In this document: positions 1 to 64,000 of the stretch, piece by piece
Layout: every line of letters begins with the position of its first letter
Position numbering within the stretch: position 1 is the stretch's first letter
NCBI RefSeq assembly: GCF_022045235.1
Contig: NW_027266282.1
Coordinates: forward strand, 4,960,001-5,024,000
Length of the DNA stretch: 64,000 nt
DNA from: Haliotis cracherodii
Taxonomy: Eukaryota
Reading direction: 5' to 3'
Notes under the pieces: model-generated
Seen by the model: only the letters and a program-made list of their open reading frames with translations
Database searches by the model: none
What the model was told of the DNA's origin: nothing
Position numbers and translations under genes: made by a program

Positions 1-1008
1 CATGGAGAAGGGGTAAAATTTTGACTAGCAAGACGTTCCGTCTACTTTACATTTCAGCAAGCCTTTCGTAATTTTAACTGGCCACAGGCCAGCAGTTAAA
101 TAAATCAAGGTATCCAGGTACTAAAGTACTCACGGAAAGGAAAAAAACCTGTTTTTTCGACCTCAGATCTTAAATAAATGCAGTTAATATACAAAATATG
201 TAAATATTCAAACAACTAAATTAGTACTAATTGGGCCGTGGCACAAACACAGCGTATCAAATGTTTTTATGCCTTTTTACACGTAAAAGTGTGTAAAAAT
301 GTGAGTAAAACAGACTATTGTGAAACAGGGCATAACCAGGTGTAAGTAGATCAAGGTGACCTATGACACCTCGACGACAGGTGAGAACAGGGGCATAATG
401 CCTATAGTCTGTTTCTGCTATGTCAATTTGGACTTAGTTTTATTTTTGAATGTTGAAAGTGCCGACAAATTACCTCCTGTAAAGTACATTTTGTATTGTT
501 CACTGAGATCAAACTAGCAAATCCAGACTAGAACTTTTCGAGTTGTTTTGTTATTTCGTATTTACAGCTACGTAACACTTTGTGTCGATTTTTAAATTGA
601 GAAAAACAGGTTTTTTTCATTTCCGTGAGTACTTTAGTATCTGCTCAAATGCGGTTTATTTGTTCACCAAGCAGCTGGAGTGTTTTTACTGTGTGACACC
701 ACACGTGTTGACACTTTTACACCCACCTCACATATCAGGTACCCATTCCGTGCTGTGTGAACAGAGACCCATTTGAACTAAGTCAGTTGCCCAGGGTGAC
801 ACCACACGTGTTTATACTTGTATTTCGAGTGTATGCACATATTCATATTTCCACCATCTGGCCATCTACCATCAGACGAGTGGGTTCTTTTGAGTGCACA
901 GGGTGTATGTACTTTACCCTAAACCAGTATGTCACAACAACCAGTTCTGTTTGTAAATACATTTATTTCACAAGTAGAATATCTGCACCGAAAATGTTAC
1001 TGTAGTGT

Positions 1009-4000
1009 TCACTTCCTCTTCTTCCTCTTTATTTTCGTAGTTCGGATGCCCTTATAAGGCCCAAGCCCTTTCGACTTGAGGTCTTGAACCTCAGCATATT
1101 TCCGTTTATTATATCTGGAAAAGGCAACATATCACAAACAATGACAGAAAGAGTCAAAACATCATTTTTGTAATAACGTTACGGATATTATTGCAAGTAT
1201 AATTTACAATCTCTTACACAACACACATCAAGACTCAAGACATCATGCTACATATCTTGCTTGCTACAAATCATGATGAAGGACCAACCATTAAATATCC
1301 TGGGTGTAGCGGTATGCGTGAATGTGTGTATCGGAGGATGGACTTAGTTAGAGACAAATACTTCTCTGCTGCATATCAAACTATTGTATGACTGTCTTGT
1401 CGCTCTTGGTGGGGTACACAAGTCTGAGACCTGAGCCCGTCTAAAACCGGCCCACTCTTGTGCACCCGTCAAGAGTCCTAAAGACAGACAAGTCAGTTGG
1501 TCTTACTTTCTGAACTCTGCATCCGCCATCAGCTCCTCAACAATGGACGTCTTCTGCTGCTTCTTGGGAATTCGAGCACTGTAGAACTCGCTTGCATCCT
1601 CAACCACGGTGCCAAACTGGAATTTAAGACGGCAAAATAATGAGATGGGCAGTGTTTTTTTCTGGAATTTAAGCAATAGTGTTGCCTTGTACACATCTCT
1701 CAGTAAGGCCATAATAAATCGATCGCGACATTATCATCCCTGCCCGACTCGGGACTGAACAAACACACCCACACATTTTTTTATATTTGCCCATGTGAAA
1801 TGTTTAGAGCACTGTAACAACATCAGCGGTCAAACGACCATTGCATGTTTACGACATGCCGTAAAGCTGTCAAAATGGTGCTCACTAATTTGAAAATATG
1901 AGAGGGTGTGTCTGTCCTCTGCCAGTCTAGGACTCTTCAACAAGTTTGCCTGCGGGGAACTTGACAAGTTAACGTCAATTGAGTATTAATTCATTAACGC
2001 ACGAGTACAGGGAAAATGAAAATAGGTTTGACACGGATACATCTTACTCGATGAGAGAAACATCATATTTCACCCGATACAGGAAATATCCTCATTATAT
2101 GGAGAAACAGCCAGGGCAGAACTCAACATGGTCAAGTGTTCAGCTAAACTGACAGAAAGTCAAGTGAACATGGTGAACTTATCATAATCATTGCCTGCTT
2201 GTCGGGCATTTAGCATCTTCTCCTCGCAGCAATGAAGCAGAATCTTCACCAATAATAACACCTGAATTTATTCATTTGGTTGTCATCATATTTTCAATAT
2301 GGCCACGATGACAGCCATCCCTTTTGGGGGACGACATTTTACATTTGGACATTAATTTGACCTATGCACTTTGGACAGTTATCAAGTGCATTTTTTTGCA
2401 CTGTAAGCATCTCCCAGAAACCTCTTCAGTAATGACGTCATGAACATGCATCTCCCCATCAATGATGATGACATCTGAATTTCTTCCAAAAGATTCATAT
2501 CTTATTTTCAATATGGCCACCGTGACAGCTATTCCTAAAACCTAATACAACTGATCTACCATTGTTTACTTTAAAATCTGGATCATAACAACTTCCTCAG
2601 TTAACTGACATGTCCGGAATAAAAAAAGGTTTTGAAATGACATTTTGTGCTCAGTTTCACTACAAAACAAATATCCCCAAAAAGAATCATGATCCCAAAC
2701 TTTCTTGTTCAGTATGTACCACTCAAAAGGTATTAAAGAACACCAGAGTTTTTCATAAAACTATTGTTAATCTGTCGTATAAAAAGAATTGGGGTTTTTT
2801 TTACCTTCTTTCGTGAAGTACATATTAAGCAATATATGTTAATTGTAAGAAACATCATGAAAAGCTAAGCATTATAATGAGATAACTCCTTCAAGACAGC
2901 ACCTGGAAATACTTGGGCAATCCCTTGATGTCGTCCCCTTTGTAAAACCTCTTGGGGTCAAGGGCTCGTCTCATTTTCAGTGCAATGAGATCATTCTTCT
3001 TCTCTTCTGTCAGCTCACCTATCGGCATGTTATACCAGCCCCGCCCCTTGGTCTGTTCTCGTGCTTTCTGAAAAAAAAGTTCATGTTTGTATGTTTGAGT
3101 ATTTTTGTTTAAAACACTCACCAGTTTGACAATTGTATGACAATTAAGACTGGGACGAAAAACTCGGTTCAGGGGGTGGGTCACACCCACATAACTATTC
3201 GGACCCGTGGTTAGTCATGTGATACGTTGTTTATTGACGACAACAAAAATCACTATTGCTCAGTGGTTACACTACAAGTCGCTAATGTTCGCATTTCTTT
3301 CTGACGATGCACACATTTCTTTTGACTTGTATATGTTTGAGTAAAGATAAAGCTTCCGCCATCTTCAGTATATGCATGATCTGATCGTTTGATGTGTTTG
3401 AATAGTTTTTTCCACAACTGTGCTAAAACAATTCCCAATTGGATATTTTTTTACTCAACTCTTGTGACCTACAGTGGGTACCCGGGTTGTAAATGTGGAC
3501 TCATCCCAGACCTAATGACAATCATAAATCAAATGATTGATATAATGAGCAGCAATCCATAGCGAGCCTGACCACCCGATCCGTTAGTCGCCTATTACGA
3601 CATGCATAGTCGCCTATTACGGCAAACATGGGTTGCTGAAGACCTATTCTACCCTGGATCTTCACGGGTCCTTTTGGTGCCTAGTATAGTTGATATACTT
3701 ATAGTTTTGAAATTCCCTTATGTTCCAACCTTCCGTTCTTTCTGCTTTCTTCGAAATCCTTCCTCATTAGTAGGAATGGCATCTTTCTTTTCAAAGTCTG
3801 GGGTGATCACGCTCTTAGCCATTATCTGAAACCAATAAATGCCTCACCATCATGATCTTGATCATTATTATTGTTGAACACAATCAGATTACATTTTCTC
3901 CAGCAAATTTAACAGAACCAAATAAAAAAATAATACTGATCTGTGTTTAGCATGTTTAGTTTTGTGTTCCCAAGCGAATTTGTATTCAAAATAATTAAAT

Positions 4001-6248
4001 GTAAGCCAAATATTTTCTAAGAAAGTGTGGCCTAGTTCTGCACTGCATCAACAGTATTCGAAACAAAGTATGATACTGAAGAAGAGGCCTCTGTTCACTG
4101 GCAGAGGTGAGGTGAAATGGGGTTTAACATTGTGTCCAAGATTAATGCACTTATATAGCAATATGCATGCATGTGTGTGGCTGCTTGTACTAGTCCGGAC
4201 TGATGCCGATTTTATACTAGTGCTAACCCAATGAATTACACAGTATAATATGAACACCCCACACAGTCAAACTAAACTATCTCCCAGCTGACCTGTAATG
4301 TTTTAGCCCCTTAATATCCAGACAGGATAACAACAAATATCATCTTTCGACGTCTTTTGGTATAATGCGGCTGGGGATCGAAACCACGACATTCCGCACT
4401 CTGGGTGGATGCTAGACCACGGAGGCAGTCCTTTTCAGTGGCAGAATATGATCTGCATGTTCATAATGATACCAACCTCTTGATGTTCTTTGCTAAGACG
4501 TTCAATGTGAGTCTTGTATTTCGGCTGAGGAGCATGAATAGAGTGAAAATTTATATATATATCCGAAGGGTCTGATTTAACTTGCAAAGAAGATGACAGT
4601 TCCATGCTGCAATAGAAAGAAAAAATGTGGGTGTAAGTGGTATAGAAAAGAATGTATTATTTGTACAGTGATAATACTACAATGAGTAAAATGTGGTGTG
4701 AAGATAGCATTTAGGCATATTATCATTCAACTGTATCATCGTTACTTTTGTTAACTGTAAGAATCATCAGCTTGGTGGGTTAAAAGGTGACTTAGTGAAT
4801 GATGGTTTAATCTGTAGTCAACAATAACCAGCCTTATTATGACAAGTCTTTGAATGGCATTTAGAAGTGATACACATAAGGAAGAGAATTTAGGCATGTC
4901 AACTTCTATATTATGAGGAACACAACATTTCGGAGTACTTACTTACTCCTTCATTCACTTGATGAAGGAGTATGCATATACTCTTAACGTTGTGTTCCTC
5001 ATAATAAACATGATAAAGAAGTTGACATCCATAAATTCTCTTCCTTATTATGACAGTATGCAACATATTTCCATGCCCACCAGCCCCCCTCCCAATAAAA
5101 ACCAGACCCTAAATAGCGTTTAACACTATCATTTCTCTTATTTGAAAAAATTAGTACTGTGTCATTTTTACATGCTGCCCCACCTCTTTCAGAGCTCCAG
5201 ATAAGCTTTTGGAGTTGTGGGTATTTTACCCATGCATTTTAAAATCATTGGTTATCAGTAATTCTGTCTGGGTATTCAAATTTCTGTTACCCACTAGTTT
5301 TTACACGTGGGTATTTAGGTTAAATATTTAAAAACGACATTCATCTAGTCCCTGCAAACTGGTGTCGTGTGGGTTCGAGAGCATTATAGGACTCAAAAAT
5401 ACCACGATACTTCCACAAGAAAGTGGGATGGCAAATGATTATGATGTAACTGTCATCGTGGAGTTTGGCAAGGTTGACAGAATGTCCGTTTATAATTTCA
5501 AAATAAGTTGCTGATTTGCTAATCGAATACGCAGGGTTACTTCACAATATTTTGATGTTGCGCACAAGTTTTACTTTTGTAGCGAATCTGTAATGTTCGT
5601 TGCGTATTTGATACGCTTGGATTTTATTTTACTGCATATTTCTGCATTTTTTATGCGTATTTTATGCAGATACGCAGCTTATCTGGAGCTATGTCTTTTA
5701 TAAATATCTCCTTAAACAATATCATTATCATGATAAGTTGATAATGGATAATATTTCTAGCTATCTGACCTGTGGCTTTTGTCGGATTTTCCTCTGTCAT
5801 TTTTATTTCTATGTTCTCCACGATTCCGTTTCTCTTTGGTGAGCCGTTTTCCACCTTCATCGCAATCGTCTATGAATGTTGTCGCCTTAGACGTACTGGC
5901 ACCCTCAGCTGAAGGTGTCTTATCTATAACGAACAAGGACGACCCGTCATCGCTCTCTCCACCTGATTCACTATCACTTCGATTATGTGATTCAGTATTC
6001 AAAACAATGCATTCCTCTTCTTTTGATGTACTCGCGTTTTTCCGTGCTGGGGTCTTGTCAATAACGAAAGGCAATTGGTCTTCCGAATCGGATTCTGGGT
6101 CAGAATTACTTACAACAGTTGGATCCAAGTCTGCTTTAATTGTTATTTTGTCTCGAGTCAGTGACACGCTCGTCTTTTTCCAAGCCGATTCAAATATTTC
6201 GTCCAATTCGCTATCTGATGTAAGTTCATCAGACGAGGAGGCATCCAT
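1009..6248 (-). CDS. DNTTIP2: Deoxynucleotidyltransferase terminal-interacting protein 2 / Fcf2 pre-rRNA processing protein, 6 coding exons, about 361 aa
   Basis: Manually spliced GT-AG exons with consistent phases: 6248-5770, 4606-4477, 3825-3730, 3067-2903, 1616-1507, 1114-1009 (1086 nt, ATG to TGA). Acidic N-terminus with FVIDKTP motifs; LSSS..IYINF; VITPDFEK; Fcf2 domain GRGWYNMP..KNDLIALKMRRALDPKRFYK..PKYFQFGTVVEDASEFYSARIPKK..SIVEELMADAEFRKYNKRKY; basic tail KRKKRK. Confidence 0.93.
3145..3514. mobile_element. hAT-like MITE in a DNTTIP2 intron
   Basis: Imperfect TIRs TAAGACTGGGA / TCCCAGACCTA and a perfect 8-bp TSD ATGACAAT (3137-3144, 3515-3522). A related copy lies at about 25951-26587. 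Confidence 0.8.
3530..3670 (-). mobile_element. SINE family B fragment
   Basis: gcgagcctgaccacccgatccgttagtcgcc...gggttgctgaagacctattct...cttcacgggtc matches the TSD-flanked copy at 27951-28215. Confidence 0.8.
4104..4430 (-). mobile_element. tRNA-derived SINE family A, degenerate copy
   Basis: Reverse complement of 18931-19295 including the (CACCT)n tail; degenerate flanking direct repeat ctgttcactggcag / cttttcagtggcag. Confidence 0.8.
4843..5048. mobile_element. Penelope-like element terminal (pLTR) fragments in inverted arrangement
   Basis: Two inverted copies of aaggagta..tactcc-gaaa-cgttgtgttcctcataat...aaattctcttccttat. The same sequence follows the GIY-YIG fragment at 34505-34600. 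Confidence 0.7.
5190..5693. mobile_element. MITE with 18-bp TIRs
   Basis: CAGAGCTCCAGATAAGCT ... AGCTTATCTGGAGCTATG (1 mismatch); flanked by TCTTT on both sides. Confidence 0.7.
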
Positions 6249-6316
6249 GGTACGCTATCAGCACATCGAAATCAACACATACACAAAACACACGTGTTGA
6301 CAGCCGAGCCGAAGAG

Positions 6317-6341
6317 CACTTCCGCCTCCTTTCCGGAAGTG
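6317..6341. promoter_or_regulatory. Probable DNTTIP2 core promoter with ETS/GABP-type motifs
   Basis: CACTTCCG and CCGGAAGTG lie 70-95 nt upstream of the ATG, as is typical of housekeeping TATA-less promoters. Confidence 0.45.
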
Positions 6342-7664
6342 CATTGTCCCCTGATATAGTGCGTCATATATTCATGGTTACGTATACAGATATCAATTAT
6401 ATGTCTGCAACACATAGGTATGCATGGGTGCTATATATCTGAAAGCAATCTAAACCAGCAGATTAATATCACTAATCAAATCCTTTTACATCTGTTGACA
6501 TTTCCATCCGCGTAGAAATGTATTAGGTTAGTTTCTTTGCAGGGTCAAACTGTGATTGAGGGAGCAAAGGAGTTCAGCCCTTTCAAGCTCATTCGTCACC
6601 ATTCGCATCTTTTCGTTACCTTGGAGATTCGGCTTGTTCTGGAAGTTTGCCACGATTGGCATTCGACCCACAGGGCCTTGTAACGCAAAACAATAGCAAC
6701 AAGAAATATGGTCACTATACCGTAACATTGTTACATTACAATATAAAAAGATTATACTTTATTATATACCGTCGGATCATGGGTTTTCGGGTGTCATTCG
6801 TTTTCGGACGGCCATGGTTATCGCGATTACTCGCGAAATAACGGGGTATGTAGCACCCCACAGGCATTGTAAATACTCGGGTGATTGATTGTTGGGTTTT
6901 TTAGGGAGAAGGTTGTCTTTAATAAGTGAATGAGATGTTTTAAAGGGTTTTTTTATGTGATGAGAGAGAAAACTACGAATGTTTCTTAAGCTTTCGAAAA
7001 CACATAACATGGGGATACTTCAGTGTGAAAGACGTCAGTGCGAGTTTTCCGAAGTTGTGAAAAGTGATAATTTCATTGCAGTGAACATAACACTTGGACG
7101 GAACTTTTGTCACACAAGAGATACCTCCCCGCAAATTGTCTCCCTTTATCGCAAATGTCTACCCCGAAGATGACTGTTGTCTTCCTTTTTACGGTAGTAG
7201 GGAGAATTTACGCTTCAAGGTTTACATTTGTAATGAAATAATTCAATTTTCAGGAAGACAATTACACAAAAAGTGTATAATAAATAGCCTGTTCCATTTG
7301 TCTCTTGAAATATCATGTTTCTCTCATCGAGTGACTGGGGAAAGGAGATGATATTTCCCACGACACATGAAATATCGTCCATATATCTTGTTGCTGATAT
7401 AAATTTACGTTACAAGCCCCTGAGCTTCGACCTTCCATCTTTACAAGACGGTTCAAATCTATGTTTCTGTTTAATGAAATAGCTAATAAAGCTGATACCG
7501 ATGCAACCCTGTTATTTTTTAAATTCATAGCCCAGACTGAATGATAAAGTTTCGCCAATAAGACAAAACGTCTTTTGGTTTGGCCTAAAATGGCGAGATG
7601 ACCGGACGCGGCCAATGTTTCGGGCAAAAGCTCGGGTAAGGAAAAAGCCGGACCGGCGGGTAAT

Positions 7665-10600
7665 TAGTCCAGTAGAAATTGCATTGGACCCGGACATTTC
7701 TGATAACAGGCCAAATTTGTGTTTACACTCACCAGAAGGATGTTATTGGTCACCATAAAAAACCCACAGAAAATCAAGGTTGGGGAAATATGTTTTATTT
7801 GGATGGTTCTGGGGGTGGGGTCTGTTGTTTTTTTCACACAAGTATCAGCAGGAATGCATTTGTCATGGTTACATAGACCAATATTGTTTGTGGTCTTCAT
7901 TCTAGTCTGTCTTGTCATTTCTTAGGAATCCTACTTGGATCAGATACAAAATATTTGAATTTATTTATCGTATAGTCAATGTCGGCCACCTTGAATTCAA
8001 GATGGCCGCCATCTTGAATTCAAGATGGTCGCCTTCAATTGACTCTACTACATATAATGCTGCTACTACATATAATGCTGCTTATGCATTTCATTAACTT
8101 ACTCTTAACATTGCACAAGTTCAATAAATAATAGTTCTTAATACTTAACATTATCATCAGTTTCTTGTAATCTTTGAGAGAGTTTTTGTTTTATACTTTA
8201 TTTGGATTCAGTTGCCTGAATTATGCTACTGGCAGTCTCATGTAACTCAAAAATAATTTTTGGACTTGATGTGGAAAATACCCACAAAAGGCATTGCTCA
8301 TTTAACCCCAAATAGATTGTTATAACATCAAATATGTTTTTTAATAAAAGGTGATGATAACAAATAAAATAACTGACATTTTCTCAAAAATTAGAGTCGG
8401 CGGGTCTGTAATCATAAAAATATAAAACGCCTGGCCTTACATTAGTGCAGTTCAAAGTACAACTCTTGGGGATCTAATTAATAATATGCATATCCTGTTA
8501 ATGTCCCCAAATCATTCCACATACATAACTAACCACTTTTTCATAGCACTCAGTACTTCTTCAGCCGTCAATACACACATATTGCTATAAGTCACCAACA
8601 ATTGAAGAGAATCAGAGACGAAGAAATATATTGCAATGTTAAATTTAGGAAGTAGCAAAGCGTTCCTTAGTCCACATTAATCTTCATCAATAACCTCATC
8701 AGAAAACACACGTTTGTCTGTGATTGTAGCAATGATGGTCCCATCCACAGTTTGGAATCCATATTCATGCATGTCCAACACAGTTTAAGATGAATCCATG
8801 TGGAAACCTGGTGATGAACACGAAGCGAATGGAAGTAACATGCTCTGCTTGTCGGTGGCATTCTCTCTACAGGTACAAACTTAGTGGAGACAGCAAATAA
8901 ATACCTCAGTTCATCAAGGCAGCGTCCTTCATCAACTGTGTTGTACAGAGCACTGACAAATCTTTCACCTGCTGAACATGCTGAAGTGACCATGTCTTTC
9001 GAAGCTGACACGTCTCCAAAAACCGATGCTGAATCATGAAGTGTGTCTGTTGACTGCAGCAGCTTGAAGTGCTTCACTTTTCCTAGGCTGAACAAGGCAG
9101 AAGTGGTATCGCAACCCGACATGGCATGCACAAAAGGCAGAAATTTACACATGTCTACCCCAAGACCTTGTTTACACTGATTGATAGAAATGAGTTGTAC
9201 CTTTGACTTCATGAAGAGATTGGTTCCAGGTTTGCTGTGATGGATCAGTAACACCAAGATATCTGTGTCATCTGCATAAACAACCACTTCATCTGTGCAC
9301 TCTGCCATCTTGATAGCTTGACTTACAACCACAACATCAGCATCGCCCTCTTCGGCTGCATGTTCAAAATGAATTCCTTCTGCTGCTAGATGTTTTGCAA
9401 GTAGGTAGATTAAAGCCTGCTTGTTCTGCTTGTTTGACATAAATCTTGCTTTATCCTGAGGGACTGGTGTTGAGTTCTTCACTATTATGTCTGGTGCAGA
9501 TACTTTCATAATCTTTCTTCTCTTCTGTTCAAGCTCCTTGGTGGTCGTGGCTTCATATGTGTCAAACACTACATAACATGGCTGATGTTGTGTTGTCCGA
9601 TGGATTTCACTTTCAACATAGATCTTGCAGATGTCTTCAATCGTACCGATCTTTGGCCAGGGTATCTGCTGAAGAAGTGCGCATCCATCAATGACTATGC
9701 CTGGCGTTGTGGTGTGTGCTTCTTCTTTGTGGTAATGTGTAAGCAGATATTTGGCCAGGACAGACTTTTGGCATTTTCTCATAGATCCGTCATCATGGAA
9801 GAGAGCTGGTGACACTGCTGCAAGTTCAAACGAGAACACATCATGAGATGGGGGACCACTCACTAGAGTCATTGCTAATAATCTTTGATAAAGCTCCATT
9901 GATGACATTCTCAGCTGTGCTCCATCTGATAGGTGGATAGACTTCTTCATGGTGGCAAACGTGACAACTTGCGATGATTTCTTCAAAACAACATCTCCAA
10001 ACTTCATTCCTGTCATATTTAACTGAATCCTTGTTCCAATCTCAAATGCTTCATCAACATTCACTTTGTCAACTGCAACAACTTCACTGGCAATATTTCT
10101 CAGTTGATGTTCTGGAGCTGCCATGAAAGGGTTGTGACTCCTAAGAAATGAAAGGAACGTCTGCAAATCAGCATAATCTTGTTTTATCCGGCCTGGATTC
10201 ATATCTCTGTGGTGATCAACAATCTCTGAGGAGGTGTTGGTCATCAGTCGTAGAGCATCTGTGTACTGAGCCACAATATGGGCAGAGAGCAGCCATTTTG
10301 TTCTTGCTGAATCCTTGTGAGTGATGTTGATCAAACCTCCTTGAGTTTTTCCTGCTCTCATAAGACATTGCTCTATGATCATGTCATTCCAAGTGCCACT
10401 CCAAAATTGCTTTGAGTTCCTTCGGATTGTAAACAGACCCGCTTCCATTGGTACTTTCAGACAAGAGCATAGACAAAGACAATCCTGAAGATACAATCTG
10501 CAAAACTTGGCATAGTTGTTGTGACCAGATGCTGCAAACAGGGGCAACATGCTTTCAGTTGCCTTCAGATGTAACTGCCAGTTACCTGTGCGCTCTGCCC

Positions 10601-13600
10601 TAACAAACATCCTTACAATGGAAACAAAGTCCATGAACATCAGCCACAGCTTACTTGTCCTTGATAGTGATCTTTTCTGTTCTTTCAGTTCAACCAGTTG
10701 CACATGGAGCTGATTCAGTGTTTCATCTGTCAAAGGTGTCATGATCTCCCTTAAACATTTCTTGCTGAAGCCTATTCAGTTGATCTGCTGTGTCCTTGGA
10801 AATGAGGACTCTTCTTCAGGCACGGACACTTCATCATCGTCATCCAAGTCATTAGCACTTGCAAGTTTGTCAGATTCCAGTAGTGTTACATGGAGTGCTG
10901 CATCAGTCAAAAGGCATGCCCTCAGGGTCTTTGAATAGGACTTGCCATCAAACATCTTTGGGAGACTCTTCCTTGCATACACAGTTGCCCAAAGTTCATC
11001 CAGGCAACTGTCTTCCATACATTTGCAACCAGCACCCAGGTAGGACATAAGTTGATGAAATCCTCCAAGCCTCAACTGAACGTGAGAAAACTCATTGGGG
11101 TTGTCGGTCTTGATTTTGTACCCTTTGGCATAAAGGGGCTGATCAAATGTCAGTTGAGCACAACATTGTCCAAGCTTTATTCTCTGAGAATCAACAAACC
11201 TCATGGTGCTGTACACTGCCTCATTTGTTTGAGGATTCAACGGTATCATTGGGTTGTAGGTGACTGATGTGCAGATGCACTGACCACTTGCAATCTCCGA
11301 CATAAAGCCTTGCCAGTTAGGTGATGAACGGCTGTAAAGGCTTGACAAGAGCCACATTGAATCCAGTTGAAGGAATTTACTGACTGACTGACTGAAATGA
11401 CTGAAAAGGTAATTCCAAAAAATTCACATCAAACATACGATTCTTTGCCGGTTGCTTGTATGGATACACCATATTTCCAAAGTTTCCAGCCAAAAGTAAA
11501 TCAGATGAAGACACCTTTCTTCTTTGTATCTGTACTGGACTTTGATGAGCTGGAGTTTGACATGTAACAATTCCCATAACATGTGTTGCTTGATGCCCAT
11601 TCAATGTGTCTTCATTATAGTCGAAATTGTCAGCAACCCACTGACAAAATCCTGATGAGACGTCTCCTTGTGAGGCTTGAGGCATATCATCACTTTGTTG
11701 AGAAAGTACTGCAGCTTTTTCAAAATCTAAGACCTGGTCATAGGAGACACTCATTCCAAGGGTAGACAGAAGATTCGAGGCAACACGGGATCGTGTTGTT
11801 TGATGAATGAATAGTCCAGTAGACAAGAGCAGTGGAGATACAAATGACTGGTGAGAAGCTTGCATGAGTATGTGACATACAGAAACTATAAAGATCCTTT
11901 GTCTGAGGCAGGCAGATGGACTTCGTGTTTTATCAAAAATATTCTGCATCAACATGAGAAGTAGTGGTGGAACTTGTTTTTCAAGAAGCTCAATATCAAT
12001 TTCACCTGGTTGTGGATACACATCTGTGTTTGGTGCCATGTCCTTTAAGTGATTTTTGACTGTCTGTCCAATGGATTTTGCTGCTTTGAGGTCTTCATTG
12101 GCTGTATTATCAACTTGTGATTCATGATATGATTCATGATATGATTCATGAAGTATAGAGCATGCCTCATCTGTTAAAGTCACAACATTTGGTCTTCCAT
12201 CTACTTCTGCGATGGTGATCCTTGATTTGAAATACTGAAGGAGGTGGCGTTTAAAATGCTTCAGGCTATAGGGTGGAATCCCAGAAGGCAGAACACCAGC
12301 ATACTGATGCAACAGCTCTTGTACAGTGTACAACTTTCCATTCTGCATTCTCTCAGGCAGTAGGTCACACCAGGTAGTGAAAGCAGTGTTCTGAATATTT
12401 CTGGCTGAAGCCTCAGAGTTTTCACTGGTTCCCCTGTCATGACCAGCAACAATAATGCGAGCTTTAACATCTGCTGCGTTGTCATCAGATCTACTCTCAC
12501 AGAGGCCAAGGAGGGTTTCCTGCAGAATACTTCTTTTCCCACTGCTGATCGGATGTTTTTGTAGATCTTCAAAATCAATCTCATTTGCACATATGAGACA
12601 GTGAGTCCTATAGTTAAAAGAATTATCTCCCGATCTTAAAACACATGGCTGGATATTTTCATGGTTTTCTGTTTTCTGAGCTTTCAGTATATTTGATGAT
12701 GCTGTGTAGGACTTTCTGCATTTTTCATGAACAAAGTTAATTTCATTTGATTTTAGAGTTGATTGCAGTGAATCTTTGCGATGAACTGAAACTTTGAGTA
12801 AAGTGTTGACACCCTTGTCTCTTAGTTTGACTTCTCCAGAACCATTGTGACAAATAACACAAGTCATAATGGGGATCCAAACATATCTGTAAGAAAAGGA
12901 GGGATAAATGAAATTTGTAATTTAAAATAAGCATATATTGACATGGCAAGATTTTTAGTTTTATAAAAGTGAATATTAAGAGAAAACAATGTATTTTTAA
13001 TAACAGTTAAATTGACATAATCATGTTTAGTTTAAAGTGTAAATATTGGATTAGAAATTTTAATGCTGGTTATTATGTCTTGTATTAATCAAGTGTGTAA
13101 GATAGATAGAAACATCTACATCAATTCATCCGGCTAATTGACACTACCATTCTTATTTTCAAATCTGTTGCACTGCCTTGACAAATAGAACATGTAATAT
13201 TTTTCTAATATATCTATATAAAAATTGAATTAAATAAAACAAAAATAAAACAAAAAATATTTCATATTAAGCATATTTTGACATGGCAAAATAAAAGCCA
13301 ATTTTCTGAGAAATGTATATATTAGTTATCCATGAATTGAAGACAAATTTGTTTTATTCACTTTAATTCAATTACAGTCACATTGACATTATCATGTTTA
13401 ATTTAAAATTTTGATATAAGATTAAATTAAAGATAGAGCAAGCTTACACATAAGCTATCTCAAAGTATCCACATTGATATACCTGGTTCATGGAAAATTC
13501 AGAATTCTTACACTTCAAAGATATATATTAGCCCCTAAAGTAGAGAAATATCCCCTTATAATTATTACATTCATTAATTAGAAAGTTCCATTAGAATTAA

Positions 13601-14506
13601 TAATGAAATCAGCCACTTTGCAGTTTATATTTTACCTATAACAATATATTTTCATCCAAAAGTTTTTGACATACACATATTCATAATATGTTGTCAAGAA
13701 AACATTATCTGATTTGTATGACCTTGACCTTGGCACTAATACAAGCCCTTTTTTACTTTGAAAATTATTTTTATTTGAGCACTAATGTTGTCCAAATTGG
13801 AAAACATTATTGGTATCAAAATTTAAATAAGTGCTATACATCTTGGGGTTAGGATATAATCTCATACAAACAAATTATTATGAAATATAAACATAGATGA
13901 CTGGAGTCTATTTATAGTAACATCATGAAAAAAGATCTAGATTTCTTCAGTATTGCTATAATGAGTGAAAAAAACAGACCCAGTGTTGATTTGACAGTAT
14001 AAATCTATCATTTTTATTTGCATGCAACTCTGTAACTGTCATTTAAAATCTTATTTGGAGAAAAAGAACACTGGGAGTTTGATGCTGTCATCTTTTCTGC
14101 TTAGTGATTGCAAAGTCATGTTCTGCTTGTTTATTTAATATATTTATATCACTTAATGTGTGGACATGGTGTCTAAGGTATATTTAACTGTATTTGGCAA
14201 CTGACTGTTCCAGTTTATTCATACATACCTAGTTTTGGTCCATTCTGACTGAAGCTTGACAGTTGACAGCTGTTTGTTTACTTGGCAACGGTACTATCTT
14301 CCCACAACTGCTTTCACATAGTTTTCTGAAAACAAAGCCTAGGGCCCTTTTTTAGTGACCCTCAAAAACTGATTTCCCCAAGCTTGATTTTTCTTGGGTT
14401 TTGTATACACAACCAGGACACACTGAAGATTAACTTTGTGCAATAATTGGGTTGTTATCACAAATGTCCGGGTTAATTAATTATGACGTCAATTTCTACT
14501 GGACTA
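7665..14506 (-). mobile_element. Academ superfamily DNA transposon (XPG-nuclease type), full length, inactivated
   Basis: 5'-TAG...CTA-3' termini; perfect TIR TAGTCCAGTAGAAATTG extending imperfectly for about 125 bp; 3-bp TSD AAT (7662-7664, 14507-14509). Encodes a large transposase plus an XPG/FEN1-like nuclease, the defining Academ features. Confidence 0.88.
8667..12867 (-). pseudogene. Academ transposase-XPG/PIN nuclease ORF (about 1400 codons), broken into three ORFs
   Basis: Motifs ADNFDYNEDTLNG..THVMG, TFDQPLY, RLGGFH, RAERTGNWQLHL, DMIIEQCLMR, IDGCALL, VVFD, EGDADV, ADDTDILVLL, HAMSGCDTTSALFSLGK (H3TH). Lesions: frameshift at the (TCAG)n run about 11378-11394, TGA at 10776-10778, frameshift near 8785. 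Probable 5' intron 12887-14228. Confidence 0.85.
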
Positions 14507-14728
14507 AATACTTATAATGGATTGCAGAATAAGAAAAAAACGAAACGCACGTATCTGGACAAATATATCTCTGAAGGACATTTCGGAAGTAAAGTTGTGC
14601 TCAAGGAATTCAGTTTGAATCTAAATGTATATGTCACAATATAAGTGATAACTATGACTACATACCGATAGTTCTCTTGGAATAGCCTGTTTGTGTTTTT
14701 TTGTGTTTTCTGTTATATATGGAACGCC

Positions 14729-14819
14729 AACGTGGTCTAGATTTAGAGCGTCCGGATCCGCCCGGAGAGCCGAGGGTCCGGAGTTCGATCCCCGGCCGCG
14801 TCATGCCAAAAGACGTTAA
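14729..14819 (+). mobile_element. SINE family A 5' half, interrupted at TTAA
   Basis: tRNA-like head (gtggtctag..gagttcgatcccc) ending in gacgTTAA; the SINE resumes at 17993. Confidence 0.8.
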
Positions 14820-17800
14820 CCCTCTGGATGCCGAGTTTTTTTTCTGACCCACATTTTCCTAAGATCGGAAAAGTGAAGGTTGTGCGAGAATTGCGCTCAC
14901 GCGGCACTGGATCTACCTCTGGCTATAAAATTACGCAGAGGTGGAGAATATGAAATTTCTTATTTGATGGTGTAAATCTAACTGTAAATATCAAACCGGT
15001 TTTAAAAACAGACACTCCTAAGTGTTGTCCGCGAATTTATTCTGCGTTGAAAAACAGTAAATTTCTCCGCTTTTTATGGTACACCGATAAAAGTACTTTG
15101 CGACAAAAAAATTTATTACGAAGCTTTACGGAAACTGTGAGCGAACAAAATACTGCCTAATATCTGAACGACATAACTACATATCAAATGGAGTTATATG
15201 CGTATGTATAACGACATACATTCAATTCCAAAAATAGCATGCCGTAAATGACGAAAACTGATTTTTCTCTATGACGTCAAAAGGTGTCTGAGAGGTTACA
15301 CACGTACAGAGAAAAGGGGGCATAACTCCGCTATGCTTAGCTCTAGTTTGTTGTAACTCAGGTCACTTGGTAAGAATTAGCTGTGGGTAAGGACAATATA
15401 TTTTCGTGGTGTTTTGTTCAGGAGGAACCAAACTATTCCAACACAAATATCGATATTGAAACTATACACGTTTAGTTATAAAATATACCCATAAGAAATG
15501 ATGAAATCGTACTTCATAAATAGGAGGTAATAGAGAAATGGATTGCCTTATCTAACCTATAACTTAGTCCTTAGATTCCAACATTCTCCTGATTGTGTAA
15601 GTGTAATTTGACTAATGTTGCATCATTATTAATGGAGCACAAGCCTTATCATCAATGTAATGAAATACCCTAAAAATAACACCATTCCTTTTGACGTCAT
15701 TGCTGGTTTTATGTCTTTGATAACGTCGGAAAAAGACGACACTGGTATTTTGATTAATATATATCTCCCCTAATTTTCGTTCATGTTATGGGAAATCTCG
15801 ACGTGTGGAGCGGAATTTGACGCTTTTTCGACACAACATAAAATGACTGCTCTCACCAAGTAAATAATGTCTTAAATATGTAAACAATTAGATAGTTTAT
15901 CGTGTATCCTAATTGGACAAGACACGCACCTGTTTGGCATCAATTTACGTAATGAAATTCCAAAAAGAATATTTCAAAACAACCAAAATTATATTCAATA
16001 TTGGACATATATTTGTTCATGATTATGTTATTTTTTCTTACACAATAAAAGATGCAAAGAAAGCTCTATTGGTATAGAATTATCAGGATAATCGTATACG
16101 TTTGAACCAACGGGGTACCTGGCATGGGTTTTATTTTTATACATTTTACAATTCCTGGAGAAATAAAGTAAACTGTTTACTATCCTGGGATCACAATATT
16201 GAAAACAGAATGAAACCATTGATCATATAATGCAAAATGAGAGGATTAATTCGTAAATTGTTTGTGACTAACGCGCACCTGGCGAATTGTTAGATATCAC
16301 TGTTCTCTGTATCCAACGACATAAAAGACAAATCCATGACCAAGACATTTCAGAAATGTGTGCATATATTTTACCGAAAAATAGTATCCATTTTGTTAAA
16401 GTAATATATTCAGTTTCAGTTATAAAATAAAATGAAACGGCTATTCATGGACATTGGTTATATGAATTATAATATTGACTTATTACAAATCCCAAAACAT
16501 ACGTATACATGCTGCAGTTACATTTACACTTCATCTTGTAACACTTGTCCAAAGGAAAGAAATATCGTAGTCGACACTATAAACCTATTACATTGTTATG
16601 TAAACAAAGTTCAAACAAACAGATTATCAAAGGTTTGTTCATACATTGTTGTGGCCTATATGTACGTATGATTTCATTTTGAACATTGACAAATATCCAA
16701 AGTGTAATTAATTGTGTGAAAAAATGTATAAAAGACACGCAACATATACACCATAACTGAAACTGTAAACAGCATGATACAGTGATCGTGTGCACTCTCA
16801 TTCAAGGACCTTCACCTCAAAGAAATTACCAAATATGTACAACAATGTTGACGTATGACATCACTACCTGTGACCCACTTTTACAAAATGGCGTGTACAC
16901 TTTGCACAGTACGTGGGATTGTACTAGGGGACTTTCGTTGATTCAGGGATCGTATAAACATAAATGTGACATGTAAGTAATCAGAAACATTCTGACAATC
17001 TATGTACTGTTATTTGTTGTCATAATTTTCATTGAATCAAACGGAAATAGTCAGGAATTCCGATAAATACCGTTGTCGTTGTGCGTGATTTTGCGTCAGT
17101 CATGGCGTCAACCAGAACGGTAACTTTGACAACTTCTGTTTAAAATATCAAATCATTGCAATGTATCTATTTAAAATTCCCTAATTCTTCCAACGATTCT
17201 CTTCCCATGCATATTCTGAAAATGTTGAGTCAATATCTTGAACGAATAGACGAATGGATAGCTCAAAATAGGAGAATATGCTACACTGTGTAAAATCTGA
17301 ATTTTGCTTTGTTTACATTTCAACCATGTGCAGTTTTTCGAGCACAGCGTTCGTTTTCACACCTTACTTATTTTGCTTGATTTCATCTAGCCACTTCGTA
17401 TTGGTGACAAAGACCACTGGTCATTTGATTCTAAAATGTATGAGGAATTCAAGGATGTAGGTATCGCAGATAAGTTTGAAATATACGTGATGTTACAGGC
17501 GTCTCATAACCGGTGTACCTGAAACGTGATTTTGTAAACACTACCCAATATGGCGGAAAGTTCACTTCGGCGTTTGCGTTTTCGTTTTTCCCAAAACATT
17601 CTAAACGATTCTAGGGTTATCGGAGACGTTTTGGAATGATCATTGGTGATTTCATAAAGGACAGATACCCGTGATCACTAATATGCTATATTTGAAATTC
17701 ATTTCTCCGAGTAAATATCCGAAATTTAGATTTCAAAACATGCTGTAAATAACGCCGTGAGTGGTGATTTAGTCATGTGTAAAAAATGGCGACATTTACG

Positions 17801-17992
17801 ATGTACCTAATTTTCAGAGGTCATGTTCAGTACTTTTGCTTGGCCTTAAATGCCAGTGGATGATATCACAGAACAGGGAGTTTCCCACCTTATTCAAAAC
17901 TGTAAAGTGTAGTTGAGTGTAGTTGTAGTTATTCGACTTGAAAGTGAGGGTTGTAGAGGAAGGACATATATGTCCCTCTGGCATCCAGAGGG
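14820..17992. mobile_element. Non-autonomous piggyBac-type element, about 3.17 kb
   Basis: TTAA|CCCTCTGGATGCC ... GGCATCCAGAGGG|TAA (13-bp TIR; the right TTAA has lost one T). Splits a SINE whose intact copy reads gacgttaaaagatgg at about 19016-19030. No transposase ORF. Confidence 0.85.
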
Positions 17993-18190
17993 TAAAAGAT
18001 GGTACTTGTTACCATGCCTTGTGCTCGACAGTAAGGGGCTAAAACAAGGACTGGTCGGTTCGGAGTCAGTTTGCTGTATCTGAGTGGGGTATTCATGTTT
18101 AACTGCTGCATGGTATCTCAGTGGGCTAGTACTATAAAATCGGCAATAGTCCGACAACTACAAGCAGCCACACATACACACACACACGTT
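17993..18190 (+). mobile_element. SINE family A 3' half
   Basis: aaagatggtacttgtt...aaggggctaaaacaaggactggtcgg...caagcagccacaca is collinear with about 19022-19210. Confidence 0.8.
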
Positions 18191-18930
18191 ATTTTCTGTA
18201 ACTGGACATTCGCGAATGTGCAAGAGACTGACACGACACGTATTAATAACTGTTAAAGCACTTCCAGGAATGTTACTAAAATACAATTAAGAAAGATACT
18301 AGTATCTGAAGTCCGTTCTTAGAAGTTTCTATACAAACAACAAAAAATCACCATTAAACTAAAGTGTCCACATATTTACAATTCAAGCATGCATTTAAAG
18401 ATAATTCACTGAGGAGTTACACGTGACTCACCCCACGTGATGATGGATCCCGATCAATACGACGCCTTATACTTTTTATAGCGTTACAATAAATACTCTT
18501 GACAATGCATACATTAAAGTGAAGTGTTATATATTTTTTAAAAAAATCAACATGTCCCTTTGTTCAGAAATATGTTTGTACAGGAATGTACAGGCGAGCC
18601 AAACAATTAAAACTGAACAGGTGATTCAGGGAATGTGTTCAGATTGATACATTAGTGTTATGTAAACATACCATATATTATATTCTTACATTATACACCA
18701 ATTAAACTACAACCTTTTTCCTCGTCAAAAGCGTGACCGTGTGGTCAAAATCAACTGAAATATCAAAGATGAATCATGTATCATGGGAAGTGTTAACATA
18801 TTTAGAAGGATATTTCCTCTACCAACTCACAACTTTATGAGGCCACAGTTTCTCGCATTTTAAACGTACTAGTCCGTTAAAATGAAACCTTTTTGTCTCT
18901 ACATTCTCCACATGGTGGCTATCAGAGGGG

Positions 18931-19295
18931 AGACCGCCTCCGTGGTCTAATGGTAGAGCGTCCGCCCGGAGAACGGAAGGTCCGGGGTTCGATCACCAGC
19001 CGCGTCATACCAAAAGACGTTAAAAGATGGTACTTGTTGTTATCCTGTCTGGCGCTCGGCATTAAGGGGCTAAAACAAGGACTGGTCGGCTCGGAGTCAG
19101 TATACTGAGTGGGGTATTCATGTTAAACTGCGGCATCGTATCTCAGTGTGCTAGCACTATAAATCGGCATCAGTCCGGACTAGTACAAGCAGCCACACAC
19201 ACACACACGTGCATGCACGTCGCTATAATATAATAAGTGCAATAATCTTGGACGCGACGTTAAACCCCTTTTCACCTCACCTCACCTCACCTCAC
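18931..19295 (+). mobile_element. Full-length tRNA-derived SINE family A
   Basis: A-box tggtctaatgg, B-box ggttcgatc, (CACCT)n tail, perfect 12-bp TSD CTATCAGAGGGG (18919-18930, 19296-19307). Confidence 0.9.
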
Positions 19296-19300
19296 CTATC

Positions 19301-19468
19301 AGAGGGGCGGTGGGGTATCCTAGTGATTACAGCCTACGCTAATCACGCCGAAATCCCGGTTTCGAATCCCCACATGGGTACAATTTCTGAAGCCAATTTC
19401 TGGTGTCCCACGCCGTCATATTGTTGGAATATTTCTAAAAGCTGCGTAAGACCACACTCACTCGCTCT
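19301..19468 (+). mobile_element. Short tRNA-derived SINE family C
   Basis: ggggcggtggggtatcctagtg..gtttcgaatcccc head and (CACT)n-like tail; related copies at about 40375-40546 (+) and 32255-32368 (-). Confidence 0.7.
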
Positions 19469-20175
19469 GTCAGAAGTGTTTTTTCAGACTAGGCCCGGGC
19501 AGTTGGTAGCAACTAAAACGTCAAGATGTACCATCAGTTGTGTTTACATCCAAAGACTGTTATTATATCTACCCACATTCCACTTTATGATGTCACTGGT
19601 CATCGTATTCAAAGAGAACCGGCCCATTAAAGTGAAGCGCTTTTATTGTCTCTTCTCAAACAAATCTCTGTCTCCAATATTTGGTCCGACTTGACTTGGC
19701 GGCCAAAATCAGCTTAATTCGTGACAAGTGTACCACGATCTGTGACATTATAAAGTGATATTTAGGTAGATACAATACCATTCTATATAGATTACATAGT
19801 AGACAGACACTGCAAATAAGTTCACATATCAGCAAATGACACATTTGTCACGCATCGCTTCACGGTTGCACCGGGAGCTTCAGGCCACGCCCTCAAATAG
19901 TTTTGTTTTGCAATTCAATACGAAGCGTATGATTTCATCACTTTCATGTTACATTTAAATACTTTCTACGAATGTTCAGATTTTTTTTTCTCTCATGAAT
20001 TGACGCAATGTCCCTTGGGAAACGTCCCTTTCGCAACAAAAAACGCAACCAATTTTTTCACTTGACTTGCCCTTTAATGACCTCACACGCATCACATAAT
20101 TGTCTACACAGCAACCACGCCACCATTGAACGAATGATACACTTTGCACGCTTCTCCAGAAGTACACCTCGTGAC

Positions 20176-20660
20176 ATTTTAAGATCTCACGTGCATCACA
20201 CAAGTCTTAAGTTACTTGTAAGATCTCACACGCATCACATAATTCTTAAGTTCCTCGTAAGATCTCACACGCATCACACAATTCTTAAGTTCCTCGTAAG
20301 ATCTCACATGCATCGGAAAAGTCTTAAGTTACTCGTAAGATCTCACTCGCATCACACAATTCTTAAGTTCCTCTTAAGATCCCACACGCATCACACAAGT
20401 CTTAAGTTCCTCTTAAGATCTCACACGCATCACACAAGTCTTAAGTTCTTCTTAAGATCTCACACGCATCACACACTTTTATAAACAGCAGCCATGCACC
20501 TTTGAACAAACATATACTTTGCACCCTTATCCAAAAGCACACATCACGGTTAAGGCACTTTAATATATCAAACATTTCATAAGTTCCTCGTAAGATCTCG
20601 CACGCTTCACACAATTTTAACGTTCCTCTGTAAGATCTCACTAGCACCACGCGAATCTTA
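20176..20660. repeat. 39-bp minisatellite (aagatctcacacgcatcacacaattcttaagttcctcgt) downstream of TRIM gene 1
   Basis: About 10 direct copies visible, interleaved with decayed copies of the 3' end of the TRIM1 CDS. Confidence 0.85.
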
Positions 20661-20991
20661 AATCCAGCACGTCTGAGACCTGCATCACTTCGGGCTTTCT
20701 TCCCACATTAAGCTGACACGCCGCGATATAACTGGAATACTGTTAAAAGCGGCGTTAAACCCAACTCACTCACTCACTCACTTAAATCCAGCTTTAGATC
20801 TTACATGTATCAAACATGTATGTAAACAGCAACCATGCACCTTTGAACGCAACATATACTTTGCCACCCTTATCCAAAAAGCACACATCACGGTTCAGAT
20901 ACTTTAATGCATCATACCCTTTTTTCGTTCCTCCGTAAGATCTCACACACATCAAACAATTCTCAGATTAATCTCTAAGATCTCACATAGA

Positions 20992-23127
20992 TCACGCTAT
21001 TTTGTAAACAGCAACCATGCCACCTTTGAAGGAAACATACACTTTGCCACCCTTATCCAAAATCACACAACGCGGTTCAGACACACCGTTCTGCATTGTA
21101 TCAACGACACACAGAGCTCTACCCTTAGGGGCGAAAATCAGGATCTCATTCCTGTGCATATCAGACGCTATGATACGTCCATTTGCACCAAAGATGGCGT
21201 CCGACGGCCGCCATTTCATGCCATTCCGTTTGTGTCCGTTGATCCTGAGGAAAGGGCCGCCTTTCTCTGACTCGAGACACACAGACCCTTTCCCTCGCCA
21301 AGAGCACACGATCACTACGTCATCTGCTACGTAGCGAAAGGATTCCATCGCGCCCTTGACCTGACTCGTCCAACTTCTGACCACCTTGCCTGTTGTCGTC
21401 ATGACCCGCATCTCCTTGTTTGGCAGATTACCGATAAGGATGTGCTTCCCAAAGTTAGCGATAATGGGACCACAGGTCATTTCTCCTTTTGGAAGCAAGG
21501 GTGTTTTAGACACAACCTGCAAATGCTTTGTCAATATAACAAGGAAGTTTTCATAGATAGCACAAATGTTTTCATTATCAACAGACACAAACTGCTTGAA
21601 AAGATCACATTTTCCATCCTGATTCACTAAGATAATAAGTTTACCATCTTCATGGAAATCTTTCAGTTTTGCATTTGATTCGTCCAAAACCAAAAGTCTA
21701 CCCTTACTTTTAAGAGCGATGGAACTTATTCTAGCTTGTGATTTATCAGTACTGACTTCTGTGCTGAACTGACGCTTGTATGATAAAACTCCTCCAGCTG
21801 TTGCATCTATCTCGTGCAGGTTTATCTCCAGGAATTCTGTTGACGCTGACGAATCTTTCGCTCCCACAACTTCACCATTCTCCTGATCTTTGGCTGTTGT
21901 GACAGTTGTCCCGTCTTGTTGTGTGCTAGAACTTGTGGAATGTGTGGCTTGCATTTTCGGTGTTTCATTGAGCAATTCGGGCTTGGAAGACTGGGGGGTA
22001 AGCGCAGGACCTGCATGAAAACCTGGCACATCGTCGACCATTCGTACTTCTCGAAAAGTAATAAATTCTGCGTCAAGCGGAAGGTTTATTTTCGCCTTGT
22101 ATGTGGTCAGACCCCTCCTCCATGACACACTGTCAACTGCCTTTGCAAATTCTTTCAACCCTTGCTGGAGTGTTTGGAAAAGCAGTAGAAGCGTCAACCC
22201 ACCACCCTCTTCCACCTGTCGACACACTCTGACAATCTCCTCCCTCCTTTCAGACTCCGAATTCATCAACTCCAGCATCCTTTGTCTCTTCATCCTCTCG
22301 TCCTCAAAACTTCTCCTGCCCTTCTCCAACACCTCAGAGCTCTTCTTCCTGATCTTCTCCATCACTGCCTCAAATGATGAAGTCAGGTCACTTACAAATA
22401 TCTCTTCCTCTTTGTTCAACTGATCTATCTCTGCTTGTAGTGTGTTGGCAGAGGTCTGGATATTGGAAGACGTGGCTACCACCATTGTCAGTGCCTGCTT
22501 CATTGACTGACGTCTCTTTTCAGCTGCTTCCTCTACAGTGTCAAACTGGTGTTTCGTGTGTTCAGCAAAAGCACACTGCACACAGAGTGCTTCAGAACAC
22601 GTATGGCAGAAAATGTTCAATCCTTCGCAATGTTTTGCGCACATCTGCTCCTCTTTTTCAAAAAGGTGTTTATCATACTGACCTTGCCTGATCTCATCAA
22701 GGGAGACAACTCGATGTGTTGCAGTAAGAGTTGAAGAGTTATGTCCCGTGGAGCATGTTTTACAAAGTTTGTCGCCACAATCCAGGCAATGGTGAGTTGA
22801 ATCAGAAAAGTCGCCTTTCATTGAACAAACCACGCAGCCTGATGCTTTTGACGTGCGACAAGCATATACCCTTTGACGCCCGAGTACATAGACGTTTGTT
22901 GTTAGAGAGCTCGCTGATTTCGTCTGTAATCGTGTTTGATGCTTGCACGTAGGACATTGGAAGACATGTTCTCCCCCCTCGGTTGTAAGACGTTCTTCAA
23001 TACAAAGCTGGCAGAACGAATGGAGACACGTCAGAAGTTTTGGGGTGACGAAAGGCTGTTTGCACAGCCTGCAGGTTACGTCTTCTTGTGGTACCATTAT
23101 TTCTCCGGATGATGATGTCGACGTCAT
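20992..23127 (-). CDS. TRIM-NHL E3 ubiquitin ligase (TRIM56/TRIM2/TRIM45-like), 711 aa, intronless CDS (TRIM1)
   Basis: C3HC4 RING CRLC..CLHSFCQLC..CPTC; B-box1 CVVC..CLDC..LCKTCSTGH..H; B-box2 CAKH..FCHTCSEALCVQC..H..H; coiled coil; low-complexity linker; NHL-like beta-propeller C-terminus. Splice acceptor 10 nt upstream of the ATG. Confidence 0.9.
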   Translation of the reverse strand: MTSTSSSGEIMVPQEDVTCRLCKQPFVTPKLLTCLHSFCQLCIEERLTTEGGEHVFQCPTCKHQTRLQTKSASSLTTNVYVLGRQRVYACRTSKASGCVVCSMKGDFSDSTHHCLDCGDKLCKTCSTGHNSSTLTATHRVVSLDEIRQGQYDKHLFEKEEQMCAKHCEGLNIFCHTCSEALCVQCAFAEHTKHQFDTVEEAAEKRRQSMKQALTMVVATSSNIQTSANTLQAEIDQLNKEEEIFVSDLTSSFEAVMEKIRKKSSEVLEKGRRSFEDERMKRQRMLELMNSESERREEIVRVCRQVEEGGGLTLLLLFQTLQQGLKEFAKAVDSVSWRRGLTTYKAKINLPLDAEFITFREVRMVDDVPGFHAGPALTPQSSKPELLNETPKMQATHSTSSSTQQDGTTVTTAKDQENGEVVGAKDSSASTEFLEINLHEIDATAGGVLSYKRQFSTEVSTDKSQARISSIALKSKGRLLVLDESNAKLKDFHEDGKLIILVNQDGKCDLFKQFVSVDNENICAIYENFLVILTKHLQVVSKTPLLPKGEMTCGPIIANFGKHILIGNLPNKEMRVMTTTGKVVRSWTSQVKGAMESFRYVADDVVIVCSWRGKGSVCLESEKGGPFLRINGHKRNGMKWRPSDAIFGANGRIIASDMHRNEILIFAPKGRALCVVDTMQNGVSEPRCVILDKGGKVYVSFKGGMVAVYKIA

Positions 23128-25212
23128 ATTCCTTCACCTGAAACCAAAATGGACAACTTTTTTTTCTTTTTTTTGTTAAGTCAGATATATTCCAGCTATA
23201 TGACGGCGGTCTGTAAAAAAATCGAGTTTGGACCAGACAATCCAGTGATTGACATCATATGAGCATAAATCCATGACTATATGACCATAAACAGACTATG
23301 ACTACTGATATTCTGAGGGAACGATAAATAATTGTTTCTAATGACTATGCAGACTGGGAGGGGGTTTATATTTTTTAGCTCACATATATAAGAGCGACAA
23401 GGGGAATTGTCGAGGCCTTTTTAGACCTGCCTTGTGTCCTATCTAAACTGAGGAGCAAGAGAAACAAAACCGCACAGTTGACTTAATGATTTTTTCGATT
23501 TTCAAAGAAGTCTTCTACATGGTTTTATCTTTCAAAATATAATTTGATTTTAGACTTTTGAAAATTAAAAAAAACAAATCGCATAATACACCAATTCAAT
23601 GGGTATCTTTGACACCTTGACTTTGAAAATCCATAAATTGACTTTTTTCGACACAAATGTACATTTCAAACATGGTAGGGGGTCACGTGGTTGCAAGTTG
23701 ATTATTTACCCCAGTCTTCTTTGAACCAATTTATTTTTACACAAAATTATCCAGCCACATACCCAGCCACTTTTTATAAACTGCTGCTGGAATGAGAGAT
23801 GGTTAAACAGTCATAATCAAATTTAACAACAGTTTTTTTTAATTTTCAATGACATAAAAAACAAACAGGGTATACTTTCTTTTGCCTCTCAGTTCATTTG
23901 CCAAGTGCGATTTTCATTCCCGCCAGCTTCCAGCACTATCTGGATTCAAGGACGGGGAAAGACCTCTTTCAAGACATTCAACAGAGACCAAATTTGAATA
24001 TTCGTTGGTGCACTACACTAAACTAAACGCAAACACATGTCTAGTGCATTTAAGTCTAAAAAATGATTAAATACTATACATACATAAAATCTTTCATTAA
24101 TTAATTTGGGCCTTGGCTCCCTTGCCACATCATATGAACGGAAGGCTTGAGCAAAAATGTTTGATAATAATTGATAACTGATAATAATTATTATTAAGAT
24201 GATACTATTAAAAGAAATAGGTCAATATAATCGGATTCTCTAGTGGTTCTGTTTATTTCAATTGTCAAGTTGCTGAGGTTTGCTGAAATGTCTCTTTTAA
24301 GTGTTTACGTTGAGTTGGTATGGTGAAATCAAAAGTTTCTTTAACCCGGTTTAAAATACACGACGGGTGGTCATTCAGTCAAAAAATATAAGTTCAAATA
24401 AAGGTCAAAAGTAGGCAGTGTAAAAGTCAAATATTACGAAAAGACGTCATATGAAAAGAAAGAACAATGTGTACTAAAGAACGTCAGTGCGCACGAAAGG
24501 ACACTAAACTGACACTAAAACGTTGACAATAAATTTTTGTAAAAAGATTCCGAGTTTAATCAGCTTGTTCCGCTGTGTATATTATAATAATTTATAACCG
24601 AATGGCCGCCCACAGTTATTCAAGGATTTACGGTAATCGTCTCTCACGACAAACAATAAAGTGCCCGGGAACTATTTTTACACGGGATTGTCGATCGCTA
24701 CTTTGCAGCATATGTATTGATTGTCAGCGACAATGATAAATTATAGCTCTCACACTTTTCAAATAGATCCCATTAAAGCCGAAGGTCGCCGACTAGCGCG
24801 ATATAACGGGGATAATATCTCGATCAACTCTGGTGTATTTTCTTGGCAGGGCGCTGCTTAATTTGTGTATCAGTCGGAATGAAGAACACATATTACCTTC
24901 TGTAGAGCGATGAACAACGCTTGTCGGACAGGGAACTTACATCATGAAAGCTGAAACTATCTTCCGCGATATAGAGCCGCCTACACCGAGCTGTAGGCTG
25001 TGATCACACCGGCGGTGCAGATGGTAAATGATCCTTCTAAAAAACATCCCATTTGTTTAAAATGAAATTAATTTCAAACATTTTAAACCTTAATTGATAT
25101 AAAGCTGCCGGTCTTTTGAATAAGAATTTGATACGTGACATGTGATATGTAAGTGCTGCGAAAGTGTCATTCTTCTCGATATTATAGATTCTCTCCATAT
25201 AATTCGGACCAA

Positions 25213-25385
25213 GGGATCGGAAGGTCATGCTCACTGACTTGGTTGATGCATGTCATTGATCCCAATGCCTTAGATCGATGCTCATGATATCAATCACTGG
25301 AATGTCTGGTCCAGACTCGATTATTTACAGACCGCCGTCATATAGCTGGAATATAGCTGAGTGCGGCGTTAACAACAAACAAATC
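25213..25385 (+). mobile_element. SINE family B, 5'-truncated copy
   Basis: gggatcgg..gacttggttgatgcatgtcat..ctggtccagactcgattatttacagaccgccgtcatatagctggaatat, as in 63733-63990. Confidence 0.8.
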
Positions 25386-25977
25386 GAATCAGGTGAGAAG
25401 AGCGGTCATATAATATCATGAAGGTTGACTTATAAATTGCCTTGAACATGACTGGATCGTATTAGATTCGAATGTCCCATACCACATCTTTGGAACAATA
25501 ACTACTAAAATATAGTGTACCCCATATAGCTTATTTCACGGGGTCATTTTTCTATCAACACCGACCTGAATTGTGCACGGTTTGAACACAGCAGACGTAT
25601 TAATTGCGACCAGTATCAGATTGACATCATTACGAGGAATTCAAGATTTCTGTCACAGCCTTTCCAGGTAGCGTACCCCGTAAAACTCTGTGGACGTCTG
25701 CCTATTTGATCTGAACGACACACATGTTATTCGACATCCTGTTACATTTATTTTGTATCTCCTCGTTATTAAGCGTCTATGATTCTCAATTTCGTAATGG
25801 GTGTATGCTACTCGACTCCAATATCTGGGCAAATGGGCTTGACTGAATTATACCTACGTTCAAATGCCGAGCTGACAACAGTCTAGTTAGGCATATGACT
25901 TTATGACATGTTTAAGCGAAATTCATGCATATATTCATGTACCAAACCACTAGGGCTGGGTTGGTTGGGTACTGAGT

Positions 25978-26436
25978 GAGGGTCCTGATGGGTGGGTCCC
26001 ATAAGCAGTAAGCAGTAAAGTTTAGGGTACTTTTTCATTTAGCGCGCAGTAATTTTTCTTCTTTTTCAATAAAATCGTCACGAACAATTCCTAAATCGGC
26101 TATGAAGGGATATGGGACTTTTAATTCTACTTTCGTTTCATCATGACAATTCATATTTTAATACGTGGTAAAATCTCAAATCGCTAAACATTCTAGACTG
26201 GTCCCCTGCGTCAGTTGCGCAGCCTGCTTTCTGTGTCGAAGCATTTGGGTCTTGAAGACAGACTGTTTTTGACCCTTTTAATCATTTTACGATAAGCAGT
26301 AAATTATTTATTTACGTTAAGCAGGGTTTTCTTGTATTTCACGACAAGCATTTACGATAAAAAAAAGTTGAATTTTACGTTTACGATAGTGTTTGAAGGG
26401 TGTTTTAGTTAAGCATTAAAACCCATCAGGACCCTC
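25978..26436. mobile_element. MITE with 16-bp TIR and 6-bp TSD, nested in a hAT-like MITE
   Basis: GAGGGTCCTGATGGGT ... ACCCATCAGGACCCTC; TSD CTGAGT (25972-25977, 26437-26442). Confidence 0.85.
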
Positions 26437-26589
26437 CTGAGTAGGACCCGGTTAGTTATTTGATATATTGTTCAATGACAAAAAACATCTAGAACTCTAT
26501 GGTTATACTACAAGCCATTCATGTTCGCATTTCTTTCTGACCATGCGCCCAATCCTTCTGATTTTTCATATGGTTGAATAAAGATACAA

Positions 26590-27645
26590 CTGGGTTGTCT
26601 GGATCATATTTCTTAAGTTCATGTTGTCAAGCACTGGATTATCTGGACCATTATTCTTTATTTCATGCTGTCAACCACTGGCTTGTTTGGACCATATTTC
26701 TTTAGTTCATGTTGTCAAGCACTGGATTATCTGGACCATTATTCTTTATTTCATGCTGTCAAGCACTGGCTTGTCTGGACCATAATTCTTTAGTTCATGT
26801 TGTCAATAACTGGCTTGTCTGGACCATAATTCTTTAGTTCACGTTGTCAAGCACTGGGTTGTCTGGACCATAATTCCTTAGTCCATGTTGTCAATAACTG
26901 GGTTATCTGGACCATAATTCTTTAGTCCATGCTGTCAACCACTGGGTTGCCTGGACCATATATCTTTAGTTCATGTTGTCAACCACTGGGTTGTCTGGAC
27001 CATATTTCTTTAGTTCATGTTGTCAGCCAATGGCTTGTCTGGACCATATTTCTTTAGTTCATGTTGTCAACCACTGGCTTGTCTGGACCATAATTCTTTA
27101 GTTCATGTTGTCAACCACTGGGTTGTCTGGACCATAATTCTTCAGTTCATGCTGTCAAGCACTGGGTTGTCTGGACCATAATTCTTTTGTCCATGTTGTC
27201 AATGACTGGGTTATCTGGACCATATGTCTTTAGTTCATGTTGTCAACCACTGGCTTGTCTGGACCATATTTCTTTAGTTCATGCTGTCAACCATTGGAGC
27301 ATCTAGACCATATTTCTTCAGTTCATGCTGTCAACCACTGGCATGTCTAGACCATATTTCTTCGGTTCATGCTGTCAAGCACTGGGCTGCCTGGACCATA
27401 TTTCTTTAGTTCATGTTGTCAACCACTGGCTTGTCTGGACCATAATTCTTTATTTCATGCTGTCAATAACTGGGTTATCTGGACCATAATTCTTTAGTTC
27501 ATGCTGTCAACCACTGGGTTATCTGGACCATAATTATTTAGTTCATGCTGTCAACCATTGGAGTATTTAGACCATATTTCTTTAGTTCATGTTGTCAACC
27601 ATTGGAGCATCTAGACCAAATTTCTTTAGTTCATGTTGTCAATGA
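26590..27645. repeat. 44-bp minisatellite, about 24 copies
   Basis: Unit ggaccataattctttagttcatgttgtcaaccactggcttgtct repeated head-to-tail. Confidence 0.92.
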
Positions 27646-27950
27646 TAGGTCTTGTCAGGGCCAGACTAAATTCATCTGTTAATGTTATCTGGGTTGTCTG
27701 ACACTGGGCCATGATGCATTTGTTCTGACCCAAACGGTATTTGTTCATGCTGTCAACCATTGATCGTGAATTCTTTCTATCAGGGGTTGTCTTCCCCTGC
27801 ATGGCTTCAAAGTACCTCATACCTCGTCATAACGTTTTACAGACTCGTGATTGAACTAGAATATTGCAGACGGCTGCGAAAGACAAAAGTCACCCACTCA
27901 CTGCTGTGTCTGGTTCACACTCTGTTGTGGAAGGAACATGAAGTGAGAGA

Positions 27951-28215
27951 TTGGTTGGTTTGTTGTTTTACGCCGCACTAAGCAATATTCCAGCTATATG
28001 GCGGCGGTCTGTAAATAATCGAGTCTGGACCAGATAATCCAGTGATTGATATCATGAGCATCAATACACGCAACTGGGATCGATGACATGCATCAACCAA
28101 GTTAGCGAGCCTGACCACCCGATCCCGTTAGTCGCCTTTTACGACAAGCATAGTCGCCTTTTATGGCAAGCATGGGTTGCTGAAGACCTATTCTACCCCG
28201 GAATCTTCACGGGTC
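27951..28215 (-). mobile_element. Full-length SINE family B
   Basis: Perfect 12-bp TSD TGAAGTGAGAGA (27939-27950, 28216-28227); (CAAC)n-like tail; many copies in the window. Confidence 0.88.
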
Positions 28216-28399
28216 TGAAGTGAGAGAAATATTGCTGCAACGTTGTAGTTAAACACACACTTAAAGATATTCCAGGTAGATCTACATCGATATCATACAA
28301 AAGTGTATGAAAATATACAGAAAAGAACAAAGCTCTGACCTTTCTGCATGTATGCGCAGACAAATAATTAATTGTTCTTCATAATTTAGGTGATGCAGT

Positions 28400-30688
28400 A
28401 TGACGTCAACGCTACTAAAAGGAACAATCCTAAGTTCTCAAGAAGACATCATCTACAGGCTTTGCAAACAGCCGTTCTCCTCCCCAAAACTTCTGACGTG
28501 TCTCCATTCGTTCTGCCAGCTTTGTATTGAAGAGCGTCTTACAACCGATGGTGGAGACCATGTCTTCCAGTGTCCTCTGTGCAAGCATCAAACACGATTA
28601 CAGACGAAATCTGCGAGTTCTCTAACAACAAACTTCTATGTACTCGGGCGTCAAAGGGTGTATGCTTGTCGCGCGTCAAAAGCATCAGGCTGCGTGGTTT
28701 GTTCAATGAAAGGCGACTTTTCTGACTCAACTCACCATTGCCTGGATTGTGGCGACAAACTTTGTAAGACATGTTCCACGGGACATAACTCTTCAACTCT
28801 TACTGCAACACATCGAGTGGTCTCCCTTGATGAGCTCAAGGAGGGTCATTACGACAGACATCTTTTACAGAGAGAGGAACGGATTTGTGAAAAACATTGC
28901 GAGGGTTTGGCGATTTTCTGTCAGACATGTTCTGAGGCATTGTGTGTTCAATGTGTCGTTGCTGAACACACGGAACACCAGTTCGAGACTGTGGGTGAGA
29001 CTGTCGAAAAGAGACGTCAGTCCATGAAACAGGCACTGACAATGGTGGTAGCCACGTCTTCCAATATCCAGGACTCTGCCAACACACTACAAGCAGAGAT
29101 AGATCAGTTGAACAAAGAGGAAGAGATATTTGTAAGTGACCTGACTTCATCAGTTGAGGCAGTGATGGAGAAGATCGGGGAGAAGAGTTCTGAGGTGTTG
29201 GAGAAGGGCAGGAGAAGTTTTGAGGACGAGAGGATGAAGAGACAAAGGATGCTGGAGTTGATGAATTCGGAGTCTGAAAGGAGGGAGGAGATTGTCAGTG
29301 TGTGTCGACAGGTGGAAGAGGGTGATGATCTGACGCTCCTTTTGATGTGCAAAACCCTCAATGAAGGGTTGAAAGGGGTTACGATGTTTAAACAGTTCAC
29401 AAAGGCAGTTGATAATGTGTCTGCCAGAGAACCTCTGACAAAGTTCAAAATGGACATCTCCTTACCACTTGATACTGAATTCTTGACATTGGGTGAAATA
29501 TCCGTGACAGGTGACCACTTGCCTCTATCTAGCCCAATGCCTTATGTTAACGTTTCTCGCACTCTGGAACCTGGATCAGCCAAAGAAAGTGATGACCTAC
29601 CAAACTCTGACTTCAAGCGCTTGACATCCAATTTACCCGGAGCGGGTTCTGGCAAGGTTGAGACAAGGACTCCTTCACGCAGGGCTGTTAGTGACCCATC
29701 AGAACACCGTCAACAAAGAGATGTCGAACATCCACAGACCAGTAAACCCGTAGTGACAGGTCACAATGGACATGTCCATGAAAGCACATGTCCTTCAGTC
29801 CTGGAACAGGAGCTGGTGGTGGACACAACCAGTGAGGAAAGAAGTGAAAAGAACGATGGAGTTGAGGAGGTTGATAATGAGGCACAGTACATGGTATATA
29901 AACGTCAGTTCAGTGTTCACATAGGAACAGACCGTTCGCAGACAATGCTGTCCTGCATGGCTCTACGTCCTAATGGAACCCTCCAAGTTCTAGACGAACC
30001 CAATACAAAATTAAAAGTCTTTAAAACCAATGGTCAGTTTGTATATTCAGTTTTACAAAAAGGAAAATGTCAGTTGTTTAAACAGTTTGTGCATTTTGGC
30101 GATGGCGACAAGATTTTTGCTATTTATGAAAACAACCTGTTGATCTTAACACGTCATTTAAAGATTGTGTCTGAACAGCTGCTGATGCAAAAACAGGACA
30201 TGGTTTGTGAACCTATTGTGGCTAACTTTGGTGAGCACATTCTTATCGGTAATCTGCCACACAGGGAGATGAGAGTGATGACTACATCAGGGAAGGTGAT
30301 CAGAAAGTGGTCCAGTCAGGTCACCGGCGAGATGACGTCACTGAGACACGTGGCAGACGATGCTGTCATCTCCTGCACATGGGAAGGAAAAGGTGCCGTA
30401 TGTCTGGAATCTGAGGAAGATGGTTGTCTTCTTAAAATCAATGGACGAAAACGGAATGGCATGAATTGGCGACCATCACACGCAATCTTCGGCATAAAGG
30501 GTCAAACGATTGTGTCTGATATGCACAGGAATGACATCTTGATTTTCTCTCCTCGGGGAAAAGCTTTGTGCGTTGTTGACACGTTACAGCACCATTTGTC
30601 GCAACCCAACTGTTTGCTGTTAGGGGATGGTGGAAATGTGTATGTTTCGTGTAAAGATGGAGTGATAGCGGTGTATGAATTACAGTAA
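28400..30688 (+). CDS. TRIM-NHL protein, 762 aa, head-to-head paralogue of TRIM1; first RING Cys replaced by Tyr (TRIM2)
   Basis: Same RBCC-NHL layout; IIYRLCKQ..CLHSFCQLC..CPLC; uninterrupted ORF; acceptor tttag|GTGATGCAGT-ATG homologous to that of TRIM1. Confidence 0.9.
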   Translation: MTSTLLKGTILSSQEDIIYRLCKQPFSSPKLLTCLHSFCQLCIEERLTTDGGDHVFQCPLCKHQTRLQTKSASSLTTNFYVLGRQRVYACRASKASGCVVCSMKGDFSDSTHHCLDCGDKLCKTCSTGHNSSTLTATHRVVSLDELKEGHYDRHLLQREERICEKHCEGLAIFCQTCSEALCVQCVVAEHTEHQFETVGETVEKRRQSMKQALTMVVATSSNIQDSANTLQAEIDQLNKEEEIFVSDLTSSVEAVMEKIGEKSSEVLEKGRRSFEDERMKRQRMLELMNSESERREEIVSVCRQVEEGDDLTLLLMCKTLNEGLKGVTMFKQFTKAVDNVSAREPLTKFKMDISLPLDTEFLTLGEISVTGDHLPLSSPMPYVNVSRTLEPGSAKESDDLPNSDFKRLTSNLPGAGSGKVETRTPSRRAVSDPSEHRQQRDVEHPQTSKPVVTGHNGHVHESTCPSVLEQELVVDTTSEERSEKNDGVEEVDNEAQYMVYKRQFSVHIGTDRSQTMLSCMALRPNGTLQVLDEPNTKLKVFKTNGQFVYSVLQKGKCQLFKQFVHFGDGDKIFAIYENNLLILTRHLKIVSEQLLMQKQDMVCEPIVANFGEHILIGNLPHREMRVMTTSGKVIRKWSSQVTGEMTSLRHVADDAVISCTWEGKGAVCLESEEDGCLLKINGRKRNGMNWRPSHAIFGIKGQTIVSDMHRNDILIFSPRGKALCVVDTLQHHLSQPNCLLLGDGGNVYVSCKDGVIAVYELQ

Positions 30689-31144
30689 AACTACTGTATC
30701 TTTTAAAAGGTGCAAGATTGAATTGCCATATTTTTGCATTCCTTGAATGCTTTTATTTATGTTGAATTGAAAAATAATTTCCAAAATATGTGAAAATATA
30801 ACACAACAGGGAAACAAAATGGTTTGTCTGGTCAGATTCAATTGTTCACTTGGCTGGAATCTTGATGAGCATGTCGTTAAACAACAGTCAAACACTGGCC
30901 ATTGCTATTACACGGATGTTTCGCGCTTCCTCGATATAACGCTTATCACAGCATGTGTTCTCAAACTTTGTTTTGTAGCCTGAACATGGACAATAGGTTG
31001 ATTTATGTCTTTGACACAGATTCACGAGTTTCCTGACTTATTTTCTAAATAAAAAGAGCTGATGTTTAAACATTCTTTGACTTCCGTTTCTCTAGACTTT
31101 CCTTGTGGCTCATTGTTACTATTGTCGCTGATTGAACACGTGGG

Positions 31145-31445
31145 CTTATATGATTATACATGAGTATATGTCATGCCTATACATTATTATAGGTGATCAT
31201 GCCTGAGCATACATGAGTATAGGTGTTTATACGCGAGTATAGGTGATAATACATGAGTATAAGTCATGCCAGAGCATGCATTATTATAGGTGATTTTACC
31301 TAAGTATGCATGAGTACAGGTGATTATACACACGTATAGGTCATTATGCACGAGTGTAGGTCATTTTACCTGAGTAATGGTGATTATACCTGATCATAGG
31401 TGATTATACCTGAGCCTACAATAGTATAGATGATCATATACATGG
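31145..31445. repeat. Degenerate minisatellite of about 20 bp (tgattatacatgagtatagg)
   Basis: Imperfect direct repeats visible. Confidence 0.65.
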
Positions 31446-31865
31446 TTTCATAAAGCGAGTGTCAGCATGTTCTTGTTGCCCGAGCGAGACAGTCTTTTCG
31501 TAACATCCATGCGACACATACACACTGATGTATGTGTTCGTGTGAAAATATCTGGTTCTACTCGTGTCAAGTGCTGCACAGCGCTGTAATCCCTATCAGC
31601 TGTAGACATACTAGAGATCAAACGTTCACGAGATAACTGCGGCTAGACATAGCAACATTCAAAAAAGAAATTGCCGTACGTCCTTGAAAAACAACCCTGG
31701 TCAGAAGCCGACGCACCGAAAGATATACTCGTATCTGAAGAGAAAACAAATTCTCAACCAAAATAAACTTTTAACTCATAACTTTTTAATTCATCTCACC
31801 AACTTTTGAATCAAACTGGTGACACATTTATGAAAACTCCTCTCAACAAGTAACCGCATAAAGTA

Positions 31866-32140
31866 GTGAGTAAGTCAGTTGGGTTTAACGCCGCTTTTAA
31901 CAGTATTCCAGTTATATCGTGGCGTGTCAGCTTAATGTGGGAGGAAAGCTCGAGGTGATGCAGGTCTCTGACGTTTACCACTTCGGTGAAACCCACGAGT
32001 ACGGGTATGGTGCTGACAAACCTAGAAACATCATCGGGGCGAACAGGGATTCGAACACACAATCATAGGTTTCTGGCGTGCCAATGGACGCAACTCTGCA
32101 CAGCGAATCGCGGCGCCTTAGACGACTGGGACAGCCGGGC
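31866..32140 (-). mobile_element. tRNA-derived SINE family D
   Basis: Minus strand starts cccggctgtcccagtcgtctaaggcgcc..gttcgaatccc and ends in a (CACT)n-like tail. Other copies at about 34897-35135, 20668-20781, 34695-34790, 42685-42786, 48828-48925. Confidence 0.75.
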
Positions 32141-32571
32141 GCCTCCTGCTTAAGGTAAGATACATTTTAACACGATGCAATGAAGACTGCTGCATTGTCG
32201 GGAATGGTGATGATAAATCAAGGTAATAAAACGCATCGTGACTTGCTCCTGATAGTGAGTGAGTATGGTTTTTCGCCGATTTTATCAATATTCCAGCGAT
32301 ATCACGGCACGGGCACAGAAATGGGTAATCGAACGCTTTAACCACTGGGCTACCCCACCGCCCCTGCCCCTAGTAAGTGATTAAGGACAAATATATATAT
32401 TTGTATGTATGTACTATATTATTATCATTAGTAGTAGTAGTATCATTATCATAATTGTCCATCATTATTGATAAGTACATACAAATATGAGCTAGTTCCA
32501 CACAAAGCATGCGCGTAGCGTTTACAATTATGCATCTGATCATGATCAACATATCTATGTACATTGAATTT

Positions 32572-33387
32572 GCATTCTCAGCACATTCTCATTCTACCTG
32601 AGACACATTCTCAGCACATCCTCATCTTACCTGAGACACATGCTCAGCACATTATCATCCTACCCGAGACACATTCTCAGCACATTCTCATCCTACCTGA
32701 GACAAATTCTTAGTACATTCTCATCTTACCTGAGACACATTCTCATCCTATCTGAGACACATTCTCAGCACATTCTCATCCTACCTGAGATACATTCTCA
32801 GCACATACTCATCCTACCTGAGACACATTCTCATCCTATCTGAGACACATTCTCAGCACATTCTCATCCTACCTGAGACACATTCTCAGCGAATTCTCAT
32901 CCTACCCGAGACACATTCTCATCCTACCTGAGACACATTCTCAGCACATTCTCATCCTACCTGAGACACATTCTCATCCTATCTGAGACACATTCTCAGC
33001 ACATTCTCATCCTACCTGAGACACATTCTCAGCGAATTCTCATCCTACCCGAGACACATTCTCATCCTACCTGAGACACATTCTCAGCACATTCTCATCC
33101 TACCCGAGACACATTCTCAGCACATTCTCATCCTACCTGAGACACATTCTCAGCACATTCTCATCCTACCTGAGACACATTCTCAGCACATTCTCATCCT
33201 ACCTGAGACACATTCTCATCTTACCTGAGACACATTCTCAGCACATTCTCATCCTACCTGAGACACATTCTCAGCACATTCTCATCCTACCTGAGACACA
33301 TTCTCAGCACATTCTCGTCATACATGAGACTCATTCTCATCCTACCTGAGACACATTCTCAGCACATTCTCATCATACATGAGACAC
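32572..33387. repeat. 33/22-bp minisatellite built from 11-bp subunits
   Basis: (cacattctcag)(cacattctcat)(cctacctgaga), with frequent loss of one 11-mer. Confidence 0.9.
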
Positions 33388-33487
33388 TGCTGGATTAAGA
33401 GATTGTATAACTTTGTTAAGAAGATATTGTTGTATGACCTTGATTTTGACACTAAAGACCCGAGCACAAATGTGTGTTTATTATGTG

Positions 33488-33555
<68 letters not shown>
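33488..33555. repeat. (GATA)n microsatellite
   Basis: About 17 perfect copies. Confidence 0.97.
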
Positions 33556-33556
<1 letters not shown>

Positions 33557-34289
33557 AGATGCAGGGGTTTAATCAGGTGGTGTCTAAATTACTTTAGTTA
33601 ATGAACATATGTCTCAGCATTGATTCTTTTAACGAAATACATTATCATAAAGACATTACTCTTCTGTGTTTCCGTATCTTAGATATGGACAGATAGACGA
33701 TGGATACACACGTCACGACATAGTCATTTAAAGCGTCAGTTCAGGTGAGCTAAAAGTCGGTCTAACATTCATGTCACAGTACACCACATTTACACATCCT
33801 AACAACGCTTTATAGCAGGGCAATTTATCACTGATATTGTACTGATATTAGATATAGGGTGTGTCGAAAGAAGCCCATATGCATGTGACATGGATTTGTA
33901 TCATATTCACAAGCAGTCAGCATTTTGGATGTGTGTCATAATCACATGCAGGCAGCAGTTAAACCCGGTTTAACCTGAATAGTGTACTTACTTATAATTC
34001 ATATTCAAGTTTTCACTTACGAAATTATCCCTTGAAGTAAGTTATATGATAGACTATATAACATTACTTGTCATCTTGTCGGCTGATTTTGACCGATATA
34101 TACATTGACAACATGCATAATTTCGTCGTTTTGAATATCATTTTTCAGTCGCTTAGGTTTGCCACAATAGTCTTCCTATCCGAATTGTGACTAGCATCTG
34201 GCAGATGAAATAATTATTCGGTTGTTCGGTTTTATTTTTGTAAGACAACAAACTGTACCGGAATAATTTGAAAAAAATTTCCTTTAGGG

Positions 34290-34600
34290 GCACAAGCAGC
34301 GGTAGGCCCAACCCAACAGGATATATATATATGCCAAATCCCCTGCTACTGAGCACTACTGTGGCCACCGCATTGAAGAAACCCTCAGACCCCCCAACAC
34401 CAGACTCAAGGAGCACCAGACATCTATCAACAAACTAGACCTCAAATCCGCTATTTCCGAACACATCCTCAAGAACCAAGACCATAACATCACGTGGGAA
34501 GTCTTGTTGGTACTCCGAAACGTGTTCCTAATAATGAAGAAGTTTACATCCATAAATTATCTTCCTTATGTGTATCACTTCTAAATGCCTTTCAAAGATT
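34290..34600 (+). mobile_element. Penelope-like retroelement fragment (GIY-YIG endonuclease plus 3' end)
   Basis: Decayed G-IY-QIPC..(YIG)ET, then TLRPPNTRLKEHQTSINKLDLKSAISEHILKNQDHNITWE from 34381; the 3' tail is shared with 4843-5048. Confidence 0.8.
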
Positions 34601-35758
34601 TATGCTTCGGACTGTTGAAAAAATTAAAAATGCATGCTACAAAAATTACATTGTTACAAGGTGTTTTTCTTAGCCTTTCTTCTTCCTTCTGTTACCAACT
34701 GATGCAGTTCTGGAACCCACAATCATAGGATCCGGCATGAGTAAGGGACGCAACTGCGCATAGCGATTTGCGGCGCCTCAGATGAGTGGATCAACCTTGC
34801 TTCCTGCTTACATTGAAAGTCATTGTTTGTCATCACTGATTTTCAGTGATCCATTCACATAATTTCCACTGCTATTTTGCCCTTTACGTCCAATGGTGAG
34901 TGAGTGAGTTGGGTTAAACGCCGCTTTTAACAGTATTACAGTTATATCGCGGCGCGTCAGCTTAATGTGGGAGGAAAGCCCCATGTGATGTAGGTCTCAG
35001 ACGTTTACCACTTCGGTGAAACCCACGAGCACGGGTTTGGTGCTGACAAACCTAGAAACATCATCGGGGCGTACAGGGATTCGAACCCACAATCATAGGT
35101 TTCTGGCGTGCCAATGGACGCAACTCTGCACAACCGGGATTCGAACACGTCCAATTGAATCTGTTTCATTGGATAATGGAGACTGAATCTCTGGCAGTTA
35201 CGTTAAATTGTTTGTTGAGCAGATTGTAAATAATACAAAGCAAATATGATTTTACATTGTTTTATTTTACCGACAAATACAAGTAAAATGTGCTTAATGT
35301 TCTTAATGTGGTCTTTTACAGGGAAAGGACGCCTCGCATATATTTCCTTAAAACCTGAAGTTAGTGTGTTCCTTCTCAAGTTGTTCATGTGCTTTGTTTG
35401 TTCGTTGTTCTCGCCTCAGACAGCAATATTCAACAATATCACGACAGTCTGTAAATAAGCGGATCTGAGCGAGACAAACCAGTGGTTGATATTATGACGC
35501 TCAACGCCAACAGAGTAGGATGACACGCAATCAACCCAGTCTCCGACCCGGACGGAAACTGACCACACGATCCAATTTAGTCGCTTCCTGAGCAAGCATT
35601 AGAGTTCTATGGGCCTATTCCAAACCGGCTTCCATCAAGGACATTTAGAAAATCAATCCACTGTTTTGAAATTTGATGTAGTCCTGCTGTACAGATACGT
35701 CTTATTTTAATTTGGAACCGAGTGTTTTATCTACACAACAGTGGTACATCAAATTTCT

Positions 35759-35893
35759 GATTTACTGTAGATTTGCTGTAGATTTACTGTAGATTTGCTG
35801 TGGATTTACGGTAGATTTACTGTAGATTTGCTGTAGATTTACTGTAGATTTACTGTAGATTTGCTGTAGATTTACTGTAGATTTACTGTAGAT
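35759..35893. repeat. 11-bp tandem repeat (gattt(a/g)ctgta)n
   Basis: About 12 copies. Confidence 0.92.
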
Positions 35894-37002
35894 TTTATCG
35901 GAATGAGCCTGATGGTACAACGTGATGTCCAATGGAACTGGACTGAACAGCCCTATTCCAGGCTGCAGACGAGATGGCTATTTTGCCACCAGTCATTTCA
36001 AGATTTCACGGCATTCAACGCCAGCGTGTGGAATAATGTGACCATCGTGGCCCATAAACAGTGGTTCGTGTATGATTTGCCTAAATGTGCGTGTTCTGAA
36101 ATGATTTCATCAAGTTAGATAAGTTTGTATGATCAAGTGCCTGTGCTGTGACTTCAGTGATGTCAGAACATTGTTTTCGTGGCCTTTCAAAGGGAGTAGT
36201 GTTTTCTGACGGACTTTCAAATCCCCAACTCACTAGTCCTGACGGTGGTGGTTGACTGAGATTGAAATGAATGCGTATCACAAAGAGCTGTGTGAACAGC
36301 ATGGTGTCATGAATAAAGTTTTTTTAAACACTTTTTTTATAATGTTATATTTTACTTTCACTGTCGGTTGTTTCAATGAGGAAATTGCCTGTTCGCCATC
36401 GAACATAGTTTCATAAACATTATCATGTGTATGCAAAAGATGTGTCCTCATCTTGTAATCTCACAATCGAAGCAGTCCGGGATGGAACGTCATCGCCAAA
36501 AACATCCGATCCCAAACTACTGTATTTCTTCTTTTACAAGCAAGGCCGTGTATTAATTTCAGGAGAGCCGTTGACCCGGCGTGAATTAGAGACCTGGTTT
36601 GTATTTGAGATCCAGCATATAGTAGAGGAAATATCGATACTGGATAGTTCTTATCGGTGATCGGCATCCCTATCACGATATGTAGATTATCGATGTTTTC
36701 ATACGCACATAAACTGTGTGAAAGGCCTAATATAAATTTGGCAGGTATCTGTAGCAAAAAGGAAACCTCTTTTTTACCCATCAGAATCAAGCATTCTTCA
36801 TTGTCATGGGCCATAAGGGTCAGGCATTCTTGTAGTTGTAGCTTTATATGTCTATATTTTCCATATTACAAATAACATTTGTTCCCCTATATAATTAATG
36901 TTGGATCATGATTTGTCAATATTATGAGGTGAGCGTTTTGGGTAACATATTTCAGGGCTGTATTTATTTTACCATTCTGTCCTGTATTGTAACTGTCCAT
37001 GT

Positions 37003-39636
37003 TCACGTTCTGCCTGCATGGTTAAATATAGCAAAAACAAACAGATGCGGTTGATTACCTGACACAAACAGTCTGTTTGATGATATGGCCAAACACCGAG
37101 GTGACACCAGATCATCACTCAATGTTGAATGACTGCACAGCTGTTCACCCCCAGCGCTAAACACGTGGATCTGATTCTGTCTGGGATCAGCAACATACAG
37201 GTTATTCCTCTTATCCATGCATGTGCCCTCTGGATACCACTCTGTGGCATTTGGAGGTCTGAAGGTTCGGACAAGGGTTCCATTCTTTTTAACCTGGAAG
37301 ACGGCACCTGGTTGGTTCAAGGAGCTGATCAGAAGGTCGTCCTCGTTACTGAGAGATATAGCAGCTATAGGGCCATCGACAGGAGCTTGTTGGGTTGTGA
37401 TCATTTGGCCATCTGTGTTGCAAAGCAACAGCAAGTTGCCTGGGAGATTTCCAACCAAGAACTGTGTAGAGGTATACCTGCAAAGAACTACATGTTTGCT
37501 GCCTGTTGTTCTGAGCATCACTGATCGTAGACACTTAAGAATCCTATCAGTGATATAGATCGTTGATCCACACATGTACACAACACAGTCATCCAAACAG
37601 GCAATTGTGTGAGCGGGCAGATCATCAGCTAGTGGTGTATTTTTGTGGTTCATATCAGTTAAAGTTCCACATGTAGTCATCGCCCTTATTTTCTTATTGG
37701 CATTGTCTGCAATAACAAGTTTGTCATTTAAGATTCCCAATGACTTTATTTCTGGATCTCGGGTGTCTTTGGTAACTTTTAATTTACAAATATTCATTTT
37801 CTTTAAGGTAACTGATCTGATAGAATTACTTCCGTCTTCAACAGATACAGCAGAACGGAGTTGTTGGTTTGCTTCTGGTATCACTTTTGAGGTAACTACA
37901 TTTCCGGGGACCTTCTGTTTGTCATCAAAAGAGTGTGCAGATGCACCAGAGCTGTTTAACCCCGAAGGTCCAAACCTGTCTCCTGTCATAGGTCCAAATG
38001 TCTTCAGTGGTTCTGAAGAATCCCTTTTCATACATTCGGAGGTCATCGTTGCATCTGAGATATCTCCATTCCAACATTCCGAGGTCATCAGTGAATCGGA
38101 GGTATCTCCATTCCTGCATTCGGAGGTCATCGGTGAATCGGAGGTATCACCATTCATGCGTTTGGAGGTCATCGGTGAATCAGGCACACCTTTATCCATA
38201 GGTTCGGTCATCAGGGAATCCGGGGTAACTTCTTGCCTAATGACATTCTGTGCAAAGACTTCCACATTTGTTGAATCCTCAAGCTTCAAGCTCATGCTAT
38301 TGAGTGGACCCTCAGATGGATGTCCAGAAGAACAACACCCTGATGAAAGGGCTTTCCCAGCTTCACCTACTATCATCAAAGACTCTGTCAACTTGAATCC
38401 ACTGTAGTCTTCCTGCTGACAGGTTTCAGGTCTAAGTGAAGTTGAAGAAGAAACGTCTTTCATCCCCTCAGCTTGTTTCCTAGATGGTATAGTCTCATCC
38501 TTCTTGATATCTTCATCACCTACGACGGGATTTTGAAACGAATGTGTGATGCTGATGACAGATTTCGGAGGGACATCACATCTAACATCAAACACAGGCA
38601 TTTTCAGTTTAGGAGCAAAGACATCAGTGGCATCTTGTAATTGCTTACTTTCTGTGAAACATTTCTCAAGGTCATTGTGAAGAATGAGAACTGCCACATC
38701 CTGCCCCGATCTTAAAACTAAGTTTGTAAGAGACAACAGTTTTGGGCACAGATTTGATATCTGCTCTAAATAAGTGTTTACCGTACTTGTGAGTTTAAGC
38801 TGCTGGTCACATAATTTTGAAAGCTTTTTTACAGCTTCTTGCTCCTGTTTTAGAATTAAATCCACAGCTGTCTGTGTCTTGTACCTGATACTTTTAAGTG
38901 CAGCCTCTTGTATTGAAGAAATATCTCGCTCCAGGTTCCGGAACCTTTCCAACTTAGGAGTTGCAGATTCAGTCATATATGTGCTAAGCTGTTGTGATCG
39001 CTCTTTCAATTTCGTTGCACAGTTCTGGGCAGCCTCATCCAAGGTAAGAATCGCATGACCTTTATGTTGAAATAACAAACACAACTCACAAATTGGAATG
39101 ACACAGGACTGACAGAAGTATGCATAAGCCCTTCCCCTATGATTGGCATCACCACAAGGAAAGCTTCTTGTCTTTGCCTCGACAACATATTTCCCAGTTT
39201 TCACATCTCTAATGGCCACGACCCTGTGTGAGTAAGTGGCGCTTGATGCTTGGTGCCCTGCCTGACACACACCACACAGAACATCGCCACAGTCAACACA
39301 CTGGTGGGTCACGTCATTGCGCTGGTTGTGTAGGCAACAAACGCTGCAATATTCACCCTCGGGTTTGAATAACAGCTCTTCTAACGTACGAGAGGCATTT
39401 TTAATACATGTATTTAACTGTGATCGCAGACTGTCCGTTTCGTCAGAGCATTGTGTGTTTGTTTCACACACAGGACAGTAGATGTGTTTATCCATGCTGA
39501 ATGATTGATGGACTTCAAGACACTTTCGGCAAACTGTGTGGTAACAGGCTAGAGTAACGGGGCCTGGTGTCTTCTCCTTGCAGTTGGTACAGTAAAAGAC
39601 ATTGGACGCTTTGTCTGTTGAGGCAAGCATCGCCAT
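37003..39636 (-). CDS. TRIM-NHL protein, 877 aa, intact copy A of the tandem trio
   Basis: RING CTNC..CYHTVCRKC..CPVC, two B-boxes, coiled coil, linker with 14-aa repeats, complete NHL propeller (LVIADNANKKI, WYPEGTCMDKRNNLYVADPRQNQIHVF, SPRCLAIS). First ATG is at 39636; the ORF-track start at 39651 is a TTG just after an in-frame TAA and a splice acceptor. Confidence 0.9.
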   Translation of the reverse strand: MAMLASTDKASNVFYCTNCKEKTPGPVTLACYHTVCRKCLEVHQSFSMDKHIYCPVCETNTQCSDETDSLRSQLNTCIKNASRTLEELLFKPEGEYCSVCCLHNQRNDVTHQCVDCGDVLCGVCQAGHQASSATYSHRVVAIRDVKTGKYVVEAKTRSFPCGDANHRGRAYAYFCQSCVIPICELCLLFQHKGHAILTLDEAAQNCATKLKERSQQLSTYMTESATPKLERFRNLERDISSIQEAALKSIRYKTQTAVDLILKQEQEAVKKLSKLCDQQLKLTSTVNTYLEQISNLCPKLLSLTNLVLRSGQDVAVLILHNDLEKCFTESKQLQDATDVFAPKLKMPVFDVRCDVPPKSVISITHSFQNPVVGDEDIKKDETIPSRKQAEGMKDVSSSTSLRPETCQQEDYSGFKLTESLMIVGEAGKALSSGCCSSGHPSEGPLNSMSLKLEDSTNVEVFAQNVIRQEVTPDSLMTEPMDKGVPDSPMTSKRMNGDTSDSPMTSECRNGDTSDSLMTSECWNGDISDATMTSECMKRDSSEPLKTFGPMTGDRFGPSGLNSSGASAHSFDDKQKVPGNVVTSKVIPEANQQLRSAVSVEDGSNSIRSVTLKKMNICKLKVTKDTRDPEIKSLGILNDKLVIADNANKKIRAMTTCGTLTDMNHKNTPLADDLPAHTIACLDDCVVYMCGSTIYITDRILKCLRSVMLRTTGSKHVVLCRYTSTQFLVGNLPGNLLLLCNTDGQMITTQQAPVDGPIAAISLSNEDDLLISSLNQPGAVFQVKKNGTLVRTFRPPNATEWYPEGTCMDKRNNLYVADPRQNQIHVFSAGGEQLCSHSTLSDDLVSPRCLAISSNRLFVSGNQPHLFVFAIFNHAGRT

Positions 39637-39651
39637 TGTGGCCACCTTCAA

Positions 39652-42600
39652 TTATGCCCTAAAAAAGAGGAGAATTTGAACTGTTACATTGTTTGTCAGC
39701 ACTGAAAGATCTTGTACCTCCTGCTTGTGGAATGATCTTTACAGGAAGCCATGATAAAGCTGGACTATTGCTGACTGTGGTGCAACACATTTTTTACCTC
39801 ACTTGCATCAAAATGGAGCGCAGGGGTACTTACATTGCCAAGATCGGATACTTGTTTGACTCTGAAATATCGTCTTTTTTTAAACAGAAAACAGCATCAA
39901 GACTCTGTGGCTCTCAAAGTATGGATGTTCTAGGAAGTGTAATCTTAAGCGAAGTTAGGGAAGTGTGGGTGTTAAATGGCTGTGTGATTTCTTCTTTTTA
40001 AGTAAGGGGACTCCTTTTAGCTTTAAAGTGTTAAAGCCCATTTCACCTCACCTTTTACTGTATAGAACATTAATATGGTAGCATTATTGTAAAGCATCAT
40101 CTCATTTGTAAAAGCAGTCTCTGAGCTGAAAGATTTTCTTAGTAAGCATCATCATCAACATTAGCCCAGATTAGTGCTACATTTTCAACAAAATAATATC
40201 TCTCAGCATTTTAGTTTCTGAGAAGATGATACTTTATTATGATCAGCGATTAATGAAATCTGTTTCGGTCTGAAAAGAGTGACATCATCCTTGCCCCGTG
40301 GGTTCTTTTTAGCTGTAGTGTCACGAACGAATCTGAAAACATGTGTGTTGCTGCCCCTGATATCCATGTAAGATCGGTGCGGTAGCCTGGTGGTTCAAGC
40401 ATTTGCTCATCAGGACAAAGTTGTTTCCCACTACAGTGTTTCCCTACATGGGCACAATGTGTGAAGCCCATGTCTGGTTTTCCCCGCCATGATATTGCAG
40501 GAATATTGCTAAAAGCGGTCTAAATCCATACTCACTCACACACTCATGTCCATGTTACAGATCTCAAGACCGTGTGAGATCTGAGGTGAAGAGTCTTTAT
40601 ATGTTTTTATACTTTTATTTTGTGTTCATTTTTCTTCAAAAAGAAATACTTCAACTCCATGATGAAATATGAGCACATGAGTCTTCCAAAAATTGAAAGG
40701 TCGTTCCTTCAGCCAGTTCGGAGAAGAAATTGAAACTTAATGGATGAATAGACTGTCCTGCTGAGCTAACAAAAAGATAAGTCCAAAATTGTGCTGTGGC
40801 CATATATTATGGATAACAATCAAATGTGTCTGGAACAAAAGTACCACCATCCTCTATTGTTTCAAACAGAATGTTTTACAAAGGACAAAAGACCGCGGAC
40901 TCTTGAAAATGAAATTTGAAGCAACATTTAGCGGACAAATTTCCACGATAAAAAGTAATCGAGTAAACATGTGCTTCACAGATCAATTACCATATCTGAT
41001 ATATGCGACACTAATCACATCGATAAACATCATATTGATTAATTTATTGCATGACATACGCTGCCTGCAACAATAATGCTCTGTACCATTGCTGACAGGT
41101 TTTGTCAGTTTCTAAGACTTTGTTTGTCGTCATATACAAAAACACTGTATCATTTCTTTCAACCGACTGAGATTTTTTTAAAAATTATACTTTCCACTCG
41201 AAACGTTTTGATCAAGAAATCTGGTACATAAAAAAAACAAAGTTTAAAGAGAGGGGTACTTCAGGTGATATCATATCCGATGGCGGGTCGATTTATATAT
41301 CAGTATATCAATATGGAATATTATCAAACACAGTAGTGTGTTGGGGTCATTTGAGTAAATCCACTGCCACTGAGCTTCGCAACTGTGGGCCTCTATACAA
41401 TGGTTATGGTGAAGATGACTCTAGTAGCATTTGAAACCCGGCTTTAATTGTTCCATATCACTCTAAAATGAGAAGGTAACGTCATTTGTAAATTATTCGT
41501 GACAAATGATGTAATTCGTTCAATACCTTTCAAGGGTATACTTCTTTCAGTCCCCCTAGCTACCTCCTGGGAACGAATTGAGTTTTCTTACTAAACATGT
41601 CTCTCAGTTTTCAATGAAGATCGCTTTTATTTAGAAAATATGTATTATAATGAGCAATATCATTCTGACCTTTAAATTACACAGAATTGATAGATATCGT
41701 TACAGCATACAGTAAAGTATATATTTAAAGTCTTGTGTAAGAAATAGTAAACATTACATACCTGTGGGTCTAATTGTGCTCATTTATCCAACATGTATGG
41801 CATGCACATTTTGCCATCTCTGTTTGTAATCCGTTCAAAATGGCGGGTTTAATTTAGATCTGCCGTTCAGTGATTTCCTAGGTTTAGTGGTAGCGAGAAG
41901 TAAGATCTGATTTTAATGATACTGGTCTTTTACCAACTGATCTCACTTTTTCTCCGTGCAACGATAAAAATGTCTATAAATTAGCGAAGGATACAGGTTA
42001 TTAAAACTCGCCCACCAACATTGTGTAAACGACATGCACCCCACCTAACCTGTGTATTGATAGCAGCTGCACATCGACCAACCATACCTACAGTAGCTCA
42101 CTATAACAACGTTATGTCATTATGACCCGATGTGCTCCACGTTCTTACCTCGATATAACGCTCGTCTGCGGATGAATCTATTTCTTTGTTTCCAAATGAC
42201 AAATACAACCGGCAGTGTAGAAGCTACGTGTGTGACAACTACGATGGTAGTGCTGTGCAGAACAACAATAACATGAATGCAAATCCTCCTTAAATTCTTA
42301 TATGCCCGCGAATTCAATAATTCTAGGAAAGACACACTTTCCTTGAACAGCAACGTGAACAGGTCGAAACACGATGCGGAGTGTAGAATTTAAATATAAA
42401 ACGTCACCGTCACAGAATATTCAGTCTCGGTTATCCGCCGAAACAGATCCTTTGGGTGTAAACGGTAAAATAGCTTAACTGTGACAATTAAAAGAACACA
42501 TCACTGAATGACAACCCCAAATAAGGACAAAAATACTAAAAGGTGAACTGCTAAATGATAAAACGAAATATGCGTTACTGGAGCGTTTGAATGTTTTTTC

Positions 42601-43150
42601 TTTGGAAGATGGCAATATCAATTATTAATATTTATTTTAGGCTATTGTTGATTTAAGTTTTTCGTTTTTCTTCCTCCTGTTACCAACTGATGCAGGTCTG
42701 GGACTCGAACCCACAATCATAGGATCCTGGCATGTGTAAGGGATGCAACTGTGCACAGCGATTTTCCGCGCCTTAGATGACTGAGCCAATCATGCATATT
42801 CGCGTAAAATAGAACGCATTGTTTGTCGAGCAGATTGTTTTATTTAGTCAACGAAAAATCAAAGTAAAATATGTTTATTGTTCGAAATGTGGTCATGTAT
42901 AAGGCATGTACGCCTCGCAAACATTTACTTCCAACCTGGAGCTGGTGTGTTGCTTCTTACGCTCTTCATGTGGTTAGTTTGTTTGTTGCTCTCGCCTGTG
43001 AATAAGCGGATCTGAGACAGACAAACCAGTGGTTGATATTATGACCAACGTCCCACGACATCGGAGTAGGATGACACGCAATCAACAAAGTCACCGACCC
43101 AAACAGAGCCTGACCCTATGACTCAATTACGTCGCACCTGAAACAACAAT
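39652..43150. repeat. Duplicated intergenic spacer, copy 1 (near-identical to 46752-49288 apart from a 1-kb segment, 39787-40782)
   Basis: Base-by-base collinearity, e.g. 40783-43150 with about 46931-49288. Confidence 0.92.
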
Positions 43151-43727
43151 AGGTCTGAAGGTTCGGGCAAGGGTTCCATTCTTTTTAACCTTTAAGACGG
43201 CACCTGGTTGGTTCAAGGAGCTGATCAGAAGGTCGTCCTCGTTACTGAGAGATATAGCAGCTATAGGGCCATCGACAGGAGCTTGTTGGGTTGTGATCAT
43301 TTGGCCATCTGTGTTGTAAAGCCACAGCAAGTTGCCTGGGAGATTTCCAACCAAGACCTGTGTGGAGGTATGCCTGCAAAGAACTACATGTTTGCTGCCT
43401 GTTCTGAGCATCACTGATCGTAGACACTTAAGAATCCTATCAGTGATATAGATCGTTGATCCACACATGTACACAACACAGTCATCCAAACAGGCAATTG
43501 TGTAAGAGGGCAGATCAGCAGTTAGTAGTGTATCTTTGTGGTTCATTTCAGTTAAAGTTCCACATGTAGTCATCACCCTTATTTATTTATTGGCATTGTC
43601 TGCAATAAAAAGTTTGTAATTCAAGATTCCCAATGATTTTATTTCTGGATCTCGGGTGTCTTTGGCATCTGTTTATATACAAATATTCATCTTCTCCAGG
43701 CTAACTGATCTCTAATCCCCTCCGTCC
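43151..43727 (-). pseudogene. Decaying NHL-coding remnant of TRIM copy B
   Basis: Homologous to about 37255-37840, but out of frame with the main ORF; in-frame TAG (43712-43714) and TAA (43583-43585); 3' part deleted. Confidence 0.88.
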
Positions 43728-46700
43728 TCAAGAGATACGGCAGCGGAGTGGGTTTTCTTCTCGTGTCGTGTCTTGAGTCTGCCTGTTCCCTGGTCCTGCC
43801 AGAATCATGTATGGAGTTTGGCTGTTCCCTGGTCCTGCCGGAATCATGTATCTAGTGTGGTTGTTTCCTTGTCCAGCTGACATCGTGTCTTGCGTTTGGC
43901 TGTTTCCTGGTCCAGCTAGGATCATGTCTGGAGTCTCGATGTTCCCTGGTCTAACTGACATCTTGTCTGGAGTCCCACTGTTCCCTGGTCTAACTGACAT
44001 GGTGTCTGGAGTCCCACTGTTCCCTGGTCTAACTGACATGGTGTCTGGAGTCCCACTGTTCCCTGGTCTAACTGACATCTTGTCTGGAGTCCCACTGTTT
44101 CCTGGTCTAACTGACATGGTGTCTGGAGTCCCACTGTTCCCTGGTCTAACTGACATGGTGTCTGGAGTCCCACTGTTCCCTTGTCTAACTGACATTTTGT
44201 CTGGAGTCCCACTGTTCCCTGGTCTAACTGACATGGTGTCTGGAGTCCCACTGTTCCCTGGTCTAACTGACATCTTGTCTGGAGTCCCACTGTTCCCTGG
44301 TCTAACTGACATGGTGTCTGGAGTCCCACTGTTCCCTAGTCTAACTGACATCTTGTCTGGAGTCCCACTGTTCCCTGGTCTAACTGACATCTTGTCTGGA
44401 GTCCCACTGTTCCCTGGTCTAACTGACATGGTGTCTGGAATCCCACTGTTCCCTTGTCTAACTGACATGGTGTCTGGAGTCCCACTGTTCCCTGGTCTAA
44501 CTGACATCTTGTCTGGAGTCCCACTGTTCCCTGGTCTAACTGACATCTTATCTTGAGTCTCGATGTTTCCTGGTCTAACTGACATGGTGTCTGGAGTCTC
44601 ACTGTTCCCTGGTCTAACTGACATCTTGTCTGGAGTCCCACTGTTCCCTGGTCTAACTGACATCTTGTCTGGAGTCCCTCTGTTTCCTGGTCTAACTGAC
44701 ATCTTGTCTGGAGTCCCACTGTTCCCTGGCCTAACTGACATCTTGTCTGGAGTCCCACTGTTCCCTGGTCTAACCGACATCTTATCTTGAGTCTCGATGT
44801 TTCCTGGTTCAGCTGGGGTCATGCCTGTAGTATCACTGTTCCCTGGTCCAGATGCATTAGTGACTACATTTCGATGGGCTTTCTGTTTGTCATCAAACGT
44901 TTGTACAGATGCAGAGCTGTCTAACCCAATAGGTCCATACCTAGAGCTGTCTTCTGTCATAGGTGCAGATGTAATCAGTGAATCTGAGCTATCTCCATTC
45001 ATAGGTTCGGTCATCAGGGAATCCGGGGTAACTTCTTGCCCAATGGCATTCTGTGCAAAGACTTCCACATTTGTTGAATCCACAAGCCTTGAGTTCATAT
45101 CGTTGAGTGGTTCCTCAGATGGATGTCCAGAAGAACAACACCTTGATAAAAGGGCTTTCCCAGCCTCACCTACTATCATCAAAGACTCGGTCAACTTGAA
45201 CCCACTGTAGTCTTCCTGCTGACAGGTGTCGCTGTCATTTCTCATATACACTGATGCTGTACCATCTTCTGCAGAACCCTCGGCGACAAGGTTCTCGTTG
45301 CTACACAAAACATCAGTGATGATAAATCCAGTTTTGGAAGGTTCAAACTTCACTCTTGGAGCAACAATGGCAAACGGGATCCCACTTACCGTTTCACCAG
45401 CCAGACATTTGCTCACGGTGTCAGACAAGTGAAGATTAGATTTGGCAATGGGGGTTTTAGGTCTAAGTGAAGTTGAAGAAGAAACGTCTTTCATCCCCTC
45501 AGCTTGTTTCCTGGTTAAACCATCCCCAGACTTGGCAGTACTCCCTGGATAAGTGCTTGATACAGAACTGCGGGACTCGCCACATGGTATAGTCTCATCC
45601 TTCTTGATATTTTCATCACCTACGACGGCATTTTGAAACGAATGTGTAATGCTGATGACAGATTTCGGAGGGACATCACATCTAACATCAAACACAGGCA
45701 CTTTCAGTTTGGAAGCAAAGACATCAGTGGCATCTTGTAATTGCTTACTTTCTTTAAAACAACTCTCAAGGTCATTGTGAAGAATGAGAACTGCCACATC
45801 CTGCTCCGATCTTAAAACTAAGTTTGTAAGAGACAACAGTTTTGGGCACAGATTTGACATCTGCTCTAAATCAGTGTTTAAGGTACTTGTGAGTTTAAGC
45901 TGCCGGTCACATAATTTTGAAAGCTTTTTTACAGCTTCCTGCTCCTGTTTTAGAACTAAATCCACAGCTGTCTGTGTCTTGTTCCTGATACTTTTAAGTG
46001 CAGCCTCTTGTATTGAAGAAATATCACGCTCCAGGTTCCTGAACATTTCCAACTTAGGAGTAGCAGATTCAGTCACATATGTGCTAAGCTGTTGTGATCG
46101 CTCTTCCAATTTCGTTGCACAGTTCTGGGCAGCCTCATCCAAGGTAAGAATCACATGACCTTTATGTTGAAATAAAAAACACAATTCACAAATTGGAATG
46201 ACACAGGACTGACAGAAGTATGCACAAGCCCTTCCCCTATGATTGGTATCACCACAAGGAAAGCTTCTTGTCTTTGCCTCGACAACATATTTCCCAGTTT
46301 TCACATCTCTAATGGCCACGATCCTGTGTGAGTAAGTGGCGCTTGATGCTTGGTGCCCTGCCTGACACACACCACACAGAACATCGCCACAGTCAACACA
46401 CTGGCGGGTCACGTCATTGCGCTGGTTGTGTAGGCAACAAACGCTGCAATATTCACCCTCGGATTTGAATAACAGGTCTTCTAACGTACGAGAGGCATTG
46501 TCAATACATCTATTTAACTGTGATCGCAGACTGTCCGTTTCGTCAGAGCATTGTGTGTTTGTTTCACACACAGGACAGTAGATGTGTTTATCCACGCTGA
46601 ATGTTTGATGGAATTCAAGACACTTTCGGCAAACTGTGTGGTAACAGGCTAGAGTAACGGGGCCTGGTTTCTTCTCCTTGCAGTTGGTACAGTAAAAGAC

Positions 46701-46736
46701 ATTGGACGCTTTGTCTGTTGAGGCAAGCATCGCCAT
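43728..46736 (-). CDS. TRIM copy B: RBCC plus 28 x 13-aa repeat tail, no NHL, about 1002 aa
   Basis: Open ORF from ATG 46736; RBCC nearly identical to copies A and C; a 2-nt deletion near 43745 ends the frame just before the NHL. It could be a recently disabled gene. Confidence 0.72.
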   Translation of the reverse strand: MAMLASTDKASNVFYCTNCKEKKPGPVTLACYHTVCRKCLEFHQTFSVDKHIYCPVCETNTQCSDETDSLRSQLNRCIDNASRTLEDLLFKSEGEYCSVCCLHNQRNDVTRQCVDCGDVLCGVCQAGHQASSATYSHRIVAIRDVKTGKYVVEAKTRSFPCGDTNHRGRACAYFCQSCVIPICELCFLFQHKGHVILTLDEAAQNCATKLEERSQQLSTYVTESATPKLEMFRNLERDISSIQEAALKSIRNKTQTAVDLVLKQEQEAVKKLSKLCDRQLKLTSTLNTDLEQMSNLCPKLLSLTNLVLRSEQDVAVLILHNDLESCFKESKQLQDATDVFASKLKVPVFDVRCDVPPKSVISITHSFQNAVVGDENIKKDETIPCGESRSSVSSTYPGSTAKSGDGLTRKQAEGMKDVSSSTSLRPKTPIAKSNLHLSDTVSKCLAGETVSGIPFAIVAPRVKFEPSKTGFIITDVLCSNENLVAEGSAEDGTASVYMRNDSDTCQQEDYSGFKLTESLMIVGEAGKALLSRCCSSGHPSEEPLNDMNSRLVDSTNVEVFAQNAIGQEVTPDSLMTEPMNGDSSDSLITSAPMTEDSSRYGPIGLDSSASVQTFDDKQKAHRNVVTNASGPGNSDTTGMTPAEPGNIETQDKMSVRPGNSGTPDKMSVRPGNSGTPDKMSVRPGNRGTPDKMSVRPGNSGTPDKMSVRPGNSETPDTMSVRPGNIETQDKMSVRPGNSGTPDKMSVRPGNSGTPDTMSVRQGNSGIPDTMSVRPGNSGTPDKMSVRPGNSGTPDKMSVRLGNSGTPDTMSVRPGNSGTPDKMSVRPGNSGTPDTMSVRPGNSGTPDKMSVRQGNSGTPDTMSVRPGNSGTPDTMSVRPGNSGTPDKMSVRPGNSGTPDTMSVRPGNSGTPDTMSVRPGNSGTPDKMSVRPGNIETPDMILAGPGNSQTQDTMSAGQGNNHTRYMIPAGPGNSQTPYMILAGPGNRQTQDTTREENPLRCRIS
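43758..44849 (-). repeat. Coding 39-bp VNTR, 28 units (RPGNSGTPD(K/T)MSV)
   Basis: Units counted from the translation; 28 x 39 = 1092 nt. Confidence 0.95.
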
Positions 46737-46751
46737 TGTGGCCACCTTCAA

Positions 46752-49288
46752 TTATGCCCTAAAAAAGAGGAGAATTTGAACTGTTACATTGTTTGTCAGC
46801 ACTGTTAGATCTTGTACAGTTCGAATCAATGGTTATTCCGGGGCAGAGTAGGCCCCTTGAACCTCCTGCTTGTGGGATGATCTTTACAGGAAGCCATGAT
46901 AAAGCTGGACTATTGCTGACTGTGGTGCAACCAAAATTGTGCTGTGGCCATATATTATGGATAAAAATCAAATGTGTCTGGAACAAAAGTACCACCATCC
47001 TCTATTGTTTCAAACAGAATGTTTTACAAAGGACAAAAGACCGCGGACTCTTGAAAATGAAATTTGAAGCAACATTTAGCGGACAAATTTCCACGATAAA
47101 AAGTAATCGAGTAAACATGTGCTTCACAGATCAATTACCATATCTGATATATGCGACACTAATCACATCGATAAACATCATATTGATTAATTTATTGCAT
47201 GACATACGCTGCCTGCAACAATAACGCTCTGTACCATTGTTGACAGGTTTTGTCAGTTTCTAAGACTTTGTTTGTCGTCATATACAAAAACACTGTATCA
47301 TTTCTTTCAACCGACTGAGATTTTTTTTTAAATTATACTTTCCACCCGAAACGTTTTGATCAAGAAATCTGGTACATAAAAAAACAAAGTTTAAAGAGAG
47401 GGGTACTTCAGGTGATATCATACCCGATGGCGGGTCGATTTATATATCAGTATATCAATATGGAATATTATCAAACACAGTAGTGTGTTGGGGTCATTTG
47501 AGTAAATCCACTGTCACTGAGCTTCACTACTGTGGGCCTCTATAAAATGGTTAAGGTGAAGATGACTCTAGTAGCATTTGAAACCCGGCTTTAATTGTTC
47601 CATATCACTCTAAAATGAGAAGGTAACGTCATTTGTAAATTATTCGTGACAAATGATGTAATTCGTTCAATACCTTTCAAGGGTATACTTCTTTCAGTCC
47701 CCCTAGCTACCTCCTGGGAACGAATTGAGTTTTCTTACTAAACATGTCTTTCAGTTTTCAATGAAGATCGCTTTTATTTAGAAAATATGTATTATAATGA
47801 GCAATATCATTCTGACCTTTAAATTACACAGAATTGATAGATATCGTTACAGCATACAGTAAAGTATATATTTAAAGTCTTGTGTAAGAAATAGTAAACA
47901 TTACATACCTGTGGGTCTAATTGTGCTCATTTATCCAACATGTATGGCATGCACATTTTGCCATCTCTGTTTGTAATCCGTTCAAAATGGCGGGTTTAAT
48001 TTAGATCTGCCGTTCAGTGATTTCCTAGGTTAAGTGGTAGCGAGAAGTAAGATCTGATTTTAATGATATTGGTCTTTTACCAACTGATCTCACTTTTTCT
48101 CCGTGCAACGATAAACATTTCTATAAATTAGCGACGGATACAGGTTTTTAAAACTCGCCCACCAACATTGTGTAAACGTCATACATCCCACCTATTGTGT
48201 ATTGATAGCAGCTGCACATCGACCAACCATACCTACAGTAGCTCACTATAACAACGTTATGTCATTGTGACCCGATGTGCTGCACGTTCTTACCTCGATA
48301 TAACGCTCGTCTGCGGATGAATCTATTTCTTTGTTTCCAAATGACAAATACAACCGGCAGTGTAGAAGCTACGTTTGTGACAACTACGATGGTAGTGCTG
48401 TGCAGAACAACAATAACATGAATGCAAATCCTCCTTAAATTCTTATATGCCCGCGAATTCAATAATTCTAGGAAAGACACACTTTCCTTGAACAGCAACG
48501 TGAACAGGTCGAAACACGATGCGGAGTGTAGATTTTAAATATAAAACGTCACCGTCACAGATTATTCAGTCTCGGTTATCCGCCGAAACAGATCCTTTGG
48601 GTGTAAACGGTAAATTAGCTTAATTGTGACAATTAAAAGAACACATCACTGAATGACAACCCCAAATAAGGACAAAAATACTAAAAGGTGAACTGCTAAA
48701 TAATAAAACGAAATATGCGTTACTGGAGCGTTTGAATGTTTTTTCTTTGGAAGATGGCAATATCAATTATTAATATTTATTTTAGGCTATTGTTGATTTA
48801 AGTTTTTCTTCTTCCTGTTACCAACTGATGCAGGTCTGGGACTCAAACCCACAATCATAGGATCCTGGCATATGTAAGGGATGCAACTGTGCACAGCGAT
48901 TTTCCGCGCCTTAGATGACTGAGCCAATCATGCATATTCGCGTAAAATAGAACGCATTGTTTGTCGAGCAGATTGTTTTATTTAGTCAACGAAAAATCAA
49001 AGTAAAATATGTTTATTGTTCGAAATGTGGTCATGTATAAGGCATGTACGCCTCGCAAACATTTACTTCCAACCTGGAGCTGGTGTGTTGCTTCTTACGC
49101 TCTTCATGTGGTTAGTTTGTTTGTTGCTCTCGCCTGTGAATAAGCGGATCTGAGACAGACAAACCAGTGGTTGATATTATGACCAACGTCCCACGACATC
49201 GGAGTAGGATGACACGCAATCAACAAAGTCACCGACCCAAACAGAGCCTGACCCTATGACTCAATTACGTCGCACCTGAAACAACAAT
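46752..49288. repeat. Duplicated intergenic spacer, copy 2
   Basis: Near-identical to 39652-43150. Confidence 0.92.
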
Positions 49289-49813
49289 AGGTCTGAAGGT
49301 TCGGGCAAGGGTTCCATTCTTTTTAACCTCGAAGACGGCACCTGGTTGGTTCAAGGAGCTGATCAGAAGGTCGTCCTCGTTACTGAGAGATATAGCAGCT
49401 ATAGGGCAACAGCAAGTTGCCTGGGAGATTTCCAACCAAGACCTGTGTGGAGGTATGCCTGCAAAGAACTACATGTTTGCTGCCTGTTCTGAGCATCACT
49501 GATCGTAGACACTTAAGAATCCTACCAGTGATATAGATCGTTGATCCATACATGTACACAACACAGTCATCCAAACAGGCAATTGTGTGAGCGGGCAGAT
49601 CATCAGTTAGTGGTGTATCTTTGTGGTTCATTTCAGTTAAAGTTCCACATGTAGTCATCGCCCTTATTTTTGTTATTGGCATTGTCTGCAATAACAAGTT
49701 TGTAATTCAAGATTCCCAATGATTTTATTTCTGGATCTTGGGTGTCTTTGGCAACTGTTTATATACAAATATTCATCTTCTCCAGGCTAACTGATCTCTA
49801 ATCCCCTCCATCC
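49289..49813 (-). pseudogene. Decaying NHL-coding remnant of TRIM copy C
   Basis: Shares the TAG (49798-49800) and the 3' deletion with copy B; private +1 frameshift near 49667 and 53-bp deletion near 49407. Confidence 0.88.
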
Positions 49814-52800
49814 TCAAGAGATACGGCAGCGGCGTGGGTTTTCTTCTCGTGTCGTGTCTTGAGTCTGCCTGTTCCCTGGTCCTGCCGGAATCATGTCTTG
49901 AGTCTGCCTGTTCCCTGGTCCTGCCGGAATCATGTATGGAGTCTGCCTGTTCCCTGGTCCTGCCGGAATCATGTATGGAGTCTGCCTGTTCCCTGGTCCT
50001 GCCGGAATCATGTATGAAGTCTGGCTGTTCCCTGGTCCTGCCGGAGTCATGTATGGAGTCTGGCTGTTCCCTGGTCCAGCTGGGATCATGTATCTAGTGT
50101 GGTTGTTTCCTGGTCCAGCTGACATCGTGTCTTGAGTCTGCCTGTTCCCTGGTCCTGCCGGAATCATGTATGGAGTCTGCCTGTTCCCTGGTCCTGCCGG
50201 AATCATGTATGGAGTCTGGCTGTTCCCTGGTCCAGCCGGAATCATGTATGGAGTCTGGCTGTTCCCTGGTCCTGCCGGAATCATGTATGGAGTCTGGCTG
50301 TTCCCTGGTCCAGCTGGGACCATGTATCTAGTCTGGTTGTTTCTTGGTCCAGCTGACATCGTGTCTTGCGTTTGGCTGTTCCCTGGTCCAGCTGACATCT
50401 TGTCTTGAGTCTCGAAATTTCCTGGTCTAATTGACATGGTGTCTGGAGTCCCACTGTTCCCTGGTCTAACTGACATCTTGTCTGGAGTCCCACTGTTTCC
50501 TGGTCTAACTGACATCTTATCTTGAGTCTCGATGTTTCCTGGTCTAAGCGACATGGTGTCTGGAGTCCCACTGTTCCCTGGTCTAACTGACATCTTGTCT
50601 GGAGTCCCTCTGTTCCCTGGTCTAACTGACATGGTGTCTGGAGTCCCACTGTTCCCTGGTCTAACTGACATCTTGTCAGGAGCCCTTCTGTTCCCTGGTC
50701 TAACTGACATCTTATCTTGAGTCTCGATGTTTCCTGGTCTAACTGACATGGTGTCTGGAGTCCCACTGTTCCCTGGTTTAACTGACATCTTGTCTGGAGT
50801 CCCACTGTTTCCTGGTCTAACTGATATGGTGTCTGGAGTCCCACTGTTCCCTGGTCTAACTGACATCTTGTCAGGAGCCCTTCTGTTCCCTGGTCTAACT
50901 GACATCTTATCTTGAGTCTCGATGTTCCCTGGTCTAACTGACATGGTGTCTTGAGTCCCACTGTTCCCTGGTCTAACTGACATCTTGTCTGGAGTCCCAC
51001 TGTTCCCTGGTCTAACTGACATGGTGTCTGGAGTCTCACTGTTTCCTGGTCTAACTGACATCTTGTCTGGAGTCTGGCTGTACCCTGGTCTAACTGACAT
51101 CTTGTCTGGAGTCCCACTGTTTCCTGGTCTAACTGACATGGTGTCTGGAGTCTCACTGTTTCCTGGTCTAACTGACATCTTGTCTGGAGTCCCACTGTTC
51201 CCTGTTCTAACTGACATCTTGTCTGGAGTCCCACTGTTCCCTGGTCTAACTGACATCTTGTCTGGAGTCCCACTGTTTCCTGGTCTAACTGACATCTTGT
51301 CTGGAGTCCCACTGTTTCCTCGTCTAACTGACATGGTGTCTGGAGTCTCACTGTTTCCTGGTCTAACTGACATGGTGTCTGGAGTCTCACTGTTTCCTGG
51401 TCTAACTGACATCTTGTCTGGAGTCCCACTGTTTCCTCGTCTAACTGACATGGTGTCTGGAGTCCCACTGTTTCCTCGTCTAACTGACATGGTGTCTGGA
51501 GTCTCACTGTTTCCTGGTCTAACTGACATGGTGTCTTGAGTCCCACTGTTCCCTGGTCTAATTGACATGGTGTCTGGAGTCCCACTGTTCCCTGGTCTAA
51601 CTGACATCTTGTCTGGAGTCCCAATGTTCCCTGGTCTAACTGACATCTTGTCTGGTGTCCCACTGTTCCCTGGTCTAACTGACATGTTGTCTGGAGTCCC
51701 ACTGTTCCCTGGTCTAACTGACATCTTGCCTGGAGTCCCACTGTTTCCTGGTCTAACTGACATGGTGTCTGGATTCTCACTGTTCCCTGGTCTAACTGAC
51801 ATGGTGTCTGGAGTCTCACTGTTTCCTGGTCTAACTGACATGGTGTCTGGAGTCTCACAGTTCCCTGGTCTAACTGACATCTTATCATGAGTCGCGATGT
51901 TTCCTGGTTCAGCTGGGGTCATGCCTGTAGTATCACTGTTCCCAGGTCCAGATACATTAGTGACTACATTTTGATGGGCTTTCTGTTCGTCATCAAACTT
52001 TTGTACAGATGCAGAACTGTCTAACCCAAAAGGTCCATACCTAGAGCTGTCTAACCCAACAGGTCCATACCTAGAGCTGTCTTCTGTCATAGGTCCAGAT
52101 GTAATCAGTGAATCTGAGCTATCTCCATTCATTTTTCTAGAGATCATCGGTGAATCTGGCACACCTCTATCCATAGGTTCGGTCATCAGGGAATCCGGGG
52201 TAACTTCTTGCCTAATGGCATTCTGTACAAAGATTTCCACATTTGTTGAATCCTCAAGCTTCAAGCTCATGCTATTGAGTGGACCCTCAGATGGATGTCC
52301 AGAAGAACAACACCTTGATAAAAGGGCTTTCCCAGCTTCACCTACTATCATCAAAGACTCGGTCAACTTGAACCCACTGTAGTCTTCCTGCTGACAGGTG
52401 TCGCTGTCATTTCTCATATACACTGATGCTGTACCATCTTCTGCAGAACCCTCGGCGACAAGGTTCTCGTTGCTACACAAAACATCAGTGATGATAAATC
52501 CAGTTTTGGAAGGTTCAAACTTCACTCTTGGAGCAACAATTGCAAACGGGATCCCACTTACCGTTTCACCAGCCAGACATTTGCTCTCGGTGACAGACAA
52601 GTGAGGATTAGATTTGGCAATGAGAGTTTTAGGTCTAAGTGAAGATGAAGAAAAAACGTCTTTCATCCCCTCAGCTTGTTTCCTGGTTAAACCATCCCCA
52701 GGCTTGGCAGTACTCCCTGGATAAGTGCTTGATACAGAACTGCGGGACTCCTCACATGGTATAGTCTCATCCTTCTTAATATCTTCATCACCTACGACGG

Positions 52801-53908
52801 CATTTTGAAACGAATGTGTGATGCTGATGACAGATTTCGGAGGGACATCACATCTAACATCAAACACAGGCACTTTCAGTTTGGAAGCAAAGACATCAGT
52901 GGCATCTTGTAATTGCTTACTTTCTTTAAAACAACTCTCAAGGTCATTGTGAAGAATGAGAACTGCCACATCCTGCCCCGATCTTAAAACTAAGTTTGTA
53001 AGAGACAACAGTTTTGGGCACAGATTTGACATCTGCTCTAAATCAGTGTTTAAGGTACTTGTGAGTTTAAGCTGCCGGTCACATAATTTTGAAAGCTTTT
53101 TTACAGCTTCCTGCTCCTGTTTTAGAACTAAATCCACAGCTGTCTGTGTCTTGTTCCTGATACTTTTAAGTGCAGCCTCTTGTATTGAAGAAATATCACG
53201 CTCCAGGTTCCTGAACATTTCCAACTTAGGAGTAGCAGATTCAGTCACATATGTGCTAAGCTGTTGTGATCTCTCTTCCAATTTCGTTGCACAGTTCTGG
53301 GCAGCCTCATCCAAGGTAAGAATCACATGACCTTTATGTTGAAATAAAAAACACAATTCACAAATTGGAATGACACAGGACTGACAGAAGTATGCACAAG
53401 CCCTTCCCGTATGATTGGCGTCACCACAAGGAAAGCTTCTTGTCTTTGCCTCGACAACATATTTCCCAGTTTTCACATCTCTAATGGCCACGACCCTGTG
53501 TGAGTAAGTGGCGCTTGATGCTTGGTGCCCTGCCTGACACACACCACACAGAACATCGCCACAGTCAACACACTGGTGGGTCACGTCATTGCACTGTTTG
53601 TGTAGGCAACAAACGCTGCAATATTCACCCTCGGGTTTGAATAACAGGTCTTCTAACGTACGAGAGGCACTGTCAATACATGTATTTAACTGTGATCGCA
53701 GACTGTCCGTTTCGTCAGAGCATTGTGTGTTTGTTTCACACACAGGACAGTAGATGTGTTTATCCACGCTGAATGATTGATGGACTTCAAGACACTTTCG
53801 GCAAACTGTGTGGTAACAGGCTAAAGTAACGGGGCCTGGTTTCTTCTCCTTGCAGTTGGTACAGTAAAACACTTTGGACGCTTTGTCTGTTGAGGCAAGC
53901 ATCGACAT
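49814..53908 (-). CDS. TRIM copy C: RBCC plus 54 x 13-aa repeat tail, no NHL, about 1364 aa
   Basis: Uninterrupted 4.1-kb ORF from ATG 53908 with intact RING and B-box ligands; same terminal frameshift as copy B. Confidence 0.72.
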   Translation of the reverse strand: MSMLASTDKASKVFYCTNCKEKKPGPVTLACYHTVCRKCLEVHQSFSVDKHIYCPVCETNTQCSDETDSLRSQLNTCIDSASRTLEDLLFKPEGEYCSVCCLHKQCNDVTHQCVDCGDVLCGVCQAGHQASSATYSHRVVAIRDVKTGKYVVEAKTRSFPCGDANHTGRACAYFCQSCVIPICELCFLFQHKGHVILTLDEAAQNCATKLEERSQQLSTYVTESATPKLEMFRNLERDISSIQEAALKSIRNKTQTAVDLVLKQEQEAVKKLSKLCDRQLKLTSTLNTDLEQMSNLCPKLLSLTNLVLRSGQDVAVLILHNDLESCFKESKQLQDATDVFASKLKVPVFDVRCDVPPKSVISITHSFQNAVVGDEDIKKDETIPCEESRSSVSSTYPGSTAKPGDGLTRKQAEGMKDVFSSSSLRPKTLIAKSNPHLSVTESKCLAGETVSGIPFAIVAPRVKFEPSKTGFIITDVLCSNENLVAEGSAEDGTASVYMRNDSDTCQQEDYSGFKLTESLMIVGEAGKALLSRCCSSGHPSEGPLNSMSLKLEDSTNVEIFVQNAIRQEVTPDSLMTEPMDRGVPDSPMISRKMNGDSSDSLITSGPMTEDSSRYGPVGLDSSRYGPFGLDSSASVQKFDDEQKAHQNVVTNVSGPGNSDTTGMTPAEPGNIATHDKMSVRPGNCETPDTMSVRPGNSETPDTMSVRPGNSENPDTMSVRPGNSGTPGKMSVRPGNSGTPDNMSVRPGNSGTPDKMSVRPGNIGTPDKMSVRPGNSGTPDTMSIRPGNSGTQDTMSVRPGNSETPDTMSVRRGNSGTPDTMSVRRGNSGTPDKMSVRPGNSETPDTMSVRPGNSETPDTMSVRRGNSGTPDKMSVRPGNSGTPDKMSVRPGNSGTPDKMSVRTGNSGTPDKMSVRPGNSETPDTMSVRPGNSGTPDKMSVRPGYSQTPDKMSVRPGNSETPDTMSVRPGNSGTPDKMSVRPGNSGTQDTMSVRPGNIETQDKMSVRPGNRRAPDKMSVRPGNSGTPDTISVRPGNSGTPDKMSVKPGNSGTPDTMSVRPGNIETQDKMSVRPGNRRAPDKMSVRPGNSGTPDTMSVRPGNRGTPDKMSVRPGNSGTPDTMSLRPGNIETQDKMSVRPGNSGTPDKMSVRPGNSGTPDTMSIRPGNFETQDKMSAGPGNSQTQDTMSAGPRNNQTRYMVPAGPGNSQTPYMIPAGPGNSQTPYMIPAGPGNSQTPYMIPAGPGNRQTPYMIPAGPGNRQTQDTMSAGPGNNHTRYMIPAGPGNSQTPYMTPAGPGNSQTSYMIPAGPGNRQTPYMIPAGPGNRQTPYMIPAGPGNRQTQDMIPAGPGNRQTQDTTREENPRRCRIS
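49844..51949 (-). repeat. Coding 39-bp VNTR, 54 units, two subtypes (RPGNSGTPDKMSV then GPGNSQTPYMIPA)
   Basis: Units counted from the translation; 54 x 39 = 2106 nt. Confidence 0.95.
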
Positions 53909-54134
53909 TGTGGTCACCTCCAAATATGCCCTAAAAAAGAGGAAAATTTGAACTGTAAGATTGTTTGTCAGTACTGAAAGGTCGTGTACAGTTCACATCA
54001 ATTGGTATTCCAGGGCAAAGAAGGCCCCTTGTACCTCGACATCTTGCTTGTGATAAGAGCATATGAATGGTTTCGTAGTTTAGGCTGAGACTTTGGCTTC
54101 TTTTCTTTTCTCCACCGACTATTCGCACGATAAA

Positions 54135-54233
54135 CAACGTCACGGAGTATTTCATACGTTGAGCAATGTCATGAAGTGTTTCATACGGTGAGCAATGTCA
54201 CTGAGTGTTTCATACGTTGAGCAATGTCACGGA
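54135..54233. repeat. 29-bp minisatellite, block 1 (gtttcatacgttgagcaacgtcacggagt)
   Basis: The same unit resumes at 60181-60350 and 61819-61940, i.e. one array split by insertions. Confidence 0.85.
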
Positions 54234-54280
54234 TACTAAGTTTTCCTAAAATAATTAGCAAGTGCTGTTATAAGTTATCA

Positions 54281-54570
54281 TGTTGTAACAAATGTACAAT
54301 TTTGTATAAAACTTTTCGAGAACTGAAAGTAATTTATATTAGGATTCAGGGAAATGTAGGCAACAAAATATTAGTAGTTTCAGTTGTAGCTTTTAAGATA
54401 AAAAAAACCAAGCAGACCTCTGACCAACAGCCCAGAGGGTTCTACTAAACTTTCTGTGGCACCCTCAGCTATAGTTTGAGATATTGTTAATTGTTCTTGT
54501 AAATAAAATTGTAATTAGTCTCTTGTGACTCTGGCTCTTTTGCTGACTAATACCCCCAAGAAAATCAACA
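54281..54570 (+). mobile_element. Probable solo LTR, 290 bp
   Basis: TGTTG...CAACA termini; flanking TATCA / TACCA (5-bp TSD with one mismatch); TATAAAA near 54306 and AATAAA near 54502. Confidence 0.5.
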
Positions 54571-57500
54571 TACCATTACAAGCCCTCCCCCTGAATATCC
54601 CATGTTCACTCCCTTAGGTGCATATGTTTTGTATGTTGGCAACTTTGAAGATTTGATACTTATAACATTAAGGTTATTGCAATGACGTATTGACTTTCAT
54701 GTTTGTTTATGAGCGAAATAATAAAATGGTTGAATGTTGTCAGTGATTATTTGCATTTCATTTCAGGAACCAAGAACAATGGCCAGGCAAAGCCGATTAA
54801 CTACTTTGATCGGCAGTTGTCTGGTCCAGGTCCTGAGGGGGAACATTTGTACACCCTACTGGCCAACGAAACAAACAAGTATGCCTACAGCTGCTTGCGG
54901 GACCACACCCTTCCTCCACAGTCAAGACTCCAAGAATGGGAGCCAGTTGCAAATTCAGAAATGCGGGCATTTCTGGGCCTGGTACTGCTTATGGGACTGG
55001 TGAAGAAACCAACGATTTCCTCTTACTGGAATGAGGGGCTCACACACAGGTATGCTATTTAACACTTATAATTTATTATTACTTATAATGATATATTTAT
55101 GACATATATTTTTTCATGTCAGTTAAGCTATATCATATCATACCATTGTTTATGATGTCACAAATTGGTAATATTGCAGTTCATAGCAATTTCACTGAGG
55201 ATTGAGATTTCCTGTTCTGTTTTTCCACCTTTCATTAGTAGGCTTCATCAAATGATATATTATAAGATCAGGATTTTTTGTTATACTCTAGTTATTTCAG
55301 TTAAATTCAAACATTTTACTTTTTAAAAAATAACAGTAATATTTGTAGAGATTATTTCATAAATTAAGCTTATGATTTCTTTCAGACTTTCCAGGACACC
55401 AGGCTTCGGGGAGGTGATGACAAGAAACCGCTTCCAGTTGTTGCTCCACGTGATTCATGCAAGTGATAACGCGGAGCCAACTCCCCGAACACAGCCTGGT
55501 GATGAGCTCCTCGACAAGTTCAGACCAATGTTTGAACTTGTCAACAAGTCGTTCGCATCAAACTATCGGTATGTATTGTTTTAAGTGAAGGTAAGCAAGT
55601 TTATGTGTATTACTCCAAGATATCTAAGTGAACTTAAGAAACATCAGGTGTATCAAGCCATTCATATTGGTTTTGATAACATTCATATCAATCAGGATTT
55701 TTTAATGTATTCTTCATGAGGAAACATGTTAAATGCATAATGAACATATGTGTGTATATATATATTACAGGCTGGCCCGAGATGTTTGTGTGGATGAGAG
55801 GGTCGTTGGTTTCAAGGGAAGACACAAGCTGAAGCAGTACCTGGCCAACAAGAAGAAAGACAAGTGGGGTTTGCAGATGTGGGTTCTTGCTGAGTCTGAG
55901 TCTGGTTACACTCATCAGTTCCAGGCCTCCGTGGGCAGGAAACACGGATGTGCCAGACCACCCGGGAAACAGAATGTTGGACACCGGGTGGTCATGGAAC
56001 TGATGCAGCCTCATCTCAACAAGGGCCATCACGTCACCCTGGACAGTTACTTTTGCAGTCCTGGCCTTTGTCATGCTTTATATGACAAAGGCACGTTCTG
56101 CACAGGTACTGTAGCCGTTCGGAGACAAGGGATGCCCAAGTCCTTCAACGTACCAAAGAGGGGCTTGACGAGAGGACAAGCGACATCAAAGGTCCAGGGC
56201 CCACTGCTGGCAGTGCTCTGGCCCGACAGGAAGGTTTTTACCATGCTGACAACGCTTGGTACACCACGGTAAGATATTTTTACACAATGAACAAAGACAT
56301 TTATTCTAGAGAGCATTACATCATAACAAACATAATAAAAAATATGTAATATATTTTTACAGGGTTTTGTGTTAATATCAAATTAATATTTTCAGATGTT
56401 ATTTGTGACTTGTGATGAGATATTGTTTGGTTAATTTCAGTATGGAAGACTGCCCTAATGCTAAGGGACGGACCTTGAAGATCCCTTCTGTGGTAAACAT
56501 GTACAATCATACCATGGGAGGGGTAGATCTTGGTGACCAATTCATCAAGCTCTACGATCCAAGGCTCCGTTCCTGCAAGCTGTGGAGGAAGGCACTCTTT
56601 GAAGTCCTCCTCACAGCAGCAGGTATGTAGTAAACACTGTATGCATTGAGGAATAAGAATGCAGTGAAATTATTAAAGTCAAACAATTCAGTGATATGTA
56701 TTAATAGTAATCTTGTGTGTGTAATTTTTGTTGTTGTAGGATCTCATAGCTCAAAATATTTCTTATCTTCTTTCAGTCAATGCATACGTGGTGTACCAAC
56801 GCTGCTGGTTACAATCGAGAAAACTTGGTCGCTTGCCCTTTCAGGAATCCATTGTCGCTTCACTCGTAGGGGATCAAGTTACTTCAAGGAGTGCTTCTAA
56901 ACTTGGTCCAGCGCCCCATCCCCTACGATTGACCGGACGACATTTTCCAGGTGTTCTGCCTCAGAAGAAACGGAAGCAGTGTGCTGTATGCAGAGGACGG
57001 TCGCGAGTCAGGTCATGGTGTCCTGACTGCGGGGTTGGCCTCTGCATCAGCAACTGCTTCCGTGTTTACCATACAGTCCTTCAATTGCGTTCATCTGCAC
57101 CAAATGAAGAATAGACTATTCTTCATTAGCTGCAGATGAAATACTTTTAGAAACTGTTTCATCGCTGTTTTGAAAATTGTTTTATCCATATCACAGCGTC
57201 CAGTAAATCTGTGTTTAAACTGTTATGGTAGATCTTTTTATGATGGATTTTATTTATAACTTACATCATAAAAACTTTTTCTGGGGAGAAGCCCTACTTG
57301 TCTTTCATCTTGTACTGTAAAACTAAATACCAATCATGTGCTAATTGTAAATACTTTTTTGTCCATTTGTCTTTTGCATGCTGAGAGAAATAAATTTAAC
57401 ACCGCTTTAAACAGTATTTTCAGTTATATCACGGTGTGACATTTGTAAATACAATTTAATAATAAATGTTTCTTGAACATGTTGAGTTGACTTTTGGATT

Positions 57501-60180
57501 TTTCATTTGTTAAGACAGGCATGAGTGATTGACCCTGAAAGGGTACTTGTAAATCTGCATATTACTCAGTTATTAAATTGTATTGCAAAAGTGGCTAAAC
57601 ATACAAACATACATACATAGCTTGGTCTGTATTTTATTTATTCTCTTCATAAATCACAAGGAAATATGCTAATGAATTAGTTTATCATTATTTAAAATTC
57701 TTTCAGAGATTTGGTTGACATGGTATATAACTAGTATATCTTGGAGCATTAGAAATTGGCACTCGTCCTGTAGTTCTCGCCAAACAGCCCAGTAGTTGAG
57801 GTATCATAAGGACTAGTATAAATTTGCCATTCATATTTTTAAACGAAAAGATAGGTGTACTGATATACATTGTTTTAAATATTTGTATATGATGGCAATT
57901 CAACATGGAAAGTTAATTTATTTCGTGCAGGTAACGTTCATTTGTTGTTATCCATTGACAAATGCAATAAATATTAATGAAAGTCAAGGGGGGATAACTC
58001 TTCATAATTTAAAAAAAAAAATCTTCAGCAGTGACTGTTGTTAACCCTAACTTATATATTACTCTAAAATAACGATTAATTTATAAACATTTTGCAATAG
58101 GATGGCATTAAGTATTAATCTGAATATTAAAATCATCTTATAAATATAGGGGATACCTAGGTGCACCCCAAACATGTAATTCTAAATGACCAGCATGTAA
58201 TCATTATTATTAATTCAAAATGTCATTACTTTGACATATACTTTGGATTTGTTTCTTGAAATATGATGAAATATCAATGAAAGATACTTTTCTTGTAGGT
58301 TCAATAACTGGTCTCCTTGACCTTCCAGTTAAGCTTATTGAGCTGATCTGCATATATCTTCCGGTCAAAGAATTAGTTATAGTCTGACATTTAATTAGTT
58401 GTTTCCTTGTGAAGTTATAGAGTCCTGAACAATAACTAGTTACATACAGACAACATCTATCTATCCATGTCTTTAATGTCACAATCCACCTGGGGATGCA
58501 TTGTCCACCTGGGGATGCATTGGGACGGGTTTTTAAAAAAATTATTTAAAAAAATTAAAAAATCAGTGTCTCAGTTAATTTTATGTTTGTGAGATAATTA
58601 TTTTGTTCATTGATTCATTATTTAGGTGTTGATTAGAAGATGTGTCTATTTCTTTTTTAATCCATTTCAATTGGGATATAGATATCTAGACTGGATATTA
58701 CAAATTGCACCCCGGTCTCACCTACTAAATCAGATAAATATTGTCATTTTTTTACCTAACACTCAATGAAATTTTGGATATTATTCCCAACATAGTTTAT
58801 TTACATCGCCTATGTGTAACTGGTCTTCTGCGCTGAATGCAGTGCCAAGTCGCGCGAATTATCGCGAGGAAATAGTCAATCGGACAATTTGACAGGATGG
58901 TCAAGATATCACATGTCGTCTTGGTCAAATTTCATTTTTTCCCCGGCGGTACTCAAATATGCAAACCCATAAAGATAACCGGTGGGGGATATCAGAACTT
59001 ACCCCTAAGATGCTCGATCAGTGGTAGTTTTATTGAACCATCTGCATGAGGGATCACGTTAAATGTTTATGTCATGTGAGAGCAAGGCACGAGTTGGACA
59101 CGGGTACAAGTTGGCAAGCTATCGGCAAGTGAAATTTGGAATTGAATGCTGAAACGAATATCAGTCGAAAAGTTAACCGGGACGGATAATCAAACGCCTG
59201 ATCATTATTCAGATATCTTTATGTTTACTATTATTGATTGCATGTAATGTCAAGTAAGTACGGTACATCCATACAATAGCCCTACATGTCGCGAATACCG
59301 AGTGGCGGCCATTTCAGTTCGAGAAATAGTACGTGCAGTCTGTGTAGTGTTACTCGCTGTCCCGTCTATTATGTTTTAACAAACTTCGGATAACAAGTTA
59401 TTGACGGACGTTAGGTTGGAAGTGTCTGTTTAAAATAAGAAAATATCATTTATTTAAATCCGTATTCGTGACCAGCGTGCGCCGAAGATTGTATGAGGTA
59501 AACATGACAAAAAAATTTTTACATCGGTAAATATTGTAACGACTTGTAATTTTCACAGACGATTATTTACATTAAAATTTGCATAGCCTTACACACATTT
59601 CTTTCAGGAGTGGTGCTACAAAATATCATTTGTGTAAACCAAATCAATGAAGCATTTTACATGGAAAACAGTTCATGTCAACTTCCCGTAATTTGCTTTG
59701 ACATCGTGAAAACTGATATTTTTCTCTCTCGATTATTTGCAAGTCTAATCATTCATGCGCATATCTCTGTTTCGGAACACATCTAAATAAATGTCATATG
59801 GTTAGAACCATGAAGGTATTTCCTGTCAAATGTTATTCATTTCAAATAACATATATTTATGACAAAGACACAGTACCGGTGTTCATGTGGTCATGGGGAT
59901 GTTTCAATATTCACCGAAAGTAAGAAAAACACGAAATTAGGACTACTCACACTTTCAACGATGGTACCAGAATGTCAATAAACTCATTTTGCAACAACTT
60001 TTAGACTCACAGAAAGGCAATTTAAAGATCTATTATGTCGTATAATTTCGTAACGTTGTGAGAAGAAATAAGAACGTTGTTACACTTTTTAAACGATGTA
60101 TACGTTTTTGTAACCGCGACGTCAGCACAGTGCGGCACTGAGCGGTTTGCAGGCTGACTGACGTCCAGGCACCATGAGGG
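54571..60180 (+). mobile_element. piggyBac transposon with the left end missing
   Basis: Right terminus ...GGCACCATGAGGG|TTAA at 60180 and a transposase gene inside; no TTAA-CCC left end is seen upstream. Linking this terminus to the transposase is an inference. Confidence 0.75.
54602..57114 (+). CDS. piggyBac transposase (PGBD4-like), intron-containing; spliced frame open, about 499 aa
   Basis: GT-AG exons 54602-54617, 54767-55049, 55386-55568, 55771-56268, 56441-56622, 56777-57114 sum to 1500 nt in frame. ETNKYA, EMRAFLGL, MTRNRF; DDD triad in CVDE, TLDSYF and YNHTMGGVDLGDQ; NAYVVY; C-terminal CRD CAVC..CPDC..LC...CF..YH. The first mini-exon and ATG are less certain. Confidence 0.85.
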
Positions 60181-60350
60181 TTAAGCAACTTTTACGGAGT
60201 GTTTCATATGCTGAGCAACGTCACAGAGTGTTTCATACGTTGAGCAATGTCACGGAGTGTTTCATACGTTCAGCAACGTCACAGAGTGTTTCATACGTTG
60301 AGCAACGTCACGGAGTATTTCATACGTTGAGCAACGTCACGGAGTGTTTT
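60181..60350. repeat. 29-bp minisatellite, block 2
   Basis: About 6 units; the first is a TTAA-bearing variant. Confidence 0.85.
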
Positions 60351-61818
60351 TTATTACCCACGTGGTGAACATACAGGTGGTAAGATAATAAATCCGTACG
60401 TCACACGTGTGTCGTACAAGGTTGACCTTGTTTTATTCGTTTTGATTGGATAACCGTGACCTCTGTCACACCGGGACTACTTTTTTCATTCATAAAAATC
60501 GCGAGACGTCATTCCTTTTGCAACCACAAGGTAGAACTGAAGAAATTAATGAGAACGAGAGATATTTACAAACACTTTATTAAACCAAACAAAATAGTCA
60601 CAGGCATCAAATTCAGTTTGCATTCTATACAAGTTATGCATAGAGCTTCTACAAACATTATATAATCGCGCTATATCCATTTACAATGTACGACTACCGA
60701 TCAATAGAGCGAGGGCCCCCATGAGCGTGACGCACCTGACCACTTTCGCAACTTTCAATTTGATTTAACGTAAAGGGATAAGCGTTGTGAAATGAAGTAT
60801 GTTTAAACTATCTGGACAGATATTTAGCCTTACTTGGGATGATCCGGTTGTTCCATCAGTGTCCCCTTCGGAGCGTATTTTGTGGCGCTGTTTCGGGAGA
60901 TGTTGTTCATGAATGAACGTACACGACTGCACTACCATATCACCAAAAGAGAACAGTTCTGATAAAAATCATTCGAAAGCTCCGTGGAAGTGTGCCTGAC
61001 TTCTGATTGTGTGGCCCCAAACATCCCAAATGTGAACAATAACATTCCCTATCTCTTGCGTAAAACGCTGTGAGTAGGCCTAGATCACGGTTGTCTTTTC
61101 TTATTCCTGTGGTGACCTTGCCCTTCGATCGTTCGAAGCAGTCACTGACATGCAAGCCGACTTGAGTTTGTTGATTTTCACGTCTTCAGTATAGGGTGGT
61201 ACAGTTAACATGAATGTCTTTGGCGAATACTCTGATTTCCCTCTTCCAAAATGGTACGATGATATAAATTCTGCTGATAGATCAAGGAAACCGAACCATA
61301 TTGATTGCACAGACGGGACACCGGCAGTGCGAGTGACCGACTGTTAGTCCAAAGCGCGGCGCTAATGTGACTTTTCAAATTTTCATAAAGGTCCTTCGTA
61401 CTAAAAACATGGCACTTGAATTAACTTAAGTTGAAGAATTTCGTCCATAAGGATCTTGAGCGTCGGTGCTGTTTTGTTTGCAAACATAACTGCAGGGACA
61501 TGTTGTTTATGCGTATGCATAGACATGTCAACAATGCCCATATTTGGGCATATATCAATATTCATGCACAACCAGATTTTGCAACCGGTTTCAGTTTGGT
61601 CGGTCAACGAACGAAAGTTGTTATGTATTTACACTTAAATATATATTTAATGTGGGTAATAAATAAAATACCACACTAATTCTCGTTAGATACCATTTTT
61701 ACGAAACTCGTGAACTTTCTATGTTATCTGACCTCGCTTTCGCTCGGTCAGATACCATAGAAAGTCCACTCGTTTCGTAAAAAAAGTATCTAACGAGAAT
61801 TAGTGTAGTATTCTCTAT
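60351..61818. mobile_element. Asymmetric non-autonomous element with no TSD (Crypton- or Helentron-like)
   Basis: Interrupts a minisatellite unit with no duplication. Left terminus TTATTACCCAC is inverted at about 61652-61662 (GTGGGTAATAA), followed by a long hairpin at 61667-61812. Confidence 0.6.
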
Positions 61819-61940
61819 ATACGTTGAGCAACGTCACAGTGTTTCATACGTTGAGCAACGTCACGGAGTATTTCATACGTTGAGCAATGTCACGGAGTGT
61901 TTCATACGTTGAGCAATGTCACAGAGTATGTCACGGGATA
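61819..61940. repeat. 29-bp minisatellite, block 3
   Basis: About 4 units continuing the interrupted array. Confidence 0.85.
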
Positions 61941-62266
61941 TTCATGCAAGCACACCACGTATTTGCATACACATACAAGATCATTAAAATCTATCTTCCT
62001 AGTCGATGTATTTTATATTGTATAAGAACACATTTGTTATGATATTTGTCTTACTTTATATTGAAACCATCTCATATTTACACATGTCTTTATATTTCTG
62101 TATTCTGATTTTGGCTTGGGTAAATTTGTGTATACAGAAACGTACGGGGTACATATCTACTGTGTAGATGTTCTGGTACCCATGGAGACAGCCACCCGTT
62201 CATCTCCCCAAGCATCAATACTGCTCACTGGGATATTAATTATTATCAAGATCAGGTATTTGTTAA

Positions 62267-62500
62267 CCCTCATTGTGCCTGGCCGTCTGCATACCGTTCA
62301 CTGCCGCACTCAGATGACGTCGCGGTTTTAAAAACGTATACATCGTATTAAAAGTGTTACAACGTATATATTTCTTCACACGGTGTAACCAAATTGTATA
62401 ACATGCAACTCGAGTGATTGCCTTTCCAACAATATCTAATGTCAACAAATCCAAAAGATCTATGCACTGCCCAGTCATTGATGAAAGTGCTGGTATTGTA
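62267..62500. mobile_element. Terminus of a second, related piggyBac element
   Basis: TTAA|CCCTCATTGTGCCTGG..GACGTCGCGGTT..AAAAACGTATACATCGT is an inverted homologue of about 60070-60180. The inner boundary is approximate. Confidence 0.7.
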
Positions 62501-63204
62501 AGTTTCCTACTTTTCTACATAAATCGTTATATGGAAGCTGGCAAGTATGCGCCCTTGTTTGAAATCTAAATGTCCCAATAGTCCATACCATTGGAAAGTA
62601 CATTTCCTAACGGTGATAGACATATGACATTTATGTCGAAGTACACATTCATTAAGAATTTTCCGTGATATATAAAAAATCCCGATGAAATTGTCAGTGT
62701 TTTTGACGTCAAAAACAAATTGACGGTAGTGGTCGTGATTGGTTCATACGCAGACTGTTTCAAAGATTATGTTACAAAACGAATGACAGTTTTGAATGTA
62801 TATCTTGTAGAAGTCCCGATTACATCCATGTAGATTTCCGTGTCAGTTCTCTTTCATTAGTGATAAAAACAACTTCGGGGTAATTGTCATCGGACATTTT
62901 CACAGGACAAGGCTCTACCACCCAAGAGTAAGTACACGTTGATTCAATAAAAATCGTTGAAACCTTTTCATGGGCAGCAAATCTATTCAACAAACCTATT
63001 TTCGATCACTCGTAACTCGGACGCCACATGTCATACAAGCATTGCTTCGTTGTGCAATCACACAGACCGCTTACTTATACTTCGGGCGGTATGCTGTATT
63101 GTTAATGGTTTAACCTAACTTATAAAAAGCTTGAAACGAGATGTAATTGGACTATTTTAACACTTGAATTTGAAAGCTCGAGAAACGTAGATCAATGGGC
63201 TATC

Positions 63205-63349
63205 AGTTATACTGATATAACGAACTGTTTTGTTTTTTGTCCAGGATATTTGCTGTATAGATGTTGTATGTATGCTTATAACGAACTGCGGTTATAACGA
63301 ACTAAAAATAGTGGTCCCTTTGAGTTCGTTTTAACTGTAGTTTACTGTA
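63205..63349. mobile_element. Tc1/mariner-type MITE end fragment
   Basis: Repeated tataacgaact motifs and the terminus gttcgttttaac..tttactg|TA. Confidence 0.45.
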
Positions 63350-63732
63350 GAAGGAAATGATAACTTGCACAGGTGAAAGAAGGCAATATTTTTGTTTTTT
63401 TCGGTACGGTTATAAGCAATCGATTATATGTATTGTGTGTAGGTGTAATTACTTAAATTCCTGTTATAAATTGAACCATGCGCGATTCTAAAATATGAGG
63501 CTAAAATATTGAAAAGGTTGTTTATAATTGGATCCATTTTGACAGCTTTAACACTGTAAAACATTCCATTCCACTACTCTAGCCTCGTTAGTCCAGCCAA
63601 AATGTTACTCTATAATACCAGCCCAATTTCGGCAAGAGTGGAAACCGGACTGGGGGGGGGGGCACTTCACTTGTCCCAAACTTGTATTTTCATTATTCAA
63701 ATAAAACTGTGTTCTACAAAACAAAACGAAAT

Positions 63733-63990
63733 TCAGGTCTTCAGCAACCAATGCTTGCCGTAAAAGGTGACTATGCTTGTCATAAAAGGCGACTAACGGG
63801 ATCGGGTGGTCAGGGTCGCTGACTTGGTTGATGCATGTCATCGATCCCAATTGCGTGGGTCCATGCTCGTGATATTAATCACTGGATTGTCTGGTCCAGA
63901 CTCGATTATTTACAGACCGCCGTCATATAGCTGGAATATTGCTGAAAGCGGCGTTCAACAACCAACCAACCAACCAACCAACCAACCAAC
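63733..63990 (+). mobile_element. SINE family B copy with (CAAC)n tail
   Basis: Reverse complement of 27951-28215. Confidence 0.85.
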
Positions 63991-64000
63991 TAGTGGGCTA

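Follow-up and report, generated by a model that had tools for sequence, protein, structure and literature searches.

The TRIM proteins that most closely resemble the genes described here fall into several known groups. The TRIM-NHL proteins, which constitute class C-VII, include TRIM2, TRIM3, TRIM32, TRIM71, Brat and Mei-P26, while class C-V contains the TRIMs that lack a C-terminal domain, such as TRIM56, TRIM8 and PML. TRIM13 and TRIM59 are anchored in the membrane by a C-terminal transmembrane helix. The coiled coil of the TRIM proteins forms an antiparallel dimer. Beyond the family, coding minisatellites form the tails of certain proteins, namely the KSP repeats of neurofilament-H and the VNTRs of the mucins, and prenylated proteins with CaaX boxes of the CCIQ or CQTS type exist.

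The window analyzed here, a stretch of 64,000 nt from Haliotis cracherodii (GCF_022045235.1, NW_027266282.1, positions 4,960,001-5,024,000 of the forward strand), contains a TRIM gene, copy A, and two sister copies, B and C, all on the minus strand. The locus is related by ancestry to the TRIM-NHL proteins, given that A retains the RBCC and NHL regions and B and C a recognizable leftover of the latter, but B and C translate no NHL. As in the class C-V proteins, the RBCC of B and C is followed by a region without a recognized domain; in contrast to them, this region consists of 28-54 almost identical units in a young tandem array, and it was the truncation of a TRIM-NHL gene that gave rise to the form. 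The array shares with neurofilament-H KSP repeats and mucin VNTRs the in-frame, Ser/Thr-Pro-rich tandem units of easily changed copy number, but is unrelated to them in sequence and sits on an E3 ligase scaffold. We interpret B and C, with a probability of about 0.6, as representatives of an expressed Haliotis lineage of propeller-less TRIMs that originated by partial duplication and consists of RBCC, linker, coding minisatellite and a short CRIS end.

Copy A and the repeat-tailed copies B and C

Copy A (37003-39636, minus strand) is a complete, single-exon CDS of 877 aa with a RING, two B-boxes, a helix, a linker and an NHL region. Pfam profiles, judged against their curated cut-offs, recovered in it the same domains as in B and C plus the NHL repeat, and detected no filamin domain in any of the copies A, B and C. 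At the position of the B/C arrays, A has a single unit-like stretch, VPGNVVTSKVIPE (37873-37911, minus strand), which differs from the consensus units of the arrays at 19-21 of 39 nt.

The CDS of copy B (43728-46736, minus strand, including the stop) encodes 1002 aa from the ATG, and that of copy C (49814-53908, minus strand, including the stop) 1364 aa. Each comprises the RBCC, a linker of about 250 residues between the helix and the units, the array (28 units in B and 54 in C) and the end ...RCRIS. Both possess the N-terminal C3HC4 RING typical of the TRIM/RBCC family: the profile PF00097 scores 20.1 bits in B, marginal against a cut-off of 21, and 21.7 bits in C, and all eight ligand positions are invariant in nine relatives. 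The B-box profile PF00643 reaches 24.8 bits in B, against a cut-off of 24.1, and a marginal 22.7 bits in C, the first B-box (PF22586) is matched in B under its cut-off, and the Cys/His pattern of the B-boxes, of which the family has one or two behind the RING, is conserved in both copies. All zinc-binding residues of B and C are kept. An AlphaFold model places a continuous helix at residues 199-309 and a second one at 313-343, with a pLDDT of just 45-69, and no Pfam match to NHL was obtained in either copy.

Tandem Repeats Finder (TRF) reported arrays of 39 bp with 27.6 (B) and 53.7 (C) copies, which, when cut in register, resolve into exactly 28 units in B (43758-44849, minus strand) and 54 in C (49844-51949, minus strand), each of 13 codons and without any indel. 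In the B array, units 3-23 are of type 1 (RPGNSGTPDKMSV) and the last units of type 2 (GPGNSQTPYMIPA), these subtypes differing from each other at 11/39 nt. The 39-bp unit has no further occurrence anywhere in the 1.18-Gb assembly. The tail, for which the low-confidence structure model gives no confident fold, is most likely flexible, of low complexity and rich in Pro, Gly, Asn, Ser and Thr, and is probably disordered; it carries many Thr-Pro sites, and MSVRPGNSGTPDK is an example of a peptide predicted from the B/C proteins. An earlier note on this DNA had described an RBCC followed by 28 and 54 coding units in B and C and one unit-like stretch in A, a description borne out by the Pfam, TRF and in-register results, with the helix taken from the low-confidence model.

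Partial duplication, frameshift and the leftover of the propeller

Neither B nor C encodes the in-frame, six-bladed NHL propeller that distinguishes the class C-VII proteins. Their ORFs stop 9 codons past the last unit, outside the NHL frame of A. Immediately behind the common Leu-Arg codons they depart from the frame of A through a loss of 2 nt, in the parse of the earlier note, together with the loss of one codon just before. In B the shift against the frame of A lies between 43744 and 43743, and the frameshift point with the last four codons, CRIS, occupies 43731-43744 (minus strand). Beyond the stop, an out-of-frame NHL leftover persists in both copies. That of B (43151-43727, 577 bp, minus strand) contains two stops in the frame of A, one of them a TAA common to B and C, whereas that of C (49289-49813, 525 bp, minus strand) combines this TAA with an insertion of 1 nt and a deletion of 53 bp. 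Neither B nor C has the final 83 codons of A, and the segment 35584-37255 of A has no counterpart in either. The proposal that both copies stop at the start of the NHL through a common 2-nt deletion is right in that the shift is real and present in both, but a codon was also lost, the shift is one of several common lesions along with the TAA and the missing 83 codons, and the copies were born as partial duplicates, already cut within the NHL. Likewise, the statement that a repeat tail has replaced the NHL holds for the translated product but not for the gene, in which the leftover survives after the stop.

At the level of sequence, B and C are shown to be partial tandem duplicates of a TRIM-NHL gene like A, with a breakpoint that falls within the NHL region. 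The tandem unit is marked by the A-B spacer (40783-43150), which is 98% identical to the one between B and C (46931-49288), where 5'UTR exons and dispersed repeats are located. The leftover of B ends at the duplication breakpoint at 43151, abutting a spacer whose twin precedes C at 49289.

At least two further named abalone species share the layout. A complete protein of 933 aa from Haliotis asinina (P0004, XP_067662715.1), whose best matches in the H. cracherodii genome are B, C and A, has an RBCC 69% identical to those of the H. cracherodii copies, the same linker with a threefold duplication of its own, about 18 units of the SEPQNTESPDMIL type and the end CCIS in the same register. A protein from Haliotis rufescens (P0008, XP_048245227.1), 90% identical to C, has the RBCC, the linker and at least 14 units, its model being partial inside the array. 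Both share with B and C the RBCC, the linker, the 13-residue tandem units and the lack of an NHL, and differ in the sequence and number of the units. They answer the earlier suggestion that proteomes be searched for an RBCC with this repeat. The accompanying claim of a new TRIM architecture stands as far as the RBCC-repeat-tail layout is real, but these two proteins are already present in NCBI, each as 'uncharacterized protein', and a class of TRIMs lacking a C-terminal domain was already known. One fragment of the repeat-tailed group bears the NCBI name 'TRIM56-like'.

These relatives also bear on the quality of the assembly. Assembling long perfect arrays is difficult, as the partial H. rufescens model illustrates, and the array lengths given here are as assembled. 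Nevertheless, the shift is common to B and C; in three coded species, two of them other than H. cracherodii, contigs from independent runs cross its site without an indel; the end of the H. asinina protein matches; and the leftover holds several further lesions. An assembly error in the frameshift or in the array lengths is thus exceedingly improbable.

A and B/C diverge in a mosaic fashion: the divergence amounts to 1-5% in the RBCC (about 95% identity) and about 2% in the distal leftover, against 23-53% in the junction and the last part of the linker, and in one block C agrees with A while B does not. The near identity of the RBCC and distal leftover on both sides of a strongly diverged core suggests gene conversion between neighbors. 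Accordingly read, a single old truncated gene would have been homogenized by conversion; alternatively, the H. asinina and H. cracherodii lineages might each have expanded the unit and lost the NHL frame. Such a dual origin, although we hold it to be doubtful, is a tangible possibility, since the RBCC and distal leftover place A and B/C far closer to each other than either is to H. asinina, and since a same-phase shift anywhere in that stretch would reach the same stop. It is at odds with the mosaic pattern and its strongly diverged core, with the distances of 11/39 nt between unit subtypes and 19-21/39 nt to the unit of A, both much above the RBCC divergence, and with the spacing from a conserved Asn to the stop, which is 8 residues in both H. 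asinina and H. cracherodii. In the favored history of the propeller-less lineage, a partial tandem duplication cut the propeller of an A-like TRIM-NHL gene, a unit in the linker would have amplified into the coding minisatellite, and the remaining NHL is decaying out of frame in the 3'UTR.

Transcription and maintenance of the repeat-tailed frame

A spliced transcript of copy C exists. The X12 transcript contigs show the letters of C at diagnostic sites and span its private 53-bp deletion; they cover 49039-49659, with 2 mismatches and no gap at the deletion site, and 49673-49890, with 1 mismatch. They include the stop and the NHL leftover of C, which thus acts as a 3'UTR. At every B-diagnostic site these contigs carry a non-B letter. 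Three runs that we classed by guess as RNA-like extend over both ORF and leftover while skipping the unique spacer 47040-47889, which is covered by a DNA run. The GT-AG joints 46757^47908 and 46757^48293 occur in the RNA-like runs only and are absent from the DNA run. They connect a splice acceptor at 46757 (minus strand; polypyrimidine tract and AG), 21 nt upstream of the ATG of B, with a 5'UTR exon at 47908-48066 (minus strand; donor CAG/GTATGT at 47908) or an alternative one at 48293-48393 (minus strand). Upstream of A, near-identical copies of these exons are present at 41753-41921 and 42138-42255. The contigs give no transcript ends or levels.

The distribution of lesions supports the view that the repeat-tail ORF has been maintained open alongside a decaying NHL leftover. 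The non-repeat ORF is free of lesions over 1.9 kb per copy, against 3-4 in each of the 0.6-kb leftovers. All three lineage-specific disabling lesions fall in the leftover, which makes up 24% of the sequence (P 0.013; 0.003 counting the common stop), and the two ORF indels specific to B/C each have a length divisible by 3. A purifying signal is not clear from the dN/dS values, which are 0.98 (A-B), 0.60 (A-C) and 0.68 (B-C) in the RBCC, from 21-42 changes, and 0.56-0.88 in the linker.

Values of 0.6-1.0 would be in keeping with the alternative that B and C are young transcribed pseudogenes, crippled by the partial duplication, in which the minisatellite grew neutrally and the ORF remained open through youth and a stop-free unit frame. 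Several other observations are compatible with this scenario. Synonymous divergence between B and C is just 0.025, such that few stops are expected, and their 53 substitutions include none (P 0.13 under neutrality). Variation among the units also looks neutral, with synonymous to non-synonymous ratios of 8:22 and 7:18 against a possible 27:86, the other reading frames of the array are open as well, and the exact B and C ORFs were not found in the protein collection, whereas the exact protein of A was. Against it stand the confinement of the disabling lesions to the leftover, the in-frame indels, the intact zinc-binding residues and the spliced transcript of C, as well as the complete 933-codon ORF of H. 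asinina, which at 69% RBCC identity is far too diverged to have stayed open unselected. On balance, we regard pseudogenes as unlikely. The occurrence of the layout in other named abalones and the transcription of at least one copy point instead to a real, uncharacterized variant within a known protein family, at the level of the genus.

Possible roles of the repeat-tailed proteins

As members of such a propeller-less lineage, the B and C proteins would retain the E3 and oligomerization capacity of TRIMs, conferred by the RING, the B-boxes and the coiled-coil dimer, without the substrate-binding propeller. They could dimerize with themselves and probably with A, which is about 95% identical to them in the RBCC. 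Retention of the RBCC after loss of the propeller suggests either a different set of targets or a role as partner or modulator. The length of the tail is inferred to change readily via gain and loss of units.

In the earlier note, this variable-length repeat was proposed to be an effector or recognition module, possibly as part of a system that diversifies innate immunity. The array length does differ twofold between the paralogs and again between species, the only levels at which differences in unit number have been seen, the RBCC evolves fast, as in many immune TRIMs, and the locus lies within a cluster of TRIM-NHL-like genes. Yet amino-acid change in the units is not above the neutral expectation, the tail lacks a confident fold, no repeat of related sequence was found in any characterized protein searched, and our searches of the literature yielded no work on abalone TRIMs. 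An immune diversification role therefore appears quite improbable.

The C-terminal residues offer another lead. CRIS in B and C and CCIS in H. asinina fit the CaaX motif, in which Cys at -4 and an aliphatic residue at -2 precede a final Ser, Met, Ala or Gln, purely as a motif match. It is conceivable, though we would not expect it, that the frameshift created a conserved CaaX box, giving rise to RBCC ligases that are farnesylated and tethered to the membrane. The minisatellite would then serve as a flexible spacer of variable length, separating the catalytic scaffold from its lipid anchor. If CRIS and CCIS were farnesylated, the RBCC would be tethered C-terminally as in TRIM13 and TRIM59, except that a lipid anchor, predicted here at the motif level, would take the place of the helix. 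We know of no description of such anchoring in a TRIM, and no paper on a prenylated TRIM was among the matches listed in our literature search.

The locus has no bearing on a long-standing open question, but provides a clean natural example of a TRIM gene switching class: a repeat-tailed ORF is open in several abalone species and transcribed, at least from copy C, while the neighboring copy A keeps its propeller. Its mosaic divergence makes it a compact case for gene conversion in invertebrate TRIM clusters. Should the CaaX-like end be real, lipid anchoring would join the known modes of TRIM localization. If the proteins are made, the abalone would possess pairs of ligases, one complete and one propeller-less, whose dimerization regions are nearly the same, which makes modulation by mixed dimers testable.

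Domain architecture and repeat arrays

The three tandem TRIM gene copies, A (37003-39636), B (43728-46736) and C (49814-53908), lie on the minus strand, each with an intronless coding sequence, and share a C3HC4 RING and a B-box recognized by Pfam. A first B-box is seen in A and B under the Pfam cut-off, and an NHL repeat is detected by Pfam in A alone among the three. All zinc-binding positions are unchanged across nine aligned relatives. In a low-confidence AlphaFold model from a shallow alignment, residues 199-309 form one helix fitting the expectation for a TRIM coiled coil.

The RING, B-boxes and coiled coil (RBCC) are followed by a linker of ~250 residues and, in B and C, by 39-bp arrays scored by TRF at 27.6 and 53.7 copies, respectively. 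When cut in register, these arrays comprise exactly 28 (B) and 54 (C) units of 13 codons each, with zero indels, bearing out the layout first described from the sequence. Units of the RPGNSGTPDKMSV type occupy the 5' and middle parts of the arrays and those of the GPGNSQTPYMIPA type their 3' end, 11 of the 39 nucleotides separating the two types; the predicted tryptic peptide recurring in the array tail is MSVRPGNSGTPDK. Both open reading frames (ORFs) end in ...RCRIS, nine codons past the last unit. Copy A carries at the array position the single unit-like stretch that had been reported for it (37873-37911, minus strand), with 19-21 of its 39 nucleotides deviating from the array consensus units. 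The 39-bp unit has no occurrence elsewhere in the 1.18 Gb abalone (Haliotis) assembly, of which the window is C19:4960001-5024000.

Tandem repetition is also seen in the linker, namely as 3.7 copies of a 42-bp unit (MNGDTSDSPMTSEC) in A (38027-38181), as a duplication private to C (30 bp x 2.3; 52013-52082), and as a distinct threefold repeat in the H. asinina protein P0004 (XP_067662715.1, "uncharacterized protein"). The linker is thus generally prone to in-frame tandem duplication.

Two further RING/B-box genes, each a single exon and each with an NHL-like C-terminus, are found in divergent arrangement at 20992-23127 (minus strand) and 28400-30688 (plus strand). They share 62% identity with one another and 24% with A in the RBCC, and the window thus belongs to a TRIM-NHL-like gene cluster. 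A 44-bp x 24 tandem array (26589-27642) separates these two genes, and 7.6 copies of a 39-bp unit (20180-20475) follow ~500 bp downstream of the first; neither array overlaps the ORFs, and neither is related in sequence to the B/C unit. Three short arrays scattered upstream of C (54135-54230, 60194-60349 and 61819-61933) belong to one 29-bp unit family.

Loss of the propeller and origin of the truncated copies

Relative to A, the reading frame of B and C shifts directly after common Leu-Arg codons, with one additional codon lost. Downstream of the stops lie remnants of the NHL-coding region, out of A's frame (43151-43727 in B and 49289-49813 in C, both minus strand). When read in A's frame these leftovers share a TAA, to which B adds a second stop, and C an insertion of 1 nt and a deletion of 53 bp. 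Each breaks off at the codon that corresponds to A residue 794, such that the last 83 codons are absent, and this end adjoins the spacer. The A-B spacer (40783-43150) and the B-C spacer (46931-49288) are 98% identical, and B and C lack anything corresponding to the A sequence at 35584-37255. Taken together, these features indicate that the locus is a tandem array of a gene body with its upstream spacer, the units spanning 37255-43150, 43151-49288 and 49289 to ~54037. On the left, the duplication breakpoint falls inside the NHL-coding region, and B and C derive from a copy born without the end of the propeller. Hence, the 2-nt deletion common to B and C, to which the earlier note had attributed the loss of the propeller, is present as the shift but forms only part of a picture that includes the lost codon, the TAA, the other lesions and the breakpoint. 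The duplication separating B from C is recent, as judged from their synonymous divergence of 0.025.

Approximately 1 kb directly upstream of A (39786-40783) is without a counterpart upstream of B and may be an insertion in the A leader region. An apparent 70% match between the 3' flanks of A and B was traced to a dispersed element with further copies at 27951-28115 and 63809-63976, and was not used for dating. Upstream of C, a piggyBac-type transposase ORF fragment (55733-56272, plus strand; PF13843, E 7e-37) sits where the homology to the B spacer ceases.

The divergence of A from B and C is mosaic: it amounts to 1-5% in the RBCC and about 2% in the distal leftover, and reaches 23-53% over the final stretch of the linker, the last unit and the 120 nt that follow the shift. 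In one 100-nt block C and A are 3% apart, with B 13-14% from both, and the unit subtypes are much more diverged than the RBCC. These patterns suggest, with a probability of roughly two in three, that an old core of repeat and shift, of one origin, has had its flanks homogenised by gene conversion with the neighbouring copy. Alternatively, the truncation could be recent and its core fast-changing, with a separate event in H. asinina, which would imply two origins; the mosaic divergence fits this less well than an old core with gene conversion, making it the weaker, if still appreciable, contender.

Probable maintenance of the reading frame, and transcription

In favour of maintenance, three disabling lesions have arisen since the B-C split, every one of them in the leftovers (24% of the non-repeat sequence; P 0.013, or P 0.003 with the common TAA added), and the indels inside the ORFs are all multiples of three. 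Other observations argue against strong constraint. The absence of stops among 53 B-C substitutions is not improbable under neutrality (P 0.13). Pairwise dN/dS among the three copies, resting on few changes, is 0.60-0.98 for the RBCC and 0.56-0.88 for the linker, and the unit variants stand at 8:22 and 7:18 (synonymous to non-synonymous), equal to the chance expectation of 27:86; the dN/dS values and the unit counts do not discriminate. Within this genome the reading frame appears to be protected, with the amino-acid sequence weakly or not constrained.

The strongest evidence comes from other abalone species. P0004 (933 aa) has a RING and a B-box without NHL, a linker equivalent to that of B and C, including the parts lost from A, and a tail of ~18 units of the SEPQNTESPDMIL type ending in ...NCCIS. 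Its best matches in the genome, B, C and A, reach 68-69% RBCC identity, against 44% for the next locus; at this divergence selection is needed to keep a 933-codon ORF open. Its end is in the B/C register, with eight residues from a conserved Asn to the stop, and A's sequence in the shifted reading gives Cys-Cys-Ile-Cys-stop. A partial H. rufescens protein, P0008 (XP_048245227.1, "uncharacterized protein"; 842 aa), has the RBCC and the linker followed by 14 or more units, and shows 90% identity to C. The H. rufescens group was recovered by a full HMMER search, and a word-based protein search with tail and linker queries matched only P0004 and A. The combination of RBCC and repeat is found in both species. 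In two further coded species, sampled by a DNA run and two RNA-like runs, contigs read through the frameshift point and the stop free of indels and have the leftover in undeleted form, which speaks against the frameshift being the assembly error that had been considered. A paralogue with an 840-codon open frame and 44% RBCC identity to P0004, ~70 kb past the window (L016; G000:C19:5093779-5094900, plus strand of the same contig), probably corresponds to P0003, the NHL-type protein of H. asinina.

Transcription was assessed from contigs of four public runs aligned on 44830-49900, which covers the 5' part of B, the spacer and the 3' part of C; the RNA label of the three small runs was a guess, assessed by their behaviour. 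In these three runs ORF and leftover are covered, and the unique spacer 47040-47889 has zero depth, where the DNA run gives coverage. Joints at 46757^47908 and 46757^48293, with GT..AG ends on the minus strand, occur only in the RNA-like runs, and the sequence offers a polypyrimidine-AG acceptor 21 nt before the B ATG and a CAG/GTATGT donor. Given the joints and these signals, the gene has a non-coding first exon followed by a single coding exon. X12 is an RNA-like run from the species of the window; over the RBCC and linker its contigs have C letters at the sites separating C from A and B. A 621-nt contig (49039-49659) runs gapless, with two mismatches, across C's private deletion, and another (49673-49890) crosses the C stop with one mismatch. 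Copy C is therefore transcribed, and its transcript includes the stop and the NHL leftover. The transcripts on which the earlier note made its proposal depend thus exist for C; at every B-diagnostic site the X12 contigs have the other letter, so transcription of B finds no support there, although contigs drop rare variants and might miss it. A-like letters at 46026-46062 indicate that A is also transcribed.

One X12 contig on 46120-46757 and 48293-48393 shows a C-like RBCC with four private differences, including Cys63 to Gly, and a 5' exon just 81% like that of B; it may represent another allele or an extra copy outside the assembly. Spacer pieces at 47890-48229, 48740-48909 and 49080-49249 have contig depths in the thousands in every run and are thus dispersed repeats. 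The 5'UTR exon 47908-48066 falls within the first of these, and the leader may be transposon-derived.

The tail and the standing of the family

Pro, Gly, Asn, Ser and Thr are abundant in the tail, and each unit has one Thr-Pro, in many as TPDK. Single-sequence AlphaFold models of linker and tail give periodic short strands at pLDDT 50-58, with the linker <40, and are compatible with either disorder or a solenoid. A tail query of the ESM Atlas returned only generic repeat proteins with scores <0.8. A Pfam match to Cytadhesin_P30, below cut-off and reflecting proline-rich composition, was rejected, as were other tail matches in the genome as relatives, these being compositional (14-43% identity, many with stops). 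From its composition, the simplest reading of the tail is a flexible spacer that is possibly phosphorylated. The C-terminal four residues (CRIS in B and C, CCIS in H. asinina) show higher conservation than the preceding nine and are, by motif match, a candidate farnesylation box.

An intact RBCC without the propeller would keep the ligase and antiparallel dimerisation parts and lose the target-binding part. B and C might then act on different partners through linker and tail; alternatively, they might pair with A, to which their RBCC is ~95% identical, altering its valency. The innate-immune diversification system put forward in the earlier note is a hypothetical reading.

B and C satisfy the RBCC definition but fail that of TRIM-NHL proteins, and by domain layout they group with the TRIMs without a C-terminal domain, a known class; one fragment of the group is labelled TRIM56-like by NCBI. 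The proposal of a new architecture is accordingly tempered. What is new is how the form arose, through a partial duplication that cut the propeller, together with the long near-perfect coding minisatellite serving as tail, the recurrence across abalone species, and the CaaX-like end. Literature searches gave, among the matches listed, no paper on abalone TRIMs, an RBCC-repeat layout or a prenylated TRIM. The RBCC with a repeat tail is a real, genus-level variant of the TRIM family, transcribed in the case of copy C.
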